Source: an uncultured bacterium
Lineage (GTDB): Bacteria; Fermentibacterota; Fermentibacteria; Fermentibacterales; JCC-6
Direction: 5' to 3'
DNA length: 64,000 bases
Assembly (NCBI GenBank): GCA_965372215.1
Contig: CBDVBK010000006.1
Location: 1,647 to 65,646 of the forward strand
Positions within the stretch are counted from its first letter, which is position 1; every line of letters begins with the position of its first letter. Below the pieces are notes generated by a model. That model did no database searches, was not told where the DNA came from, and saw only the letters and a program-made list of their open reading frames with translations. Shown here piece after piece: positions 1 to 64,000 of the stretch. Position numbers and translations under genes: made by a program.

Positions 1-1
1 G

Positions 2-592
2 ATCAATCAATTCACAGTCTACTCCCAGGAAAGAGGTGAAGATAGGGATACTGCTCCTGTTACCAGAGAAGAGGTCAGGAATTTCTGGATGGCCGGGGGA
101 GGATGTAACCTGCTGCTTGTTATGAGCAGATGCAGTGAGAGCAATGATATTTCTCAAATCACTGATCTGTCTGTTGAAGTGTCTTCAGAGCTTTCAGGGC
201 AGGTTGGTAACAATTATTCAGCTGATAACCTTACCGACGGAGATCCCGAAACCGCATGGGTCGAAGGTGCATACGGTTACGGTCACGGTGAAGTAATAAC
301 CGTTTCAACCAACGAAAAGTATATCGTTGAAGGTTTTACTGTAATAAACGGCTACTGCAAGCCTGGTGATGCATGGCTGGAGAACGCAAGGATCAGAAAG
401 TTCTTTATCTGTCTGAACGATACTCCCATGATGGTGGCCGAACTTGAAGACACAATGGACACGCAGGTTATAAGGTTTCCCGAGAATCTGTTCCTTGATG
501 TGGATGATAGTCTTACATTTGAAATACTTGAGATATATCCCGGATCCACCTATCAGGATGCCGCGATTTCCGAACTCTCACTAATCATATGA
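2..592 (+). CDS. Discoidin / NADase-type glycan-binding domain protein, probably the C-terminal part (5' end likely outside the window)
   Basis: ORF 89..592. The same frame has no stop back to nt 2, so the ATG at 89 may be internal. The motif NLTDGDPETAWVEG...GHGE...GFTVINGY resembles carbohydrate-binding F5/8-C-like modules. Assigned from motif memory only. Confidence 0.5.
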   Translation: MNQFTVYSQERGEDRDTAPVTREEVRNFWMAGGGCNLLLVMSRCSESNDISQITDLSVEVSSELSGQVGNNYSADNLTDGDPETAWVEGAYGYGHGEVITVSTNEKYIVEGFTVINGYCKPGDAWLENARIRKFFICLNDTPMMVAELEDTMDTQVIRFPENLFLDVDDSLTFEILEIYPGSTYQDAAISELSLII

Positions 593-784
593 AACAATGA
601 ACGGCATTTTTTGACTTTGAAAATTCAGTATTCCATTGCTTGCCTGATCCCTCTTTGGAAGAGCCAACTGCTATCTGACAGTTAAGAATGGAAATTTCAC
701 CTTTAGCTTCTGGCTATGCTGGTTTTCCTTGTTGACGTGGGATTGTTTCGGGAAGCATGGTCAGTTTCAGACAGGAATCGGAGG

Positions 785-1768
785 TTATACTTGGGAAAAT
801 ATGCTGTTTCTGGAAAATTCCCGGAACGGTTTGAAATCAAGATTCCTATTGCTCATTAGGAGCGCAGATGAGTGCACACGGATAAGAAATCCTAACCTGT
901 GTCCGAGGATAATATCCCCTTCATCGGAGATATAACAGCATGAAAAGCCCTCCGGGAACTGAACGCCTGGAATGAAGGAAACAAATACATCGCTGAACAT
1001 CGAAGCGATCACAATGCTGTCGCCACTGCACCAGATGTCCTTCGGTCCTTCCAGAGAACTGTCTATCACATGAAATTCCCATTCACCATTGATGCAACCC
1101 GGATTTCTCCACCAGCCAGCACCTCCTTCGGCGCAGGCAATACCAGCCGCATCAATGAGGGAATCACCGTCCATGTCAACTGCAAAGCACTTCTTTACTC
1201 CGACCTGAATCGTTCCGATATAGTGAACATCGGGAAGAGAACCTCGATTTTCTATCCAGATCACACCGCTTTCAAAGCCTGATGCGAATAAGTCCATATC
1301 CCCATCTCCGTCTATGTCACAAGGATAAATAGATTTAACCCCCGGCATTTTCACAAGGGTCGAAACCGTACCGTCCTGCTTCACAAGAACAACGATTCCC
1401 GGATCAAACAGAGCCACGGCTAATTCCGGAGCGGAAGGAGTACTCCAGAATACCTCGCATATCCTGTCCGGGTTTCCCGGAAGCGGTATCATCCGATCGT
1501 TCATGACAACGGATTCACCTGCAAAGTCTGCCGCAACGAGTTCTCCGTTCCAAAGGCAGATATCACGGGGCTCCAGTATTTTGTAAGGCATAACGTCCAC
1601 TGAACAGCCGTCATCCACAACGCAGATCACGGATCGATCAATACATGCTACCGCGATCCCTCCGGTCAAGGGATGAACAGCAACCGGAATACCAGGCAGC
1701 GGAACCACCTGTACCGCAGAACCAAGAAGAATGAGAAAATTTAGAAGATCAAGAACGAGACGGATCAT
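785..1768 (-). CDS. Secreted FG-GAP/VCBS repeat protein
   Basis: N-terminal hydrophobic signal-like segment (MIRLVLDLLNFLILLGSAVQV). Ca-binding-like repeats DIDGDGDMDLF and VDMDGDSLIDAAG are typical of FG-GAP/VCBS beta-propellers. The ATG overlaps the upstream stop (ATGA at 1765-1768). Confidence 0.7.
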   Translation of the reverse strand: MIRLVLDLLNFLILLGSAVQVVPLPGIPVAVHPLTGGIAVACIDRSVICVVDDGCSVDVMPYKILEPRDICLWNGELVAADFAGESVVMNDRMIPLPGNPDRICEVFWSTPSAPELAVALFDPGIVVLVKQDGTVSTLVKMPGVKSIYPCDIDGDGDMDLFASGFESGVIWIENRGSLPDVHYIGTIQVGVKKCFAVDMDGDSLIDAAGIACAEGGAGWWRNPGCINGEWEFHVIDSSLEGPKDIWCSGDSIVIASMFSDVFVSFIPGVQFPEGFSCCYISDEGDIILGHRLGFLIRVHSSALLMSNRNLDFKPFREFSRNSIFSQV

Positions 1769-2292
1769 GCGGGAAGCTCCCAGGGATGATCCGCATCTTT
1801 CAGCAGATATCCTTCAGGTATCTTAACCGGTGTGAATCCGCAGTCCTGCCAGAATTTTCCCATTTTCAGGTGCCCAAGAACCACAGCATTTGAGATCATT
1901 TCTCCCCATGAAGCCGGAACGACTGCGATCAGCGGTTCCATATTCGGAGCAAAGGCCACCGAGGGAAGATGTGGTCTTTGAATGAAGCACTTGATAATTC
2001 TGTCTACCTGATGCGGTTTCACAAGGGGTATATCACATGGAAGAAACATCACGCAATGATCGTGTAGAGCATGCAGAGCAGCTTCGATCCCTCCCATTGG
2101 TCCATTTCCGGAATGGATGTCCGCAATTCCTCCGGGACCGGAAGTGAAAACATCGATGCAGCTGGAAGAACTTAGAATCTTCAACGCGTTCTGCTCCATG
2201 GACAGACCGCTGGAAAGTATCACTGCCCGTTTGTCTCTTCCCATCCTGCCTGATTTCCCGCCTGCAAGCACCACTCCGTATACTTCGGTCAT
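1765..2292 (-). CDS. MobA-like nucleotidyltransferase (NTP_transf_3; possible molybdenum cofactor guanylyltransferase)
   Basis: N-terminal VVLAGGKSGRMGRDK signature of the MobA/MocA family. 175 aa. In the same operon as a molybdopterin oxidoreductase. 4-nt overlap on both sides. Confidence 0.7.
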   Translation of the reverse strand: MTEVYGVVLAGGKSGRMGRDKRAVILSSGLSMEQNALKILSSSSCIDVFTSGPGGIADIHSGNGPMGGIEAALHALHDHCVMFLPCDIPLVKPHQVDRIIKCFIQRPHLPSVAFAPNMEPLIAVVPASWGEMISNAVVLGHLKMGKFWQDCGFTPVKIPEGYLLKDADHPWELPA

Positions 2293-3050
2293 TTAAGCGG
2301 CCTTTCGAAATTCGATATCCTGAATCCGCTCCGAACCTTCCTGATCGTGTTTACGATCCAGAGAGTGAAATAACTCCAGAAAAGAACTGAGAAAAGGACT
2401 GGAAAAAAGGACAGTAAGGCAGCTATTGCAGCCATGTTCATCCAGGGGTGAAACATCGCGGAAAGCAGATATTCGATTCTGCCGGATCCTGGATTCCTGA
2501 CAAACAGCATTTTCAGAGATTTCTGTTCACCCTGACCTTCCCGGGTCCCGATGTGATTAAAGAAACTTTCAAGGAGGGTTTCTACCGCACAGAATCTCAC
2601 TACAAGCCAGAGGCCAGCCATAATCGTTCCGGCTATGACAGCTTTGAGATCACCGCTCAGGTTGTACATACCCCATCCCCAGGCTCCATAAAAAAGTCCC
2701 CTGGAACCTGTATCCCCAAGCTTATCTATGAACTCTCCGCCTGCTATGCTGCTGCTTCCCGTGAATCTGGCCACCTCTCCGTCGCATGCATCAAGGACGA
2801 AGGAAAGCTGAAGAAGAAAAGCTCCCCCGATGAAACAGGCGGGTTTGCCAGGAGCAAAGAGAGCAGCTCCAGCACAGGCAAGAACACCCTTAATCAGAGA
2901 GACGCAGTTCGCAGACAGCCCCATGCGTAGGAAAAGCGCTGTCAGATAAATGGAAAATCTGCGTATGATCAGTTTCCTGTAAAGACAGATATCCAGATCG
3001 TCCGGCTGGCAGATAGCTCTGAGCCTGGAAACATCAGGAATTTGCTTCAT
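2289..3050 (-). CDS. CDP-alcohol phosphatidyltransferase family membrane protein
   Basis: Motif DACDGEVAR-x9-G-x3-D-x3-D (D-x2-DG-x2-AR...G-x3-D-x3-D) and multiple hydrophobic helices. Confidence 0.85.
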   Translation of the reverse strand: MKQIPDVSRLRAICQPDDLDICLYRKLIIRRFSIYLTALFLRMGLSANCVSLIKGVLACAGAALFAPGKPACFIGGAFLLQLSFVLDACDGEVARFTGSSSIAGGEFIDKLGDTGSRGLFYGAWGWGMYNLSGDLKAVIAGTIMAGLWLVVRFCAVETLLESFFNHIGTREGQGEQKSLKMLFVRNPGSGRIEYLLSAMFHPWMNMAAIAALLSFFPVLFSVLFWSYFTLWIVNTIRKVRSGFRISNFERPLK

Positions 3051-3796
3051 TCTTTCTCCACTGTGGTCACAAGCACTGCACCGGGCAGCCGGTTCAGGGG
3101 CCGGAGTAGGATCGAAATCAGCAGGTAAACAAAGTGATACAGTCTCCTTGCCAGCTTATGCTCCTCAAAAAGATATGATACAAACCTGAACTGAAAAAGC
3201 GCTCCCATTCTCTGCTCCCTTACCCGTATACCCTTCATCGGCAGAAGGGGTTCAAGATTGGTGAAGGTTCGCTTGGGTCCGTAGCGCCAGCGTTCCTTCC
3301 TGATCAGATATTCCTTGACAGCCTCATGCAGGCGGCAGCCCTCCCAGGCAGTGATAACCACCATCCGGCCGCCCGGACATGTCACTCTTACCATCTCTCT
3401 GAGGATCATTTCAGCTCCGGTATCATCAAACAGATCAACGACACCTGTGCTGTAAACAAGATCGAAGCTTCCATTTTTGAAGGGAAGTTCACGAGCATCG
3501 GTAACAGCTGCTCCCGCTCCGGTCTCCTTTGTCAGTTCCGCTGCGGTCTGTGAGATATCAACGCCATACACCATTGGCGTAACCCGTGAAAGCCTGCCGG
3601 CTACAGGACCCGATCCGCATCCAACCTCAAGTATGCGTGTATGCTCCGCTATTACGCAGGTTCTCTTCAGTATTTCAATAACAAGTTTCTGAAGATCTCC
3701 ATACGCGGCGAGTGTCCTTCCTGCCCTGTGGATAAGCCCATTCTGTGAGGTTCTGTTCTTCCAGATATGTTCCCAGGTTTCAGGCTGCTGTGTCAT
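3047..3796 (-). CDS. Class I SAM-dependent methyltransferase
   Basis: Motif I ILEVGCGSGPVAG, followed by the VYGVDIS and LVYSTGV post-motifs. Confidence 0.8.
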   Translation of the reverse strand: MTQQPETWEHIWKNRTSQNGLIHRAGRTLAAYGDLQKLVIEILKRTCVIAEHTRILEVGCGSGPVAGRLSRVTPMVYGVDISQTAAELTKETGAGAAVTDARELPFKNGSFDLVYSTGVVDLFDDTGAEMILREMVRVTCPGGRMVVITAWEGCRLHEAVKEYLIRKERWRYGPKRTFTNLEPLLPMKGIRVREQRMGALFQFRFVSYLFEEHKLARRLYHFVYLLISILLRPLNRLPGAVLVTTVEKE

Positions 3797-4473
3797 GAAA
3801 ACTTCATCCCTGCCGCTGCAAGATCCTCAGGTGTGTCTACTTCTTCCCAGACGAACTGATCGGTGATCCATGCTTCTGTCCTGAGGGAGCCTGCGGCAAG
3901 ATTCACCGCATCATCAAAATTCGCTGAAGGATCATCTGACAAATGCTCTGAAAGCCTGCGTAAGATTCGGTGATTACGGACAAAGAACATACCCATGGAT
4001 TCTCCTGCGGATCTGGAAACAGGCAGAGATTTTGAGAGGCGAATAAGTCGGCTCCCGCGAACCTCCGCTTTCATTGCTTCTTCATCAGCTCTGTTTCGAG
4101 GGTCCACAGGTACCGCTATGTCTCCCCGGCTGCTGAATGTACCCCGGGCGAGACCGGCTTCCCAGACCAGATCCCCGTGAATGATCAGGAGAGAACTGTC
4201 GGAAGGAGGCATCGCGCAGAAAGAAGAGAAAGTACCGGGAGTATTCCACCGTGGATTGTAAACGGTTTTCAACCCCAGAGTCCTGCAGGATTCTGTTACA
4301 ACATCAGACCCGTAACCGGTAGCTACCGTGATTTCTTCAGATGCAATTCCAGCCCGGATCAGAGAATCCACATGACGGCTGAGAATGGTTTTTCCGCTCA
4401 CTTCGACCAGTATCTTTGGTATTCCCGCGCCCAGCCTGCTTCCAATCCCGGCTGCCAGTATCAGAACTTTCAT
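3793..4473 (-). CDS. Nucleotidyltransferase (sugar-/alcohol-phosphate cytidylyl- or nucleotidyl-transferase, LicC/IPCT-like)
   Basis: N-terminal MKVLILAAGIGSRLG...PK signature of NTP_transferase enzymes. C-terminal WEEVDTPEDL motif. Confidence 0.75.
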   Translation of the reverse strand: MKVLILAAGIGSRLGAGIPKILVEVSGKTILSRHVDSLIRAGIASEEITVATGYGSDVVTESCRTLGLKTVYNPRWNTPGTFSSFCAMPPSDSSLLIIHGDLVWEAGLARGTFSSRGDIAVPVDPRNRADEEAMKAEVRGSRLIRLSKSLPVSRSAGESMGMFFVRNHRILRRLSEHLSDDPSANFDDAVNLAAGSLRTEAWITDQFVWEEVDTPEDLAAAGMKFS

Positions 4474-5687
4474 GCTTTTATCAGGTTCCTTTCATACATC
4501 TTTTTCATTACACGGAAGCCAATCATTCCCGGCGCGGAGGGCTTTACAAATTCCTTTATCGGTATTCTACAGTTCAAAGAAATTTCAGCAGGTGAAAACG
4601 GAGTTGCGGGAAGCCTACGTATCAGACCAAATCTGAGCCTTCTCAACCCTGATCCGGCAAGTCTGCCCCACCGAACGCCGTTACGGAAGGCCCGTATCAT
4701 CTCGGATATCCCTCCAGCAGCCTCCCAGGGAAAGATATTCAGTGATACTTCAATCCCATTTGAAACAGCTGCGGTAATTGCCGATTTGAGCTGGTCTGGA
4801 TCGTAGTCCTTTCCGATTCTTCTCATCTGATCCGCCGTTCCTCCGTCGGGGGAAAAGGAAACAGCGATGCAGCCTGCACCGCGAATATGTGAACCGTATT
4901 CTCCGTCAAAATCCAGTGCGGAATGATATGCCTCCCAGGTAATACCGGAGTTGAGAGATCCGACCATAGAGGCCACTTCCATTCCCCTTGCCTTTCGATT
5001 GTTCAGAACGGGAGCGATCAGGAATAAATGGCGGGTGCCCTGAGCAGCCAGCTGTTGAATATCCTGTCTGACCAGTTCAAGGGATCTTTCCTGAACACTC
5101 CTGCCCGATATTGCGGAGTAGGAGCAATAGGTGCATCTGCGATCACATCCCCTGTTAACCTCCACACCCATCGCCAGATTTTTTTCAAAAGGAATGTAAG
5201 ATGATAAAGAAAGAAGATCGAACCGTGGAGAAACAAAATCCCCCTTTGCGCCATGATAGAGTCCGCACGCTCTGTTCCTGACCAGTTCATCCACAATGAG
5301 CTCACCATGCCCTGTAACCCCGCAGTGGATATGTTGAGAATGATCCATTATCTGCTCCGCGAAAATGCTGAAACCGGCTCCTCCTGCAAGTATGTGAGCA
5401 TCCGGACACAGTCTGGAGGTGAGTTCGATCTGCTCAAAACACCGGGGAATGTAACTGTATCGATCAAAACAGGAGGTGGTGTCGGCATTTCTCAGGCTGA
5501 ATCCAACAGCGTCAGGCTTATAATCCGCAATGACAGATCTGAGCCTCTCCATTGGTGACCGGCTTTGGTTAAGATCCTCTATCCGGATTTCGTGTGAAGC
5601 CAGTGAAGCGGCGATGGTGGCAAGCCCAAGGGGCAGTACCGGGTGCTGCTCTCTTCCGAGCCAGGCCTGAATCAGCAGAATTCTCAT
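4470..5687 (-). CDS. B12-binding-domain radical SAM protein
   Basis: N-terminal Rossmann-like MRILLIQAW...PLGLATIAASL...YKPDAVGFS segment typical of the cobalamin-binding domain. CX3CX2C motif CDRRCTYC at residues 181-188. Confidence 0.8.
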   Translation of the reverse strand: MRILLIQAWLGREQHPVLPLGLATIAASLASHEIRIEDLNQSRSPMERLRSVIADYKPDAVGFSLRNADTTSCFDRYSYIPRCFEQIELTSRLCPDAHILAGGAGFSIFAEQIMDHSQHIHCGVTGHGELIVDELVRNRACGLYHGAKGDFVSPRFDLLSLSSYIPFEKNLAMGVEVNRGCDRRCTYCSYSAISGRSVQERSLELVRQDIQQLAAQGTRHLFLIAPVLNNRKARGMEVASMVGSLNSGITWEAYHSALDFDGEYGSHIRGAGCIAVSFSPDGGTADQMRRIGKDYDPDQLKSAITAAVSNGIEVSLNIFPWEAAGGISEMIRAFRNGVRWGRLAGSGLRRLRFGLIRRLPATPFSPAEISLNCRIPIKEFVKPSAPGMIGFRVMKKMYERNLIKA

Positions 5688-6340
5688 TACTGCCTGATCG
5701 ATTCAAGAGCCATCATTCTCACTTTTCTATCCTTTTCCGGCCATCTGATGAGATGGGAAGCGGATGTATGGAATGGTCTCTCCGTCCAGACAGGATCCCC
5801 GCAGGAAAAACCGGCTGCAGTTATCTCCCTGAGCCAGTTGTCCGCTGTAAGATGGTGTTCATTTGATCCGTTTCTGAACCGGAGTCTTCTTGCTTCCTCC
5901 TCAAACCCGGTGATTCCCTTTTCGAAACACCAATCCTCCAGAATAAGGAAGATACCATTCGGTTTCAGAATTCTGTGTATCTCGTTCAGAGAGTGCTGTA
6001 GAGCCTTACTGTTCAGGTGGTGCAGGACAGCCATGGCCACTACGCAATCCGCCACACCGTTCCGGAGTGGAAGGGTCTCGGCCCTGCAGTTGAGGAAGAC
6101 GGCGGACGGTCTGACTTCTGAAGCCACAATTAGAAAATCAAGTGTAATGTCCGTGCAGATGTATTTCTCTATAAAAAGAGCTCTCCCCGCGATTGTTCCA
6201 GGCCCGCAGCCGATTTCAACAACAGTATCAGGTGATTTCTTCTTCAGTTCTTCCAGTATGTATCTATCGGCAGCCGATAACATTCTGTTCGCTGTGTACT
6301 CCCTGACCTGCCCGGGGCTCCAGCGTGAATTATCTGTCAT
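5687..6340 (-). CDS. Class I SAM-dependent methyltransferase
   Basis: Motif I VVEIGCGPGTIAG. Methyltransf_11-like LKPNGIFLILE motif. Confidence 0.8.
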   Translation of the reverse strand: MTDNSRWSPGQVREYTANRMLSAADRYILEELKKKSPDTVVEIGCGPGTIAGRALFIEKYICTDITLDFLIVASEVRPSAVFLNCRAETLPLRNGVADCVVAMAVLHHLNSKALQHSLNEIHRILKPNGIFLILEDWCFEKGITGFEEEARRLRFRNGSNEHHLTADNWLREITAAGFSCGDPVWTERPFHTSASHLIRWPEKDRKVRMMALESIRQ

Positions 6341-7485
6341 GCCCGGTGACCTATGGACCCGGTCAGTGGAGACCCCCCTCTGGTTACCAGCATACCGTAC
6401 CTCTTCTTCAGTTCCCTGCGGGAAACGGGACCCTTCGGGAAACTCCTCTCCACATCATCCAGAAAACGATCAAGTATGTGTCTGACCCACATGCAGTGGC
6501 GGGGATCCGGTTTTCCGGAGTCTCCGAGATGTATCCCGTCCCATGCACAGCCTCCACCGCAGATTCCCGCAGCGTGGCACTTTGAACAGTAGTCCATCGC
6601 TACAGGAATTCTGTTTGACCAGTCCTCCGTTGATCTCCCGCTTATGCAGTTTGATGTTCTGCCGTCGGGATGAAAAACGATTTTGCCCCCAAGGGCAGCG
6701 CAGTCTCTGTGCCTGTACACACCGCTGATGATCGGATCAATCCTCCGGGCGATCTGATCTACAAAGATCCCGTGTTTCAGAGCAGTGTCGAATACATTGC
6801 TGATTGCATCAGTGTATGCTTCAGCCGAGATTGGATCAAAGCTTCCAGGAGTCCAGTGAAGAATGTTGAACCCCATACTTACCGGCATGAATCTCTCATA
6901 CATCTGCTCCATCCCGATGGCAATGTTCTTCCAGTTGTGATGGCTGACAACGGTTGATATTCCGAATGATACCCCGGCTTTTCCAAGAAAATCCATCCCT
7001 TCCGCAGCTTCAGCCCAGGAACCGCATCGCTGTGAATTGTGAACACTTTCCATTCCGTCCAGCGAAACAACCGGAGATACTCCCATCAGCTTCAGCTCAG
7101 ACGCGATCTCCATTGTGATCAGTGTGGCATTTGTAAAAAGAACCTTCGGGGAATCAACTCTTTCAAGAATACGGAAAGCTACATCGGGAACAAGGAGAGG
7201 CTCTCCACCGGTTACCATCACCAGCCTGCCAGCGGGTGCTTCCTCAGCAGCTCTTATTACCCGGTCAGCGGTTTCAACGGTCATATCATCGGGAGAATCC
7301 CCGGAAAGTCTCACATTGCAGTAGCTGCACGAGAGATTACATCGTCTGGTTACAACAGCCTGAACTGCTTTAACCTCAGCGTGAGGAACGGGCGGAACAG
7401 CAGCATCGTAATCTTCCAGTGGTTCTCCCACGGATATCCGCAGTGTTACAGAATCAAACCAGGTATTGCCGTGCTTCCGGATCAA
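6337..7485 (-). CDS. Radical SAM / SPASM-domain protein (copy 3 in transcription order)
   Basis: CNLSCSYC (C49/C53/C56, nt 7318-7341). C-terminal SPASM-like CSKCHAAGICGGGC. Confidence 0.85.
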   Translation of the reverse strand: MIRKHGNTWFDSVTLRISVGEPLEDYDAAVPPVPHAEVKAVQAVVTRRCNLSCSYCNVRLSGDSPDDMTVETADRVIRAAEEAPAGRLVMVTGGEPLLVPDVAFRILERVDSPKVLFTNATLITMEIASELKLMGVSPVVSLDGMESVHNSQRCGSWAEAAEGMDFLGKAGVSFGISTVVSHHNWKNIAIGMEQMYERFMPVSMGFNILHWTPGSFDPISAEAYTDAISNVFDTALKHGIFVDQIARRIDPIISGVYRHRDCAALGGKIVFHPDGRTSNCISGRSTEDWSNRIPVAMDYCSKCHAAGICGGGCAWDGIHLGDSGKPDPRHCMWVRHILDRFLDDVERSFPKGPVSRRELKKRYGMLVTRGGSPLTGSIGHRA

Positions 7486-8765
7486 TTATCCACACTCTGC
7501 TCTTCGCCGATCATGGTTCCAACGGGCATGGGCATGGCGCCGGTATCAAAACCGCCTGCCGGAATGAGCGATTCCCTGCCATGCTCAACCGACCTTTCTA
7601 TCATCCATCTGAGGAATGCCCTCTCGAAGGAGCACCTTTCGGGTCTGATCCCGTTCAGTACTCCGGATGCATGGTATGCATCGTATCTGCATCCACCTCC
7701 GCAAAGGGCAAGGGCAGGACAGTTAATGCAGGCGGAAAAATTCACAGGAGACAGATCTCTGAACAGGGTGAGCAGATCCTTTACGTCATCCGTGTCTTCA
7801 AGGTTTACACCGTGATCACCGCAGACGGTCATGCAGTCACAGGTGCCTGCAATTCCCCCCGGAACCTGTACCAGTCTACCCCCGGCTGAAGCACAGTCCT
7901 TCAGCCTTGGAGACCGTCTGACGAAGGGTCTTACTCTTCTGGCGAGCTGTTCTATATACATGCCCCGGTCGATGGCTATTTCCATGCAGGAGACAACAGC
8001 CTCGAGAATCCCGGGATCGGTGACCTGAAGCGGATTTATCCTGCCGCCCTTTAAGGGATGCAGCCAGGGATTCAACCCCATGTCATCCGGCTGGAAGTAC
8101 TCCATGAGCCACTGAAAATCCTCTCTGACAGTTGCAATATTTCTTTCTGTGACTGTGACGGATATGCCCACTCTGCAGCCGGCATCCCTGAATACATGGA
8201 AAGCTTCTTCAGCTTTTTCAAACGAATTTCTTCCGTGAATCAGCGGTCTTGCACTGTTGTGTACAGCAGGAGGACCATCGATTGACACAATTATGAATGT
8301 GTTCTCTTCTGCTAGTTCCCTCGCCAGTAAGGGATCCACTGGAACCCCTCCCGTGGCGGCGGACAGGTTTATTCTGGCGCCGCTGCTTCTCACCCGGCGG
8401 ATTACATGAAGAACAAGATCTGGCCTCAGAAACGGCTCTCCCCCGTATAACAGAAGGTCAGCCGGCCCACTTCCCATCAGCTCAAGTCCCGCATCTATCT
8501 CCGCGGGGGTCATATCCCCCTGCTGAACATCCTGCAGAAAACAGTACCCGCAGCTTCTTACGCAACGTGTTGTCAGGAACATGCAGCCCATTATAATGCC
8601 GCTGTTCTCACCGGCTTTTCTCCGGTATAAAGCAAGCAGTTCCTGCTCACGTTCCGGAGAAGGGCATTCCTCAGGAGAATTGTAGAGTTCGAGAGTAAGG
8701 GAATGAAAGTAAACCTTTTCACCACTCACCTCGTAAGCGTGCAGAAACGATGATACGCAGCTCAT
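7482..8765 (-). CDS. Radical SAM / SPASM-domain protein (copy 2)
   Basis: CVRSCGYC (C68/C72/C75, nt 8541-8564). C-terminal CINCPALALCGGGC. Confidence 0.85.
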   Translation of the reverse strand: MSCVSSFLHAYEVSGEKVYFHSLTLELYNSPEECPSPEREQELLALYRRKAGENSGIIMGCMFLTTRCVRSCGYCFLQDVQQGDMTPAEIDAGLELMGSGPADLLLYGGEPFLRPDLVLHVIRRVRSSGARINLSAATGGVPVDPLLARELAEENTFIIVSIDGPPAVHNSARPLIHGRNSFEKAEEAFHVFRDAGCRVGISVTVTERNIATVREDFQWLMEYFQPDDMGLNPWLHPLKGGRINPLQVTDPGILEAVVSCMEIAIDRGMYIEQLARRVRPFVRRSPRLKDCASAGGRLVQVPGGIAGTCDCMTVCGDHGVNLEDTDDVKDLLTLFRDLSPVNFSACINCPALALCGGGCRYDAYHASGVLNGIRPERCSFERAFLRWMIERSVEHGRESLIPAGGFDTGAMPMPVGTMIGEEQSVDN

Positions 8766-9784
8766 TCCCCGAATTCCGCTATTATGGTACAGAGATACGA
8801 AGCGTGTATGTAGTCGTCTCCAGACAGCACGGGTTTCTGAGCAAGTTCCGGCACAGAATGTTCGTTCTTCATGAAGCAGTAGATGTCAGGTTCGGATTTC
8901 CCCGTATATAGCCGTCGTCCGGAACAGCCTCCGCGGCATACATCATACCAGTCGCAGCCATCACAGAACTCAGGTATGGTAAGTTCGCAGCCAGAGGGAA
9001 GATCCATCTCCCCGGAAAGGAAATTCTCCATGGTAACTGGACTGTGATCCCAGTACACGCAGGGCATGATCTCTCCGCCTGGTCTCAGCCGCAGGGAAGA
9101 CACACCGCAGGGACTGCCTTTCATGGAGATCTCCCTGGAACTGTTTCCCGCCGTCAGCGCCGCGTTTACCACCGGCTCGGAGCAAGCAACAGCCTCAGCT
9201 TCAATGAATAGGTTCTTTATGGCTTGCCAGAAGGAATCGTAATCAGGCTCATATTCTTTCCCTTTGATAGCCTTGTATACATTCACCCGGAGTGACACAC
9301 CAAGGTTCCTGCAGAGGGAGCACATTTCCTCCATCCGGGAGGCATTCTGCTTCATGAGGCACATAGCAACAGAAGCGGTAACACCAAGTGATCTGCACCG
9401 CTCAATTCCTCTGAGTACCATATCGTAGGCACCTTCAGCCCGCCAGCTGTCATGCAAATCTCTCTGTGGAAAGTCCAGAGAGAAATCCACATCGTGCAGT
9501 CTTTTAATCTCCTCATCCGACATGGCTTCAATACTGGGGCCAGCCGTGGTGAGAGCAACCGGAATATTCAATCTGAATAATTCATCAAGAATATTGTGAA
9601 AACCGGGATATAGACAGGATTCACCGGTACCTAGATTTATGGATTCCACACTGCACGAGGAAAGGAAACGGAACAGCATATCGCTGTCCATTTCCACAGG
9701 ATTCTGTCCTCCTCCTGAATAGCAGTGTCTGCACGAAAATGTGCAGGCTGAAGTAAGTCCGACACCTAACGCAATACTGCTCAT
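8762..9784 (-). CDS. Radical SAM / SPASM-domain protein (copy 1)
   Basis: CTFSCRHC (C14/C18/C21, nt 9722-9745). C-terminal CDGCDWYDVCRGGC. RBS-like AAGGGGA in the 11-nt gap upstream. Confidence 0.85.
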   Translation of the reverse strand: MSSIALGVGLTSACTFSCRHCYSGGGQNPVEMDSDMLFRFLSSCSVESINLGTGESCLYPGFHNILDELFRLNIPVALTTAGPSIEAMSDEEIKRLHDVDFSLDFPQRDLHDSWRAEGAYDMVLRGIERCRSLGVTASVAMCLMKQNASRMEEMCSLCRNLGVSLRVNVYKAIKGKEYEPDYDSFWQAIKNLFIEAEAVACSEPVVNAALTAGNSSREISMKGSPCGVSSLRLRPGGEIMPCVYWDHSPVTMENFLSGEMDLPSGCELTIPEFCDGCDWYDVCRGGCSGRRLYTGKSEPDIYCFMKNEHSVPELAQKPVLSGDDYIHASYLCTIIAEFGE

Positions 9785-9795
9785 CTATTCCCCTT

Positions 9796-10551
9796 CTAGA
9801 AAAATGTCAGGTTGCGCCTATGATAGATTATCAGCGCACTAAGGGCAATATTCGCCTGATGGAGATAGCCCCTCCAGTCAGCAGGTATATCAAAGAGATC
9901 GATGGTCAAAGACCCTCCGTAACCCGCTTCAGCCAGGCCACGGAACAGATATCCCCAGTTTATATCCCCCTGACCGGGGAGCAGGTGTCTGTGTTCCGAA
10001 CGGTTCATTCCTTCCACATGCACATGAAATATCCTGTTTCCCAGGGAACTGATATTTTCAACCGTACACCGCTCCTGAATATGGAAGTGACCGGCGTCCA
10101 GATTGATACCTGCAAGGGGTCCCAGGGAAGCTATATACATGTTGAAGTCGTCAATGCCGTCAAGCACAGTATCAGGTTCCGTTTCCCAGGCCGGTTTAAT
10201 ATTCAGCCTGCAGCACAGGTCATAAAGATCAGCCGCTTCCATGAGGAAACTTTTCCTGTCCCGAACGGGAGACCCGAGTACCGCCACGGAAACGGAGCAT
10301 TCCGCCGCCATCCTTATAGCCCGCTTTCCGTATTTCAGCCTTGTGACTGGATCGTCATTTTTCCCATGATAGCTTACTGATGAGATATCCAATCCCATTT
10401 TCCTGGCCAGTTCGAGAGTATCCGGTGAAGCTTCAGGGTGCTCAAGACAGAACTCAACAGTCTGATATCCAGCCTGGACGATACCTTCAAGAGCTTTTCT
10501 CAGAGGCAGATGACTTAGACCGGACGTGCGGAATCCGATCTTCTCAAACAT
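9796..10551 (-). CDS. Sugar phosphate isomerase/epimerase (xylose-isomerase-like TIM barrel)
   Basis: AP_endonuc_2-type pattern: VEFCLEH..., HVHVEG...HRHLLPGQGDINW...GYGGSLTIDLF. Confidence 0.75.
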   Translation of the reverse strand: MFEKIGFRTSGLSHLPLRKALEGIVQAGYQTVEFCLEHPEASPDTLELARKMGLDISSVSYHGKNDDPVTRLKYGKRAIRMAAECSVSVAVLGSPVRDRKSFLMEAADLYDLCCRLNIKPAWETEPDTVLDGIDDFNMYIASLGPLAGINLDAGHFHIQERCTVENISSLGNRIFHVHVEGMNRSEHRHLLPGQGDINWGYLFRGLAEAGYGGSLTIDLFDIPADWRGYLHQANIALSALIIYHRRNLTFF

Positions 10552-12889
10552 TTTTTATCCGAACCAGACACTTTGTGTGACAAACAGCCTCGCATGGAGG
10601 TTCGCTGCATCTGAGGCAGGCGGACGTGAATCCCGGAGTCCACTCTCCGTCCTTCAAACGAACCACCAGACCGTGAATACCGGTATGAGCCACACAGGCC
10701 ACTGCGCAGGCCCGGCAGCCTGTGCACCATATGGTTCTTACATCCTCTGTAATTCCTGATTCAGCTGCCCTGCTTCCCGGCACATTCCCGTATTCTTCCG
10801 GAGCGTCAACAGGTCCGGTGATCCGGCAGGGCAAACAGCGGAACGGATATCCGAGCCCCCCTCTTCCGTGCATTCCGGAAGTAAGCAGGTCATTCACATT
10901 CAAGCCAGGACCGTTCCAGCCATGGGCAGCAGATATTACACCTTTTTTTATCAGTGGTGAAGAGATGACAACTCTTTTACAGCTTCCCCATGGTGATTCA
11001 AGAAGCACCCAGTCGCCGGAGTTGATCTCATGCGGCATATCATCAGGGTGTATCTCAACCGCGGGTAACGGTTCAAGTTCACGCAGGTGCTGAATATTCC
11101 GGTGTTCTCCATGGAAATAGAGGGGGCTTCTGGCTCCTGAGGTTAGCTTCAGAGGATATTCCCTTCCCGGATTCGATGTGGGGGGAGGAACATACCAGGG
11201 AGCAGGAATCAATCCGGACATTTTCATCAGTCCGGGCTGCAGTTCTATTTTCCCGGTGGGTGTATTAAACCTGCCCCTTGAGAGATGCTTGCTGTATTCA
11301 GTTCCAGGCATGAGCCACCCCTTCCGGCACAGCTCGCTCCAGCTATATCCGGAGGGTTGAAGGATATGATCATACCACCCGGTCACATCAGACCAGGGAA
11401 AGTGCTCCTCGGCAACGATTCTGCCAAAGGAAAGGACAACATCCATGTCCGAACGACTTTCACCAATGGGATCTATCACTCTGTCGAAAGCCGCAAGCTG
11501 ATACCACCAGTTCCGAATGCCCGAACGTTCCAGACAGGTACATACGGGAAGAAAGATATCCGCCAGTTCATTTGCAGCAGGACTCATGAACAGATCGACC
11601 ATTACTGAAAGTCCTGTTCTGCTCAGAAGATGTCCCACCCGCTTCGGCTCAGCAAAACCGTTTGCTGTCAGCCCCGTTCCCTGATACCATGCGCATTCTA
11701 TACTGCGACCTTTCTCAACCTCATTCAGCAGAACATCCGCATGTGCATAAGGAACTCCGCAGCCGATCATGGGATATTCCGAAATACCGGTTTTCGTTTT
11801 CTGAAGATCTTCCGCCAGATCTCTGTCCACACCCCTTCTGCTTATCCCGAAGGGGTCAGTCACAATGACATTCCCGCCGGGTACATCAAGATTTCCGGAG
11901 AGGACAACGAGCGAGGTCAGAGCGTGAGCAGTTCCAAGAGCTGACGGAGACATATCCACTGAGACACCCCAGTGGAGTGCAGCTGGTTCTGATCGACCGT
12001 ACAGCAGAGCGGCACTGACAATGTCCTCAACAGGAACTCCGCATTCAGCAGACGCCCTTTCGGGTGAGAAGGATTTCACCTGCTCCAGCACCTCATCCGC
12101 TCCGTTCACCCATTTCTCTGTGAATTCGGTCTTCACCATATCCTCTTTGAAAAGCACATGAAGAAAGGCCATGGCAAGAGCAGCATCCGTTCCAGGATCT
12201 ATCGCAAGATGCACATCTGCTCTTCTTGCCATCCAGGTCTCTCTGGGATCCACAACTACCATCCTTGAGCCCAGTTTCAGACAGTGAACGATCCACTGTC
12301 CCAGAAAGCCGTCGGGATTGGAGTCTACAGGGTTTGAGCCCCAGACCAGAATGCACTCCGGAAGACGCCACCGGGGATCATTGTATCTCTGTGGAAAATA
12401 CTGTGAGCAGTCGGCAACCATGAAACCGCCGAAGACTGCGTGTGTAACACTCATCCTGGGCATCAGGCAGGCGCTGCCGCTGCCGGGTCCCAGAGCGTAG
12501 TATTCGGAACTTCCAAAACCATAGGCAAGGCGGGAGAGCCAGGGACCGATATCCCTCCCGGTACCCTTGCAGAAGATTACGCTGGAAGGACCGTGCTTAT
12601 CCCTCGCTTCAAGAAATGCATCCCCGGCCATTCCCAGGGCTTCTTCCCAGGATACTTTTCTCCAGCCTGCTCTGTTTTTTATCAAAGGGTACAGCTGCCT
12701 GTCAGGATGATAAACCGTTTCCGGGAGAGCAGCCCCTCTGGGACACAGAGACCCGCCGTTAAAAGGGTTCGACGGATCCCCGCGGATTTCCACGACTCTT
12801 CCATCGTCGATCAGCGCTATTATCCCGCAGCCGTTGTGACAGCCGGGAGGTGTTGTGCAAATGGTTCGTACAGTCCGTAAAATGCTCAT
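10544..12889 (-). CDS. Molybdopterin (bis-MGD) oxidoreductase, DMSO-reductase superfamily, with fused C-terminal 2x[4Fe-4S] ferredoxin-like domain
   Basis: N-terminal Fe-S motif C11-x5-C17-x3-C21-x27-C49 (..SLCPRG..). Long MopB core. Molydop_binding-like segment (VEIHPDD...GDWVLLESPWG). Last 60 aa carry CxxCxxCxxxC and CxxCx4CxxxC. No twin-arginine signal. Confidence 0.85.
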   Translation of the reverse strand: MSILRTVRTICTTPPGCHNGCGIIALIDDGRVVEIRGDPSNPFNGGSLCPRGAALPETVYHPDRQLYPLIKNRAGWRKVSWEEALGMAGDAFLEARDKHGPSSVIFCKGTGRDIGPWLSRLAYGFGSSEYYALGPGSGSACLMPRMSVTHAVFGGFMVADCSQYFPQRYNDPRWRLPECILVWGSNPVDSNPDGFLGQWIVHCLKLGSRMVVVDPRETWMARRADVHLAIDPGTDAALAMAFLHVLFKEDMVKTEFTEKWVNGADEVLEQVKSFSPERASAECGVPVEDIVSAALLYGRSEPAALHWGVSVDMSPSALGTAHALTSLVVLSGNLDVPGGNVIVTDPFGISRRGVDRDLAEDLQKTKTGISEYPMIGCGVPYAHADVLLNEVEKGRSIECAWYQGTGLTANGFAEPKRVGHLLSRTGLSVMVDLFMSPAANELADIFLPVCTCLERSGIRNWWYQLAAFDRVIDPIGESRSDMDVVLSFGRIVAEEHFPWSDVTGWYDHILQPSGYSWSELCRKGWLMPGTEYSKHLSRGRFNTPTGKIELQPGLMKMSGLIPAPWYVPPPTSNPGREYPLKLTSGARSPLYFHGEHRNIQHLRELEPLPAVEIHPDDMPHEINSGDWVLLESPWGSCKRVVISSPLIKKGVISAAHGWNGPGLNVNDLLTSGMHGRGGLGYPFRCLPCRITGPVDAPEEYGNVPGSRAAESGITEDVRTIWCTGCRACAVACVAHTGIHGLVVRLKDGEWTPGFTSACLRCSEPPCEAVCHTKCLVRIKNV

Positions 12890-13153
12890 ACTCCCTCAGT
12901 ATTATCAGATGGAATATGCCTGATAGGAGCTTCAATGAATAGTACTGCATTCCCCTTTGGATGCAATGCGGTGTTTCTACTGTACCGGGATCGATACTCT
13001 GGCATTACCACCATCCCTGTTGGAGAAGCATGCTGTCAGGTAGAATCAGATCAGAATCATCATATGGACATTGAAGATTAAATCTTATATAACAATATGT
13101 ATCATATTATTACATCTTACTGGATTTTAGGAATGCTGTTGTTCACTCTCAAT

Positions 13154-15610
13154 ATGAAACGGAACCAAAATATGAAAACACTAACTTTTGTTCTTCTGAT
13201 TCTCTGCGGAACCATGTTCGCGGAATGGATCGATTTCGGAATTGAAGGCATTGATCATGCCACACTCTCCGTTGTGGAATCCACTCCATCCGGTATGATT
13301 ATTGATATCACTATTCCAGGAATCAGCATAACTCCTTCTCCGGAGAATGGCATTAATTTTTCAAACCTCAGTATTCCGGGAACCACAATTACAGCTCTGG
13401 AACCTGGCTACCCTATGTTTCCGAAAGTCTCATTCCTCGCTGCGCTTCCATCCAATCCATCTATTACGTGCACTGTTGAATCGATGAGAACAATCAGCCT
13501 GGGGCAGATCATACCTTTTCCCATGCAGCCGATACTGCTTGAGAATGCTACGGAATCAGCCGCTTTCACGTACATTCCGTCCGCATATGAAACCGGAACC
13601 TACCCTTCGGAAATAGTACAGTATAATGTTGATGGCATCCTTCGCGGCATTACAATGGGTCGATTTGTGATAAACCCCGTAACCTGGGACGCTGAAACAG
13701 ATTTGCTCACCGTATACGCTGAACTCCGCGTCAGGATTGAATTCGGAGGCTCAGTAACCGTTGACAAAAGACTCTACTCACGATTCTTTGAACCGACTTT
13801 CAACCAGTCTCTGATAAACGCTGATATTCTCGGTGAACCGGACCGTACAGTGTATATGCATTCAAGCGGTCCTGTCTATGCCCATTCGCGCGAAGAGGCA
13901 ATGGATTTAGATGGCGCTGATCTTCTTATTATAGCGGGTGATGATTTCGTAGAAACGATGATTGAGGATTTCGTTACAGCGAAGTTCGAACAGGGTTATC
14001 TTCCGGCAGTCGTCTCGGCAGGAACCTGGACCTATGCCGAAATCGCTGAATACATAAAGATCGCATACGATACATGGGAACTTCCACCCTCGTTTATTCT
14101 TACAATCGGAGACGGGCCGGAACTCACTGCATACTACGCTCCTACAGGTATCTGGAGTGATAATCGCTACGCCTGTGTAGATGGTCCCGATTACATGGCG
14201 GATATTTTCCATGGCAGGTTTGCCACGCCGACGGATTACTATCCGAATGTACAGGAGAAGCAGCTTAAATGGCAGTTCGATCCGGTAATGAATCTGGATT
14301 TCTGGAACAACATATTATGTGCAGGAGCACTTGAAACCGGTGGTGATAATACCGCGAACAGATGGTTCCTTTTTACATGCGAAGCTGTTCATGACACCTA
14401 CGAAGACCTTTTCGGGAAAACAGCTCACCGCATGTATCTGAAAGACACTTCCGCTTCTCCGCCATATTATTACCATCCTCACCTTCCGTCAGCAGGCCAG
14501 GAAATACCCTCTGAAATAACTTACACCGGATCAACGTCGGGTGTTATAGATGTATTTAACAATGGCGTATTTATGGTACAGCACAGGTCACATGGCTCTG
14601 TAACAGGATGGAGTACTCCTTCATTCCAGATATCGGATTTTTCAAGCCTTACAAACGGAGACAATACTCCAACAGTCTTCAGTTTCAACTGCAGTACAGG
14701 AAAATTCTACAATGAAACATGTTTTGCCGAGTGTCTGGTAAGAATTGAAGATGGGGCGGTCATGGTTGTCGCTGCCTGCGGATCATCTTACAGCTACTTC
14801 AACGATTATATGATCTACGGCTGTCACGCAAGTTTCAATGATGATTTCATTGAACCTCCCTACACTTATACGAATCCTTCCGGAGGCTACCTCGCGGGAC
14901 AGATGATGACGGATGGAAAACTGGAGATGCAGGTTTCCGCCCCGTTCAATCCTTACGGCAGCTGGGAGTTTTATGCAGAAGTTGAATGGGATCTGTTCCT
15001 TGTCTTTGGTGATCCCACAATGGACATGAGAACAAAGGTTCCGGTTCCACTCAGCGTTGATGCGCCGCTGACTCTACCTGAAGGTTCTACCGAAACAGTA
15101 TTCATCGTCTCAATGCCTGATGAGGGAGCAACCGAAGGAGCGCTTGTCTGTCTTCGCAAAGAGGATGAAAGCCTTTATGCAACCGGTCTTACCAACTCAT
15201 ACGGACAGGTGACACTCACCTTCGATCCGATTGTCACAGCGACACAACTGGACTGGATGGTTACCGCTCATAACGCTCTGCCGGAAACTGGCATAATCAA
15301 CGGTGTCGGAGTAGCAGAGCGGGATGGAGCTGTCGAGATCAGCATCGGCACACCGTTCCCAAATCCGAGTACCGGTATGATTCTCTTCCCTGTTTCACTT
15401 GATATTACAGAGAATTTAGAGTTGACCATATACGACCTGTCCGGCCGCGCGGTTGAGACCGTTCACTCCGGCGAACTGGCAGCCGGTACTCATGAAATCG
15501 TCTGGAATGGATGTTTCGGTGATAATTTTGCTCCTGCGGGTATCTATCTTGCAAGATATGTTACGGGAAATGGAAATACCGGAACTCTCAAGATTGTTCT
15601 TATGAAGTAG
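13154..15610 (+). CDS. Gingipain-like (peptidase C25 family) secreted protein with T9SS-type C-terminal sorting domain
   Basis: ORF 13097..15610. Signal-peptide-like MKRNQNMKTLTFVLLILCGTMFA starts at ATG 13154 (alternative ATG at 13172). The central region resembles the C25 caspase-like fold (family call moderate). The C-terminal ~80 aa (LELTIYDLSGRAVETV...GTHEIVWNG...AGIYLARY) match the FlgD-Ig/T9SS CTD pattern. Confidence 0.7.
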   Translation: MKRNQNMKTLTFVLLILCGTMFAEWIDFGIEGIDHATLSVVESTPSGMIIDITIPGISITPSPENGINFSNLSIPGTTITALEPGYPMFPKVSFLAALPSNPSITCTVESMRTISLGQIIPFPMQPILLENATESAAFTYIPSAYETGTYPSEIVQYNVDGILRGITMGRFVINPVTWDAETDLLTVYAELRVRIEFGGSVTVDKRLYSRFFEPTFNQSLINADILGEPDRTVYMHSSGPVYAHSREEAMDLDGADLLIIAGDDFVETMIEDFVTAKFEQGYLPAVVSAGTWTYAEIAEYIKIAYDTWELPPSFILTIGDGPELTAYYAPTGIWSDNRYACVDGPDYMADIFHGRFATPTDYYPNVQEKQLKWQFDPVMNLDFWNNILCAGALETGGDNTANRWFLFTCEAVHDTYEDLFGKTAHRMYLKDTSASPPYYYHPHLPSAGQEIPSEITYTGSTSGVIDVFNNGVFMVQHRSHGSVTGWSTPSFQISDFSSLTNGDNTPTVFSFNCSTGKFYNETCFAECLVRIEDGAVMVVAACGSSYSYFNDYMIYGCHASFNDDFIEPPYTYTNPSGGYLAGQMMTDGKLEMQVSAPFNPYGSWEFYAEVEWDLFLVFGDPTMDMRTKVPVPLSVDAPLTLPEGSTETVFIVSMPDEGATEGALVCLRKEDESLYATGLTNSYGQVTLTFDPIVTATQLDWMVTAHNALPETGIINGVGVAERDGAVEISIGTPFPNPSTGMILFPVSLDITENLELTIYDLSGRAVETVHSGELAAGTHEIVWNGCFGDNFAPAGIYLARYVTGNGNTGTLKIVLMK

Positions 15611-15632
15611 TTTACAGAATAGCTGGTTCATG

Positions 15633-15668
15633 ATCCCGCTCCGGACTCTCCGGGGCGGGATATTTTTT
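15633..15668 (+). terminator. Rho-independent terminator after the C25-like gene
   Basis: Hairpin ATCCCGCTCCGG-ACTCT-CCGGGGCGGGAT (15633-15661) followed by a T6 run (15663-15668). Confidence 0.75.
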
Positions 15669-15681
15669 GTATACTAAACAC

Positions 15682-18033
15682 ATGATTACCGGCTATAATC
15701 CCGTTTCAAGAACGCTCACCACAGGTATAGGAAACCTGATAGATCTTATAAGGTTTCCCGATACTCTGGTCCCGCCCGAACACCCGCTGAATGTTAACAG
15801 AAGACAGAGGGCTCATATCAGGTTTCAGAGGAAGATGGAAAAAGAGGGCTGGAAAAAGGAGATTCCGGTTGAACTGAAACTGGAAGTTCATGGGATCAAT
15901 TTCCATATAAGAGGCAGGCTGGATCTGCTCCTGGAATCGGATGGGAATTTTGTTCTTCTCGAAGTTAAGACGATTCCCTTTCAGCCGGATTTTGAAGACC
16001 CTGTTGACAGCAGGATCAGACATGTGCTGCAGCTCTGTTTCTATGCAAAAGCACTTGCCGTCGAACGACATATATCCCCGGAATCAATTAAGACAAGTCT
16101 TGTCTACCTTGTAATGAAAACAAAAACGCCTGAAAGATATGATTTCCCGGTTGATGTGTCTGGAATGCAGGTTGAAAAAGCCTGGCTCAGGCATCTTGAG
16201 AGTATTGCGGATTATCTGAATGAAGAGGACGGGAGAAAGAGGGAACAGGTTTCCTCTCTTGCGAATATCAGTTTCCCCTACAGTTCTTTCCGGACAGGTC
16301 AACAGGAAATGGTCGATGATGTGAGATCCGCCATAATCGATCAGGCCTGTCTGATGCTTCAAGCTCCGACGGGCACCGGAAAGACAGCTGCGGTTCTGTT
16401 CGGAGCTCTTCAGGAAACAGTTCCGCGAAGATTAACACTGTTTTTCCTGACTGCAAAAAATACTCACAAACAGATTGTTGATGAAACTCTCAGGTTGATT
16501 ATCAGCGCAGGACTTCCGCTTCGAGCGATATTCATTACGGCGAGAGAGAAAGTGTGCCTGAGAGGAAGATCATCCTGTCTGCCTGATGATTGCCCTTTCG
16601 CCTCAGATTTCGGGAGAAGAGTAAGAGAATCAGATGTATTGGAGAATCTTCTGAATCGAAAGGTAATAGGCCCGGATAGTCTGGTGGAAATGTCGAAGAA
16701 AGCCGGTGTCTGCCCGTTCGAACTGCAGCTGATTATTTCAACAAGATGTGATGTAGTAACATGTGATTACAATTACGTTTTCGATCCACATGTCTACCTC
16801 AAACGGTTCTTTATGGAGAAGCTCACTTCAGGTATATGCTCCCTCCTGATCGATGAAGCGGCAAATCTGCCGTCCAGAGCAAGGGATTACTATTCCCCTG
16901 AAATAAGGCTATCCTGGGTCGAGCAGCTTCTGACTGACCATCAATGTCCGAAGCACAGAAGAAAACTGCTCGAACCCTGGGAAGAGAAGTTCCGGGAATT
17001 TAACAATCTTCTGAAACAGAACATCAATCAGGAGTATGAACTCCCACCGGATACGGAACTTTCACTGCATGTTGAACGATGGATAAATCATTTCATTGAA
17101 CTGAAAGACGCTCCGGAAGAACTCAGACTGATGTTCAGATCGATCCTGGATTTCTCGAAGATATCTGATTCCTATGACAGCAGGTTTCATCTGCTGTTCC
17201 GTGAAGAAGGAAACGACAGAGTTCTTCAATGGTTCTGCACGGATCCTTCCGAATTCCTTAATGAAAGGCTTCAAGCCTGTCACAGTTCCATCGCTTTCTC
17301 CGCTACACTCACACCATTTGACCATTTTAGAGATCTGCTTGGATTCCCTCCCGGACCGGAAACCAGAAATAGAATTATCTCTTATCCGTTTCCGGAAGAG
17401 AATCTTGGGGTTTGGATTGATTCGAGCATAGATACTCGATACAAGTATAGAGAACCGTCAGGAACACTCCTCGCCGAGAAATTAAGGAGTATCTATTCAA
17501 GCGTACCCGGTACATGGCTCGTCTTCTTCCCATCTTACGCATACATCGATCTTATCAGAGGATTTCTTGACGAAAGTTCCTTACCTCTTCTAATCCAGAC
17601 TCCCGGGATGACCGGTGAAGAAAGGATTTCCTTCATCTCTCAAATAGAATCAGGTTCCCATCTTGTCCTTACGGTCTCGGGCGGGATTTTCGCTGAGGGA
17701 ATTGATCTGCGATCAGATACTCTCAGAGGCGCTGTAATTGTGGGGCCATCACTTCCGGGAATGAACTTCCGTCTGAAGCTGCTTTCAGAAAGTTTTTCAA
17801 TCCGAAATAGAAATGGTTTTCTTCATACATGGGCAATTCCGGGCATGGTGAGAGTAATTCAGGCAGCTGGAAGACTCATCAGAAACGGAGAACAGCGAAG
17901 GGCAATTATTCTTATTGGAAAAAGATTCACCAGATACCCCTATGTAGGTCTTTTACCTGAACACTGGTTCAGTAATGGATCAATACAGTTGTTGTCCAAC
18001 GGATTGGATGATGTAATAGCGTTCATGAAATGA
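15682..18033 (+). CDS. PD-(D/E)xK (RecB/Cas4-like) nuclease domain fused to an XPD/DinG-family Fe-S helicase
   Basis: ORF from TTG 15667; the first ATG at 15682 clears the terminator T-run. Residues are numbered from 15667. Nuclease motifs: RLD86, E99-V-K101, Q122-x3-Y126. Helicase motifs: Walker A QAPTGTGKT (232-240), four Cys (297/304/309/349) at the XPD-type Fe-S position, a DEAH-like LIDEAANL box, and a Helicase_C_2-like C-terminus (GIFAEGIDL, QAAGRLIR). Confidence 0.8.
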   Translation: MITGYNPVSRTLTTGIGNLIDLIRFPDTLVPPEHPLNVNRRQRAHIRFQRKMEKEGWKKEIPVELKLEVHGINFHIRGRLDLLLESDGNFVLLEVKTIPFQPDFEDPVDSRIRHVLQLCFYAKALAVERHISPESIKTSLVYLVMKTKTPERYDFPVDVSGMQVEKAWLRHLESIADYLNEEDGRKREQVSSLANISFPYSSFRTGQQEMVDDVRSAIIDQACLMLQAPTGTGKTAAVLFGALQETVPRRLTLFFLTAKNTHKQIVDETLRLIISAGLPLRAIFITAREKVCLRGRSSCLPDDCPFASDFGRRVRESDVLENLLNRKVIGPDSLVEMSKKAGVCPFELQLIISTRCDVVTCDYNYVFDPHVYLKRFFMEKLTSGICSLLIDEAANLPSRARDYYSPEIRLSWVEQLLTDHQCPKHRRKLLEPWEEKFREFNNLLKQNINQEYELPPDTELSLHVERWINHFIELKDAPEELRLMFRSILDFSKISDSYDSRFHLLFREEGNDRVLQWFCTDPSEFLNERLQACHSSIAFSATLTPFDHFRDLLGFPPGPETRNRIISYPFPEENLGVWIDSSIDTRYKYREPSGTLLAEKLRSIYSSVPGTWLVFFPSYAYIDLIRGFLDESSLPLLIQTPGMTGEERISFISQIESGSHLVLTVSGGIFAEGIDLRSDTLRGAVIVGPSLPGMNFRLKLLSESFSIRNRNGFLHTWAIPGMVRVIQAAGRLIRNGEQRRAIILIGKRFTRYPYVGLLPEHWFSNGSIQLLSNGLDDVIAFMK

Positions 18034-18034
18034 A

Positions 18035-18059
18035 GATGGCGATGCAATGCATCGCCATC
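18035..18059. terminator. Bidirectional hairpin between convergent genes
   Basis: Perfect palindrome GATGGCGATGCA-A-TGCATCGCCATC, located between the helicase stop (18033) and the lipoprotein stop (18079). Confidence 0.6.
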
Positions 18060-18078
18060 TCCGGAATATTCTCAAAGC

Positions 18079-18405
18079 TTACTCAGTTATTTCTTCGATG
18101 CCTTCTATAACTTCACCAGCGTCTTCAATAACTTCTTCGACAGCTTCTTCAACTTCTTCTACAGCTTCTTCAACTTCTTCTACAGCTTCTTCAACTTCTT
18201 CGACAGCTTCTTCCAGGCCTTCCTCAGCCTCTTCAAGCGTTTCTTCAGTGGCTTCTTCTACAACCTCAGGGGTTTCCTCTACTACTTCAGTGGTTTCTTC
18301 GGTTGCTTCAGGAGTTTCGGTCGCGTCGTCAGCAGGCGTTTCACCACAGCCAGCTGCAAGAACAAGAAGGAAAGTCATAAGAATTCCTGTAATGAAATAT
18401 CTCAT
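18079..18405 (-). CDS. Small, highly acidic repeat lipoprotein
   Basis: Lipobox signal MRYFITGILMTFLLVLAAG-C. AGGAG RBS 7 nt upstream of the ATG. The mature part is almost entirely E/T/V/A and contains 4x EEAVEEV. Confidence 0.7.
   Translation of the reverse strand: MRYFITGILMTFLLVLAAGCGETPADDATETPEATEETTEVVEETPEVVEEATEETLEEAEEGLEEAVEEVEEAVEEVEEAVEEVEEAVEEVIEDAGEVIEGIEEITE
18130..18213. repeat. 4 x 21-bp in-frame tandem repeat inside the acidic lipoprotein gene
   Basis: AACTTCTTC(G/T)ACAGCTTCTTC repeated four times head to tail (18130-18150, 18151-18171, 18172-18192, 18193-18213). Confidence 0.9.
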
Positions 18406-18539
18406 ATTAGCTCCTTTCAGTTTTCAAAATGATTTTCTATTCTAGAATTAATTATGTTGAAGACCCCCCGCTTCATACACAAGGGTAACCAATAAGACAC
18501 GTTCAAGTTAATGTCAAGAAGAAAACCAGGCTCGCCGAT

Positions 18540-19286
18540 CTACTCCAGGAAGAGGGTCTTAATATGCCCGAAAGTGGACTGATCCAAGGCAACAGGAGCC
18601 AGTTCCACCTCATAAATGATATCAGATGTCTGGTCTGACACCCAGAAGTTATTCCCGTCATACACAAGAGCCATCGCACTGAAACTGCCTGATATCCCAC
18701 TCAGATCATAAACGTCGACAATAGTACCGGTAGTTGTTACTTCAACAATACATCTGTTGGATCCGGTGGTGAAATAGAGGTTGGTTCCATCATACGCCAT
18801 ATCTCCAGGGGATGAATACGGAATTGAAAAAGAACTCAGAACTGAACCACCTGTACTTATCTCGTAGATCGTCTGATTACCGCGACATGACATCCACAGG
18901 TTACTTCCGTCCCAGGTCAGCCCGATATCGTATGTTCCCGGACAGGTGAAAGTAGAAACATACGTACCGGAAGTCGTGTATTCATATACGTCTCCCGGAG
19001 ATCCGGTACTCAGAAGGAACATTCCCCATAAGTTTGTCCCATCGAAAGTTGCGCCGCATCCGTTCTTACCGCCCGGTTCACTGGGCTTGAACTGGCTCAA
19101 TACTGTTCCGCTGGTCGTGATTTCATAAAATCCATCGTAGTATCCGCCAAGAAGCCAGAGGTTCGTCCCGTCCCAGGCTAGCCCGTTTGTGTACTGATCC
19201 GGACTGCTGAAACTTGATAAAACGTTGACATCACCAGCTGCAACCAAAACAGAAAGAACAAGAATGACAACAAATACACCCCTCAT
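18540..19286 (-). CDS. Secreted repeat (beta-propeller-like) protein of unknown function
   Basis: ORF 18540..19349. The ATG at 19286 has GGAGG 6 nt upstream and opens a signal peptide (MRGVFVVILVLSVLVAAG). There are five (W/F/Y)DG(T/S/N)N(L/F)(W/Y) motifs, each preceding a TTSG/STGG/TTTG-containing segment. Confidence 0.65.
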   Translation of the reverse strand: MRGVFVVILVLSVLVAAGDVNVLSSFSSPDQYTNGLAWDGTNLWLLGGYYDGFYEITTSGTVLSQFKPSEPGGKNGCGATFDGTNLWGMFLLSTGSPGDVYEYTTSGTYVSTFTCPGTYDIGLTWDGSNLWMSCRGNQTIYEISTGGSVLSSFSIPYSSPGDMAYDGTNLYFTTGSNRCIVEVTTTGTIVDVYDLSGISGSFSAMALVYDGNNFWVSDQTSDIIYEVELAPVALDQSTFGHIKTLFLE

Positions 19287-19420
19287 AGCATCCTCCCCGT
19301 GCTTTTGTGATACAGCATGCATCACAATAAGAAACAATACTATCTTCATTATTGAATTGCCAGTGGTTCAATTGCTATGTAAAAGAATGCTGTACATGAA
19401 TACAGCACTGTTGTATCTGC

Positions 19421-20332
19421 TCAATCAGGAAAAAGTGAGTTGATCTTCATTGTATTTTTGAAATGCACCTTCGCTATACTGTCCAGAACATCTAATCCGT
19501 ATTTCTTAACGAATTCTCTGCAGACTGAATCAGTTACATTTCCTGCGCCCGGCATGGCTCTGATCTTATATCGATCCGTAATAACTTCCAGACCATCTAG
19601 ATAAGCATCTCTCGCAAGGATTGATGCAGCTGCGACTGCTGTATCGGACTCCCCCCTTACGCGCAGATCAAGTTCGTAATCACCAGCTGGAAGCAGATAC
19701 CTGATTCTCTTTTCAGGACAGAATTTATCGATAATAATTCTTGTTGGCTTCCGAACTTGCTTCAACAGGCGGGATATCGCTTCCGCGTGGCATTCAGCCA
19801 GAAGATCAAGACTGTTTTTTCCGGATAATTTCAGCTTATCGAATCTTTTGTTGTATTCGGCGGGATTCACTGAGATCACAGTTGAAAAGTTCAGCGCTAT
19901 ACTCCGTATTTCTCCGGCGTATTTCCTTATAATTTTGTCACTGAGTTTCTTGGAATCAGTAACACCAATATTCTGCAATTTGGCTGCGAAACTGGTATCA
20001 GCATACACCGCCGCTACTGTCAGCGGTCCCATGTAATCCCCTTTTCCAGCCTCATCGGTGCCTATCCATGTTTCATCCGGTTGCTGGGTTTCATCGTTTG
20101 AGAGCAGATCATTAATTCGATTAATGAGAACTATGTCACCACCGGCTGGAATTATCGTGAACCCATTTTTCTTTGAATAATAGAAGTTGAATCCGCAGCT
20201 GCCAGAACCATCAGTAAACTTGATCTGGATTCCATTTACCAGATCCCGCCGGCTTTCCAATTGTATCCCGTCTTTTCGAAGAATCCTGACCACGTTATCA
20301 GCCAGTTTTATCAACTCGCTCAAAAAGGTCAC
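19421..20332 (-). CDS. rnhC: Ribonuclease HIII
   Basis: ~300 aa with an N-terminal extra domain. Catalytic GTDEAGKGDYMGPL motif of the RNase HII/HIII family. Confidence 0.75.
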   Translation of the reverse strand: MTFLSELIKLADNVVRILRKDGIQLESRRDLVNGIQIKFTDGSGSCGFNFYYSKKNGFTIIPAGGDIVLINRINDLLSNDETQQPDETWIGTDEAGKGDYMGPLTVAAVYADTSFAAKLQNIGVTDSKKLSDKIIRKYAGEIRSIALNFSTVISVNPAEYNKRFDKLKLSGKNSLDLLAECHAEAISRLLKQVRKPTRIIIDKFCPEKRIRYLLPAGDYELDLRVRGESDTAVAAASILARDAYLDGLEVITDRYKIRAMPGAGNVTDSVCREFVKKYGLDVLDSIAKVHFKNTMKINSLFPD

Positions 20333-21156
20333 TCAATCTCCGGAGAATACACGGAAAAACCAGGATTTTCTACCTCAATTGGAGTTCCAGTGGTGTAATC
20401 CTCGAGAACACATACTATTTCTCCAATAACAATAGCGCTTCTCATAAGAACAGGCATATGACGTTCATCATCAGTGAGCCATACCCAGATTTCCCCCTGC
20501 TGATCAAATAGCCCCTGCGAGCGAAGTTCAGGCTGAACCATGATGCAGTCGAACTCACCGGCCGGAACTCTGATATGATCACGCTCATACACGACTATTT
20601 TCAAAGGGTAATTGTCGTTATCGATATGGCTGTCTATATAGTAAGAGTTTCCAACTTCTAGAGGAAGAGTTCGCGCGAAGTACAGGCAGCTCAGAACGTC
20701 AAGCGCGTGGGCCGGGATTTCCATCGCCATAAGTGAGGAATCAGTTTCTTCAGGATAGTAGACCATTCCAGCATCCTGATCGAACAGGACTTCTTCCTGA
20801 TATCTGAAATCCCCCTCATGAAGGTTTTTATAAAATCTCAGTGTATGGAATTGGACAATATCAAGAAAAGCCTCATTTAGATCATTAACTTCGAAGAAAG
20901 TGCTGAACGCAGGATTGGACTGAGCTGTCGCAGATATTCTGTAAGCCAGTAATCCATCGTACTGTTCGGGGCCTGTTACAGCCAGAACTGCAGTTCCAGC
21001 TTTGAGTATGCCATATTCAACACTGAATTCAAGCCTTTCTCCCGGACCGAAAGCATTATTTTCTACATACCTGGGAAGATATTCATCGATTGAGACAACT
21101 TCAGTTGAATCAGAATCAGTAAGAATAAAACTTATAATAAGGAATAATACTATCAT
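20329..21156 (-). CDS. DUF3108-like protein
   Basis: ORF extends to 21279, but the ATG at 21156 (AGGAAG RBS, hydrophobic MIVLFLIISFIL) avoids overlapping the upstream gene. GERLEFSVEYGILKAGTAVLAV is the usual DUF3108 opening pattern. Confidence 0.6.
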   Translation of the reverse strand: MIVLFLIISFILTDSDSTEVVSIDEYLPRYVENNAFGPGERLEFSVEYGILKAGTAVLAVTGPEQYDGLLAYRISATAQSNPAFSTFFEVNDLNEAFLDIVQFHTLRFYKNLHEGDFRYQEEVLFDQDAGMVYYPEETDSSLMAMEIPAHALDVLSCLYFARTLPLEVGNSYYIDSHIDNDNYPLKIVVYERDHIRVPAGEFDCIMVQPELRSQGLFDQQGEIWVWLTDDERHMPVLMRSAIVIGEIVCVLEDYTTGTPIEVENPGFSVYSPEIE

Positions 21157-21176
21157 ATGTGCTCGCTTCCTTTTTA

Positions 21177-22280
21177 TTATAGTACTCGCAGATCGGAAAG
21201 ATGTTCCTTCCCGGAAAGTGTCTGCAGGATTTCTTCCCATATTTTCCCGATAACCGGATAGCTGAATCGGGATACACATGTGTTCCTGGCTCTTCTGCCC
21301 ATCCTCAGTGCCATATCGGGATTATCAAACAGGAAACCAGCCTGTGCGGCAAGCTGTTTGTGATTACCCGGAGAATGAAAAAGCCCGGTTTCACTATCAT
21401 TAACCAGATCAAGAAGACCGTTTGTCGCTGCTGCAAGCAAAGGGAGGCCAGTGCTCATTATTTCCATTCCCGCTCGTGATACTACTTCACTTCCAAGGCT
21501 GGTCACAACACCGATGCCGCCCTCTGAGAGAATTTCCCTGATATTATCCACCCTGCCCGGCAGGTTCAGCCTGTTTTCAACACCCAGATCCCCGGCAAAA
21601 GCAAGCAATTCCTCCTGAGACTGCTGCGATGGAGGCCCTATAATAGTGGCACATACATCCTCAGGCAGCAGTGCAAGCGCACGGATCAGTGTTCTATGGC
21701 CTTTCATGGGGCTTAATCTTCCAATTGAGATGAGCTGGCGGGGGAGCGTTTCCATATGTTTCCCAGTAGTAAATAGTTCGGTATCGACAGGATGAGGAAT
21801 AACTGCAATTGCTCCCTCCCGTTCTCCGGCATACTCTCTTTCAACCATGAAACGGGATGGAAAAACCACCAGATCAGTTCTGCTGTCAATGATTCTCCAG
21901 AGTCTGCCTGTACGCGGTTTTCTAATATCACATCTTATTCGAACCAGTGGGATATCGCTTGCTGCAAGGGCACACGCAGTCTGACCATCAGCTCTTGTTG
22001 TACAAATAACATCAGGATCGAAGCTCCTGATAAGTTTTTTCATTGGAACTAAACCTGTGGCTATCGCGGATTTACTCAGACGCAACCCGGCAACTTCTAT
22101 TCCCTGCCTTGCAGCTTCAATGGAGACCGGACCACTCGGCTCGGCTTGAAGAAGTACAGTATGACCGAGTTCATTCATCATTCTAGCCAGAGCAATGCCT
22201 CCGGCAGCTGAAGCATCAACTCCATGGCAGTTAACAGTTACCAGAACTTTCAAGAAATCCTCCCCTGGTTTTTTCTTCAT
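21177..22280 (-). CDS. Glycosyltransferase family 4 (GT-B fold)
   Basis: GT4-like N-domain and a C-terminal ...GSEVVSRAGMEIMSTGLPLLAAATNG... (E-x7-E region). Confidence 0.75.
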   Translation of the reverse strand: MKKKPGEDFLKVLVTVNCHGVDASAAGGIALARMMNELGHTVLLQAEPSGPVSIEAARQGIEVAGLRLSKSAIATGLVPMKKLIRSFDPDVICTTRADGQTACALAASDIPLVRIRCDIRKPRTGRLWRIIDSRTDLVVFPSRFMVEREYAGEREGAIAVIPHPVDTELFTTGKHMETLPRQLISIGRLSPMKGHRTLIRALALLPEDVCATIIGPPSQQSQEELLAFAGDLGVENRLNLPGRVDNIREILSEGGIGVVTSLGSEVVSRAGMEIMSTGLPLLAAATNGLLDLVNDSETGLFHSPGNHKQLAAQAGFLFDNPDMALRMGRRARNTCVSRFSYPVIGKIWEEILQTLSGKEHLSDLRVL

Positions 22281-22340
22281 GGTTACTCTTGTATAATCGT
22301 ATCTGTTAATGCTGCAATATACTAAAGGAAAGAGATACAG

Positions 22341-23513
22341 ATGAAACGCTTCCTTCCATCGGATAGAATGACTTCTATTAAAATGCCGCCCATATCCTCA
22401 ATAATGCGCAGAATATCACATCTGCGATCAGAGGGAAATGTAATCTACAGCATGGCTCAGGCTGTACCATGGTATTCACCTCCAGTTCTATCTCTTGAAA
22501 AGCTCGCTGATAAACTGAGTGATCCATCTATTCACAGATACAGCCCGGATCCCGGCTACCTATCGGCAAGGTCTGCGGTAACCAGAGATTTCAGAAGGCG
22601 AAGATCAATCGACCTTGATCCAAAAAGTGAACTGCATCTTACATGCGGAGCAAGCCAGGCATTTCTAAGTGCCCTTCTGACCGCAACATCAGCGGGAGAT
22701 ACTGTTGCTGTTCTGGAACCGTACTATTTCGATCATGTGTTTGCCATCAGATTCAGTAATCTTGATCTTTGTTCAATTCAAATGATCGAGGAAGATGATG
22801 ATTGGAAAATACCTCTGTATGAGCTGGATAAAGTCCTCCAGAAGGTTTCCGTTCTTGTCCTCGTCAATCCCGGTAACCCCACGGGGAAAGTTATCTGTGA
22901 CAGTGATATGATGAGGATAGTGGAAATGACCGAGCATTCAGGTACGTTCCTGATCCTCGATGAAACTTATGAACGGTTTGTGTTCACTGGTGATAACTGG
23001 CATCCCTGGCAGGATGAACGTCCGCGACATGTGATGACTATCGGCAGTTTTTCAAAGAGTCTCGGTATGCCTGGATGGAGAATCGGATATTTGTTCGGTG
23101 CTGCTGATTTACTGATGCAGGCGCTCAAGGTTCAGGATTCAGTGGTTATATGCCCACCTTCCCCTTCGCAATTCCTGCTTGAAACAGCACTTCTGGAAGT
23201 GGACTGGATATCGAAGATGTCTGAAGGTGTGAAACACAGACTTGAACTCTGCAGGGAGGCTTTAAGAGGGAATACATTCCTTTCATGGCGGAAAGCGAAT
23301 GGAGCCTTCTTTACGCTCGCCTCATATGAAAGCAGTATGACTTCGCAGGAAGCAGCAATGTACATTCTGGATAAATATGGCTTGGGCACTATTCCAGGGT
23401 CGGCATTCGGACCGTCCGGAGAAGGACACTTGAGGATCAGTTTCGGCTGCCTCGCGGACGGAGAACTGGAACCGGCAATGGAAATTCTTTCAGGAGTTAC
23501 CTTTCCCGAATAA
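22341..23513 (+). CDS. PLP-dependent aminotransferase, class I/II
   Basis: PLP-lysine motif SFSKSLGMPGWRIGY. Also NPGNPTG and DETY motifs. Confidence 0.85.
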   Translation: MKRFLPSDRMTSIKMPPISSIMRRISHLRSEGNVIYSMAQAVPWYSPPVLSLEKLADKLSDPSIHRYSPDPGYLSARSAVTRDFRRRRSIDLDPKSELHLTCGASQAFLSALLTATSAGDTVAVLEPYYFDHVFAIRFSNLDLCSIQMIEEDDDWKIPLYELDKVLQKVSVLVLVNPGNPTGKVICDSDMMRIVEMTEHSGTFLILDETYERFVFTGDNWHPWQDERPRHVMTIGSFSKSLGMPGWRIGYLFGAADLLMQALKVQDSVVICPPSPSQFLLETALLEVDWISKMSEGVKHRLELCREALRGNTFLSWRKANGAFFTLASYESSMTSQEAAMYILDKYGLGTIPGSAFGPSGEGHLRISFGCLADGELEPAMEILSGVTFPE

Positions 23514-23547
23514 CCCGATAAACCTCCCAACCCGCAAATCCAACAGG

Positions 23548-23565
23548 GTGAAAATCTGTTTTCTG
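23548..23565. promoter_or_regulatory. Candidate operator half, copy 1
   Basis: GTGAAAATCTGTTTTCTG, containing the internal inverted repeat GAAAA..TTTTC. A second copy (17/18 identical) lies 112 bp downstream. Confidence 0.3.
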
Positions 23566-23659
23566 CTATCATTCATTGTTCTTGACATCACCTCTGCGCC
23601 CCGGATATCTTGCTTCAGAAGGCAGATAAGGAAATAGTGGAAACCTCGTTTACTCCGAA

Positions 23660-23677
23660 GTGAAAATCAGTTTTCTG
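23660..23677. promoter_or_regulatory. Candidate operator half, copy 2
   Basis: GTGAAAATCAGTTTTCTG, 33 nt upstream of the ATG at 23710. A TTGACA hexamer (23582-23587) lies between the two copies. Confidence 0.3.
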
Positions 23678-23709
23678 TCATCTACCTGAAACCGGGATTT
23701 GAGGTTTGT

Positions 23710-24840
23710 ATGTCAAGAATTAGAATAGGTATTCTGGTTGTAGCAGGAGTAATAGGAGGATTTATTCTGACTGTACGTGATATAGGTGAATCAATTGGAA
23801 CGGTTACATTCACCCAGGCCACTCCCCCGGAACCTGTTGAAGCAGATTTTTACGAGAAGCTTGAATATGAAGCGACAAGATGCGATCTGTGTTTCAGGAA
23901 ATGTGTTATCCCTGAAGGTGAAAGAGGATTCTGCCGGAATCGGGAAAATCGGGGCGGTACCCTCTATACGCTTGTATACAACATGCCTTGCGCTTTACAG
24001 GTTGATCCCATCGAAAAAGAACCGATGTACCATATACTTCCCGGAACATTCATTTTCTGTATTGGAACAGCATCGTGCAATTACCGCTGCCTTCACTGTC
24101 AGAACTGGCATATGTCGCAAAGAAGTCTGGAAGAACTTCAGAATTACTATGTAACACCATCGCAGATAGTTGATATGGCCGTTGAGCATGGATGCAGGAC
24201 TGTATCCTTTACATACAACGAACCGACTGTGTTCTATGAGTACATGTACGATATAGTGAAACTGGCAAAAGAAAGAGGACTCTTCGCAATTTTCCATACA
24301 AACGGGTCTATGAACCCCGAACCTTTGAGACAGATACTCGAATATGTTGACGGTGTAACCGTCGATCTGAAAGGTTTTACAGAGGAGTTCTACCGTGATG
24401 TATCGTCAGCCGGGCTTGATCACGTGCTCAACACCTTAAGAATAATAAAGGAAGAAGGGGTCTGGCTTGAGGTTGTGTACCTCGTCATTCCGACTCTGAA
24501 CGATGATCCCGAAGAAATAAAGCACATGTGCGAATGGATACTTGAAAATCTCGGTGAAAGCACACCGCTTCATTTTTCAAGGTTCTTTCCTGCCTACAGA
24601 CTGACAAGACTTCCCTCGACACCCCTCGAGACAATGGAGCAGGTTTACGAAATCGCTCGTGAGGTGGGTCTCGAATATGTAACGATAGGCAATGTTCCAG
24701 GCCATACGTACAATTCCACATTCTGCCCCGCCTGTGGAGAACATTTGATAGTCAGAACGCATTTCGAAGTACTCGAAAATAATATAGACGATGGCAGATG
24801 CGGATATTGTGGAGAAGAAATACCCGGTATCTGGGAGTAG
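23710..24840 (+). CDS. AmmeMemoRadiSam-system-type radical SAM enzyme with N-terminal membrane anchor
   Basis: CDLCFRKCVIPEGERGFCRNRENRGG...DPIEKEPMYH...CNYRCLHCQNW is the characteristic signature of this PFL-activase-like family. The N-terminus IGILVVAGVIGGFILTV is hydrophobic. A C-terminal CPACG...CGYCG pair is present. Confidence 0.75.
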   Translation: MSRIRIGILVVAGVIGGFILTVRDIGESIGTVTFTQATPPEPVEADFYEKLEYEATRCDLCFRKCVIPEGERGFCRNRENRGGTLYTLVYNMPCALQVDPIEKEPMYHILPGTFIFCIGTASCNYRCLHCQNWHMSQRSLEELQNYYVTPSQIVDMAVEHGCRTVSFTYNEPTVFYEYMYDIVKLAKERGLFAIFHTNGSMNPEPLRQILEYVDGVTVDLKGFTEEFYRDVSSAGLDHVLNTLRIIKEEGVWLEVVYLVIPTLNDDPEEIKHMCEWILENLGESTPLHFSRFFPAYRLTRLPSTPLETMEQVYEIAREVGLEYVTIGNVPGHTYNSTFCPACGEHLIVRTHFEVLENNIDDGRCGYCGEEIPGIWE

Positions 24841-24889
24841 AAAAAGAACCGGTCACTGTATTCAACAATCAGACAATGCTGGTGAGAAC

Positions 24890-27253
24890 ATGTACGGTTC
24901 AGCTAAACGGTTGAGTCTCGCGATAGTCGGAATGGGTTTCAGCGGAATTGTCGCTCAAATCCTGATTCTCAGAGAGTTGTTCATAACCTTTCTTGGAAAC
25001 GAGTTATCAATCGGGATCGTTCTTGCCAACTGGCTTGTACTCGAAGCAATCGGTTGTTTCATCGCAGGAAAGATAGCGGATCGAATAAGAAACAGGATCG
25101 AAACTTTCATAGGCATCACTTTACTGTTCTCTCTTTCCTTTCCGGTGATGATCTATTTAACACGGATACTCAAAGAGATAATCGGAGTTGGTCCAGGTGA
25201 AGGACTGGGACTGCTTCATATACTGTTTTCATCCTTTCTGATCCTCCTACCTGTCAGTATACCTCACGGTGCTCAGTTCTCTCTGGGTTGCAAAGCATAT
25301 TCGGATCTTCTATCAGGAAATTTCAATACATCCGGAATAAGACGGGAAAAAAAGTCAGCTTCACACGGAGCCGGTCCGATAGGCAGAATTTACGTTATAG
25401 AAACAGTTGGAACCATCTTTGGAGGGATCGCTCTTACATACCTGCTTATTCCGCACTTTCATTCATTTGAGATAGCCATCGGGACTGCTTTGCTAAACTC
25501 GTTAATGTGCCTGATACTGCTTGGGTCATTCCGGTGGAGGGGAACTCCTCAAAAGCTGGCTGGTTATATAGCGTTGACGATCATGTTTCTATCTTCCTGG
25601 ATGATTATCGGAGAGCAGGCGGACAGTCTTCAGAATATGTCAATAGAACATCAGTGGAGCGGTCAGAATGTAATCCATTACCAGAATTCTATTTACGGCA
25701 ATATTGCGGTTGTTCGGAGCGGGGAACAGTATACATTCTTCTACGATGGTGTTCCTTCCGTTACTATTCCGAATCCGGATATAACCTTTGTGGAAGAACT
25801 CGTTCATTTCCCAATGCTTTGTCATCCTGATCCGAGAGAAGTGCTTGTTATAGGAAATGGAGCCGGAGGTATTATCAGCGAACTGCTGAAATATCCGGTT
25901 GATCGAGTTGAATATGCCGAACTCGATCCGCATTATCTTCAGGTAATCGGTCTTTTTCCAACAGAACTCACGCGGAGGGAGCTTGGAGATGAAAGAGTAA
26001 CTGTCAGTTACATAGACGGCAGACTTCTCATGCGGGAAACATCAAGCACATATGATGTGGTTCTGATCGGGTTTTCCGATCCACAGACATTGCAGCCAAA
26101 CAGGTTGTTCACCGAGGAATTCTTCACTCTTGTCAGGAACAGACTGAATAATGATGGGATTCTGGTCGTAAGTTCATCGGGGTCTCTGAGCTATATGGGA
26201 GATGAACTGAGGGATCTCAACAACTGTATCCTGAATACTCTCAAGGCTGTTTATACCCATGTCCTCATAATACCGGGGGACGGCAAAAATCTGTTCCTTG
26301 CTTCTTCATCTGAGGCAATAACAACGATAGATCATAATCTGCTCAGCGATCGACTTTCACAGCGAAATATCAGTACAGATCTCGTTACGCCGGGATATAT
26401 AGCGTACAAGCTTGAATCCCGGTGGCTGGATTTTTTTATGACATCCATCGAAGGCGCCACGGAAGAGATAAACCGGGATTTCCGACCCATAGGAGTATAT
26501 TACGGTTACTCTTACTGGAATGCGCTATTCTCGCCATCACTGAGAAAAATCTGCGGATGGTTCGAAAAAGTAAACACAAGCATGATTCTCATTACTACCG
26601 CTGCTTTTGTATTGCTGTTCCTGCTTCTCAGTCATGTATTTCCGGGAATTACCCGCGCCTGTGTGCCTTTTACCGTCGCTTCCACAGGTTTTGCGGGAAT
26701 GGTTTTCAATCTGGCTTTGATCTTCACGTTTCAAACGCTCTTTGGTTACGTCTACTACCAGATAGGGATTATGGTAACAACCTTCATGGTCGGAGCCGCT
26801 GCAGGAAGTGCATTCATGACTTCCCGGCTGGAGAGGATCAGGAAGGACTTCGCCGTACTGCTTGGAACGGAAATAGCCATTATTACCCTTTCCGGACTGC
26901 TCACTCTGACATTTCTTCTCTTCAATTCACACATCGATTTTCCGGACAGGTCTTTTCTACTCCACGCAGTTTTTCTTTTTCTGTTTTTCCTAATAGGCGC
27001 TCTAATTGGCTTGCAGTTTCCACTGGCAAGCAAAATTCATCTGAAATCCTGTTGCAGCATTAGCAGAACAGCAGGATTAATCTACAGCTCTGATCTGCTT
27101 GGAGGCTGGACAGGCGGAATAATTGGTGGAGTTATTCTTCTGCCTGTGCTGGGACTTGTAGAAACCGGCATTCTGATCGTTTCTGTAAAGATAGGCAGTT
27201 TAGTTATTCTGTATTCGTCAGTAAAAAGAATGTCATTCAGAAGCGGGATCTGA
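24890..27253 (+). CDS. Fused polytopic membrane domain / spermidine-synthase-like protein
   Basis: ORF from 24791; the ATG at 24890 lies just before the first TM helix. The N- and C-terminal parts are multi-TM. The central soluble domain has aminopropyltransferase-like motifs (VLVIGNGAGG, YDVVLIGFSDP). Confidence 0.7.
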   Translation: MYGSAKRLSLAIVGMGFSGIVAQILILRELFITFLGNELSIGIVLANWLVLEAIGCFIAGKIADRIRNRIETFIGITLLFSLSFPVMIYLTRILKEIIGVGPGEGLGLLHILFSSFLILLPVSIPHGAQFSLGCKAYSDLLSGNFNTSGIRREKKSASHGAGPIGRIYVIETVGTIFGGIALTYLLIPHFHSFEIAIGTALLNSLMCLILLGSFRWRGTPQKLAGYIALTIMFLSSWMIIGEQADSLQNMSIEHQWSGQNVIHYQNSIYGNIAVVRSGEQYTFFYDGVPSVTIPNPDITFVEELVHFPMLCHPDPREVLVIGNGAGGIISELLKYPVDRVEYAELDPHYLQVIGLFPTELTRRELGDERVTVSYIDGRLLMRETSSTYDVVLIGFSDPQTLQPNRLFTEEFFTLVRNRLNNDGILVVSSSGSLSYMGDELRDLNNCILNTLKAVYTHVLIIPGDGKNLFLASSSEAITTIDHNLLSDRLSQRNISTDLVTPGYIAYKLESRWLDFFMTSIEGATEEINRDFRPIGVYYGYSYWNALFSPSLRKICGWFEKVNTSMILITTAAFVLLFLLLSHVFPGITRACVPFTVASTGFAGMVFNLALIFTFQTLFGYVYYQIGIMVTTFMVGAAAGSAFMTSRLERIRKDFAVLLGTEIAIITLSGLLTLTFLLFNSHIDFPDRSFLLHAVFLFLFFLIGALIGLQFPLASKIHLKSCCSISRTAGLIYSSDLLGGWTGGIIGGVILLPVLGLVETGILIVSVKIGSLVILYSSVKRMSFRSGI

Positions 27254-27396
27254 ATGTGATATCCTCAGACTGGTCCAGGTCACTCACAGAATTCGCGAAC
27301 GCCCGGTGACCTTACCACAGGCAGGAGTGGACTCATGAGCGTTATTCTCCCTGCGGATCTTATCAGTTGCGTCTTACCTGCATATCTCACCAGCAC

Positions 27397-30300
27397 TTAC
27401 TGCGGTGCGCTCTCCAGCGCGTTTTGAATAATCTTTTGAAGTTCTTTCATAACGTATGGTTTATGGATAAATCCGGTCATCCCTTTACCGGCGAAGCGCC
27501 GAAATATCTCCTGTTTACTATAGCCGCTGGACATAATGATCCGGATATCACTCTTGATTCTACGCATCTCACGAAAGGCCTCTTCACCGTCCATATGCGG
27601 CATAGTAAGATCCAGCAGTACACAGTCAATCTCGTTGTATCTTGCACGGAAAATCTCGACAGCCTTCAGACCGTCTTCAGTCGTTATTACTGTGAAACCC
27701 AACCGTTCGAGCATATGTCTTCCGACCGCACGGACAGTTTCCTCATCGTCAACAATAAGAATCGTACCGTGTCCATGCCAATCAGGTTCCTTATCCGTTT
27801 CTTCCGCTTCAAGTTCAGGGAGTTCTACGTTAGCTGGAAAAAGAATCCTGAATGTCGTTCCTTCCCCGGGTTTACTACAGACTCTGAGAACTCCATTGTG
27901 TCCGCGAACAATACCCAGAACTGCTGACAGTCCCAGCCCACGCCCGGTAATTTTCGTCGAGAAGAAGGGGTCGAACAGCTTTTCTTTTGTTTCGCTATCC
28001 ATGCCGCATCCAGTATCGGTCACCTCGAGACAGGCATACATCCCTTCCTGCAGGTTCTCGTCCATATACATTTCGAAAAGATAGGAACGGTCGTATTGAG
28101 CAAGTCCTGTATAAATCGAGATAATGCCGCTATTATCACTTAATGCTTCCGATGCGTTCATGATGAGATTCATGATCACCTGCCGGATTTGCGTAGCGTC
28201 AGCCATGATGATGACAGGAACATCAGAGAGGTTGTACTTCAGAATAGATTTCTTGCTGATCGAAACATCCAGGATGTGGGACATCTCACGAACGATTTCC
28301 GAAATATCCACCGGTTCAATGACAAAATGTCCTTTTCCGGAATATGCCAGCATCTGCCGACAGAGTTCTGCAGCTCGATGAGCCGCCATTTCAATGTCCT
28401 GGATGTTCTGACGTGCCGGAGATACAGGGGAAAGATCGAGCAGCGCAAGGTCAGCGTTGCCCAGGATACCCGTGAGCAGATTGTTGAAGTCATGGGCGAT
28501 ACCGCCTGCAAGCACTCCCAGACTCTCTAGTTTCTGTGTCTGTAAAACCTGTCGCTCGAGACTCAGATGTTCCTGTTCGGCACGTTTTCGTTCGGTGATG
28601 TTCATTATGACGCCCTGGAGAAACAGAGGGGTCCCATCATCGTTATTAATAATAATGGCTTCGTCCCTGAACCAGACAGCTTCACCCGTTTTCGAGATCA
28701 TGCGATACTCGGATACAAACGGTTCACCGGTCTCATGGCAGTGTTTAATCTCCTTCATCACTCGGTCATGATCATCTGGATAAAGATGCTGATTCCAGAA
28801 GTTTGGATTGTCCGAATAGACATGCGGCGAAAAACCAAGGAATAATTCAATCTGGGGGCTGATAAAAGTTATTGTGCTGATCTCGTCAAGTGCAGCGGTA
28901 TATGTGACTGCGGGCATTTGCTCGACAAGAGACCGGTAGCGTGTCTCTGCTTTCCGCAATGCCTCTTCCGCCATCTTGCGCTCTGTTATATCGCGTCCGG
29001 CGCCCTGGAATTCGACTACTTGTTCATCGTCATCAAGGATGGCTCGATTGGTCCACTGGTTCCATCGCATTTCGCCGTCGGGCATGATGATGCTGTATTC
29101 ATGGGTAGCAACCGGGTTCTCGCTTCCCAGAGATGCGAAGTAATCCTTCAAAGCCTGTTGGTTTTCATCGGGGATTAAAGTCAGAAAACTGTGCCCTATC
29201 AGTTCATCGCGCTTCTTGTTGAAATAGCGGCAGTACGCATCGTTAACGAATGTTAGTGTACCATCCGGCAAATTACGGCATATGAGCTCGGTCTGGTCCT
29301 CGACGATACCACGATAGCGTTCCTCACTCTGTCGCAGGCGACCTTCCGCTCGTTTGCGTTTGAAGACATTTGCCGTCAGAGCAAGAATCATGAGGGATTG
29401 CAGCACAACGAAGGCAATCACCGTCCAGATATATGCTTTGTATCTATAGTATAGTGACACGGGTTCGTTGATTACGATACTCTCGGGCGGTAGATCAGAT
29501 ACTGAAATCCCGAAACTGTGCATAACACCATAATCGAACATCGGTACATTCGGGCTTTCAGTCAGTACAGGTATCTCATCCGCCGATTCACCTTTCAGTA
29601 TTCTAAGGGCCAATCGCGCAGCGTGTTCACCCTGGGCTTCGCCACTGATCACAATCCCTCCCATAACACCGTGTCCTACAAACATGTCCCAGGCTGTGTA
29701 TACAGGAGCATCACTGTTCTCCGTCACAAGCATCGTGTATTCTTGATAACTGAAAGTTCTTCCGACTTTATCTCGATAGAAAGACATGAGAAGAACAATT
29801 GCTTCATCGGGCAGAGTGTGAAGAGCTTCTATCAACTCTTCAGTGGTCAGATTGAACAGTTCAATGAATTCAATTCTATTGGTGAATTCCGGTGCAATTT
29901 CTCGGAAGCGTTCCAGGTTCCAGACACCTGTAGGCGTGCTGTCATTTACCACCACAACGTTTCGCGTACCCGGGTGCAGATCAAGTGCCAGTTCGATAGT
30001 GCCGCCCAGATCCAATGCCTCTGCCACACCTGTGATTCCGTGTATACCCTTAATCCGGGATTCCGAAAAATTATTCAGTCCGCAGAAAACGATGGGAACA
30101 CCCGGAAAGAGCTGATCACGTTGAGTCAACATAAAATTCAGTGCATTATCATCGGTGGTAATTATGAGATCGAAGTGATCAGCTTCATACTTTGTCCTGT
30201 ACAACTGTTCCAATAGAGGAAACATAGCCTCTGTTATATGAACCTTCGTGTCCATATACTCGATATGAATATTGATCTCAAAATCAGCTTCCTCGAGGAT

Positions 30301-30516
30301 AGAACGAAGTCCCGCACTGATACTTTCAGTCCAGGTGAACCCCGGATGATAGGAATGAAGAATCAGGATGCTCGGAACATCATGTGTGGATCTGTATGGT
30401 GAAGTTAACGCTGTGCTGCTGATAGATACAACAGCCAACACGCAGAACAGTGCGGTAATTGATCTACTTCCCGAAGTATGCATAGACCATCGCAACATTC
30501 TTGAGCCTCCATACAT
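27397..30516 (-). CDS. Hybrid sensor histidine kinase / response regulator with periplasmic substrate-binding-protein-like sensor domain and PAS domains
   Basis: Signal/TM segment, ILILHSYHPGFTW sensor domain, second TM, two PAS-like blocks, HisKA (GGIAHDFNNLL), HATPase (DTGCGM...GRGLGL), and C-terminal REC (ILIVDDE...D...K). Confidence 0.85.
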   Translation of the reverse strand: MYGGSRMLRWSMHTSGSRSITALFCVLAVVSISSTALTSPYRSTHDVPSILILHSYHPGFTWTESISAGLRSILEEADFEINIHIEYMDTKVHITEAMFPLLEQLYRTKYEADHFDLIITTDDNALNFMLTQRDQLFPGVPIVFCGLNNFSESRIKGIHGITGVAEALDLGGTIELALDLHPGTRNVVVVNDSTPTGVWNLERFREIAPEFTNRIEFIELFNLTTEELIEALHTLPDEAIVLLMSFYRDKVGRTFSYQEYTMLVTENSDAPVYTAWDMFVGHGVMGGIVISGEAQGEHAARLALRILKGESADEIPVLTESPNVPMFDYGVMHSFGISVSDLPPESIVINEPVSLYYRYKAYIWTVIAFVVLQSLMILALTANVFKRKRAEGRLRQSEERYRGIVEDQTELICRNLPDGTLTFVNDAYCRYFNKKRDELIGHSFLTLIPDENQQALKDYFASLGSENPVATHEYSIIMPDGEMRWNQWTNRAILDDDEQVVEFQGAGRDITERKMAEEALRKAETRYRSLVEQMPAVTYTAALDEISTITFISPQIELFLGFSPHVYSDNPNFWNQHLYPDDHDRVMKEIKHCHETGEPFVSEYRMISKTGEAVWFRDEAIIINNDDGTPLFLQGVIMNITERKRAEQEHLSLERQVLQTQKLESLGVLAGGIAHDFNNLLTGILGNADLALLDLSPVSPARQNIQDIEMAAHRAAELCRQMLAYSGKGHFVIEPVDISEIVREMSHILDVSISKKSILKYNLSDVPVIIMADATQIRQVIMNLIMNASEALSDNSGIISIYTGLAQYDRSYLFEMYMDENLQEGMYACLEVTDTGCGMDSETKEKLFDPFFSTKITGRGLGLSAVLGIVRGHNGVLRVCSKPGEGTTFRILFPANVELPELEAEETDKEPDWHGHGTILIVDDEETVRAVGRHMLERLGFTVITTEDGLKAVEIFRARYNEIDCVLLDLTMPHMDGEEAFREMRRIKSDIRIIMSSGYSKQEIFRRFAGKGMTGFIHKPYVMKELQKIIQNALESAPQ

Positions 30517-30636
30517 AACAGCAAACAGGTTTTTCTCTGGTTAAAACCCTTTCTGTATGAACCCCTGATAGGCAAGCTTTACTTCCTAAGCAAGATATCC
30601 AGAAAAGGGAAGGGATGTCAAGACCAATAAAAAGAT

Positions 30637-31173
30637 CTACCTGAGCATTTTCCTGTAGAGTCTTCTGGCTTCAAGCATGAAGTCGTTAAATCTCCCATCC
30701 TTGAAATCCGGAAAGCTGTGGTCAGGAGCAATGAATGAACCGTGACCGTACCTTAGACAGGTGTGAGCCCAGACGCCTCTGCCCATGTAGATCTTATCCG
30801 GAGCGCTTTTAAATGAAGCAAGAACAAGTTTGCCGAAATCAAGATAACCGGGGTCGATGTTCACGGTGCGATTACCTTTCCTGTCCAGACAGCAATTTTC
30901 AATACTTTCGCAGAAACATTTCCATTCAGCAAGCTCAGAAGCATCCAATAATTTACTGAAGCAGTACCAGCGCCTTGAGAGAGAAGACCCCATCTCTTTT
31001 TCGTAGTAATCCGAAAGATCAAACGGGTAAAGGGGACTTACCAGTTCTGCCTTTCCGAATCTGGATTCAAGCGGTATACATGTACTTTCCTTCAGTTGAT
31101 CCTCAATAGAGATGATGCTGACAATAACTATTACCGGAAGAACTTCTACCTGTCCCGGCATAGCTTTCTCCAT
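30637..31173 (-). CDS. DUF4416-like protein
   Basis: ~175 aa with NIDPGYLDFGKLVLAS...K and W.HTCLRY patterns recalled for DUF4416. The start is uncertain (ATG at 31173 or 31161); either one overlaps the upstream gene end (31146). Confidence 0.45.
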   Translation of the reverse strand: MEKAMPGQVEVLPVIVIVSIISIEDQLKESTCIPLESRFGKAELVSPLYPFDLSDYYEKEMGSSLSRRWYCFSKLLDASELAEWKCFCESIENCCLDRKGNRTVNIDPGYLDFGKLVLASFKSAPDKIYMGRGVWAHTCLRYGHGSFIAPDHSFPDFKDGRFNDFMLEARRLYRKMLR

Positions 31174-31961
31174 TCTTTTAGCGCAGCATCAGCAACAGTC
31201 CGGTTCAATCCGAAGTATTTCTCAATCTGTCCGGAGTAATTGTCCCGGAGTTTCTCGTTCTGTTTCCCCTCTTCGGCAACTATGCGGAGGTTCATATTGT
31301 GAGCTGATAACCGTCGATCTTCACTTCGACAGTTCAGATGAAGGCTGTTCATACCCGTAGCGTCGAAAGACATCTGCCAGTACCTTCTAAATTCCGCAAG
31401 GGTTACCGGTTTCAGCCAAACTTTATATCTCCACTGTTTATTATCACCCTCTATCGTATACATATCATATGACTTACCGTCAGATTCCGCTTCCCATACC
31501 AGCTTCTTATCGTATACATCAAGCCTTGTATCCTTTCCGGACTCCAGAGGTATCGGAACGGGAACAAGGTATCCGGGGTCTGCCAGAAATCGAATTCCAT
31601 CGGGAGTAATAATGGATAGAGCACAATGGATATTCTTGCCATGCTGCATTTCAGCCATAACAGGATTGCAGGTATAACCTGCTGATTCAAGGATATAGCC
31701 AAGAGCAGCAGTAAGAGAGAAACATGTTCCTCCCGCTCCATTCTGAATGTGTTCACTGATAACGGTTCCAGGCTGTCTCAGTCTGCTTTCTTTCTCTGTG
31801 AGCTGTGCTTTGGCTAAAAACTTGGTTAGGTTTTCCCATGGTATATACGAAAAGCTCTGAACAATTTCCCGAAGGGAATCCTTTTTACCGTCGTCAGGAA
31901 CCAGACCGAAGTAATCGAAGAACATGGCAGCTTCTCTGGCAATGATCTGATGGTCAGACAT
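31146..31961 (-). CDS. Arylamine N-acetyltransferase (NAT) family-like protein
   Basis: FSYIPWENL and GGTCFSL (NAT catalytic-Cys region; consensus is GGYCFE), followed by candidate His/Asp positions (NIHCAL, LADPGY). Confidence 0.55.
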   Translation of the reverse strand: MSDHQIIAREAAMFFDYFGLVPDDGKKDSLREIVQSFSYIPWENLTKFLAKAQLTEKESRLRQPGTVISEHIQNGAGGTCFSLTAALGYILESAGYTCNPVMAEMQHGKNIHCALSIITPDGIRFLADPGYLVPVPIPLESGKDTRLDVYDKKLVWEAESDGKSYDMYTIEGDNKQWRYKVWLKPVTLAEFRRYWQMSFDATGMNSLHLNCRSEDRRLSAHNMNLRIVAEEGKQNEKLRDNYSGQIEKYFGLNRTVADAALKEWRKLCRDR

Positions 31962-32006
31962 GTTGGATTCCTTTCATTTTGCGATAAAGCGGAGTGTGAA
32001 AGTTTA

Positions 32007-32981
32007 ATGGACCGGAGACGTATTCGCAACCTCAACGGTTTCCTCAGGCAGATTTTCAAAACCAGAGTCTATAAAATCGGTCTCTGGGGTGGATTCACAT
32101 GCCCCAATCGGGATGGCACTGTCGGGAGCGGAGGATGTTCGTTCTGCAATCCGGCAGGCAGTCGCCCGATGACCTTTAAAGACGGCATGTCAATCAATGA
32201 ACAGCTGAAAGCCGGCTGCCGCTACGTTGCATCCAGGTACAGAGTAGACAGTTTCCTGGCATATTTTCAGGACTATTCCACAACTTACGCGGATACAGAA
32301 AAACTGCGTGAACTTTATTCAACAACGCTTGATTTCCCTGGAGTTATCGGCCTGACTCTCTGTACACGGCCTGACTGTCTGAATGCACAGATTCTTGATC
32401 TACTGGAAGAATTTTCGGAAAGGACATTTCTCTGGGTTGAACTGGGTGTTCAAACTTCGAATGACAGAATTCTTGAGGATATGAACAGGTGTCATACATC
32501 GAAAGACACTCTGACTGCAATGGAGAAGCTCCATTCAAGGAATATCCTTACTACAGCTCAGATGATAATCGGTTATCCTGGTTCCAGCGATGAGGATATC
32601 ATCACTGATGCGGAATTTATTCGATCGACAGAAACCTCAGGTCTGAAACTCCAGAACCTTCATGTGGTAAAAGACACCGAGCTTGAAAGAATGTACCTTA
32701 ACAATGAATTCAGCTTAATAACAATCGATAAATACATTGATAGAGTCGTTACTTTCCTTGAGTATACGGAACCGCGGGTCGTAATACAGAGACTGACCGG
32801 AGAGGCTCATCATGATCTGACAGTGGCTCCGAAATGGTCTCGGAACAAACAATCGATAGTAAACGGGATACATGAAGCACTCGAAGACAGGAACAGCTGG
32901 CAGGGCAAAAAACTCGGACATCCCAGAACTGCGCTGGAAGCTCCTTTCCCTAACATAAGGACACACTGGAATCTCAATTGA
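32007..32981 (+). CDS. TIGR01212-family radical SAM protein
   Basis: Signature CPNRDGTVGSGGCSFCN. ORF from 31950; the ATG at 32007 avoids overlap with the divergent gene. Confidence 0.8.
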   Translation: MDRRRIRNLNGFLRQIFKTRVYKIGLWGGFTCPNRDGTVGSGGCSFCNPAGSRPMTFKDGMSINEQLKAGCRYVASRYRVDSFLAYFQDYSTTYADTEKLRELYSTTLDFPGVIGLTLCTRPDCLNAQILDLLEEFSERTFLWVELGVQTSNDRILEDMNRCHTSKDTLTAMEKLHSRNILTTAQMIIGYPGSSDEDIITDAEFIRSTETSGLKLQNLHVVKDTELERMYLNNEFSLITIDKYIDRVVTFLEYTEPRVVIQRLTGEAHHDLTVAPKWSRNKQSIVNGIHEALEDRNSWQGKKLGHPRTALEAPFPNIRTHWNLN

Positions 32982-33088
32982 CGAGTTGCCGGAAATCTCT
33001 GCTGTACTTAGATTATTCCTTCCGAATTCAATTGATTACTGTTATTCTGGATTCAGCATTAATCATTAAGCTGAACCTGGAGGTACCG

Positions 33089-34471
33089 ATGATACAACGC
33101 TCAACAATCCAGTCGATTCTTGCAGGAGAATGTAAGGATAAGATTGTTACGGTCTACGGCTGGATCAGAACAGCAAGGATGGGTAAAAATGTAGCTTTTG
33201 CCTCTATTAATGATGGCTCATCTTCTTCTGTTCTTCAGGTTGTTTTTGACAGAGACAGGTTCACAGATGATGAACTCTCAGGACTTTCCACCGGTGCATG
33301 CATCAGGATCATAGGTAAACTGATTGATTCACCAGGTGCTGAGCAGTCACAAGAGATCAATGCTGAACAATTGGAGATTATCGGTCCTGCTGGAGATGAT
33401 TATCCTCTTCAGAAAAAAAGACATTCCATCGAGTTTCTAAGAACAATTCCTCACCTCAGACCCAGGACGAATACATTCGGGGCTGTCTTCAGGATGAGTC
33501 ACCATCTCAGTCTGGCGATCCACAAATTCTTCGATGAGAACGGGTTCTTTTACATCCACGCTCCGTTCATCACGACCAGCGATGCTGAGGGAGCCGGAGA
33601 AGCCTTTCAGGTAACCTCTATGCCCCTTGACAGCATTACACTGAAGAACGGTGATGTCGATTATTCGACGGATTATTTCAAGAGACAGGCTTTCCTTACG
33701 GTAAGCGCTCAACTTGAGGCTGAACCCCTTGCCCTGGCCATGGGAAAAGTATACACCTTCGGTCCTACTTTCAGGGCTGATCCATCTGATACACGTTTTC
33801 ATACGGCGGAATTCTGGATGATCGAACCCGAGATGGCGTTTTTTGACCTGGACGATGATATCTCACTGATAGAAGATTTTATTAAATTTTCAGCCCGCTA
33901 TCTTCACGAAAAATGTCCCGAAGATATTTCCTTTTTCAGTAAATTCTACGAAAAAGGACTCAAAGAACGATACAGAATGCTCATAGAAAGCGATTTCGCA
34001 CGAATCACATATACTGATGCATTCAAACTCCTGAAAAAGAACAGCGACAGATTCAAAGATGTACCTGAGTGGGGAAACGATATTTCCACTGAATACGAGA
34101 GATTCCTTGCGGATTATCACTATGGATGCCCCGTTTTCGTAACCGATTATCCAGCAGCTATAAAACCTTTCTATATGCGGCTGAACGATGATGGGAGAAC
34201 TGTAGCCTGTACTGACCTTATTATCCCCGATGTAGGTGAAATTGTCGGCGGCAGCCAGAGGGAAGAAAGGTTGGATGTTCTGAGCACACGCGCCAGAGAG
34301 TGTGGTATTAACTTAGATGATTACTCATGGTACTTCGATTTGAGGAAATGGGGATCTGCTCCCCATTCAGGATTCGGACTGGGGTTTGAAAGGCTGCTGA
34401 TGTATCTCACCGGGATAGAGAACATACGTGACGTGATTCCATTCCCGAGATCAAAGGGGAAAATGACCTGA
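33089..34471 (+). CDS. asnS: Asparagine--tRNA ligase
   Basis: Class IIb motifs FRADPSDTRFHTAEFWMIEPEMAF, GGSQRE and GFGLGFERL. GGAGG RBS before the ATG at 33089 (ORF from 32978). Confidence 0.9.
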   Translation: MIQRSTIQSILAGECKDKIVTVYGWIRTARMGKNVAFASINDGSSSSVLQVVFDRDRFTDDELSGLSTGACIRIIGKLIDSPGAEQSQEINAEQLEIIGPAGDDYPLQKKRHSIEFLRTIPHLRPRTNTFGAVFRMSHHLSLAIHKFFDENGFFYIHAPFITTSDAEGAGEAFQVTSMPLDSITLKNGDVDYSTDYFKRQAFLTVSAQLEAEPLALAMGKVYTFGPTFRADPSDTRFHTAEFWMIEPEMAFFDLDDDISLIEDFIKFSARYLHEKCPEDISFFSKFYEKGLKERYRMLIESDFARITYTDAFKLLKKNSDRFKDVPEWGNDISTEYERFLADYHYGCPVFVTDYPAAIKPFYMRLNDDGRTVACTDLIIPDVGEIVGGSQREERLDVLSTRARECGINLDDYSWYFDLRKWGSAPHSGFGLGFERLLMYLTGIENIRDVIPFPRSKGKMT

Positions 34472-34531
34472 TATTTGTTATTGCAGAAGAAATTGTATTT
34501 GAATAATTAGCGTATTGAAAGGGATGAAAAA

Positions 34532-37500
34532 ATGGAACGGAAAATGATTACTATAGACGGTAATGAAGCTACTGCGTGGATCGGGCATAAGCTCAGCGAA
34601 GTAATAGCTATCTACCCGATCACTCCCTCCAGCGGCATGGGAGAGTACGCGGATGCCTGGTCCTCTCAGGGTAAGACGAATATCTGGGGTACCATTCCGC
34701 TGGTCCAGGAAATGCAAAGTGAGGGTGGCGCTTCTGCGGCTGTACACGGAGCGCTTCAGACTGGAGCCTTGACCACCACTTTCACAGCATCGCAGGGTCT
34801 CCTTCTTATGATACCGTCCATGTACAAGATCGCTGCTGAACTCACACCGGCAGTATTTCACGTTTCAGCCAGAAGTCTTGCATGCCAGGCGTTGTCAATA
34901 TTCGGAGACCACAGTGACACCATGGGAGTCAGACAGACGGGTTTTGCCCTTCTTGCAAGCGCCTCGGCTCAGGAAGCAATGGACCTGGCAGTGATCGCGC
35001 ATGCATCCACACTTAAGTCAAGGATTCCATTTATCCATTTCTTCGATGGTTTCAGAACCAGCCATGAGATTCAGAAGATCGAACTGGTTCCGGATGAGGT
35101 TCTCCGCAGCATGATGGACGATGAACTTGTAATAGCTGCGCGAAACCGTGGACTTGATCCGAATCATCCGGTACTCAGAGGAACAAGCCAGAATCCTGAT
35201 GTTTATTTCCAGGGAAGAGAAACCGTTAATCCATACTATCTCGCAACTCCAGCAATAGTACAGGACTACATGGACAGATTCGCTGGACTGACAGGAAGGC
35301 ACTACCATCTGTTTGATTATGTAGGCGCGCCGGATGCCGAAACTGTACTGATCCAGATGACCTCCGGCTGTGAGACAGCGCATGAAACAATAGAGTATTT
35401 GAACAACAGCGGTGAGAAGGTCGGACTGATTAAAGTCCGTCTATACAGACCATTTGATGCTGAAGCATTCCTCAATTCGATACCGGACTCAGTACGGAAT
35501 ATCGCCGTTCTGGACAGAACCAAGGAATCAGGCAGTCCGGGTGAGCCTCTTTACCTTGATGTTATCACTACACTCTGGGAAAATGGAAAAGGTAATATCA
35601 ATGTGATCGGAGGTCGTTACGGACTCTCCAGTAAAGAGTACACCCCTTCGATTGTCAAAGCAGTTCTCGAAGAGGCCACCAAATCAAAACCCAAGAATCA
35701 TTTCACAGTTGGCATAAATGATGATGTTACAGGAACCTCTCTTGACATTCCCGACTTCGAGCTTGATTTACCCTCGACAATTCAGGCTGTTTTTATCGGT
35801 CTTGGTTCTGATGGAACTGTCGGAGCGAACAAGAACAGTATTAAGATCATCGGTGAGGAAACCGACAACTTCGCACAGGGATATTTCGTATACGACTCCA
35901 AGAAGGCAGGCGCCAGAACGGTCAGCCATCTGCGATTCGGTCCTGAACCCATCAGACAGACCTGTCTTATTACTGCTGCGAATTTTGTGGGATGTCATCA
36001 GAGCATCTTCCTTGAGAAGTATGATGTTCTTGGATACGCGGCAGATGGTGCCACTTTCCTGCTTAATTCACCATTCAGTGTGGATGAAGTATGGAATAAG
36101 CTTCCAAGATCAGTCCAGGAAGCAATGATCGTAAAAAAACTGAAGTTCTTCGTTATAGACGCCTACAAGGTTGCAAAAGAAACAGGTATGGGTGTAAGAA
36201 TAAACACTATCATGCAAACCTGCTTTTTCGCAATTTCGGGTGTGCTTCCCAAAGATGAAGCCATCCAGAAAATCAAGGACGCTATCAAGAAAACTTACGG
36301 AAGAAAGGGCGATGAAGTAGTCCAGCAGAACTACAATGCCGTAGATCAAACTCTTGCAAATCTCTTTAAAGTTGATTATCCGAATATTGTTACCAGCACC
36401 ATTGTGATGCCCCCTACTGTTCCAGAGGATGCACCGGAATTTGTCAAGCGCGTAACCGCAAAGATCATAAGAATGGATGGCGACAGTATTCCCGTCTCCG
36501 ACATGCCTGCCGATGGAAGCTGGCCCACAGGGACAACTCAGTGGGAAAAGCGCAATGTCGCGCTTGAAATCCCTGTCTGGGAACCGGATACATGTATCCA
36601 GTGCGGATTCTGCAGCCTTGTCTGCCCCCACGCGGCGATAAGAATGAAAGTATACGATAAGGAATTTTTGAGTAACGCTCCTGATACTTTTAAATCCACT
36701 GATGCCAGAGGAGCCAAATTCGAGGGGATGAAATTCACCGTTCAGGTGGCCCCCGAGGACTGTACGGGTTGCGGAACATGCGTACATGTCTGCCCGGCGA
36801 AGAGCAAGGAAGATCCTGAGAAGAAAGCCATCAATCTGTTCTACCAGCCTCCCCTTCGTGTACCGGAAAGGGAGAATTACTCTTTCTTCCTGGACATTCC
36901 GGATTTCGACAGGAAGAAGCTCAACGTATCTCTTGTCAAGGAATCACAGTTGCTTCAACCCCTTTTCGAGTACTCAGGCGCATGCGCAGGATGCGGGGAA
37001 ACCCCTTATGTCAAGCTTCTCACTCAATTGTTTGGCGATAGAGCCGTCATAGCAAACGCTACAGGCTGCAGCTCTATCTACGGAGGCAACCTCCCGACCA
37101 CCCCATACTCGAAGAATCATGATAATAGAGGTCCTGCATGGAACAACAGTCTCTTCGAAGACGCCGCTGAATTCGGTTTTGGATTCAGGCTGACTGCTGA
37201 TAAGCACATTCAGCTTGCCAGCGAGCTTCTTCAAAGACTGTCTTCTCAAGTCGGTGAGAATCTTACCGAAGCGATTCTTGGCGCTTCCCAAAATTCCGAA
37301 CAGGATATTGCGGATCAGCGGGGCAGAATCGCTGAACTGAAAAAGGCTCTTGCCAATATAGATTCGATGGACGCTCGACAGCTTGAAAGTGTAGCGGATT
37401 ACTTCGTCCACAGAAGTGTTTGGACGATAGGCGGAGACGGCTGGGCTTACGACATCGGATACGGCGGTCTTGATCATGTCCTCGCACAGGGCAGAGATAT

Positions 37501-38071
37501 GAACATACTTGTACTCGATACAGGTGTTTACTCCAATACTGGCGGTCAATGCTCAAAGGCTACTCCACTGGCAGCTGTTGCAAAATTCGCCGATTCAGGA
37601 AAAACACAGCCAAAGAAAGACCTGGCGATGCTTTGTATAAGCTACGGAAACATCTACGTTGCCCAGATCGCTCTTGGCGCGAATTATAACCAGACCGTAA
37701 AAGCGTTTGTCGAAGCTGAGAGCTTTGATGGACCGAGTATCATCATTGCCTATACACACTGCATTGCTCATGGCATCAATATGACATATGGCCTGGATGA
37801 GCAGAAGAACGCGGTCAAATCAGGCTTCTGGCCGCTTCTCAGGTTCGATCCGAGAAAGATCGGTACCGGCGAGAATCCTCTGACTCTTGACAGCAAAGAT
37901 CCCTCAATTGCGTTCAGGGACTTCGCGTATAATGAAGCACGTTTCAAGAGCCTTACCAAGACAAAGCCGGAGCATGCGGAGAAACTTATGGAACTTGCGC
38001 AGGAAGAGGTTTCGAGGAGATGGAATATCTACAGACAGATGGCTGACATGACCTGGAAAAAATCCCATTAG
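34532..38071 (+). CDS. nifJ: Pyruvate:ferredoxin (flavodoxin) oxidoreductase
   Basis: 1179-aa single-chain PFOR: opens ITIDGNEA, two ferredoxin motifs CIQCGFCSLVCP / CTGCGTCVHVCP, and the TPP region GGDGWAYDIGYGGLDH. Confidence 0.95.
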   Translation: MERKMITIDGNEATAWIGHKLSEVIAIYPITPSSGMGEYADAWSSQGKTNIWGTIPLVQEMQSEGGASAAVHGALQTGALTTTFTASQGLLLMIPSMYKIAAELTPAVFHVSARSLACQALSIFGDHSDTMGVRQTGFALLASASAQEAMDLAVIAHASTLKSRIPFIHFFDGFRTSHEIQKIELVPDEVLRSMMDDELVIAARNRGLDPNHPVLRGTSQNPDVYFQGRETVNPYYLATPAIVQDYMDRFAGLTGRHYHLFDYVGAPDAETVLIQMTSGCETAHETIEYLNNSGEKVGLIKVRLYRPFDAEAFLNSIPDSVRNIAVLDRTKESGSPGEPLYLDVITTLWENGKGNINVIGGRYGLSSKEYTPSIVKAVLEEATKSKPKNHFTVGINDDVTGTSLDIPDFELDLPSTIQAVFIGLGSDGTVGANKNSIKIIGEETDNFAQGYFVYDSKKAGARTVSHLRFGPEPIRQTCLITAANFVGCHQSIFLEKYDVLGYAADGATFLLNSPFSVDEVWNKLPRSVQEAMIVKKLKFFVIDAYKVAKETGMGVRINTIMQTCFFAISGVLPKDEAIQKIKDAIKKTYGRKGDEVVQQNYNAVDQTLANLFKVDYPNIVTSTIVMPPTVPEDAPEFVKRVTAKIIRMDGDSIPVSDMPADGSWPTGTTQWEKRNVALEIPVWEPDTCIQCGFCSLVCPHAAIRMKVYDKEFLSNAPDTFKSTDARGAKFEGMKFTVQVAPEDCTGCGTCVHVCPAKSKEDPEKKAINLFYQPPLRVPERENYSFFLDIPDFDRKKLNVSLVKESQLLQPLFEYSGACAGCGETPYVKLLTQLFGDRAVIANATGCSSIYGGNLPTTPYSKNHDNRGPAWNNSLFEDAAEFGFGFRLTADKHIQLASELLQRLSSQVGENLTEAILGASQNSEQDIADQRGRIAELKKALANIDSMDARQLESVADYFVHRSVWTIGGDGWAYDIGYGGLDHVLAQGRDMNILVLDTGVYSNTGGQCSKATPLAAVAKFADSGKTQPKKDLAMLCISYGNIYVAQIALGANYNQTVKAFVEAESFDGPSIIIAYTHCIAHGINMTYGLDEQKNAVKSGFWPLLRFDPRKIGTGENPLTLDSKDPSIAFRDFAYNEARFKSLTKTKPEHAEKLMELAQEEVSRRWNIYRQMADMTWKKSH

Positions 38072-38073
38072 AA

Positions 38074-38099
38074 GCCGGGCATAACTTACTTAACTAATT
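38074..38099. repeat. Left terminal inverted repeat
   Basis: 26/26 complementarity to 39181-39206. It contains the stop codon of the internal ORF (38094-38096). Confidence 0.9.
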
Positions 38100-39104
38100 T
38101 GTCTGGATATTATCGTTTACTTCATTAAAGCCTTTTTGTGATATTCGCTTGGCTAAAATGTGGTGAACGGCTGGCTGTGATATTCCCAGTAGAATAGCAG
38201 TATCAGCTTGAGAGATACCGATTTCTTCGATTAGGATTCCCACAAGTTGGAAGCGTGCCCTCGAAATCGTAGCTGTCCGACAACCACTCTTTAAAGAGTT
38301 TATGTCAACATGAAAAGCACTACAGACCTGTAGTATTGCCTCTTCAATACTATCGTGTTGTTCTCGCCTGTTGCGTAAATGTGTACCTCTATGCTCTTGC
38401 ATTATCCTGTACTCAGCAATTACAAACGCCTTAGATCCGAGGATTCCAAAGGATCCGGATTCATGTGATTCTTTGTTATCCCATTCTACCTGCGTAATTC
38501 CATCACGCCCTATTCTGAATGTACCGGTGGTCATATATTGATTCCTACTGACTGAGTAATCTCTTAGATATTCAAGATAAGCTGCTCTCCAATCCAAAGA
38601 TTCCTGTTCGAAAATGCCCTTTATCAATGACTGTTCCATCCAATCACAGCGACGGGACCCAATTAGTGCAGGATGACCTGTCCATGGATACTGTGCCAAC
38701 TCTGACAGAGAACGTACTATTCCCGCTCTGATGGGGTTGAGATGAATATAGCCGACAAGAGTTCTAAAGTAGTTCTTGTACTCCACGAGTATTGAATTGA
38801 ATCTGCCCTGAAAGACGTGTCCTTTCCTGTCCATTCTTTTATTATAAGCAGCAGAAAATCCTGTAAGGAGTCTATGCATACTGCATGAAAGTGTCGCTTC
38901 AAGTGGTTCTGCAAGCAGATGGAAGTGACTGCCCATTAAAGCCCATGCATGAATTCTCAGCATACGATCATCTACCAGGGCAGAAAGCCTTTTGAGAAAG
39001 TCCTTCCTGGTCTCATCCGCCCCAAGTATGTAAATGCCCTCCACCGCTCGGGACATCACATGATGAAACGTTCCTTTTCTGTCGAATCGGTATCGTCTTG
39101 GCAT
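38094..39104 (-). CDS. IS200/RayT-like Y1 (HUH) transposase domain fused to a C-terminal DnaA-C-like helix-turn-helix
   Basis: HUH motif (GSHFHLL). Catalytic-Tyr region GYIHLNPIRAGIV. C-terminal HTH-like ...ARFQLVGILIEEIGISQADTAILLGISQPAVHHIL. Confidence 0.75.
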   Translation of the reverse strand: MPRRYRFDRKGTFHHVMSRAVEGIYILGADETRKDFLKRLSALVDDRMLRIHAWALMGSHFHLLAEPLEATLSCSMHRLLTGFSAAYNKRMDRKGHVFQGRFNSILVEYKNYFRTLVGYIHLNPIRAGIVRSLSELAQYPWTGHPALIGSRRCDWMEQSLIKGIFEQESLDWRAAYLEYLRDYSVSRNQYMTTGTFRIGRDGITQVEWDNKESHESGSFGILGSKAFVIAEYRIMQEHRGTHLRNRREQHDSIEEAILQVCSAFHVDINSLKSGCRTATISRARFQLVGILIEEIGISQADTAILLGISQPAVHHILAKRISQKGFNEVNDNIQTN

Positions 39105-39180
39105 ACTTATATTGTACGAATATTTCAGGGATAGTTCAAGTGTCTGAATTTTATTATAGCTTCAGGTATTAATATGAATG

Positions 39181-39206
39181 AATTAGTTAAGTAAGTTATG
39201 CCCGGC
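39181..39206. repeat. Right terminal inverted repeat
   Basis: AATTAGTTAAGTAAGTTATGCCCGGC, the exact reverse complement of 38074-38099. Confidence 0.9.
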
Positions 39207-39208
39207 AT

Positions 39209-39557
39209 TGGTGGAGGCGGCGGGATTCGAACCCGCGTCCGAGAACAGGGATTCATCGGGTCTACATGTTTAGGCCGGATTAATTTCATCCTGATTCGGC
39301 TCCGGTCGGCCTTGTCGGACTAGCTCCCATTTAATCTCGCTGCTTACGTCTGAAAGCGGGGCTTCACAGCCAGCCTTCCTTCTTGCGCCCTACCCCCGAT
39401 CGGAAGACAATCCCGGAGGGGACGGCTACTCCTGTTTACGGAGCAGCGTGCCGTAAATTATGCGGCAGTTGTATCTATCCGCCAGTTTTACGAGGTAGCG
39501 GTACCTCGACATGCAATCGGTGAATCACTTCTGAACCCGTCGAGACCTGTCGCCCCC
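39209..39557 (-). ncRNA. ssrA: tmRNA (SsrA)
   Basis: The minus strand reads 5'-GGGGGCGACAGGTCTCGACGGG...GGACGCGGGTTCGAATCCCGCCGCCTCCACCA-3', i.e. the canonical tRNA-like acceptor/T-arm with encoded CCA. Length about 349 nt. Confidence 0.9.
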
Positions 39558-39693
39558 ACATCCGGTTCTTATTCAAACTATGACTATATTATCATATCTG
39601 TCAACCCCGGTTGCTCTTTCATGGACTTGCCAAATAGATAGAATTGGGTTATTGAATTGCTTCAAATTGAATTTCAAGTAATAGGAGAAAGAA

Positions 39694-39882
39694 ATGTCCT
39701 GGAAATGTGATATCTGTGGTAAAGGACCTACTGTAGGGAATCGTGTCAGCCATTCAAACAGGCATACGAAGCACGTCTGGAAGCCGAACCTTCAGAATGC
39801 AAGAATTCTTGTGAATGGTAAAATGAAAAAAGTAAAGGTTTGCACGACCTGTCTGAAATCCGGTAAAGTACAAAAGGTCTGA
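39694..39882 (+). CDS. rpmB: 50S ribosomal protein L28
   Basis: 62 aa, C..CGKGP.VGN.VSHSN..TK..W.PNLQ signature. AGGAGA RBS. Confidence 0.9.
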
Positions 39883-39904
39883 TTATTACATTAATCTTAT
39901 TGAG

Positions 39905-39931
39905 GCGGGAATCACATGATTCCCGCTTTTT
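39905..39931. terminator. Rho-independent terminator after rpmB
   Basis: GCGGGAATC-ACAT-GATTCCCGC followed by TTTTT (39927-39931). It abuts the stop of the convergent gene. Confidence 0.8.
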
Positions 39932-41588
39932 ATGATTTATCAGTCCCGGGTTTGTCAGTTTCTTTTTCAAGAGATTTAATACGATTCTGATGACCAGTGA
40001 ATGATGATTGGTATTCCCTGGCCAGCCTTGTGTGACCAAATCCCATATTAAGAAAATCCCACTCGAATGAAATATCGGTATCAAGCTCTTCAAGTACCCA
40101 CCTGATACTGATACCAGCCCGTTTGAAAGCAGTATTCCAACCTACTCCGGAAAGTTTCTCTTCAAGCACGTAACTGGTTCTGTGATCTCCCCTTGCGAGC
40201 AGTGCTCTGATATGAGCATTTCTAGGTTCTTCATATTCAATAAATACTTTTTTAAGGCGTTTAAATCCTGTTTCAAGTTCCTTAATCCATTCTCTGAGAT
40301 CTGTAGAACTTGCCATGGAGGACCATTGGAATGCAGTCCAGGGTTTAGGAATAAAGGGATTTACGCTGACATGTATTGGCAGAGATGTTCTATTCCTGAC
40401 TTCTGACACAAAATCGAGAATACCCTTTCTGTCACTATCCATCTCAAACGGAAGTCCCAGCATGAAATGGATTATGATATCTGTCACATTATTTATAGAA
40501 TGCTTCTCCACTGACTCGAACATCGTACTGTTTTCAAGTTTCTTGCCAATAATCTTTCTCAGAGAATCAGTTCCGGTTTCCGGTGCAAGAATCAGGGCTC
40601 TTTCAGAAAATCGCTGAGTCAATTCTTCAGTTCTATTTGAATCAAGTAACACATCTGAAAAACATGTTTCCGCTGTATTTATCATCCTTTGCAGATCAGG
40701 ATGAGATCTGGGCGAACTTCCGAGAATGGTTATCCTGTCAATATCCGGAAGGTTTCTGATAGACTCCTCGATATCTTCGAGCTTACATTCCCTGTAAGGA
40801 AGACTTACATAACCTAACTGACAAAATTTGCAGTTATAAGGACATCCACGTGATATTTCCTGCATAACCGTCTCACCGCGTTCACATTCAGAAGATGTTA
40901 TGCAGGATGTTGAACCCATTCCTTCAGATCCGGCCCACTGACGCATAATTGAATTAACCTGACCGGGAATCTCATGAACTGATGGTATATACATTCCAGG
41001 CAATGATGCCAGCCTTCTGAGTAATTTCTTCTTTGAAGCTCCCTGGGCACCAAGGCTCTTGATTGTGTCCAGTACCGGACCAAGGGAAGGTTCGGTTTCT
41101 CCAATAACAAATGCATCCATGAAAAGTGAAAGTGGCATCGGGTTCGCAGTAACGGAAATTCCAGTTGCAATTACAAGAGGCCATTTATCAATTCTGGTCT
41201 CAGATCTGAGCTCAATACCGGAAAGACTCATCATCTGTAGAATTCTGATATAGTCAGCTTCTTCTGATGGAGTAAAAACCAGCAGATCACAATCCTTTAT
41301 TGATTCCCCGGTTTCGAGTGTTATCACGGGGTGATCGTATCGACTTCTCCAGTGATATTCATCGAGAACCGGAAAAAACGATCTTTCACAGCAGGTTTCA
41401 GGCCAGGAAGCCAGTTGCTGATATACACTCTGAAAAACGAGAGAGGACATAGCAAAACTGTATTCCCTGGGTGAAGCCAGTACTATTTCAAAAATTCCAT
41501 GTTCTGAAACAGTCTGATGACATGTTTCCTTCGCAAGTATCCTGAGTCGATTCTCTTCGTAATGCTCGGCTGCAGGTTTTCGGCTCAT
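39930..41588 (-). CDS. Large radical SAM protein (TIGR03960-like)
   Basis: CPYNCKFC motif within EISRGCPYNCKFCQLG. N-terminal FEIVLASPREYSFAMSSLVFQSVY resembles the TIGR03960 opening. The ATG at 41588 has GGAGGG upstream (ORF extends to 41633). Confidence 0.65.
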   Translation of the reverse strand: MSRKPAAEHYEENRLRILAKETCHQTVSEHGIFEIVLASPREYSFAMSSLVFQSVYQQLASWPETCCERSFFPVLDEYHWRSRYDHPVITLETGESIKDCDLLVFTPSEEADYIRILQMMSLSGIELRSETRIDKWPLVIATGISVTANPMPLSLFMDAFVIGETEPSLGPVLDTIKSLGAQGASKKKLLRRLASLPGMYIPSVHEIPGQVNSIMRQWAGSEGMGSTSCITSSECERGETVMQEISRGCPYNCKFCQLGYVSLPYRECKLEDIEESIRNLPDIDRITILGSSPRSHPDLQRMINTAETCFSDVLLDSNRTEELTQRFSERALILAPETGTDSLRKIIGKKLENSTMFESVEKHSINNVTDIIIHFMLGLPFEMDSDRKGILDFVSEVRNRTSLPIHVSVNPFIPKPWTAFQWSSMASSTDLREWIKELETGFKRLKKVFIEYEEPRNAHIRALLARGDHRTSYVLEEKLSGVGWNTAFKRAGISIRWVLEELDTDISFEWDFLNMGFGHTRLAREYQSSFTGHQNRIKSLEKETDKPGTDKS

Positions 41589-41704
41589 ATATATTACCCT
41601 CCATTCACGGATGTGGATAATATAGGGAAACAAATAGCATATAGCTAGATAAATAGGTTATATTGTTGTTATCATGTGTATTATCCCTCATCAAACCATT
41701 TACG

Positions 41705-42862
41705 CTATCGTCTGAGAAATGGCGGATGCTTCTTCCTTTCCTCTTTGTTGCTGGTTCTGGCAGCTCCAAGAGTAAACGGGATCGAGCTGCGTTCACCGGA
41801 TCCAGACGATGTATTTACCTGTAATCTATCAGGGATTCTAAAATCCATCTCTTCTAGCTCAGTATCTTCCATTTCCCCGAACCCTGTCGCAATTACTGTT
41901 ACCTTGAGTTTATCCCCCATCTCTTCAATCGTACTTGTTCCCAGAGATACATCCGCCTGAGGTCCAACGGCTTTTGTAACTATCTCCACTGCTTCATGAA
42001 ACTCTGTAAACTTCATTCTCGAAGAGGCCTGTACACTCACGAGAAGTGACTTGGCTCCCTCAATTGAAACATTCTCAAGCAATGGATCTGAAATCGCTCG
42101 TCTGGCAGCTTCAGATGCCCTGTGCTCTCCGCTGCAGCATCCTGTACCCATCATGGCTCCGCCGCCAGTTGTTATAACTTTCTTAATATCCTGAAAGTCA
42201 AGGTTCATCAGACCTGGTGATAAGATAATATTAGCAATACCCTCTACAGCATCTTTAAGGGTTTTGTTACCCCTTTCAAGTGCGCCGATCAGTGTCTCGT
42301 CCTCACCTGCTTCACGGAGCAGACTATCATTCGGAATCACAATGAGAGTATCGACTTCTTTCTTGAGCGCGGATATTCCCTGTTCAGCTCTGATCTTCTT
42401 CACAGAGCCCTCGATTTCAAATGGTCTTGTTATCACTCCGACAGTTATGGCACCAAGTTCTCTTGCAATCCGGGCTACGACCGGAGCAGCTCCGGTACCT
42501 GTTCCTCCGCCCATCCCAGCTGTGATGAAAACCATGCTGCTGTCCTGAAGGTTTTCTTCAATTTCATTTCTGCTCTCTTCCGCAGAACTTTCTCCAGTTT
42601 CACAGTTTCCTCCGGCGCCAAGACCACCGGTCAGCTTGAGGCCCAGCTGAACTGTCAGATCAGCCTTGCAATTGTTCAAAGCCTGTAGATCAGTATTCAT
42701 AGCTATATATTCTACACCGACTATGTTAGCACTAAGCATACGATCAATTGCATTACAGCCACATCCTCCAATCCCGGTAACTGTTATTTTGGGTTTTCCG
42801 CGGTATTCCTCGGTCACATCAACGATCTGAAGTCGAGGTCCATCCTCCTTCGGTATCATCAT
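41705..42862 (-). CDS. ftsZ: Cell division protein FtsZ
   Basis: GIGGCGCNA and [13 protein letters not shown] tubulin signature. Confidence 0.95.
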
Positions 42863-42877
42863 TCCTCCTTTTGTTTA

Positions 42878-44122
42878 TTATCTCAATCTGTTAAATAACC
42901 CTTTTATACGAATAACTACATTTTCAATAGGATTCAGCCATTTTCTATACTCGTATTCGCTCTTCTCTTCTCTGGATAGAAGTACCAACCCTACCGCAGT
43001 AGCGAATTCGGGTGTTTCTGCAAGAGGTGAAGCCATATTCAGGCCTAATGATGTTCCTACCTCTGCCGGGAGCCCCATAACTCTTGAAGCCGCCCTGGTT
43101 ATTCCATTAAGGTGTGATGTTCCGCCAGTCAGCACAATTCCTGCGGGTAGATCAGTTTGCTGTATTCCAGCCCTGTTGATTTCATTCATAATATCATTCA
43201 TCAATTCATGAATTCGTCTGGAAGCAATACCCGAAATCATCTCGGATGATATGGATATGGAGTTTCTCCCACCGAAAGTACTGGCAGTTATGCTTCTCTC
43301 TCCACGTTTTTCATTACCTGAAACATCTGAGTATTCCTTCTTCAACCTTTCAGCCTCTGAGCGCGGAACGCGTAATTGCTGAAGATCTCTGGTTATTGCT
43401 TCACCACCGATGGGAATGACAGCAAGATGAGCAAGAGTACCCGAATAAAACACGGCGATATCCGTAGTACTTGCTCCAATGTCAGCAAGAGCCACACCAA
43501 TTTCCATTTCATCTCTTGTAAGCACTGCTCTCGCTCCGGCTGATGCTGAAGGATAAATCCTGGAGATCTTGCGACCGGTATTATGTATGACCTGCTCAAG
43601 GTTCAGAATAGCTGATCTGTCTGCGGTGACCATATAAATGTCAGCTGTAAGTCTCTCTGCGCGAAGACCTATAGGGGGTTTGAACAATCTGTCAAAACCA
43701 TCAATGGAGTATCCGCACTTCACTGTTCGAAGTACGATCGATTCGCGTGGAAGTTTTATCAGTTGTGCGGTTTCCAATGCATCTTCAATGTCCATCCAGG
43801 TTATTTCACCGGAGCTGAGATCTCCTTCTCTGTCGATATTCACAGTTCCCCTGCCATGCAGTCCTCTGACATGAGTACCACTGATCGACACAGCAGTATC
43901 AGATATTTCCCATCCGGAAAGCGATTCAGCTTCTTCCATAGCATTCACGGCTGCATCAGTTGCACCCTGAAGATCCACTATCATGCCAGAGCGAACACTA
44001 TCCCCGGTACTGGCCTGACCTGCGCCGGTGATATGAAGAACTCCCTGATCATCTACTTCAGCAACAATGCATGTTACTCTTTCACTTCCTATATCCAGAC
44101 CGGCAAGCACATTTCGACTCAT
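42878..44122 (-). CDS. ftsA: Cell division protein FtsA
   Basis: Actin-like ATPase motifs (LDIGSERV, DIGASTTDI, LTGGTSHL). Position between ftsQ and ftsZ. Confidence 0.9.
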   Translation of the reverse strand: MSRNVLAGLDIGSERVTCIVAEVDDQGVLHITGAGQASTGDSVRSGMIVDLQGATDAAVNAMEEAESLSGWEISDTAVSISGTHVRGLHGRGTVNIDREGDLSSGEITWMDIEDALETAQLIKLPRESIVLRTVKCGYSIDGFDRLFKPPIGLRAERLTADIYMVTADRSAILNLEQVIHNTGRKISRIYPSASAGARAVLTRDEMEIGVALADIGASTTDIAVFYSGTLAHLAVIPIGGEAITRDLQQLRVPRSEAERLKKEYSDVSGNEKRGERSITASTFGGRNSISISSEMISGIASRRIHELMNDIMNEINRAGIQQTDLPAGIVLTGGTSHLNGITRAASRVMGLPAEVGTSLGLNMASPLAETPEFATAVGLVLLSREEKSEYEYRKWLNPIENVVIRIKGLFNRLR

Positions 44123-44835
44123 GATGATTCTCCAGAGTCAATATGTTCTTCCGTATTTCTTCTGAGAATTGCCTGATTAAAGAATCTCATGTCCACCTGT
44201 TCCCATTTACCAAGATCTGAGATAGAGGCTTCTAGAAGACAATAATCCCTCCATCTCCCGGACAGATTATCAATTCCAAGGAGAACCTCACACCGATCGC
44301 TCAAGAAGACTGATAAACCCTCATCGGAATAGCGAAATACAAGATTGTCATATTTAAATTCCACGTTCTCAAACCATTCAGCGAGACTGGCAGAAACTGA
44401 AGTATTTATATTAGATACAGCATCAACGACAGGAATTGTATCTGTCAGGAAATTAGCGGGAAGATGCTCTCCTGATGATGAAATTGCTATCGTACCAGTG
44501 GAATCACTTACAGCAAATACGGGTTCAGCCAGTTCGATCCGCAGAACCAACCCGTTCAACAGTTCCAGACTGACTGCAGCAGCATCTATTCCGGGGATAT
44601 CTTCAAGATGATCTTGAACCTCTTCAAGATCGATCTGCCAGATGGATATACCGAACAGAGGTTCAACTGCATGGCTCACTGCTGATGAATCAGATTGTCG
44701 TATCCCCCGTATTCGCACTGTAGCAAGGTCGAATGCCCCCCCCCTTTCGAACCATCTGTATGCCATCGCAAGCGCGAATGCGATAATACTGGATAATAGA
44801 AGTATCCAGATGATTTGTCTGCGCCGCACGATCAT
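44119..44835 (-). CDS. ftsQ: Cell division protein FtsQ (POTRA domain)
   Basis: N-terminal TM, then a POTRA-like V.IRG segment. Synteny murC-ftsQ-ftsA. Confidence 0.75.
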   Translation of the reverse strand: MIVRRRQIIWILLLSSIIAFALAMAYRWFERGGAFDLATVRIRGIRQSDSSAVSHAVEPLFGISIWQIDLEEVQDHLEDIPGIDAAAVSLELLNGLVLRIELAEPVFAVSDSTGTIAISSSGEHLPANFLTDTIPVVDAVSNINTSVSASLAEWFENVEFKYDNLVFRYSDEGLSVFLSDRCEVLLGIDNLSGRWRDYCLLEASISDLGKWEQVDMRFFNQAILRRNTEEHIDSGESS

Positions 44836-46154
44836 TCCCCACCTCTGACAATTCTTCTAGCATATTGATCCACACTTCCAGCACCCATGAAAACAATCAC
44901 ATCGACCTGTTTATCTGAAAGAAGAGATCTCAGTTCTTCGTGGACGCATGCATCACTGATTCCACCTGCTCTTCTGACAGCATCAACGATAAGGGAGCTG
45001 TCCACACCCTCAATCGGTTTCTCCCGCGCTGGATAAACCGGAAGAATCAGACTCCAGTCTGCCAATGAGAGAGCACGTCCCATCTCTTCTGAATGCGCAG
45101 CAGTCCTTGAATAGAGATGAGGTTGAAACACAACACAGATTTTTCCATTTGAAACCTGAGATACTCCCTGAAGAGCTGCTCTTATCTCATCATGATGATG
45201 TGCGTAATCAGAAAGCACGATCGCTGATCCGAATTCCCCTATTTTTTCAAGCCGCCGTGATACTCCCGGGAAATTCCTGAGAGCCCTGATGGAGTCAGCA
45301 ACGTCAACTCCAACAGTGGAAGCAAGAGCAATAGCTGTTTCCGCGTTGCGGAGATTGTGCTCGCCTGGAACTGGAAGTATTCCGGTGATATCAGCTATCT
45401 GATATTCCTGTTCCCATGAATCAACTCTGATACACTTGCAGAAGATGTCACCCTTAGTTCCTGTTGTGATTACCGCTCGCCCGATCCGCTCAGCCCACCT
45501 GGCAAGATCTCTGTTTTTATAAGGAACGATTACCGTCCCGCCCGGACGGGTCATTTCAAGAAAAATACCAAATGCGACTGACAGAGCTTCAGGAGTGCCA
45601 TAGCATTCAAGATGTTCTATTGCAAAACATGTTATCGCAGCGGACATGGGGCGAAGATGAAGGAAAGCTCTGTCGTATTCATCCGCTTCAACTACTGTCA
45701 GATCAGAACCGGAACGGAAATTGCCATTCCATTCCGAAACCTGCCCTCCAAGCATTACAGTCGGATTCAAATCTGTCTCCTGCAATATCCAGCCAGTCAT
45801 GGCAGTAGTAGTTGTTTTCCCGTGGGCACCCGCCACAGCGAGCAGAACCGTATTGTTTGCCAGTTCTGCAAGTGCTTCACCACGCCTGAGAACTTTAATG
45901 CCTTTTTTCAGAGAGTGAACAATTTCCGGATGATCAGGCGGTATGGCTGCACTGAATACAACCTCTTCCACATCTCTGATATGATCAGGATCGTGTCCTT
46001 CAAATACTCGAATCCCCTTTGCTCCGAGATCGGAACAGTTCTTACCAGGATCCCTGTCACAACCGGTAACGACATATCCTCTGCTTCTGTACCAGAGAGC
46101 CAGAGAGCTCATTCCGCTTCCGCAGATACCGATCAGATGTACACTTCGAACCAT
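44832..46154 (-). CDS. murC: UDP-N-acetylmuramate--L-alanine ligase
   Basis: HLIGICGSGMSSLA and GAHGKTTTT motifs. ORF extends to 46181; the ATG at 46154 gives the canonical N-terminus. Confidence 0.9.
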   Translation of the reverse strand: MVRSVHLIGICGSGMSSLALWYRSRGYVVTGCDRDPGKNCSDLGAKGIRVFEGHDPDHIRDVEEVVFSAAIPPDHPEIVHSLKKGIKVLRRGEALAELANNTVLLAVAGAHGKTTTTAMTGWILQETDLNPTVMLGGQVSEWNGNFRSGSDLTVVEADEYDRAFLHLRPMSAAITCFAIEHLECYGTPEALSVAFGIFLEMTRPGGTVIVPYKNRDLARWAERIGRAVITTGTKGDIFCKCIRVDSWEQEYQIADITGILPVPGEHNLRNAETAIALASTVGVDVADSIRALRNFPGVSRRLEKIGEFGSAIVLSDYAHHHDEIRAALQGVSQVSNGKICVVFQPHLYSRTAAHSEEMGRALSLADWSLILPVYPAREKPIEGVDSSLIVDAVRRAGGISDACVHEELRSLLSDKQVDVIVFMGAGSVDQYARRIVRGGE

Positions 46155-46158
46155 CGTA

Positions 46159-47229
46159 TCAACTTCCCTCGGACAACGCAAGAATATTCCCTGCGATAAC
46201 TTTCGCTGGATTCACCGGCATCATCTCCGCAAGTGCGATTTTCATTTTGTCCATTTCAGGAGTATTCTCCAGTAATTCGATAACCATCTTCCACAAAGCC
46301 TCAGATTCCAGCCCGTCCTGATCTATTTCAATTGCGCCACCCTTTTGAACGATAGATGCAGCGTTCCATTTCTGGTGATTATCTGCAGCGTATGGGTACG
46401 GAATGTAGATTGAGGGAATTCTGAACCAGGATAGTTCAGCTGTTGTCATGGCTCCTGAACGTGCCACAGCAATATCAGCAGCAGAATAAAGCAGAGCAGG
46501 ATTATCAATAAAATCAACCACTGTAATTCTGTTGTTTCCCCTTGATTCGAGTACTACCCTTTCTTTATCTCTGGAACCACACTGAAGAAGGGAGTGAACT
46601 CCTTCAGGAACCTGCAACGCTATATCATTAATTGCTTTTGCTCCCTGGCTTCCACCAAGGAACAGGATAACGGTACGGTCAGGAGGAATTCCAAGTTGAC
46701 TTTGTGCCTCTCTTTTTTCAATCCTTTCGAGTGTTGATCTTACGGGATTCCCGGTTAGAACCACAGTCTTCTTCTTGAATCGTGATGAAGCTGATTCAAA
46801 TCCGATAAGAACTTTATTCGCGAGTGTCGCTGCAAGTCTGTTTGCCAGTCCCGGAATGCTGTTGGACTCGTGAATCAGTGAAGGTATACCCAGTGATCTG
46901 GCAGCAACAATAGGAAAGAAAGAAGAGTATCCTCCAGTGGAGAATAAAACAGATGAATCAAGTTCACGAAGAAGCCTGCGGGCTCTGAAAAACGATCCGA
47001 TCGCCCTGATCGGAAAAAGAAGCTTATCTGAGAATCCTCTGTCTATTCTTGGTGGGTCAAGTGTATGAACCATGTTTTCAAATCGTTCGTACATCCTTTT
47101 GTCAACCGGTCTTGGAGTCGCAATGAAATCCACAGTGGCACCTGGAAACTCTTCAAGGATAATTTCAGCAACAGCAATTGCAGGACTGATATGCCCCCCT
47201 GTTCCTCCACCAGCTATGGCGATTTTCAT
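46159..47229 (-). CDS. murG: UDP-N-acetylglucosamine--N-acetylmuramyl-(pentapeptide)-pyrophosphoryl-undecaprenol GlcNAc transferase
   Basis: MKIAIAGGGTGGHISPAIAV N-terminus; synteny. Confidence 0.9.
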   Translation of the reverse strand: MKIAIAGGGTGGHISPAIAVAEIILEEFPGATVDFIATPRPVDKRMYERFENMVHTLDPPRIDRGFSDKLLFPIRAIGSFFRARRLLRELDSSVLFSTGGYSSFFPIVAARSLGIPSLIHESNSIPGLANRLAATLANKVLIGFESASSRFKKKTVVLTGNPVRSTLERIEKREAQSQLGIPPDRTVILFLGGSQGAKAINDIALQVPEGVHSLLQCGSRDKERVVLESRGNNRITVVDFIDNPALLYSAADIAVARSGAMTTAELSWFRIPSIYIPYPYAADNHQKWNAASIVQKGGAIEIDQDGLESEALWKMVIELLENTPEMDKMKIALAEMMPVNPAKVIAGNILALSEGS

Positions 47230-48344
47230 TTTTTCCCTCTTTCAACGGCTACTCTGGATACGATTCCGAGACTACCAATAGTTATCAGAAGATTGGAGCC
47301 ACCCCATGAGACAAGCGGAAGGGGCATACCTGTGGAGGGAATCATCCTGGTCACAACAGCAATATGAACGAACATCCCAACCGCAATTGACGCTATCAAC
47401 CCGCCGACAACAAGATAGCCAAAAAGGTAATCTGCGCTATCAGCGATTATCCATCCTGATGTCAGGAGCAGAAACAAAAGGATCAGTATTAATATGACAC
47501 CGGCAAATCCTGTTTCCTCCCCAATAATTGCCAGTATGTAGTCAGAAAATGCTTCAGGAAGAAATCCTCTCTGCTGACGTCCCCTTCCAATTCCCCTGCC
47601 CATTATCCCGCCACTCCCCAGAGCAATAACGGCCTGTTCAGGCTGGTAAACAGAAGCCTCTGTAGCATCCCCTGGTGAAAACCAGCTTTTTAGTCTCTCT
47701 CTTCGATATTCCGACGAGAAAGCAACTACTGAAGCGAGAGCAATCATCAGGAGGAAAAGTATCAGCATATCTCTGAATCGCGCTTCAGCCAGGAAAAGTA
47801 CTACAACCATCATGATAAGGATGTACATTGCGCCAGCGAAATCAGGTTGTAGAGAAACCAGGGCAGCTGGAAGGATTGCGAGGAATGCTAGCTTTATAAC
47901 ACCTATGCCGCTCCGTGCACGAATGATACCATCGGAAACCAGTGATGCGGCAAGCAGTATATAGGAAATTCTTGCGATTTCGGACGGCATGATGCGGAAT
48001 CCCCAGGAAACAACCCACCTGGCAGATCCATTGATAATGGGAGCCCAGTGTGAGCCTTTAAGTATGAGCAGAATCAGGAGCAATACAACAGATCCCGAAT
48101 ACAGGATTGGAGATAGCTTCTTCAATTTATCCGAAGGCACTGACCAGGCGATAAGACCTACCAGAACTCCAATAAACACTTTCTTGATATGTTGAAACAG
48201 GAAGATTGTGCCGGAGTCTGAATCTGTAATCATCAGAGATTTGAATGAACTTGCCGTAAACACAGCCAGAGTTCCCAGGAGAAGAAGAAAGCCGGCTGTT
48301 ATCAGCATAACGTTTCTCGCTCTTACGGCTTTAATGTTTTTCAC
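47226..48344 (-). CDS. ftsW: SEDS-family peptidoglycan glycosyltransferase FtsW
   Basis: Polytopic membrane protein with SEDS motifs (LQPDFAG, FSDYILAIIGEE, PLPLVSWGGS); synteny. Confidence 0.85.
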   Translation of the reverse strand: MKNIKAVRARNVMLITAGFLLLLGTLAVFTASSFKSLMITDSDSGTIFLFQHIKKVFIGVLVGLIAWSVPSDKLKKLSPILYSGSVVLLLILLILKGSHWAPIINGSARWVVSWGFRIMPSEIARISYILLAASLVSDGIIRARSGIGVIKLAFLAILPAALVSLQPDFAGAMYILIMMVVVLFLAEARFRDMLILFLLMIALASVVAFSSEYRRERLKSWFSPGDATEASVYQPEQAVIALGSGGIMGRGIGRGRQQRGFLPEAFSDYILAIIGEETGFAGVILILILLFLLLTSGWIIADSADYLFGYLVVGGLIASIAVGMFVHIAVVTRMIPSTGMPLPLVSWGGSNLLITIGSLGIVSRVAVERGKK

Positions 48345-49678
48345 TCAAGCCCCTCCACAAGGTCTCTGAAATGCTCTCCACGCTCTTCAAAATTCCTGTA
48401 CTGATCGAAGCTGGCGCAACCCGGTGAAAGAAGCACAACATCACCTTCATCTGCAATGATTCTCGCTCTGGCAATTGCACTTTCCATAATTTCCTCAACG
48501 AATATTTCAGCAGAGCCAGCCCACACTTCCTCAAGTTCAGCAGCATCTTCTCCTATGAGTATCAGAGCTTTAACACGGTCACTGATAAGCTTTCCCAGTT
48601 CTCTGTAATCAGCCTTCTTGGCCTGACCACCTGCAATGAGAATTATGGGATTATCAAAGCTCTTCAATGCGACCAGGAGTGAGTCAGGATTAGTAGATTT
48701 GGAGTCATTCACATATTCGACATCATTGACTATTCTTACACGCTCAATTCGATGAGGAACTCCCGGGAAAGTAGTCAGACCATTAATCATCTCACCGGCT
48801 TCCAATCCTGCTTTCTTTGCCAGACATGCAACAGCAAGAGCATTGGCAAGGTTATGGGCGCCGGGAAGAGATATCTTTCTGGTATCCAATACAAACCGTT
48901 CCTCATCAGATCTTGCAAGGAAGAGTGAATTGCCTTCAATGAAAGCACCATCCCGAACACTTTTTCCAATTCCGAAGAACCATTCCAGACCCATTGTCCT
49001 GCCGGCAAGCGGTACAGAACCAGGATCATCTCTGTTAAGCACAAGGACATCAGTATCATGCTGGTTCATGAAAATCCCGGCCTTGGCGTTCCTGTAGCTT
49101 TCAATATCACCATGTCGCTGAAGATGATCGGGAGTAACATTAAGTATGGCTGCGGCAAACGGACGGAATATCTCGATTGTCTGCAGCTGGTAACTGCTTA
49201 CTTCAACTACGAAGAAGTCAGCATCGCTGTTTTCCAGCACAGCAGTACTGAATGGATATCCCGTATTCCCCGCAACACAGGCATTCATTCCTGCCTTGCG
49301 AAGAGTGTATCCAAGCCATTCGGCAGTAGTCGTTTTTCCGTTTGAACCTGTTATTGCGATCACCGGGATCTCAGTATGACGAAAGGCCAGTTCGATCTCT
49401 CCGATTACTGGCAGCCCCAGCCCGCTTGCTCTTACGGGGACTTCTGATTCAGGGCTGACACCAGGGCTGATAACGAGCCCATCAAGGGATTCAAGACAGT
49501 TGATAATCCTGCTGCCTGTAATAATCCTGTCACAGGCTGAACAGGGTTCAATATCAGAGCGATCATCAAGTCCGGTGACGGAAAATCCTCTGCTTTTCAG
49601 AAGCGCTGCTGCAGCCCTGCCGCTAAGTCCGAGGCCAAGTACTCCTGCATTTCGACCACCGTCAGTCCAGTATCCCAT
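48341..49678 (-). CDS. murD: UDP-N-acetylmuramoylalanine--D-glutamate ligase
   Basis: GLGLSGRAAA N-terminus and GSNGKTTT P-loop; synteny. Confidence 0.9.
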   Translation of the reverse strand: MGYWTDGGRNAGVLGLGLSGRAAAALLKSRGFSVTGLDDRSDIEPCSACDRIITGSRIINCLESLDGLVISPGVSPESEVPVRASGLGLPVIGEIELAFRHTEIPVIAITGSNGKTTTAEWLGYTLRKAGMNACVAGNTGYPFSTAVLENSDADFFVVEVSSYQLQTIEIFRPFAAAILNVTPDHLQRHGDIESYRNAKAGIFMNQHDTDVLVLNRDDPGSVPLAGRTMGLEWFFGIGKSVRDGAFIEGNSLFLARSDEERFVLDTRKISLPGAHNLANALAVACLAKKAGLEAGEMINGLTTFPGVPHRIERVRIVNDVEYVNDSKSTNPDSLLVALKSFDNPIILIAGGQAKKADYRELGKLISDRVKALILIGEDAAELEEVWAGSAEIFVEEIMESAIARARIIADEGDVVLLSPGCASFDQYRNFEERGEHFRDLVEGLE

Positions 49679-49681
49679 GTA

Positions 49682-50842
49682 TCACCTTATCTTCAATGTA
49701 GTAAGACCCAGAAGCCCCAGTATCGCAGCAATTATCCAGAATCGGACGACAACTTTGCTTTCCATCCATCCGAGCAGTTCAAAATGGTGATGAACAGGCG
49801 CCATTCTAAAAACACGTTTACCCGTCCGTTTGAACCAGCTGACCTGTATTACCACGCTCAACACTTCCGCAACAAAGACTCCGCCAACCAGGAAAAGAAG
49901 CAATTCGTTTTTCGTGACAATGGCCATTGACCCTATGGCTCCACCGAGAGCCAGAGAGCCGGTATCTCCCATAAAAACAGATGCTGGAGGAGCATTGAAC
50001 CACAGAAAACCAAGGCATGCTCCCGCCATTGCTCCTGCGAATACTGAAACTTCACCAACACCGGGCAGGTAGGAAAACTGCAGGTAATCAGCAAATCTGA
50101 TATGTCCCAGCAGGTAAGCCATCACACCGAAAGCAATGATGGAAACAAGACTCACTCCGGTAGCCAGACCATCAAGCCCGTCTGTCAGATTGACGGCATT
50201 AGCGCTCCCCGCCAGAACCAGAGCAACAAACAGGATGTACCAGATTCCCAGATCTATCCTTGTTTCCTTCAGAAATGGAACAGTTGTCTCGGTAGGGGTT
50301 ATGTCTATTTCATCTTTCGATTCAAGATCAATTGTGCGAATAGAAGGAACAATCGATGGATAAGAAGGCTGATCTCCCGGAATTGCAGGGCTGAAGCAAA
50401 GCCATGCGCCAAGTGCAATGCCAAGTGCAAACTGACCTATGAGTTTGTACTTCCCGATCAGGCCTTTTGAACAGTGCCTGACTACTTTCAGGTAATCATC
50501 CAGTAAACCGATTAAACCCATCCATATTGTTGAGATCAGAACAACCATGAGTGCTCTGTTTCCAAGTACGCCCCAGAGGAGAACCGGTATCAGTACTGAC
50601 ATGAGTATGAGAAGTCCTCCCATTGTGGGAGTACCCCGCTTTTTTAAGTGACTTTCCGGACCGTCATCGCGAACAGTCTGACCTATCTGATGTCTTTTCA
50701 GAAACCTTATTACAGCAGGTCCTGCCACAAACGCAATTATCAATGCTGTTACAGTGGCTCCTGCAGCCCGGAATGTAATGTACCCGAAGAGGTTAAAGAG
50801 CGTAATGGAATCTCTCAGGGGGTATAGAATCCAGTATAACAT
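49682..50842 (-). CDS. mraY: Phospho-N-acetylmuramoyl-pentapeptide transferase
   Basis: KKRGTPTMGG, NAVNLTDGLDGL and HHHFE motifs. Confidence 0.95.
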   Translation of the reverse strand: MLYWILYPLRDSITLFNLFGYITFRAAGATVTALIIAFVAGPAVIRFLKRHQIGQTVRDDGPESHLKKRGTPTMGGLLILMSVLIPVLLWGVLGNRALMVVLISTIWMGLIGLLDDYLKVVRHCSKGLIGKYKLIGQFALGIALGAWLCFSPAIPGDQPSYPSIVPSIRTIDLESKDEIDITPTETTVPFLKETRIDLGIWYILFVALVLAGSANAVNLTDGLDGLATGVSLVSIIAFGVMAYLLGHIRFADYLQFSYLPGVGEVSVFAGAMAGACLGFLWFNAPPASVFMGDTGSLALGGAIGSMAIVTKNELLLFLVGGVFVAEVLSVVIQVSWFKRTGKRVFRMAPVHHHFELLGWMESKVVVRFWIIAAILGLLGLTTLKIR

Positions 50843-52155
50843 CAGCTGCCCTCCTCCATGAGCCGTACAAGCTCACTGAGCCTGACGGAGTTGGATCCTT
50901 TTACAAGTACAGTGCTTCCAGGCGTAACAATCTGCCGTAGTATTGAAAGTGCTTCAAACCAGTCTTCAGCGCAAAATACGTCTGTGTGAACAACGGTGTT
51001 CTTAACGGAATTGTACAGATCACCTGTAAGGATCAGGAATTTCAATCCAAGGGAATCGGCTGTCTCAAGCACCTGACGGTGGAGCTCCTGAGCCCTTTCT
51101 CCAAGCTCACACATATCTCCAAGAACGGCAGCACGATCTCCCGTTATGCTTTCCAGCACCTTAAGACACGCTCTGGTTGAATCAGGATTTGCATTGTAAC
51201 TCTCGTCCAGAATCGTTACATCTCCCGCTTCAACAACTTTTCCTCTTCCAGCATCCGGAGAAACATTTTCCATTCCTGTAATGGCTGCCTGAGGAGAAAC
51301 ACCAATAACCTCCGCCATCAGTACTGCTGAAACTGCATTTGAAGCATTGTGATCACCCTCAAACTGAAGATCCAGTTTGATATCCCATGGATAAAGCCTG
51401 TAGGAACCATCATCATTTTTATACCATGCATCGCCATTTTCACCGAAGAATTTGATATCCAATCTGCGATCAAGCGCTGCCTTTTTCAGAATGGGCTCAC
51501 CAACCGGTATTACACATGTTCCACCTGGATCTGTTGCCTGAATCAATTCGGCTTTTGCCTTTGCAATGCCTTCCCGTGAAGGAAAATATTCCAGGTGAGC
51601 AAGGCCTACGTTAGTAATCAGGCAATCGGTGGGTAATGCAATACTTCCGAGCAGAGCCAGCTCACCGGCATGATTCATGCCCATTTCGAGGATAATTATT
51701 GAAGGAGGTGGATCGGGAACGTTAAGAATGGTTATTGGAAGACCAAGCTGGTTATTAAGATTCCCGCTTGTGCTGAACACATCAAAAGATGTCCTTAGAG
51801 CAGAGGTAAGTAACTGTCTGGTAATTGTCTTGCCACTTGAACCGGTTATGGCAATTACTCTCGAATCGAGCTGCCGGCGGCGCCATTTCGCTGCATCCAG
51901 CAATGCCTGCTCCACGTTGTCTACAAGGATTATTCCGTTACGTTTCGAACCCCGGGAAACCACTGCATATCCGCCATTCTCGATGACTTCATCGACATAA
52001 AGATGCCCATCGGTTTTCTCCCCCTCCAGGGCAAAGAAAAGACTGCTTTTTCCGGACAGTCGGGAATCGATCATCACGTTCTCAATAGAACCGAAGGATG
52101 TCTCCGGAGAAATCCAGCCTCCGGCTGCACGGGCAATGTCACTTATCCGAATCAT
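50842..52155 (-). CDS. murF: UDP-N-acetylmuramoyl-tripeptide--D-alanyl-D-alanine ligase
   Basis: Mur ligase P-loop GSSGKT; DESYNANP motif; synteny. Confidence 0.9.
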   Translation of the reverse strand: MIRISDIARAAGGWISPETSFGSIENVMIDSRLSGKSSLFFALEGEKTDGHLYVDEVIENGGYAVVSRGSKRNGIILVDNVEQALLDAAKWRRRQLDSRVIAITGSSGKTITRQLLTSALRTSFDVFSTSGNLNNQLGLPITILNVPDPPPSIIILEMGMNHAGELALLGSIALPTDCLITNVGLAHLEYFPSREGIAKAKAELIQATDPGGTCVIPVGEPILKKAALDRRLDIKFFGENGDAWYKNDDGSYRLYPWDIKLDLQFEGDHNASNAVSAVLMAEVIGVSPQAAITGMENVSPDAGRGKVVEAGDVTILDESYNANPDSTRACLKVLESITGDRAAVLGDMCELGERAQELHRQVLETADSLGLKFLILTGDLYNSVKNTVVHTDVFCAEDWFEALSILRQIVTPGSTVLVKGSNSVRLSELVRLMEEGS

Positions 52156-53594
52156 TTGAGGATCTTTCTCAGAGCTGCGAAAGCTTCTTCACGATCATTG
52201 AAATGTATCTTTGTCTTCCCCAGTATCTGGTAATCCTCATGCCCCTTGCCGGCGATAATCACAACATCTCCGGCAACAGCAGTCTGAAGTGCGATTTCAA
52301 TAGCGGTTCTTCTGTCCGGTTCAACAATAAGTCCGTCTCTCGACGAGATACCTCCCAGGATGTCCTGAATAATGAGATCAGGATTCTCAGTACGCGGATT
52401 GTCACTCGTGATCACCAGTATGTCCGCCAGGCTGTCAGCTATCTGTCCCATTAAGGAGCGCTTAGAAACGTCTCTGTCTCCACCGGCACCGAAGACGATT
52501 ATCACCCTGTTTTCTGTGAGTTCTGATGCCTGCTGAAGAATGCGTTTCAACGCATCGGGTGTGTGAGCGTAGTCAACCGCAACCAGGAAATCCTGCCCCA
52601 GTTTAACGGACTCGAATCTTCCAGGAACACCACTGAAATCGCTCATTGATTCCGCAGCTGAGTAAGGATCAAGCCCCAGTGTTACCGCAACAGCAAGAGC
52701 TCCGGCTGCGTTAAAGATATTGAAACGTCCGGGCACATTCATTCGCACTGGAATATTTATTCCATCCAACGATAATTTGAAGGATACCCGTTCGAGCTTA
52801 ACATCAATATCTGAAATCTGAAAAGTATCGTTTTCTCTGATTCCGAAGGTTTCAGATCCATCCAGTAACGGAAATCCGGGAGCATAGGTCCCAATAATTG
52901 CCCTGCCATCCTTTTTCAGCAGATCAAACAGATGCATCTTGCACCGGAGGTATTTCTCCATGGACTTATGGAAATCCAGATGATCCTGGCTGATGTTGGT
53001 GAAAAGCCCAACATCAAATCTTACGGAATCAACTCTGGCCAGAGCGAGAGCATGACTGGATACTTCCATAACACAGCACCTGTCACCTGAAATCACCATC
53101 TGATTCATCATCCTGGAGGTTTCGAGCGCTCCCGGGGTAGTCATCGAAGCGGTGATATCCCTGCCTCCAATCAGATGGCCAACAGTACCCATCAAACCTG
53201 TCTGGAAGCCCTGTTTCTCCAGTATCCAGGCAAGCATCCTTGAAGTGGATGTCTTACCGTTAGTACCTGTAATACCGACTGAAATGAGGTGATCCCAGGG
53301 ATAATCGAAGAACTTCGCTGAAATGTCCGCAAGCAGTTTTCTGTTGTCTCCGGAAGGATTCACAATCACGCGGGAATAGTCTGAAATATCGTGCTCTGTA
53401 ACCACCGCGATAGCACCTCGTTCAAGTGCCTGTCCAATATACTGATGGCCGTCAGTATCAAAACCGGTTACTGCCACGAAAAGAGATCCGGGGGTAACTT
53501 CTCTTGAATCCTCTTCAATGGAAGACACTTCAAGTCCCCTCATCGCATCGGAAACAATGACATCAGTGTTTTCAAGAAGATATTGCAGTCTCAC
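52152..53594 (-). CDS. murE: UDP-N-acetylmuramoyl-L-alanyl-D-glutamate--2,6-diaminopimelate ligase
   Basis: GITGTNGKTST P-loop. A DNPR motif (SDNPRTENP) indicates meso-DAP specificity. Confidence 0.9.
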   Translation of the reverse strand: MRLQYLLENTDVIVSDAMRGLEVSSIEEDSREVTPGSLFVAVTGFDTDGHQYIGQALERGAIAVVTEHDISDYSRVIVNPSGDNRKLLADISAKFFDYPWDHLISVGITGTNGKTSTSRMLAWILEKQGFQTGLMGTVGHLIGGRDITASMTTPGALETSRMMNQMVISGDRCCVMEVSSHALALARVDSVRFDVGLFTNISQDHLDFHKSMEKYLRCKMHLFDLLKKDGRAIIGTYAPGFPLLDGSETFGIRENDTFQISDIDVKLERVSFKLSLDGINIPVRMNVPGRFNIFNAAGALAVAVTLGLDPYSAAESMSDFSGVPGRFESVKLGQDFLVAVDYAHTPDALKRILQQASELTENRVIIVFGAGGDRDVSKRSLMGQIADSLADILVITSDNPRTENPDLIIQDILGGISSRDGLIVEPDRRTAIEIALQTAVAGDVVIIAGKGHEDYQILGKTKIHFNDREEAFAALRKILK

Positions 53595-55321
53595 TCAAAC
53601 ACTCCCGCCATAAGGTCACTTCCGGTAAATCGTCTTCCCAGAGCAAGTTCAGGTTCCACAGCGAGTATTCTTGTTACAATTTCAGAGAATACAGGCGCAG
53701 CTGAAGCGCTGCCCCACCTGTATTCGAAATCAGGATCATCTATGAGTACGGAAACTACCAGACTGGGGTTCTCAGCTGGAATCATTCCAACGAAAGCACT
53801 CAGATAATCACTTTCTCCACTCATTCTCTCAGCAGTTCCGGTTTTACCGGCGACACTCACTCCTGCAACTGACGCGGAAGCTCCGGTTCCTTCCTCTATT
53901 ACTGATCTGAAAGCATGCCTTACGATTGAAGCAGTCTCGCGAGAGACAGGATGTGATCTGACAATTGATTCTTCAGTTACCCATTGATTCGCACTCCACC
54001 TGGCATCAAGAAGTCTTGGGTAGAAGAGTGTTCCTCCATTCGCGATCACGGAGTAAGCCAGAGTCAGTTGAAGCGGTGTTACAGTAACCTCCTGTCCGAT
54101 CGCTATCTGTGCTGCGGAAACTCCGGACCATCCTGAAGATCCCGGAAAGGGCACGATCCCTCGAGACTCTCCCGGATACTCAACCATTGTCAGCGATCCG
54201 AAACCAAATCGTCTGCAGTAGCTGCATAAAGTCGTATCCGCCAGCAGATGTGACAGCAGTATCGTTCCGACATTACTGGAATTGATGATTACCTGTTCAG
54301 CGGTGAGTATTCCGAATATATGCGCATCGGAAATATCCTCGCCGGAGACAGTGATTCGCCCCTCGCTGCAGTCAAAGGTATCACCGAAAGCAATAACACC
54401 TTCTTCAATGCACGCTGCATAAACTACAAGTTTAAAGGTTGAACCAGGCTCATGATAACCCTGAAAGCAGTGATTCATGGCAAGAGACCCGTTGTCTGCC
54501 CGTACTGGTACGCTTCCTGCAGCAAGGATTTCACCGGATAACGGATCAATAACTACAGCGGCTGCCCAGTCGCTGTTATACATTTCCATAGCGCTGTTAA
54601 GTTCCTCCATAACGATGGACTGAAATCTTGAGTCAATGGTGAGCATGATATCCTGCCCGTCCACAGCGGGGATATTATCCGCTTCCGGATCTGTAAGATT
54701 GAATCTGCCGGCTGCACTCTTCTCAATGAAGAGTTCTCCATCCGTACCCTGGAGAGTCGAATTGAACCAGCTCTCAACTCCCTCTGAGCCTTCCATTGTA
54801 TGCCTTCCCACAATACCGGAAGCCATATCACCCATTGGATAGGTTCTCTCCTGCTCGACATTTGCACTCACTCCGGTCGGCAAACCGTCGTTCATAAGGC
54901 TGAACGCAGCCTGAAAAGGAACACTTCCAGCGATAATCTGATTACCGGATTGTCTTTCAAGAGGCTGTTTTAAGCCGGAGCGTGCGTGTTCTCCAAGAAT
55001 GGAGACAAGACTGTCGATGCTTGATTCTGCTCCCCTAGGCACTTCAGGCCAGTAAACCTGAAAAGTAACAACAGCTCTGTTCCCGGCAAGAAGATATCCG
55101 TTCCTATCAAGGATTCTCCCTCTCCTTGCCTCTACATTTATCCGTGTAGTGTGCTGAGAACGCGCTTCGTTCGAGTAATAATCATGATGGACTATCTGGA
55201 TATTGATAAGTCTGCCCGTTATTACAAGAAAACCAATCAGGATAAATACCATCAGCATCTGCAAACGCGCAGAACGTCTATCAGGAGATATTTCACTGCT
55301 CCATACAGACAAACAGCTCAC
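53591..55321 (-). CDS. ftsI: Penicillin-binding protein (FtsI-type transpeptidase)
   Basis: STFK, SSN and KTGTA motifs. The ORF is open to 55444, which would overlap ftsL by ~150 nt. GTG at 55321 or ATG at 55258 are more plausible starts, so the start is uncertain. Confidence 0.8.
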   Translation of the reverse strand: MSCLSVWSSEISPDRRSARLQMLMVFILIGFLVITGRLINIQIVHHDYYSNEARSQHTTRINVEARRGRILDRNGYLLAGNRAVVTFQVYWPEVPRGAESSIDSLVSILGEHARSGLKQPLERQSGNQIIAGSVPFQAAFSLMNDGLPTGVSANVEQERTYPMGDMASGIVGRHTMEGSEGVESWFNSTLQGTDGELFIEKSAAGRFNLTDPEADNIPAVDGQDIMLTIDSRFQSIVMEELNSAMEMYNSDWAAAVVIDPLSGEILAAGSVPVRADNGSLAMNHCFQGYHEPGSTFKLVVYAACIEEGVIAFGDTFDCSEGRITVSGEDISDAHIFGILTAEQVIINSSNVGTILLSHLLADTTLCSYCRRFGFGSLTMVEYPGESRGIVPFPGSSGWSGVSAAQIAIGQEVTVTPLQLTLAYSVIANGGTLFYPRLLDARWSANQWVTEESIVRSHPVSRETASIVRHAFRSVIEEGTGASASVAGVSVAGKTGTAERMSGESDYLSAFVGMIPAENPSLVVSVLIDDPDFEYRWGSASAAPVFSEIVTRILAVEPELALGRRFTGSDLMAGVFE

Positions 55322-55607
55322 CTCCGCATGTATCAGGTTGTAATTCCACAATCGAAAAATGTTCAAGTGGAATTGGAACCATACCCAGATCTGCACCGAT
55401 ATCTTCAAGTCTTTCAGGATTAAGAAGCGATGCCTTTTCAACAAGCAGTTCGTCTCTTCTCCATCGCAGCTGGCGTCTGATTTCAGTAAGATTCTTATGC
55501 CTCATTGAAAGAAGAAGTCTCCAGTTATAAATTCCTGCTTCAAGAACAATCAGAAGAATAAAACCACTTGCAATAACGATCAGAATCCTGCGGAAATTCT
55601 TCTTCAT
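55293..55607 (-). CDS. ftsL: Cell division protein FtsL-like
   Basis: 104 aa: basic N-terminus, a single TM (ILIVIASGFILLIVL), then a coiled-coil-like segment. Position between rsmH and ftsI. Confidence 0.7.
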   Translation of the reverse strand: MKKNFRRILIVIASGFILLIVLEAGIYNWRLLLSMRHKNLTEIRRQLRWRRDELLVEKASLLNPERLEDIGADLGMVPIPLEHFSIVELQPDTCGGELFVCMEQ

Positions 55608-56521
55608 AATCGAATTCCCATACGTAATCTTGCAGATCTTGCGCGAGGGTTTTCGCGGCGCTCATTTTCATCGGGAACAATCCAAACGGGTGAGAATTGA
55701 CTGTAGTATCCGGAATCCCTGAAAAGCAATTTTATCTTTCGGTCCTCTAATGAATGAAAAGTAATAAAGGCGATACGCGCTCCGGATTCAGTCCAGGTGT
55801 GGAGATTGTCCAGAAGATTGTCCAGCTGTTCGAGTTCTCTGTTAACAGCTATTCTCAGAGCCTGGAAAACCCTTGAAAGAACCTTGACAGGATTTCCGCG
55901 TACGCTTCCGCGAATTATCAAAGCCAGTTCCTGAGTCGAGTGAACAGGCCTCTCTCTTACTATGGCTTTCGCGATTCGCCTGCTTCTTCCTTCCTCTCCG
56001 TAATTGTAGATGATATCAGCTATTTCACGCTCAGAGGATTTGTTCAGTATCTCATCAACAGTATCACCTGAGGATCCGTCGAACCGCATATCCAGAGGCC
56101 CATCTAATCTGTATGAGAACCCTCTAGATGAATCATCCAGTTGAATGGAAGAAAGCCCGAGGTCGAATAGAGCACCGGACGCGTATGTAAAACCCATTTC
56201 ATTCATAATAGCCGGTATCTCCGTATAGCTGGCCTGTCTGACCGTTATGCAGGAATCCTGATTGAATCTGCCTCTGAGTATTGATATTGCCACAGGATCA
56301 CGATCCACTCCAAGCAGACTCATTTTCGGTAATGCTTCTGCCATAGCAGCCATGTGACCACCTGCACCGGCCGTTCCATCCACGAGCAGTCCTTCTGTTT
56401 TCCCGCCAGAGAGAAAACTGATTACACTATCGAGTAAAACCGGAATGTGCGTTCTTATCTCATCCCAGCGGACATGATCGGAGCTGTACAGGTGGCTTCG
56501 GGCAGGCCTGTCTGCGCACAT
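55604..56521 (-). CDS. rsmH: 16S rRNA (cytosine1402-N4)-methyltransferase
   Basis: HIPVLL, VDGTAGAGGH, DLGLSS.QLD and FHSLEDR motifs. Confidence 0.95.
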   Translation of the reverse strand: MCADRPARSHLYSSDHVRWDEIRTHIPVLLDSVISFLSGGKTEGLLVDGTAGAGGHMAAMAEALPKMSLLGVDRDPVAISILRGRFNQDSCITVRQASYTEIPAIMNEMGFTYASGALFDLGLSSIQLDDSSRGFSYRLDGPLDMRFDGSSGDTVDEILNKSSEREIADIIYNYGEEGRSRRIAKAIVRERPVHSTQELALIIRGSVRGNPVKVLSRVFQALRIAVNRELEQLDNLLDNLHTWTESGARIAFITFHSLEDRKIKLLFRDSGYYSQFSPVWIVPDENERRENPRARSARLRMGIRL

Positions 56522-56558
56522 TGAAACCGACCTCCTGGTTCAAGGGAGTGATTCCAAC

Positions 56559-56999
56559 TCAGTAAATGTCTATCTCAATCTCCTCAACTGCTTCTTCCAG
56601 AGAGGATACTTGCTCCTTTTCCCTTCCAGCATAGCGTTGGGCAGACCAGAGTTCAATCGAATCAAGCAAACCCAGGAACACTACTTCGTGAGTTACTCCG
56701 GCAATATCAATTAGATCTGACGGAATTGTTATTCGTCCCTGGCCATCGATATAAACCGGTCTGATATACTGCGAGAATTCACGGATTATATCTCTGTGCT
56801 TTTTGATGTTTCGTGAAAGGGATGCAAGTCCCTCCCTGACCTTCTGCCATTTCGCAGGCGGGTAAAGGATCAGGCTTCCTTCCATACCCTTCCCGATGTA
56901 AAGACCTTCCTTGGGTAATTGCCTGCGGAACTGTGCCGGAACGCTTACCCTGCCCTTGTCATCAAGAGTATGTATATGCTTCCCTGTGTATTCGCTCAT
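56559..56999 (-). CDS. mraZ: Transcriptional regulator MraZ
   Basis: Two SpoVT/AbrB-like halves (LDDKGRVSVPAQFR and IDGQGRITIPSDL). First gene of the dcw cluster. Confidence 0.9.
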   Translation of the reverse strand: MSEYTGKHIHTLDDKGRVSVPAQFRRQLPKEGLYIGKGMEGSLILYPPAKWQKVREGLASLSRNIKKHRDIIREFSQYIRPVYIDGQGRITIPSDLIDIAGVTHEVVFLGLLDSIELWSAQRYAGREKEQVSSLEEAVEEIEIDIY

Positions 57000-57022
57000 A
57001 AGTTATCCTCCAGCTCAATTCT

Positions 57023-57070
57023 ATCCCACAATATCCCACCGTCAACCCATCCTATGGGATAGCATCCCAC
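57023..57070 (-). promoter_or_regulatory. Candidate MraZ operator: phased GTGGGAT boxes upstream of mraZ
   Basis: On the mraZ strand: GTGGGAT at 57070-57064, 57039-57033 and 57029-57023, plus GATGGGT at 57051-57045. The TGGG cores are spaced 10, 11 and 20 bp apart and lie 24-70 nt upstream of the ATG. Confidence 0.55.
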
Positions 57071-57256
57071 CAGGATAAAAGTACATTTCTGCATGAACGC
57101 TATTAGTTATTGATTGATATGATATTACGCTATCAGATAGATACGCTGAGACAGCTGGAACTGCGACTTCATATAAGGGGAAGATTCAGCAAATCAATAT
57201 TGGCGGACTATGAAACGGCTGATTTGTGGGATAACCCATAGAGAATTACTTACAGA

Positions 57257-59509
57257 TTAGTCAGTTGATCCTGTGTGTTTCTTTCTGGAAAAGCCTGGAA
57301 TTCGGCGCTTCATTCTTTTCCTGGTATCATCGTCATAGTCATAGTAATAATGGTATCTGTAAGTGTAATAAGTATAGGAAGTGTACATCTTCACAGGATC
57401 GAAACCGTTAAGCACAGCGCCTGCAAGGTATGCTGATGTGCGTTTCAATTTCATCCAGGATGATTCGAGAACCTTACGATCGATTTTCTTTGCGCCTACA
57501 ACCATGAGAGTACCGTCAACTTCTGTACTTAGCAGTATGGCATCCGTAACGACCGCAACAGGAGGACTGTCCAGAATAATCATATCAAAGGATTTCTTGA
57601 GCTCTGAAAGCAGTCTTCTGCATTTTCTGCTTCCGAGAAGTTCGGAAGGATTATGCGGAATGTAACCACATGTGAGAACGGAGAGGTTATCAATCGCAGT
57701 TTTCTGTATCGCGTCCTCAACAGGCGTGATTCCGGCGATTGCTTCGGAAATCCCGGGTTCTCTTGAAAGATTGAAAATAGTATGGATCACCGGACGCCTG
57801 AGATCAGCGTCGATCAGCAGAATCTTCGAACCGGTCTGTGCAATTGCGATTGCCAGATTCCCCGCAGTCGTTGATTTCCCCTCTCTCGGACCGGCACTTG
57901 TCACAAGAAGAGAATGGACATTCCTGTCGGCTCCGCTGAAACGGAGACTCGTCCTTAGATCTCTGTAGGCTTCACTTGCGGCCTGCCTTGGAGATGTAAT
58001 CATTATCAGTCCCTGTTTTCCACTCCGTGTTGTAGTTTCGGATCGGGATATCTTCGGTATTACACCAACTACCGGAATATCAAGATTCTCAATATCCTCC
58101 GGGCTTTTTACGGATGTATCAAGTTGCTCCTTCAGGAAAATGAAACCAATGCCAGCTGCGAGCCCCGCAAAAATACCCAGCATAAGGTTACGTCTTCTGT
58201 TCGGTTTAATCATGCCTCCCGGCAGAGCCGTATCCACAATGGTCACGTTACCCATCTGACCGGCCTCAGCTATTCTCACCTCCTCATACTTCGTGCGGAG
58301 AAGAAGATATATCTGTTCGCTTACGGTTCTGTTTCGCTCAAGCCTGACAAGGGTAAGCTCCAGCTCGGGCAGCACTGAGATACTGTCTTCCAGATCACGG
58401 ATCACACTGCGCAGAACGGATTCCTTGATTCTCTCTGCTCTCAGTTGTGATTCTATTGAAATCAGATCCGATACTATTCTCTGTACAGAACCGGCCGGAT
58501 CATCCGGGAATTGAATGTATGCAGCTTCTCCCAGAGCCTGCATCAGGGCGGTTCTCCTTGCGGCTATTTCATTATCGAGATTCTGTACTACAGCATCATC
58601 CTCGGTACCCCCCCTGGCCATAAGAGAAGCACGGGAAGCCTCAAGCGAAGCCAGATCACTTTCCAGCTGAGAAATGAAAACACTGTTCACCCTTGCAAGA
58701 TCATCTGCAAGTTTAAATCTTCCTGTCTCAAGCTGATCCTCAAAATAATCCCTCTGTGCCTGAAGACCTCCCTGTTCGGTTCGAGATATGGCAGCTGAAG
58801 TCTCAAACGAGGACAGACTGCTGACAATATGAGCAGTTTCCGAACTCAGACTGACAATGCCGTGTTCTTCCTTGAATCTTGTCAGAGAATCCTCATCACT
58901 GGCCAGATCAACGTCCATGATAGCAAGCTGCTCTGCCAGGAATTCCCTGACCATTGTATTCTCTCCGCGGGCTTCGTTCAGGTTTCTTCTGTAGTAAGTA
59001 TGCACTATGAGATTTGCCATTGTTGCCGCTGCTGCAGGGGAATAACCAATAGAGGAAAGCACGAAGAAGTCGGTATCCTTCATAACGCTGACTGAACTGC
59101 TTCCTCGCACCATACCTATGAGTGCTGATCTAAGGTTGCTTTGAGGGGGATCAAACTCTCCAAAAAGAAGTGATACGAGGCTGTCAGAATAAGCAGAACG
59201 CATGATTGAATCAGCAACCAGCTCCGCCATGCTTCGGCTCTGAATGATCTGAATCTGATTGTTGCGCATGGGATCCATTTCGTACCAGAAAACGCTTGAC
59301 ATATTCAGAGTCTGAGACATCGTGTTACGTGTATTGAAAATGAATGTAGCGCTTGATCTGTATACAGGCCTTGTTCTTTGAGTAACCCAGATACTTGCCA
59401 GCACAGATACGATCAGGAAAGCCAGTACAATCCATTTATGACGGTAGAGCAGCCAGAGATACTCACCTATTCTTATCGATTCCCGTTCGTCTGCTATTTC
59501 TGTATTCAT
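57257..59509 (-). CDS. Polysaccharide co-polymerase / tyrosine autokinase (Wzc/GumC-like)
   Basis: N-terminal Wzz-like domain with two TM segments and a coiled coil. C-terminal kinase with Walker A SAGPREGKST. Tyr-rich tail YTSYTYYTYRYHYYYDYDDD. Confidence 0.85.
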   Translation of the reverse strand: MNTEIADERESIRIGEYLWLLYRHKWIVLAFLIVSVLASIWVTQRTRPVYRSSATFIFNTRNTMSQTLNMSSVFWYEMDPMRNNQIQIIQSRSMAELVADSIMRSAYSDSLVSLLFGEFDPPQSNLRSALIGMVRGSSSVSVMKDTDFFVLSSIGYSPAAAATMANLIVHTYYRRNLNEARGENTMVREFLAEQLAIMDVDLASDEDSLTRFKEEHGIVSLSSETAHIVSSLSSFETSAAISRTEQGGLQAQRDYFEDQLETGRFKLADDLARVNSVFISQLESDLASLEASRASLMARGGTEDDAVVQNLDNEIAARRTALMQALGEAAYIQFPDDPAGSVQRIVSDLISIESQLRAERIKESVLRSVIRDLEDSISVLPELELTLVRLERNRTVSEQIYLLLRTKYEEVRIAEAGQMGNVTIVDTALPGGMIKPNRRRNLMLGIFAGLAAGIGFIFLKEQLDTSVKSPEDIENLDIPVVGVIPKISRSETTTRSGKQGLIMITSPRQAASEAYRDLRTSLRFSGADRNVHSLLVTSAGPREGKSTTAGNLAIAIAQTGSKILLIDADLRRPVIHTIFNLSREPGISEAIAGITPVEDAIQKTAIDNLSVLTCGYIPHNPSELLGSRKCRRLLSELKKSFDMIILDSPPVAVVTDAILLSTEVDGTLMVVGAKKIDRKVLESSWMKLKRTSAYLAGAVLNGFDPVKMYTSYTYYTYRYHYYYDYDDDTRKRMKRRIPGFSRKKHTGSTD

Positions 59510-59934
59510 CTGTCAATTATTATCCATATAAGGTTTATAGCAACAACAATTTTGTAAGTAAAATCGATAGCTTCTTTCCACCATTCGTAGCTCCGTGTGC
59601 GAAGATAGATCGTGGCTCCGGGATGAAGATCAGGTACCGGGTCTCCCTCAGCATCAAGAAAATTGTGCAGATCGTACTCTATTTCAAAGTCTTCGTAAAC
59701 TATACTCACGTCACCCAGACTGGCCTGCTGCGTAGGTCCGCCTGCGGCGGATATGCCGGCAATCAAATCAGCTTCAACCGGAACAAGATAAGTACCGGGA
59801 CTTCTAACCTCACCCCAGACATGAATACTCATGAGAATCTCGTCGGTTTCCACTCCCGGAACGGTATAGCCTTCCAGACCGGAAGCAGATATGATGAACA
59901 CAGTAAGAATCAGCAGTACTGAAGCAATTTTCAT
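59506..59934 (-). CDS. Polysaccharide export protein (short Wza-like)
   Basis: Signal peptide; VWGEVRSPGTYLVP...DLIAGISAAGGPT Poly_export-type motif. Confidence 0.65.
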   Translation of the reverse strand: MKIASVLLILTVFIISASGLEGYTVPGVETDEILMSIHVWGEVRSPGTYLVPVEADLIAGISAAGGPTQQASLGDVSIVYEDFEIEYDLHNFLDAEGDPVPDLHPGATIYLRTRSYEWWKEAIDFTYKIVVAINLIWIIIDR

Positions 59935-61244
59935 GCTTTGACCACTTTCTCCATTCCTTTCGATATACCAGCGCAGGCATTCCTGGTATCAATTACCAGT
60001 GAGGAGCAATCGACGATCCACTGGTAATCGTAACAGGAATGATTGGTAATGACAACAGCGCAATCGTATTTACGAAGACTCTCTTCTGTCAACTCAATCG
60101 ATACAGGTCTTCTATGAGTCTGTCTGGTGGCTCCGATCCGCGTGACATAAGGATCGTTGTAATCCACACTCGCGCCAAGCTCAAGGAGTCCATCCATGAC
60201 CTTGAGCGCGGGAGTCTCTCTAATATCATCGATATCAGGTTTGTAAGCCATTCCAAGAATAAGAATCCTGCTTCCGTTTACACTTTTCTGTCTACAGTTC
60301 AATGACCGTGATATTATTGATACGACATAATCAGGCATAGCAGTATTTATCTCTCCCGCCAGTTCTATGAACCGGGTGGGCATTCCAAATTGATGAGCCT
60401 TCCATGTAAGATAGAATGGATCGATAGGGATACAGTGGCCGCCAAGTCCAGGGCCGGGATAGAACGGTGTATAACCAAAGGGTTTTGTCGATGCGGCTTC
60501 AATCACTTCCCATATATCCACATTCATTCTGGAAGCCAGCATCTTGAGTTCATTCACAAGAGCGATATTGACTGCTCTATAGGTGTTTTCCGTGATTTTT
60601 GCCATCTCAGCAACCTCAGGAGAACTGACGATGACAACTTTATCAACGGCGTATGAATAAACCGTTTCAGCTGCTTCAGCTCCGTCAGGAGTCAGTGCGC
60701 CAACAAGCTTCGGGATAGTTCTGGTTGTGTATATCTTGTTGCCCGGATCCTCTCTTTCAGGTGAAAAGGCCACAAAAAAGTCCTCTCCAGCTTTCAGACC
60801 GGTCTCTTCAAGAATTGGTACAAGTTTCTCACGAGTAGTTCCTGGATATGTTGTGGATTCAAGAACTATCAGTTGACCGGGCTGAACATATGCAGCAACT
60901 TCTTTTCCGGTCATGGTTACATAACTCAGATCCGGTTCTCTGGATTCTCCAAGCGGAGTTGGAACACAGATAATAATCGCATCAGCATCCTTCATGCCCG
61001 AATATTCAGTAGTACAATTCAGTCTGCCCGTTTTAACCGCTTCGGCTATTCGCTCAGAAGGGACTGTTTTAAGATAACTTTTCCCCTCTTTGATCAAGCG
61101 GGGTTTATCAGGATCAATATCGATACCGGTGACACTGCATCCCCCTTTTACGAATTCAAGTGCAAGTGGAAGGCCAACGTATCCAAGACCGATAATCGCA
61201 ATAGAAGGGTACTCATGATCTTTCATTCTGTCAGCGAATTTCAT
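59931..61244 (-). CDS. Nucleotide-sugar dehydrogenase (UDP-N-acetyl-hexosamine dehydrogenase-like)
   Basis: IAIIGLGYVGLPLALEF Rossmann motif and catalytic GGHCIPIDP. Substrate not assignable from sequence. Confidence 0.8.
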   Translation of the reverse strand: MKFADRMKDHEYPSIAIIGLGYVGLPLALEFVKGGCSVTGIDIDPDKPRLIKEGKSYLKTVPSERIAEAVKTGRLNCTTEYSGMKDADAIIICVPTPLGESREPDLSYVTMTGKEVAAYVQPGQLIVLESTTYPGTTREKLVPILEETGLKAGEDFFVAFSPEREDPGNKIYTTRTIPKLVGALTPDGAEAAETVYSYAVDKVVIVSSPEVAEMAKITENTYRAVNIALVNELKMLASRMNVDIWEVIEAASTKPFGYTPFYPGPGLGGHCIPIDPFYLTWKAHQFGMPTRFIELAGEINTAMPDYVVSIISRSLNCRQKSVNGSRILILGMAYKPDIDDIRETPALKVMDGLLELGASVDYNDPYVTRIGATRQTHRRPVSIELTEESLRKYDCAVVITNHSCYDYQWIVDCSSLVIDTRNACAGISKGMEKVVKA

Positions 61245-62545
61245 ACTTTTCTCCCGATTCCGTAGTAGGAAAATCCCAGATCAATTAATTTTGCCGGATT
61301 ATAAACATTCCTGCCATCAAATATAACCGGCTGGTTCATTATCTTCTTCATTCGCTGGAAATCAGGTTCTCTGAATTCAGTCCATTCTGTTACAAGAACC
61401 AATGCATCAGCTCCTGTTACAGCATCATATGTAGAAGATGCGAATTTAATAGAGTCACCAAGAATCCGTGCCGCGTTTTTCATTGCCTGAGGATCGTATG
61501 CGACAATACTCGCTCCCTTTTCAAGCAGACCTTGAATTACTTTAAGAGCAGGGGCATCGCGGATATCATCGGTATTTGGTTTAAAGGAGATTCCCCATAT
61601 CCCTATAGTCAATCCGGAAAGATCCTCCCCGAAATGATCGACAACTTTGCGGACAAGTAACTTTTTCTGAGCCTGATTTACTTCTGTTACCGCTTTGAGA
61701 ACCTTCAATACATGACCATGCTCAATTGCCGTTTTCTGCAACGCGCGAATGTCTTTCGGAAAGCAGGACCCACCAAATCCAGCACCGGGAAAAAGGAAAC
61801 TGTAACCTATTCGGGTATCTGATCCGATACCAATCCTGATATCGTGAACATCCGCTCCTACTGTTTCACACATGTTGGCAATTTCGTTCATGAAGGAAAT
61901 CCTTGTTGCCAGAAGACTGTTTGCCACGTATTTTGTCATCTCCGCGCTTCTGTTACTCATGATAAGAATGGGATTGTTCGTTCTGACAAAGGGAGAGTAC
62001 AGCTCACGCATTGTCTCAGCCACGGAATCAGAATCCGTACCGATAACCACGCGGTCAGGTTTCATGAAATCGTCAATCGCAGAACCCTCCTTGAGGAATT
62101 CAGGATTGCTTACAATGCTGACTTCATGGGTGGTATTTTTCTGAATCAGTTCCTTCACAATATCTCCGGTACCGACTGGAACCGTACTCTTGTTTACAAC
62201 AATTTTAGGCCCATCCATATGTTCTGCAATATCCGAAGCAACAGCCAGTACATGCTGGAGATCCGCGGATCCATCTTCTCCGGGGGGTGTACCCACCGCA
62301 ATGAAGATTATTGAGCTTTTTCTTACTGCAGGTCCTATATCAGTCGTGAAGGTAAGCCGATTCTCAGCAGTATTGCGTTTTATCATCTCTTCAAGACCGG
62401 GTTCATAAATTGGGATTATGTTATTATTAAGATCCTTGATCTTTTTCTCGTCCTTATCGACACAGATCACATCGTTTCCCATCTCGGAAAGACAGGTGGC
62501 TGCAACCAGCCCGACGTAACCGCTTCCTACTACCGCAATATGCAT
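61241..62545 (-). CDS. ugd: UDP-glucose 6-dehydrogenase
   Basis: MHIAVVGSGYVGLV..., GFGGSCFPKD catalytic Cys, 434 aa. Confidence 0.85.
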   Translation of the reverse strand: MHIAVVGSGYVGLVAATCLSEMGNDVICVDKDEKKIKDLNNNIIPIYEPGLEEMIKRNTAENRLTFTTDIGPAVRKSSIIFIAVGTPPGEDGSADLQHVLAVASDIAEHMDGPKIVVNKSTVPVGTGDIVKELIQKNTTHEVSIVSNPEFLKEGSAIDDFMKPDRVVIGTDSDSVAETMRELYSPFVRTNNPILIMSNRSAEMTKYVANSLLATRISFMNEIANMCETVGADVHDIRIGIGSDTRIGYSFLFPGAGFGGSCFPKDIRALQKTAIEHGHVLKVLKAVTEVNQAQKKLLVRKVVDHFGEDLSGLTIGIWGISFKPNTDDIRDAPALKVIQGLLEKGASIVAYDPQAMKNAARILGDSIKFASSTYDAVTGADALVLVTEWTEFREPDFQRMKKIMNQPVIFDGRNVYNPAKLIDLGFSYYGIGRKV

Positions 62546-62613
62546 ACTACCTCCAGATCGTTATATATAATGGGAAGCATAAGAAGAACATTGATTATTG
62601 TAAACTACTGCAA

Positions 62614-64000
62614 CTAACTTGTGAAATATCTCCTGTCGCTCTTTCGAACGGTCCATCCTCTACTATCGAAGAATTCTCCCCATTGCAGTGCCACCTTCCT
62701 GGATACACCAAGGAAATCCCTGAGTTCAGCAAGGGTGAATCCGTCTTCACCGAATGCTTCAATTACTTTTTCCTGAACAGATTCCGCCTTTTCCACAGAA
62801 ATAAGGATTCCCTTTGTCAGTTCAAAGAGTATCTCCCGTTCAATCAATGAATTTGCCAGACCATCATTACCGGAATCGGTGATTGATGAACCCTGAATCC
62901 CTCCGAAATCCACTTTCCGGATAATCTGATCTACCTGAACGGAAAATTCCCGGGGAATTTCCTCTCCATATGCGCAAAGAGCAAACCATTCCTTTCGACG
63001 TTCGATTATTCTACTTTTGGTCAGATTCTCAACAATTGACCTGACGAACCATTGAGGATATCCGGAAAGCATTCTGCCTGGAGCCGACAGATGTATACCA
63101 GGACTTACGGGAAAGGTTTCATGATGCTCCTGAATGCTGGAAACAACCGTTTTTCCTGCCTTATCAACCAACTGCGAATCAACTGCTCTGTGAGTAGTTC
63201 CATCCTTCATCAATTCAACAATTCCCTGTTCCTGAAGTTCAGCAAAAGCTGCCTGAATCTCTCCAGGAGGATAACCTGTCACAGCGGAAGCCTCACCCGC
63301 GGAAACACCGTCGAATCCGGCGTGCTGCACCATCTCTTCAAGTACAACGGAAATATCCCCGGATGCAAGTACTTCCAGGTGAGATATCCTTTCCCGGATA
63401 TGTTTTTTTCTTACTTTTCCTGTTCCGGCTTCGAGAACGATTCCTCCGCCAATCGTAATTACCGGGGAGTAATTCCTTATGACGAATCTGTCACCCGGAA
63501 GAGCTACAACCTGAGATTCGAGCTGAAAATGCACAAATCCTGTAGATCCCGGATGTATCACATCGGTCTCCACAGGAACAGCACGCGCCATGATCTCGGC
63601 AGTGCCGGTATGCATCCTTACCCTCTGGTACCTTTTAAGGGGTTTTGCCGATTTCAGCAAAGTCAAATTTGTATCAAGGCTGTTCTTCACCTGCAGAAAA
63701 CCCGGTTCAGCAACACAGGAACCATATGATACATCTTCCCGCTGAAGACCAACCAGATTAAGAGCGATCCTGTCACCTGCTGTTCCGGACTGCACTTCTT
63801 TATTTGCATTCACTCGCATCTCTCGCACACGGTAAGTATTGCCTCCGGGTTGAAGTTCAAGCTTATCTCCAATTTCAACCCTGCCCGAAACCGCTGTGCC
63901 TCCTATGATCGTGCCAAATCCTTCAAGAATGAAAATCCTGTCAATGTCCAGTCTGAATTTTGTACCTGTCTGCCGCTGACCGATCTCCTCTTTCATCCGG
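62614..64000 (-). CDS. selB: Selenocysteine-specific elongation factor SelB (N-terminal GTPase domain outside the window)
   Basis: FRLDIDRIFILEGFGTIIGGT...GD.LELQP...RVREM... is the domain II pattern of SelB, followed by a long winged-helix C-terminal extension. The frame is open to the window edge. Confidence 0.8.
   Translation of the reverse strand, partial: RMKEEIGQRQTGTKFRLDIDRIFILEGFGTIIGGTAVSGRVEIGDKLELQPGGNTYRVREMRVNANKEVQSGTAGDRIALNLVGLQREDVSYGSCVAEPGFLQVKNSLDTNLTLLKSAKPLKRYQRVRMHTGTAEIMARAVPVETDVIHPGSTGFVHFQLESQVVALPGDRFVIRNYSPVITIGGGIVLEAGTGKVRKKHIRERISHLEVLASGDISVVLEEMVQHAGFDGVSAGEASAVTGYPPGEIQAAFAELQEQGIVELMKDGTTHRAVDSQLVDKAGKTVVSSIQEHHETFPVSPGIHLSAPGRMLSGYPQWFVRSIVENLTKSRIIERRKEWFALCAYGEEIPREFSVQVDQIIRKVDFGGIQGSSITDSGNDGLANSLIEREILFELTKGILISVEKAESVQEKVIEAFGEDGFTLAELRDFLGVSRKVALQWGEFFDSRGWTVRKSDRRYFTS

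Follow-up and report, generated by a model that had tools for sequence, protein, structure and literature searches.

In Bacteroides and Prevotella, which belong to the same superphylum as the bacterium studied here, a route through an NTP-transferase and a CDP-alcohol transferase has been proposed for the synthesis of inositol lipids (PMC9246714). In another enzyme family, acetylene hydratase has the catechol dehydroxylases as its sister group (PMC7028382). Relatives of these enzymes occur together in the locus described here. In the window, i.e., the whole stretch of 64,000 nucleotides that was analysed, the ORF listing shows that 12 minus-strand ORFs fill positions 12889-785. These ORFs and the region that precedes them are:

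10544-12889, minus strand: G01, predicted Mo/W-bisPGD oxidoreductase (781 aa)
9796-10551, minus strand: G02, xylose-isomerase-like TIM barrel (251 aa)
8762-9784, minus strand: G03, radical-SAM protein with SPASM-type motif (340 aa)
7482-8765, minus strand: G04, radical-SAM/SPASM-type protein (427 aa)
6337-7485, minus strand: G05, radical-SAM/SPASM-type protein (382 aa)
5687-6340, minus strand: G06, class I SAM-dependent methyltransferase (217 aa)
4470-5687, minus strand: G07, class B radical-SAM protein with B12-binding domain (405 aa)
3793-4473, minus strand: G08, predicted IPCT-type alcohol-phosphate cytidylyltransferase (226 aa)
3047-3796, minus strand: G09, class I SAM-dependent methyltransferase (249 aa)
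2289-3050, minus strand: G10, predicted integral-membrane CDP-alcohol phosphotransferase (253 aa)
1765-2292, minus strand: G11, MobA-like protein, probable molybdenum-cofactor guanylyltransferase (175 aa)
785-1768, minus strand: G12, FG-GAP/VCBS beta-propeller-type protein (327 aa)
12890-13096, no strand: intergenic region between G01 and its divergent neighbour, presumably with the promoter (207 nt)

Ten of the eleven junctions overlap, the first by 8 nt and those after the gap by 4, 4, 4, 1, 4, 4, 4, 4 and 4 nt; the only non-overlapping junction, between the G01/G02 pair and G03, is an 11-nt gap with a Shine-Dalgarno-like sequence (AAGGGGAATAG). An earlier note on this DNA had described the same 12 ORFs, ten overlaps and single gap, and the ORF list and junction check agree with it; its ATGA assignment of the 4-nt junctions holds except at 7482-7485, which is TTGA since G05 starts with TTG, a start found again in locus L002. 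Its domain calls were all reproduced by a Pfam profile search of the ORFs, which returned Molybdop_Fe4S4, Molybdopterin and Molydop_binding, AP_endonuc_2, three Radical_SAM, two Methyltransf_11, B12-binding with Radical_SAM, two NTP_transf_3, CDP-OH_P_transf and FG-GAP_3. The same search of the block gave no domain of a RiPP precursor, PEP mutase, aminotransferase, glycosyltransferase or isoprenoid gene, as the note had stated. In the upstream region (12890-13096), no Rfam family was found, a sigma-70 scan showed no enrichment, and ORFs are of 3-15 codons only; these are not conserved, because the corresponding gap in L002 is just 68 nt.

Overlap coupling alone is unremarkable in this genome, because the dcw cell-wall operon (41705-55444) shows the same style of 4-nt and 1-nt overlaps. 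The block nevertheless stands above chance, because it is kept as a unit in about 27 assemblies: gene set and order are identical down to ~40% identity, with unrelated flanks. The hosts are mainly Candidatus Fermentibacterota (Aegiribacteria, Sabulitectum, Fermentibacteraceae), an uncultured phylum, with a few other anaerobes; a deltaproteobacterial MAG (L028/L032) has the complete set in a rearranged order. Two Rosetta-stone fusions were found, one between the Mo enzyme and the TIM barrel (G01::G02, in L004 and P0066) and one between the nucleotidyltransferase and the methyltransferase (G08::G09 homologues, in L027, 486 aa), while G11, G12 and G07 are non-universal members among otherwise conserved clusters. 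The 12-gene block is thus a real operon and one functional unit, as had been suggested, and not a chance juxtaposition: the genes are co-localised in relatives. No counterpart was found among characterised clusters, the literature or curated families, in line with the earlier note.

The predicted activation and transfer module, G08 and G10, is well supported. G08 belongs to NTP_transf_3; NCBIfam places residues 1-221 closest to the IPCT half of IPCT/DIPPS, and its top PDB match is IPCT (2xme/4mnd, full length, E 2e-10), followed by the phosphonate cytidylyltransferase PntC (6pd1). An alcohol-phosphate cytidylyltransferase of the IPCT type is therefore a well-supported prediction. The CDP-OH_P_transf match of G10 only just passes (23.3 bits, cut-off 22); all eight catalytic residues of the motif D87x2D90G91x2A94R95x9G105x3D109x3D113 are intact and are also conserved in cluster-type homologues. 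The AlphaFold model of G10 (pLDDT 89.7) consists of helices, and Foldseek ranks AF2299, PIP synthases and IPCT-DIPPS first for it (prob 1.0, TM up to 0.57), PS/PGP synthases coming lower; the inositol-phosphate enzymes are no more than moderately similar to it (15-21% identity, TM about 0.5-0.57). The full-length match of G08 and the complete motif and AF2299/PIPS/DIPPS-like model of G10 bear out the pairing of a cytidylyltransferase with a CDP-alcohol transferase that had been proposed. Across G10-like proteins at large (E ≤ 1e-10; 4,103 representatives), the domains found as fusion partners are NTP-transferase, APH-type kinase, HAD phosphatase, TagF-like, FkbM methyltransferase and GINT1_N, the last an inositol-phosphorylceramide glycosyltransferase domain. 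Neighbouring genes encode NTP-transferases, Fe-ADH polyol-phosphate-type dehydrogenases, radical-SAM/SPASM and B12 radical-SAM proteins, and one G10-like gene adjoins that of a 722-aa NTP-transferase::radical-SAM::SPASM fusion protein. These fusions and neighbours support radical tailoring of a nucleotide-linked alcohol.

G01 has three Pfam domains, each above its cut-off, an N-terminal [4Fe-4S] site (C11, C17, C21 and C49) and a fused C-terminal 2x[4Fe-4S] ferredoxin motif (C722-C774). In the PDB it comes closest to acetylene hydratase (2e7z, 171 bits) and PsrA (2vpw, 162 bits), and no NCBIfam equivalog reached its cut-off. Cys141 aligns with the cysteine of the SVSLCTAPR segment of PsrA, which we take to be the Mo ligand Cys173, and is thus the predicted Mo ligand of G01. 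Acetylene hydratase has an Asp after the cluster Cys, whereas G01 has His18 at the aligned position. As the Fe4S4 domain begins at residue 5, there is no Tat leader. G01 is predicted to be a cytoplasmic, Cys-ligated Mo/W-bisPGD oxidoreductase of the acetylene-hydratase/catechol-dehydroxylase clade.

Two nucleotidyltransferases had been noted in the block, and both are NTP_transf_3 proteins; the second, G11 (65.6 bits), is however MobA-like and dispensable. Its top NCBIfam match is MobA (60.9 bits, cut-off 152), with the N-terminal sequence VVLAGGKSGRMGRDK and the MobA-like motif LAGGKSGRMGRDK. G11 is present in L004, L009-L011, L018, L027, L033 and L048 and missing in L002, L005, L013-L017, L019, L020, L022, L049 and L107. 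Since it resembles MobA and many clusters that are otherwise complete lack it, G11 is probably an accessory gene of the Mo enzyme, making the guanine-dinucleotide cofactor of G01, and not part of product activation.

Every tailoring enzyme falls far under all curated NCBIfam cut-offs, so that the chemistry assigned to each is guesswork. G02 (AP_endonuc_2, 69.6 bits) has weak, equal NCBIfam matches to ketose 3-epimerases, IolO and IolE, and PDB matches to TM0416, MJ1311 and tagatose/psicose epimerases; it adjoins G01 in every locus and is fused to it in two lineages. A metal-dependent sugar or inosose enzyme of the isomerase, epimerase or dehydratase type is predicted. G03, G04 and G05 share a C-terminal CX2CX5CX3C...C pattern. 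In G03, which has no N-terminal extension, the CX3CX2C motif is C14/C18/C21 and the auxiliary cysteines are C274X2C277X5C283X3C287...C303; beside Pfam Radical_SAM, its NCBIfam matches are partial only and far under cut-offs, and its top PDB match is SkfB (37 bits). The corresponding residues are C68/C72/C75 and C346X2C349X5C355X3C359...C378 in G04 (Radical_SAM and Fer4_12), and C49/C53/C56 and C300X2C303X5C309X3C313...C331 in G05 (Radical_SAM); these two are paralogues (~30% identity). All three had been called SPASM proteins, and the cysteine pattern is present in each, but a match to Pfam SPASM (PF13186) does not appear among the families listed for the proteins of the block at E ≤ 0.01. G06 and G09 match Methyltransf_11 at 60 and 66 bits, the top NCBIfam match of G06 being the DVU_1556 family (46 bits, cut-off 155). 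G07 (B12-binding and Radical_SAM) matches TIGR04072, 'lipid biosynthesis B12/rSAM' (144 bits, cut-off 360), and BzaD (126); its model (pLDDT 86.5) resembles TsrM, AprD4, OxsB, MgmA, TokK and CysS, and its gene is missing in L049 and relocated in L107. It is likely a C-methylase, the alternative being a non-methylating role.

G12 has a hydrophobic N-terminus, DxDxDG loops and an FG-GAP_3 match (30.6 bits), and found no match in the PDB or NCBIfam. Among 16 homologues, 44 positions are at least 90% conserved, including C42, C165 and C212. It still adjoins the cluster in L033, where it has moved upstream and is divergent, and no copy was seen downstream of the cluster in L048 or L107. Its features predict an exported or membrane-anchored beta-propeller-type protein, a frequent but non-universal companion.

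We give about an even chance to the cassette being an anaerobic pathway that makes a tailored alcohol phosphate and puts it on a membrane acceptor. The tailored group is most likely a cyclitol or polyol phosphate that has been deoxygenated and methylated, with a cyclitol as the favoured alcohol. The substrate class, step order, individual tailoring reactions and acceptor (lipid or glycan) given next are our inference. G08 would convert CTP and the alcohol phosphate to a CDP-alcohol, and the soluble enzymes would remodel the alcohol, probably in a phosphorylated or nucleotide-bound state: G03-G05 by oxidation or C-C/C-O radical chemistry, G02 by isomerisation, epimerisation or dehydration beside a carbonyl, G01 by removing or shifting a hydroxyl group via its fused ferredoxin domain, G07 by C-methyl addition, and G06 and G09 by O- or N-methyl addition, G11 providing the cofactor of G01. 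With the CDP-alcohol as donor, G10 would then join the alcohol-phosphate to a hydroxyl group on an acceptor embedded in the membrane, with release of CMP; the likeliest acceptor, in Kennedy style, is a glycerolipid or ceramide. Exported G12 may act outside the cytoplasm, either on the product or together with it. Counting against this reading, the cassette has no gene that would obviously make the starting alcohol phosphate; a synthase or kinase for inositol phosphate was found neither in it nor in the rest of the 64-kb window.

With the same chemistry, the acceptor might instead be an envelope glycan (LPS/O-antigen, capsule, a teichoic-acid-like polymer or its lipid carrier), a surface polysaccharide then receiving the tailored phospho-alcohol; we consider this rather unlikely. 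Several G10-like relatives do lie in glycan rather than lipid settings, next to a TagF-like glycerophosphotransferase and GT2 (Demequina), a Wzx flippase (Solirubrobacterales) or GT2 and Wzy_C (L109), and the homologue P0270 is fused to a TagF-like domain; the L032 cluster adjoins MurJ and an LpxL-like acyltransferase, and an exported partner such as G12 suits an envelope role. However, no glycosyltransferase, flippase or polymerase lies in or beside the Fermentibacterota cassette, whose flanks vary, the nearest structural relatives of G10 all act on lipid substrates or inositol phosphate, and L108 and the GINT1_N and HAD fusions indicate lipids.

Among the best curated and structural matches of G08 and G10 is IPCT/DIPPS, the enzyme pair for di-myo-inositol phosphate synthesis, and G10 could accordingly couple the CDP-alcohol with another soluble alcohol (phosphate), giving a soluble phosphodiester such as a di-myo-inositol phosphate-like compatible solute or a small cofactor. 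Such a product is improbable: G08 and G10 are unfused, with a methyltransferase gene in between, the cassette has no phosphatase to complete a DIPP-type product, and the hosts are mesophilic fermenters of sediments and digesters (from record titles and papers), not hyperthermophiles. At least ten genes, including four radical-SAM enzymes and a Mo enzyme, would be costly for an osmolyte, and the exported partner would be left unaccounted for.

Proteusin-type RiPP clusters contain sets of B12 radical-SAM enzymes and methyltransferases, and the best partial NCBIfam matches of G03-G05 are peptide maturases, FibroRumin, PapB, HxsB and MftC among them. The block could thus mature a ribosomal peptide or a protein, e.g., the FG-GAP protein, with its three invariant cysteines, or the Mo enzyme. 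We regard this RiPP-like or protein-maturation role as quite improbable, since the maturase matches cover mainly the generic radical-SAM core, 4- to 10-fold under cut-offs, and no PqqD/RRE domain (Pfam search of G03-G05), protease or exporter was found. Nor is there a conserved small ORF in the cluster: its genes overlap, and the upstream gap of 68-207 nt is not conserved. Some complete clusters lack an adjacent G12, and known RiPP pathways give a cytidylyltransferase and a CDP-alcohol transferase no role.

It is very improbable that the block serves to break down or detoxify an environmental polyphenol or polyol, with the dehydroxylase-type Mo enzyme at its core: the clade of G01 does hold catechol dehydroxylases, and its nearest relatives outside the cluster (~40% identical) lie in catabolic-looking loci, beside small ferredoxin, MFS transporters, MalT-type regulators and AthL-like enzymes, but the cluster-associated G01 proteins form a separate group at ≥45% identity, and the cassette has no transporter or regulator and carries anabolic genes (methyltransferases, cytidylyltransferase, CDP-alcohol transferase).

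The interpretation in the earlier note is supported in part, and the family-level associations lean toward the rest of it, a tailored cyclitol- or polyol-phosphate head group or solute. The cassette is real, uncharacterised and unusually composed, and it is best read within the CDP-alcohol head-group pathways.

The ORF listing reproduced exactly the twelve minus-strand genes, from window position 12889 down to 785, that an earlier note on this DNA had described (here G01 to G12). Read on the minus strand, G01 and G02 overlap by 8 nt, G02 and G03 are separated by an 11-nt gap (AAGGGGAATAG) that contains a Shine-Dalgarno-like GGGG(A), and the remaining junctions overlap, in order, by 4, 4, 4, 1, 4, 4, 4, 4 and 4 nt. 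The overlaps and the single gap are as claimed, whereas the junction at 7482-7485 reads TTGA and not ATGA because the start codon of G05 is TTG; the G05 homologue of the related locus L002 also starts with TTG. Pfam recovered every domain that had been named, the match of the CDP-alcohol transferase being marginal and the SPASM model PF13186 not being reported. The dcw (cell-wall and division) operon of the window has the same 4-nt and 1-nt overlapping junctions; overlap coupling alone is ordinary in this genome and represents its normal operon style. Rfam searches of the window identified no riboswitch upstream of the twelve-gene operon, a tmRNA being the sole family matched, and sigma-70 and terminator scans showed no enrichment compared to shuffled sequences. 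The window features concerned are:

41705-55444, minus strand: complete dcw operon (FtsZ, FtsA, MurC, MurG, FtsW, MurD, MraY, MurF, MurE-like, FtsI)
55604-56521: MraW, alongside the dcw operon
39209-39557, minus strand: tmRNA gene (Rfam, 149 bits)

Conservation was surveyed by tblastn of the twelve proteins against all fetched loci (homologous loci from other genomes, given L-numbers). The window belongs to a member of Candidatus Fermentibacterota, and relatives with 81-89% identity carry the label Aegiribacteria or Fermentibacteria. The same genes, in unchanged order, recur in MAGs of Aegiribacteria, Sabulitectum, Fermentibacteraceae and Hyd24-12 at identities down to ~41-55%, as well as in five unlabelled lineages (L027, L033, L048, L049 and L107), for a total of ~27 distinct assemblies. 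The earlier note had read the twelve genes as one unit, a reading that depended on their co-localisation in relatives, and they clearly do stay together. The flanking genes vary even among close relatives and are non-syntenic in an 86%-identical one. Third-position GC is 0.48-0.55 in all twelve genes, higher than in the dcw genes (0.36-0.47) and, on average, than in the remaining genes sampled from the window (0.38-0.50). The differing flanks and the higher third-position GC suggest that the block moves horizontally, and we therefore regard it as a self-contained, probably horizontally mobile cassette.

Within this frame, gene content and arrangement vary. The Mo enzyme and the TIM barrel protein are fused (G01::G02) in L004 and in the homologous protein P0066, and the nucleotidyltransferase is fused to a methyltransferase (G08::G09) in L027. 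Only about half of the clusters contain the MobA-like gene G11, and the B12 radical-SAM gene G07 is absent from L049 and has a different position in L107. The FG-GAP gene G12 is still adjacent in L033, though moved upstream and inverted, and was not seen downstream of the cluster in L048 or L107. A deltaproteobacterial MAG (L028, identical to L032) carries homologues of nine cassette genes rearranged into two divergent operons, with a separate 114-aa ferredoxin, extra B12 radical-SAM genes and an LpxL-type acyltransferase. Clusters of the Fermentibacteraceae type bear a ~700-nt insert between the B12 radical-SAM and nucleotidyltransferase genes (L005 11147-11850; also in L015, L016, L019, L020 and L022, and shorter in L018). 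This insert contains a conserved antisense ORF of 167 aa, with no Pfam match and conservation with a 3-nt periodicity, followed by a strongly conserved TTCTGTTAAGG...GTGAATTGAC motif that is possibly an internal promoter. A gingipain-like C25 peptidase gene with a T9SS C-terminal sorting domain lies divergent from the cluster (window 13097-15610, plus strand); it was discarded as a part of the system, being shared with the closest relative, L006, only, L027 having a different C25 gene just upstream.

We propose a model, to which we give an even chance, in which a CDP-activated alcohol phosphate is remodelled anaerobically and moved to a membrane-embedded acceptor. The family assignments, motifs, fusions and conservation behind it are observed; from these we infer the substrate, the order of the steps and the acceptor. 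The first pillar is G08, whose best NCBIfam match is the IPCT half of IPCT/DIPPS (residues 1-221) and whose best solved-structure match is the A. fulgidus IPCT (2xme), aligned end to end (residues 1-221 vs 19-228, E 2e-10), followed by the phosphonate cytidylyltransferase PntC. The N-terminal GxGxR(L/M)G signature is present as LAAGIGSRLG (residues 5-14). The second pillar is G10, a separate gene two positions downstream of G08, which scored 23.3 bits against PF01066, a marginal match above the cut-off of 22. The motif that defines this family, D-x2-D-G-x2-A-R-x(n)-G-x3-D-x3-D on TM2-TM3, reads D87-x2-D90-G91-x2-A94-R95-x9-G105-x3-D109-x3-D113 in G10: all eight CDP-alcohol phosphotransferase residues are present, with a spacer of 9 residues instead of the usual 8. 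These residues are kept across the cluster-type homologues, and the last Asp is absent in the distant L028/L030/L031 group. An AlphaFold model of G10 (24 homologues, pLDDT 89.7) is all-helical, and Foldseek placed AF2299, three PIP synthases and IPCT-DIPPS at the top (probability 1.0, TM 0.47-0.57), with phosphatidylserine and PGP synthases ranking below. On these sequence and structure matches, G08 and G10 are predicted to act as a pair of the DIPPS or Kennedy type (CTP + X-phosphate → CDP-X; CDP-X + acceptor-OH → X-phospho-acceptor + CMP). In the first step, G08 would CDP-activate an alcohol phosphate drawn from central metabolism; the preferred candidate is a cyclitol or sugar-derived polyol, since the close matches of G08 and G10 all act on inositol phosphate. 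The substrate of IPCT itself is L-myo-inositol-1-phosphate. Neither the cassette nor the rest of the 64-kb window was found to contain an inositol-phosphate synthase (MIPS) gene.

In the last step, G10 would pass the product on to an acceptor embedded in the membrane, for which a lipid is the likeliest choice. An exhaustive profile search gave 4,103 G10-like representatives at E<=1e-10, of which just four score 269-405 bits, the rest scoring <=177 bits; we take these four as the cluster type (the family of the window and the L027-, L107- and L033-like lineages). Longer members of the G10-like family are fused to NTP-transferase, APH-type kinase, HAD phosphatase, TagF-like glycerophosphotransferase, FkbM methyltransferase or GINT1_N (inositol-phosphorylceramide glycosyltransferase) domains. 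A distant G10-like gene of Solirubrobacterales neighbours an NTP-transferase, an Fe-ADH_2 dehydrogenase and a Wzx flippase, and that of L108 neighbours a B12 radical-SAM gene, a GT21 and an LPG-synthase TM protein. Around the G10-like gene of L109 (2650-12023) are a 722-aa NTP-transferase::radical-SAM::SPASM fusion, an Fe-ADH, a second NTP-transferase, a methyltransferase, a second radical-SAM/SPASM protein, a GT2 and a Wzy_C protein; as a Rosetta-stone protein, the fusion ties nucleotide activation to radical tailoring. The fusions and distant neighbourhoods are analogies, not orthologies; they show repeatedly that G10-like transferases work with a dedicated activation of an alcohol phosphate and that radical-SAM enzymes are physically coupled to that step. 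By the same analogy they would point both ways on the acceptor, to a lipid (GINT1_N, HAD, GT21, LPG synthase) or to a glycan (TagF, Wzx, Wzy); we consider transfer to a glycan unlikely. The frequent occurrence of G10-like genes beside radical-SAM and B12 radical-SAM genes points to a wider and so far unexplored group of phospho-alcohol modifications with radical tailoring.

The likeness of this pair to the di-myo-inositol phosphate pathway of Archaeoglobus and Thermococcales (IPCT/DIPPS), which also combines a CTP:alcohol-phosphate cytidylyltransferase with a membrane CDP-alcohol phosphotransferase, would suit a soluble DIP-like solute or a cofactor as the product. However, the cassette proteins are unfused, and G08 scored 62.7 bits against the bifunctional equivalog NF041135, aligned to its IPCT half alone and far under the cut-off of 580 bits; moreover, the cassette has neither MIPS nor phosphatase, its pair is set among eight tailoring enzymes and its hosts are mesophilic anaerobes. 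We hold such a soluble product to be improbable. In fosfomycin biosynthesis (Fom1/Fom3), a B12 radical-SAM methylase works on a CMP-linked alcohol, and in the cassette, similarly, the cytidylyltransferase gene adjoins a class B radical-SAM gene; in contrast to fosfomycin, there are no PEP mutase or phosphonate genes, and the activated product would be used by a CDP-alcohol transferase and not by a CMP-removing hydrolase. Closer to transfer onto a lipid is the proposed, unconfirmed inositol-lipid route of Bacteroides vulgatus and Prevotella, in which an NTP transferase, a CDP-alcohol phosphatidyltransferase and an HAD protein are encoded beside MIPS (PMC9246714): it shares the two-enzyme logic and the FCB superphylum, and HAD domains are likewise fused to members of the wider G10-like family, but that cluster lacks radical-SAM, Mo and methyltransferase genes.

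Four of the remaining cassette proteins are radical-SAM enzymes. The CX3CX2C motif is present in G03 (C14/18/21), G04 (C68/72/75), G05 (C49/53/56) and G07 (C181/185/188), and PF04055 exceeds its cut-off in all four. A SPASM domain is defined by a C-terminal seven-cysteine motif (CX2CX5CX3C and flanking cysteines) plus a match to PF13186; G03, G04 and G05 carry the SPASM-type CX2CX5CX3C...C pattern, PF13186 was not reported at E<=0.01, and partial alignments with NCBIfam SPASM families reach through the C-terminus. The best NCBIfam matches of these three proteins, mostly over the generic core and far under the cut-offs, are peptide maturases, AhbC/D, NirJ and MoaA. Maturation of a peptide or protein, which the maturase matches would bring to mind, is nevertheless very improbable because the cassette lacks a precursor, an RRE, a protease and an exporter; specifically, no small ORF is conserved and no cassette protein contains a PqqD/RRE domain.

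G07 has an N-terminal B12-binding domain (PF02310, 45.2 bits, cut-off 32.1) followed by a radical-SAM barrel, the class B architecture, and its model matches TsrM, OxsB, MgmA, TokK and CysS and, equally well, AprD4, a diol dehydratase and non-cobalamin relative. It is a class B radical-SAM enzyme that is predicted to use cobalamin. Its best curated match is the lipid-biosynthesis B12/radical SAM family TIGR04072 (143.8 bits over residues 2-314, below the equivalog cut-off of 360 bits); unlike the ladderane-type lipid clusters of that family, the cassette has no ACP or FabF-type lipid genes nearby. BtrN, calditol synthase Cds, HpnJ and AprD4 are radical-SAM enzymes that act on cyclitols or sugar head groups. 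They offer a parallel in that polyols are oxidised, deoxygenated or altered in their rings by anaerobic radical chemistry, and AprD4 is among the best structure matches of G07, but no membership was found at the sequence level, G03-G05 and G07 being under all curated cut-offs. G06 and G09 are generic class I methyltransferases, and G12 is a conserved exported FG-GAP protein for which NCBIfam and PDB sequence searches found no known relatives; the same PDB searches with G03-G05, G07 and G12 gave generic matches or none. Elsewhere in the window (23710-27253 region, plus strand) lies a radical-SAM enzyme of the AmmeMemoRadiSam system (340 bits, cut-off 220); the next gene overlaps it by 50 nt and encodes an 820-aa protein with a spermidine-synthase-like domain (fused MFS/spermidine synthase type); no AmmeMemo partner was present in the ORFs examined nearby. 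The aminotransferase at 22341-23513 was rejected as a link to sphingolipids, as it is an ordinary class I/II enzyme and not a serine palmitoyltransferase.

G01 belongs to the Mo/W-bisPGD superfamily, its Fe4S4, Molybdopterin and Molydop_binding Pfam domains all being over the cut-off. The FS0 cysteines are C11-x5-C17-x3-C21-x27-C49, and the protein is cytoplasmic because no Tat leader precedes the Fe4S4 domain, which begins at residue 5. In the PDB it matches acetylene hydratase (171 bits) and the polysulfide/thiosulfate reductase PsrA (162 bits) best, and Cys141 aligns with the cysteine of the PsrA segment SVSLCTAPR, which we take to be the Mo ligand Cys173. In acetylene hydratase, the catalytic Asp13 directly follows the second cluster cysteine. 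His18 of G01 is aligned at this position (CH vs CD), PPGCH occurring in every inspected G01-type sequence with a complete N-terminus, and identity with acetylene hydratase was rejected on account of this His in place of the catalytic Asp. G01 is not a formate dehydrogenase either, as it scored 194.5 bits against TIGR01591 (cut-off 666) and its active site reads Cys141-Leu142 and not Cys/Sec-His; a formate dehydrogenase as the electron donor of the radical-SAM enzymes was dismissed likewise, for want of the Cys-His pair and for a score far under the cut-off.

Relatives of G01 outside the cluster (~40% identity) stand alone next to MFS transporters, in loci of catabolic appearance; some are accompanied by a 111-aa ferredoxin, and they include Gordonibacter proteins (~38% identical). 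Acetylene hydratase has the catechol dehydroxylases as its sister group (PMC7028382); from this kinship and from the relatives of G01, the most economical guess is that G01 would perform a reductive dehydroxylation or a hydroxyl transfer, fed by its fused 2x[4Fe-4S] domain. G01 shares with the acetylene hydratase/catechol dehydroxylase clade a cytoplasmic location, a single [4Fe-4S] N-domain and a Cys ligand, but differs in being fused to a 2x[4Fe-4S] ferredoxin domain and sometimes to a TIM barrel. It also resides in a biosynthetic operon and not in a catabolic locus, and we regard a catabolic function for the cassette, which the setting of the relatives would suggest, as extremely improbable. 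To our knowledge, and as far as our searches showed, no Mo-bisPGD enzyme of this clade is known in an anabolic operon or fused to a TIM barrel. Where the Mo enzyme lacks the fused domain, a separate ferredoxin gene was sought and found in L028 (114 aa); there is none in the L005-type insert, which has the antisense ORF instead. The locus L029 (1-22232, in a 5.4-Mb genome) looks like a polyphenol-catabolic island: it has at least four tandem G01-like paralogues, the two closest each followed by a 111-aa ferredoxin and an MFS transporter, together with an AthL-like (pyrogallol hydroxytransferase-type) enzyme and a MalT-type regulator. The window edge (62614-63996, minus strand) encodes a selenocysteine elongation factor resembling SelB, and SelA is encoded near the L107 cluster (L107 19662-20765); these organisms use selenocysteine, yet the ligand position of the Mo enzyme in the cluster is occupied by Cys.

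The G01::G02 fusion points to consecutive steps for these two proteins. G02 keeps the metal-site pattern of its family, and its similarity to ketose 3-epimerases, IolO and IolE is weak and equal for all three. G11 has the N-terminal signature LAGGxxxRMGxDK, as in E. coli MobA, and MobA is its best NCBIfam match (TIGR02665, 60.9 bits, below the equivalog cut-off of 151.85). We assign this MobA-like, dispensable protein, as a putative function, to cofactor supply for G01, and the count of nucleotidyltransferases in the pathway, previously set at two, is corrected to one. The second step of the model would be an oxygen-independent remodelling of the alcohol, comprising (i) radical oxidation or rearrangement by G03-G05, (ii) isomerisation or dehydration next to a carbonyl by G02, (iii) dehydroxylation or hydroxyl transfer by G01, (iv) C-methylation by G07 and (v) O/N-methylation by G06 and G09.

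No match reached a curated cut-off when all twelve proteins were searched against NCBIfam, and no paper naming the DVU_1551 and DVU_1556 loci, families to which weak matches were obtained, was found. Literature searches on the gene combination and on Fermentibacteria with radical SAM, and the Hyd24-12/Aegiribacteria genome papers, gave no mention of the cluster. The logic of activation and transfer is known (IPCT/DIPPS, Kennedy-type); the tailoring set around this CDP-alcohol head-group logic is accounted for by no curated family, solved structure or paper found.

Anaerobic digesters and sulfidic sediments are rich in Fermentibacterota (Hyd24-12), which are uncultured. The cassette is genuine and large, typical of the phylum and unusual in its chemistry, and its size and conservation across many assemblies of the phylum indicate that it probably specifies a defining cell component. 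The product may well be a lipid head group of a new class. More tentatively, this class might be a deoxygenated, C-/O-methylated cyclitol (or carbocyclic polyol) phosphate built wholly independently of oxygen, with an acetylene-hydratase/catechol-dehydroxylase-type Mo enzyme acting, for the first time in such a role, as a biosynthetic dehydroxylase together with a TIM barrel and three SPASM radical-SAM enzymes; it might be a signature lipid of Fermentibacterota and a potential sedimentary biomarker. If the general model of activation, anaerobic remodelling and transfer is true, the cassette would provide a new phospho-alcohol head group or glycan substituent, searchable as a mass-spectrometric biomarker, a first anabolic role for a Mo enzyme of this type, and four new radical-SAM activities on a nucleotide-linked small alcohol.

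Follow-up and report, generated by a model that had tools for sequence, protein, structure and literature searches.

What do three consecutive radical SAM/SPASM enzymes act on when no precursor peptide is encoded beside them? SPASM radical SAM enzymes are best known as peptide modifiers, and an initial annotation of this DNA had left it open whether the trio (rSAM1, rSAM2 and rSAM3) acts in sequence on a small molecule, in the manner of BtrN, or matures one of the co-encoded proteins. Within the window, meaning the whole stretch of 64,000 nucleotides that was analyzed, we found the trio in an operon whose product is most likely a methylated, phosphate-linked small molecule made without oxygen. 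The operon and its 5′ region comprise the following features.

12890..13096, no strand: divergent intergenic region 5′ of the operon (207 nt)
10544..12889, minus strand: bis-MGD (Mo/W) enzyme, cytoplasmic (Pfam, NCBIfam, PDB match 2e7z, alignment)
9796..10551, minus strand: xylose-isomerase-like TIM barrel, a sugar/ketose isomerase, epimerase or dehydratase fold (Pfam, NCBIfam)
8762..9784, minus strand: rSAM1, radical SAM/SPASM, 340 aa (Pfam, NCBIfam, alignment, AF2, Foldseek)
7482..8765, minus strand: rSAM2, radical SAM/SPASM, 427 aa (Pfam, alignment, AF2, Foldseek)
6337..7485, minus strand: rSAM3, radical SAM/SPASM, 382 aa, TTG start (BLASTP, hhalign, alignment)
5687..6340, minus strand: MT1, class I SAM methyltransferase (Pfam, NCBIfam, synteny)
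4470..5687, minus strand: B12-binding radical SAM enzyme, class B, probable C-methylase (Pfam; TIGR04072 at 144 bits against a cut-off of 360)
3793..4473, minus strand: IPCT-like nucleotidyl (cytidylyl) transferase (NF041135 at E 3e-17, below cut-off; 2xme at E 2e-10, 4mnd, 6pd1)
3047..3796, minus strand: MT2, class I SAM methyltransferase with a hydrophobic C-terminus (Pfam, NCBIfam)
2289..3050, minus strand: CDP-alcohol phosphotransferase, membrane (Pfam, NCBIfam; match to the AF2299 DIPPS; motif)
1765..2292, minus strand: MobA-like nucleotidyltransferase (Fermentibacterota loci only)
785..1768, minus strand: FG-GAP repeat protein, encoded at the end of the operon (matched in Fermentibacterota loci only)

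The ten genes from the Mo/W enzyme to the CDP-alcohol transferase form a cassette shared by several phyla of uncultured anaerobes: they kept their order nearly intact in more than 30 loci, at 30-90% identity, in Fermentibacterota, Calditrichota, LCP-89, Tariuqbacter, Zixibacteria and unclassified MAGs. Rearranged loci of clade F retained the Mo enzyme, the TIM barrel, rSAM1-3 and MT1, and these six genes are the most conserved core of the cassette. The Mo enzyme and the TIM barrel are fused in locus L001 and in protein P0263. In clade E loci, the gene for the B12-dependent enzyme is found upstream of that for the Mo enzyme. Intergenic gaps are nearly lacking. The statement that every junction flanking the trio is an overlap held for three junctions, each with a 4-nt overlap, but not for that between the TIM-barrel gene and rSAM1, where an 11-nt spacer contains the ribosome-binding site AAGGGGA. 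The CDP-alcohol phosphotransferase has an intact D-x2-D-G-x2-A-R-x9-G-x3-D-x3-D motif including the catalytic Asp, and the MobA-like protein probably supplies the MGD cofactor to the Mo enzyme. Absent from the cassette gene set are a kinase, a sugar-phosphate synthase (e.g., MIPS) and an obvious acceptor-forming gene, which we counted against the reading preferred below.

The coordinates and lengths of the three consecutive radical SAM genes were reproduced, as were their N-terminal CX3CX2C motifs: CTFSCRHC at residue 14 of rSAM1, CVRSCGYC at residue 68 of rSAM2 and CNLSCSYC at residue 49 of rSAM3. With E values from 1e-14 to 4e-17 against Pfam Radical_SAM (PF04055), this assignment is not due to chance; the Pfam SPASM model matched some homologues only. 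All three proteins carry the expected C-terminal SPASM-type motif, C-x2-C-x5-C-x3-C, at residue 274 in rSAM1 (CDGCDWYDVCRGGC), residue 346 in rSAM2 (CINCPALALCGGGC) and residue 300 in rSAM3 (CSKCHAAGICGGGC); the GGG previously ascribed to each is present in rSAM2 and rSAM3 only, and rSAM1 has RGG. Further invariant cysteines (C226/C242/C303 in rSAM1, C291/C309/C378 in rSAM2 and C262/C280/C331 in rSAM3) complete a seven-Cys SPASM set that showed no variation in alignments of 19-23 orthologues per family. This complete set, together with folds that match SPASM enzymes, bears out the earlier proposal of auxiliary Fe-S clusters and implies two of them in each enzyme. Pairwise comparison identified rSAM2 and rSAM3 as paralogues (BLASTP 29% identity, E 5e-36; hhalign probability 100%, E 2e-69) and rSAM1 as a family apart, with NxGTGE and an invariant C-terminal VHxxYLCT as its hallmarks.

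We then asked whether the trio falls within a clade of known function such as AhbC/AhbD, and it does not: all scores were at most about one-third of the NCBIfam cut-offs, and those for the AhbC/AhbD/NirJ, anSME and QhpD models came to between one-tenth and one-fifth. Models for AhbC/AhbD/NirJ gave 50-64 bits (best 64, 60 and 53) against cut-offs of 500-650, and no tetrapyrrole, sirohaem or haem genes lie near the cassette. The highest score relative to its cut-off was that of rSAM1 against MftC, at 77 bits versus 265. QhpD gave 43-44 bits versus 453; anSME (TIGR03942) gave 39-42 bits versus 349, and the operon has no sulfatase gene. PqqE appeared as a weak PDB match only, and the cassette contains none of the partner genes PqqA/D, MftA/B or QhpC. 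BtrN has a twitch domain with a single auxiliary cluster in about 250 aa. Because all three enzymes here have a two-cluster SPASM domain, the term BtrN-like is, strictly speaking, wrong; BtrN gave E 3e-5 against the rSAM2 profile and fell outside the Foldseek top 50 for rSAM1 and rSAM2. An AF2 model of rSAM1 (pLDDT 89) had BlsE as its top structural match, followed among the best by SkfB, CteB, SuiB, anSME and PqqE, and the best matches of rSAM2 were CteB, anSME, TigE and ChlB with TM scores of 0.6-0.7, a fold comparison that is biased either way by the few small-molecule SPASM enzymes in the PDB. Along its entire length the rSAM2 profile could be aligned to TigE (E 6e-32). That rSAM2 and rSAM3 lie nearest to peptide and protein modifiers (TigE, CteB, anSME, ChlB) in profile and fold was also counted against the preferred reading.

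The initial annotation had seen no precursor ORF in the operon or in its 5′ region, and a wider search agreed. We screened 37 loci for short ORFs of 15-100 aa within the cluster or up to 1.5 kb away, considering ORFs common to several clades and setting aside those confined to clades A-C. No such ORF was common to different clades, apparent cross-clade matches were all downstream of the cassette, and no RiPP-type precursor gene was found in or adjoining the cluster. The 207 nt of the 5′ intergenic region hold no plausible precursor, and no Rfam elements were found there or elsewhere in or beside the cassette. A sigma-70-like site at 13152-13124, just outside this region, is at chance level.

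Of the two options first put forward, action on a small molecule is favored, shorn of its BtrN-like label, and protein maturation is weakened. The preference rests on a gene set suited to small-molecule and head-group chemistry, on the failure to find a conserved precursor among the orthologous loci, of which there are more than 30, and on the recurrence of rSAM1 and rSAM2 relatives in cassettes without called peptide genes, some of them next to nitrogenase-like enzymes. Pairs of such relatives occur with small methyltransferases in other cassettes and adjoin rmlACBD-like (dTDP-sugar) genes, small pyrophosphatases and efflux pumps, and no short ORFs were called beside them. AhbC/AhbD/NirJ, BtrN and BlsE provide precedent for SPASM or twitch radical SAM enzymes that act on non-peptide substrates. 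We give somewhat better than even chances to a pathway in which a sugar- or polyol-phosphate-like intermediate is remodeled in sequence and then activated with CTP and transferred. What the analysis shows is the identity of the genes, their motifs, the paralogy, the synteny between phyla, the lack of a conserved precursor ORF and the relationships at the level of folds. Since no curated NCBIfam threshold was reached for any cassette step, the identity of the substrate is purely what we infer, and so are the substrate class, the acceptor, the sequence of steps and what each radical SAM enzyme does chemically. The TIM barrel and the three radical SAM enzymes would act in turn on a small sugar-, polyol- or cyclitol-phosphate-like intermediate. 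Through a 5′-deoxyadenosyl radical, each radical SAM enzyme would abstract a hydrogen atom and pass an electron to its two auxiliary clusters, with dehydrogenation, carbon-carbon bond formation or epimerization as possible outcomes. The Mo/W enzyme may remove a hydroxyl group or add water, and methyl groups would come from the two SAM methyltransferases and the B12-dependent radical SAM enzyme. Finally, the IPCT-like enzyme would couple the phospho-alcohol to CMP, and the membrane CDP-alcohol transferase would hand it on to an acceptor alcohol, which could be a lipid or another polyol phosphate.

Among the alternatives, the one that survives best, though we consider it unlikely, is that the product is not a membrane head group but an organic or metallo-organic cofactor, soluble or bound to an enzyme, that serves the Mo/W enzyme or a different redox enzyme. 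The nucleotidyltransferase and transferase pair would then build a phosphodiester tail, as happens when F420 or cobamides are assembled. DIPPS shows that a soluble product can come from a membrane enzyme. The gene neighborhoods of rSAM1 relatives are consistent with a cofactor: members of this family precede NifH/D/K-like genes in Dendrosporobacter and metagenomic loci, and in uncharacterized nitrogenase-like clusters, ordered rSAM1-like, NifH-like, NifD/E-like, NifK-like and methyltransferase, they occupy the 'B' position. This echoes IsrB, a radical SAM protein of unknown role that is an essential partner of isethionate reductase (PMC11423573, PMC13474568). However, rSAM1 is not of the NifB/MarB type, as NifB structures ranked only 46-49 in Foldseek and no NifB model (TIGR01290 type) was among the best 25 of 34 NCBIfam matches. 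Moreover, a membrane product is suggested by the CDP-alcohol transferase, which is integral to the membrane.

Next in rank, and doubtful, is a ribosomal peptide or peptide-derived cofactor (cf. PqqE, MftC) whose precursor lies elsewhere in the genome and whose scaffold the other cassette genes decorate. Mycofactocin, a peptide-derived cofactor that is later glycosylated and methylated, is a precedent for such decoration. The resemblance of rSAM2 and rSAM3 to RiPP maturases described above argues for this possibility, as do their N-termini, which align with the RRE of TigE; in clade E/F orthologues these are domains of about 130 aa that align with the TigE RRE and are unmatched by Pfam PqqD. 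In Fermentibacterota, however, the RRE-like region is truncated: the N-terminus of rSAM2 forms an RRE-like module of three strands and one helix (AF2 model, pLDDT 91.5). rSAM1 has no N-terminal extension and no space for an RRE. In TigE, the protein's own C-terminal tail occupies the RRE cleft (PMC10878394). The conserved C-terminal tails of rSAM2 (PMPxGTxxGE) and rSAM3 (S-x-G-H) would fit a similarly self-occupied, vestigial RRE. Besides the negative short-ORF screen, the cassette lacks a protease, an exporter and a PqqD/MftB-like gene, with no separate PqqD gene found by Pfam or NCBIfam.

An improbable third alternative is that the trio modifies a co-encoded protein after translation, as anSME and QhpD do, most obviously the Mo/W enzyme. 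This enzyme is present in every locus, its gene and that of the TIM barrel are followed by the radical SAM genes, and two of its sequence features are conserved, the active-site motif A-C141-x2-P-R, which is invariant, and a C-terminal GYPFR-x3-C; the anSME-like folds noted above also agree with such a role. Judged by its sequence matches, the Mo enzyme probably belongs to the acetylene-hydratase/catechol-dehydroxylase group: acetylene hydratase is its best PDB match (2e7z, E 3e-49), and it is 38-42% identical to a Gordonibacter enzyme, a comparator chosen by its Dodh/Cldh-type gene context (small ferredoxin plus MFS). C141, P144 and C688 are, however, kept in the 38-42% relatives from Gordonibacter and another genome, whose genes have a small ferredoxin, a LuxR regulator and an MFS transporter as neighbors but no radical SAM trio, and the maturase idea is thereby weakened. 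In addition, a maturase system would need less than three different radical SAM enzymes together with methyltransferases, a TIM barrel and a CDP-alcohol pair, and rSAM1/rSAM2-like pairs occur also without any metalloenzyme. Least probable is a catabolic cassette for anaerobic polyol or aromatic breakdown by radical and Mo chemistry. In its favor, catechol dehydroxylases and acetylene hydratase, functionally the nearest relatives of the Mo enzyme, serve catabolism or respiration (PMC7028382). Against it, activation by a nucleotidyltransferase, transfer by a CDP-alcohol enzyme and the presence of three methylating enzymes are anabolic traits, and no transporter or regulator was found in the cassette with Pfam or NCBIfam.

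The reading of a remodeled, CTP-activated small molecule can be set against known systems. With TigE, CteB and anSME (PDB 8VPO, 5WGG, 4K36) the trio shares the radical SAM core and a SPASM domain whose seven cysteines go with two auxiliary clusters, but identity is 15-19%, the RRE-like module is reduced here, and the cassette has neither a precursor peptide nor a sulfatase target. BlsE, the closest fold to rSAM1, acts on a nucleoside sugar; aminoglycoside and nucleoside genes are absent here. The rSAM1 family may be likened to IsrB by gene position beside nitrogenase-like genes, whereas the window itself has no nitrogenase-like genes. Like the soluble catechol dehydroxylases of Gordonibacter type and acetylene hydratase, the Mo enzyme has about 750 aa, C-x2-P-R and no Tat signal (PMC7028382). 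It differs in lying within a biosynthetic cassette, sometimes fused to the TIM barrel, and in that the small ferredoxin is either absent or fused as a tail, a 2x[4Fe-4S]-like extension (residues ~720-781) seen in some Fermentibacterota only. A Mo dehydroxylase homologue is also encoded in the clusters for CC-1065 and yatakemycin biosynthesis (PMC7028382). For the last two steps, the best solved relative of both enzymes is IPCT/DIPPS of A. fulgidus (PDB 2XME, 4MND, 4O6M). The two activities are encoded here by separate genes with a methyltransferase in between, no inositol-phosphate synthase is present in the cassette, and family membership is not supported (NF041135, 62.7 bits against a cut-off of 580). 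Nevertheless, the combination of a cytidylyltransferase with a membrane CDP-alcohol transferase is the same, and by analogy the cassette pair would work like IPCT/DIPPS.

The three radical-SAM genes belong to an operon of twelve minus-strand genes that runs from 12889 down to 785, the first ten of which, spanning 2289-12889, we refer to as the cassette. The order of the operon is as follows.

Gene 1, 10544-12889, minus strand: cytoplasmic bis-MGD (Mo/W) enzyme, the Mo enzyme
Gene 2, minus strand: xylose-isomerase-like TIM barrel
Gene 3, 8762-9784, minus strand: rSAM1, 340 aa
Gene 4, 7482-8765, minus strand: rSAM2, 427 aa
Gene 5, 6337-7485, minus strand: rSAM3, 382 aa, TTG start
Genes 6 to 8, minus strand: class I methyltransferase (MT1), B12-binding radical-SAM protein, IPCT-like nucleotidyltransferase
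Genes 9 and 10, minus strand: second methyltransferase, CDP-alcohol phosphotransferase
Genes 11 and 12, minus strand: MobA-like protein, FG-GAP protein

Neighboring genes mostly overlap by 4 or 8 nt, with one 1-nt overlap (5687) and one 11-nt spacer. The spacer carries a ribosome-binding site and separates the TIM-barrel gene from rSAM1, the one exception to the initial annotation's otherwise correct description of all flanking junctions as overlaps. Divergent from the operon is a gene for a gingipain-like C25 peptidase with a FlgD-Ig/T9SS tail (13097-15610), followed at 15667-18033 by a single polypeptide combining a PD-(D/E)XK nuclease domain with an XPD/DinG-type helicase. The window also holds a pyruvate:ferredoxin oxidoreductase (34532-38071) and three more radical-SAM genes (23710-27253, 31950-32981, and 39930-41633), one of which overlaps the gene of an 820-aa protein with a spermidine-synthase domain.

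Coordinates, lengths, motifs, and Pfam matches (Radical_SAM, E 1e-14 to 4e-17) all agree with the earlier description of three tandem ORFs bearing CX3CX2C and SPASM-type Cys motifs. Each protein has CX3CX2C as well as C-x2-C-x5-C-x3-C and three more conserved Cys residues, i.e., the full seven-Cys SPASM set, and these seven are invariant in alignments of 19 to 23 orthologues. The GGG attributed to the C-terminal motif of all three is found in rSAM2 and rSAM3; rSAM1 has RGG. The suggested paralogy likewise held for part of the trio. rSAM2 and rSAM3 share 29% identity (E 5e-36) and align profile to profile over 368 columns that include the N-terminal region (probability 100%, E 2e-69); they are paralogues. 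rSAM1 matches rSAM3 at E 5e-6 (E 2e-17 by profile comparison) and is a family apart. It has no N-terminal extension, NxGTGE replaces GGEP, and its C-terminal VHxxYLCT is invariant.

To place rSAM1-3, we used NCBIfam model cut-offs, profile-to-PDB searches, and fold searches. None of the ten cassette proteins reached a curated NCBIfam family cut-off, and the best scores of rSAM1-3 were a tenth to a third of the thresholds.

MftC model: best score 77, cut-off 265
AhbC model: best score 64, cut-off 650
AhbD model: best score 60, cut-off 500
NirJ model: best score ∼52, cut-off 515
anSME model: scores 39-42, cut-off 349
QhpD model: scores 43-44, cut-off 453

The AhbC and AhbD scores do not place the trio in that heme-biosynthesis clade of known function. 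When the rSAM2 profile was searched against solved structures, the best match was TigE (8VPO), a cyclopropylglycine-forming RiPP maturase, over the full length (E 6e-32), followed by CteB, anSME, and ChlB. The same four were returned by a fold search with the AF2 model of rSAM2 (pLDDT 91.5) at TM 0.6-0.7. For the rSAM1 model (pLDDT 89), BlsE came top, followed with similar scores by SkfB, CteB, SuiB, anSME, and PqqE. BtrN, to which a small-molecule role had been likened, was not a close match to rSAM1 or rSAM2 in structure comparisons. We also considered a NifB-like role for rSAM1 and rejected it, NifB ranking 46-49 in the fold search. Given the structural matches to SPASM enzymes and the absence of any score at cut-off, rSAM1-3 represent new families of full SPASM proteins, and rSAM2 and rSAM3 have their origin in the peptide-maturase branch.

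When species-representative genomes were scanned, with contig look-ups in addition, over 30 loci turned up in which the gene set recurs and its order is almost unchanged. rSAM2 identity is 44-90% among Fermentibacterota loci (Aegiribacteria, Sabulitectum, and Fermentibacteraceae) and 37-41% in Calditrichota, LCP-89, Tariuqbacter, a Black Sea MAG, and others. One Deltaproteobacteria MAG and three other genomes carry a rearranged cassette, and one Zixibacteria protein is also a member of the rSAM1 family. The Mo enzyme, TIM barrel, rSAM1-3, and MT1 are kept through every rearrangement, and the MobA and FG-GAP genes are found in Fermentibacterota only. In two separate protein clusters (L001:5896-8955 and P0263), the Mo enzyme and TIM barrel are fused into a protein of ∼1018 aa. 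The G+C content of the operon is 50-53% versus 44-48% in both flanks (window 1-20000), which, together with the patchy distribution, suggests lateral spread of the cassette. In one Fermentibacteraceae clade, a stretch of 500-630 nt between the B12-binding radical-SAM gene and the nucleotidyltransferase gene (L017:14207-14726 and its equivalent in L018-L021) held no convincing gene, and its L017 copy had no Rfam match. Locus L007 has a 1.7-kb insert (7312-9008) between the same two genes. The sequence runs containing the stretch were of marine-sediment DNA only.

The nucleotidyltransferase and the CDP-alcohol phosphotransferase form an activation and transfer pair. The best solved relatives of the nucleotidyltransferase are the A. 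fulgidus CTP:inositol-1-phosphate cytidylyltransferase (2XME, 4MND) and the phosphonate cytidylyltransferase PntC (6PD1), and that of the membrane transferase, whose catalytic Asp motif is intact, is the DIPPS domain of AF2299. The scores lie far under the family cut-offs; the pair therefore probably works like IPCT/DIPPS, but its membership of these families is not supported. Our preferred explanation, which we hold at slightly better than even, is that the cassette remodels a small molecule in sequence and then activates it with CTP and transfers it, the substrate, product, and individual radical-SAM reactions being inferred. A small sugar-, polyol-, or cyclitol-phosphate-like intermediate would be remodelled by the TIM barrel and the three SPASM enzymes, an oxygen function would be removed or added by the Mo/W enzyme, and the product would be decorated by three methylating enzymes. 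The IPCT-like enzyme would then provide CTP activation, and the membrane transferase would attach the product to an acceptor. That the product is a cofactor instead of a head group seems rather unlikely.

The relationship of rSAM2 and rSAM3 to peptide maturases raises the alternative that the cassette makes a RiPP whose precursor is encoded elsewhere in the genome. In its AF2 model, the rSAM2 N-terminus consists of three strands and one helix and is predicted to be a winged-helix RRE minus two helices. The N-termini of rSAM2 orthologues from other phyla span ∼130 residues and gave no PqqD match in Pfam. Both proteins also have conserved C-terminal tails (PMPxGTxxGE in rSAM2 and S-x-G-H in rSAM3). 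Since the C-terminal tails of TigE and SkfB occupy their own RRE cleft (PMC10878394), it is a reasonable inference by analogy that the RRE of rSAM2 and rSAM3 is self-occupied and vestigial. We collected all ORFs of 15-100 aa outside known genes from 37 loci (n = 1445) and grouped them in two rounds of BLASTP clustering, with E 1e-3 for the complete set of loci and E 0.05 for clades D-F of the cassette loci. Apart from alternative-frame shadows of downstream genes and weak two-member matches, no short-ORF family was common to more than one clade. There is almost no non-coding DNA within the cassette, and the 207-nt region upstream of the operon contained no credible ORF and no Rfam match to a riboswitch or leader RNA. 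This search bears out the initial annotation, in which no precursor ORF had been seen in the operon or its 5′ region, and extends it to orthologous loci. With no protease, exporter, or PqqD-like gene in the cassette either, we regard a RiPP product as unlikely.

The initial annotation had also proposed that the trio might mature a co-encoded protein, for which the Mo enzyme is a candidate. Among solved structures, acetylene hydratase comes closest to it (E 3e-49), followed by thiosulfate/polysulfide reductase (2vpw) and formate dehydrogenases, and no Tat signal was found in it. Its C-x2-P-R is invariant and, by comparison with Cys141 of acetylene hydratase, lies where the metal ligand is expected; a C-terminal GYPFR-x3-C is conserved as well. 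Relatives with 38-42% identity and the same two motifs occur in Gordonibacter (L051) and in a 5.4-Mb genome (L052), in units with a 111-113-aa ferredoxin, an MFS transporter, and a LuxR-type regulator. In these relatives, the N-terminal cluster motif (C-x5-C-x3-C) does not keep its first Cys. The arrangement is the reported gene context of the small soluble Gordonibacter catechol dehydroxylases, and the same paper notes that the clusters for CC-1065 and yatakemycin biosynthesis contain a homologue, proposed to dehydroxylate a late intermediate (PMC7028382). Part of the Fermentibacterota Mo enzymes, including that of the window, have a 2x[4Fe-4S]-like tail (10544-10726, residues ∼720-781); given the separate ferredoxin of the relatives, this tail is therefore a fused version of the small ferredoxin subunit. 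Since the family works elsewhere without the radical-SAM trio, the trio is disfavoured as its obligatory maturase, and we consider it quite unlikely that the trio matures this enzyme or any other protein encoded with it. Reductive dehydroxylation or hydration is the most economical assignment for the Mo enzyme. A catabolic role of the cassette is very improbable.

Relatives of rSAM1 and rSAM2 outside the cassette were found in three contexts.

L045:6244-10088, L047:5816-13540, L048:6075-10076: mini-cassette
L050:5332-12699 (Enterococcus pM190262), L049:6893-13570 (Phaeobacter inhibens plasmid): plasmid rSAM1 loci
L040:10001-15795 (Dendrosporobacter quercicolus), L042:6798-13432, L043, L044:8001-13535: nitrogenase-like loci

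The mini-cassette encodes a ∼260-310-aa protein, an rSAM2-like protein (474 aa, 26-30% identity to rSAM2), a small methyltransferase, and an rSAM1-like protein (∼360 aa). In L047, it is preceded by a GT61 glycosyltransferase gene and a small pyrophosphatase-like gene and followed by rmlACBD-like dTDP-sugar genes. On conjugative plasmids of Enterococcus and Phaeobacter, rSAM1-family genes ending in VHxDYLCTWIG adjoin genes for an inorganic diphosphatase, an AMP-binding or GNAT enzyme, and an MFS or MATE efflux pump, a module that looks like small-molecule biosynthesis or defence. In the nitrogenase-like clusters, seen in D. quercicolus and in metagenomic contigs, an rSAM1-family gene (36-40% identity, every family motif present) lies 5′ of genes for NifH-like, NifD/E-like, and NifK-like proteins and a UbiE-type methyltransferase. 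A TrpB-like PLP enzyme is often present and opens the conserved cassette directly before the rSAM1-family gene, the "B" gene, which is not NifB-like. In none of the three contexts was a short ORF called next to the radical-SAM genes, and each has the appearance of small-molecule chemistry. A parallel to the nitrogenase-like clusters is isethionate reductase, for which the radical-SAM protein IsrB is an essential partner (PMC11423573; PMC13474568), and the two systems may be related.

Taken together, these observations allow a broader reading, which we offer tentatively as possible but doubtful. rSAM2 and rSAM3, as descendants of RRE-bearing peptide maturases, and rSAM1, from a widespread non-peptide SPASM family marked by VHxxYLCT, would have been recruited for oxygen-free remodelling of a sugar- or cyclitol-phosphate. 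Together with a dehydroxylase-type Mo/W enzyme, they would give Fermentibacterota and other anaerobes of sediments a head group (or cofactor) not seen before, C- and O-methylated and linked by a phosphodiester. The rSAM1 family would then form a class of radical-SAM proteins that partner low-potential metalloenzymes, of the Mo/W-bisPGD type in this cassette and nitrogenase-like elsewhere.

The routine annotation of a SPASM radical-SAM enzyme is peptide maturase, and genome-mining tools take such enzymes as RiPP markers. A conserved cassette that spans several phyla and has three of them but lacks a peptide would be a clear further non-RiPP case. It would also indicate that bacteria abundant in sediments and digesters, though uncultured, use an oxygen-independent pathway not yet described and probably make a membrane head group or cofactor that is likewise new. 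Its ten genes (∼10 kb) are defined targets for heterologous expression, and two orphan enzyme families are tied to testable partners, namely the dehydroxylase-type Mo enzyme and the nitrogenase-like systems. Our literature search found no paper on this gene combination; its parts come from known superfamilies, and there are precedents for SPASM enzymes with non-peptide substrates.
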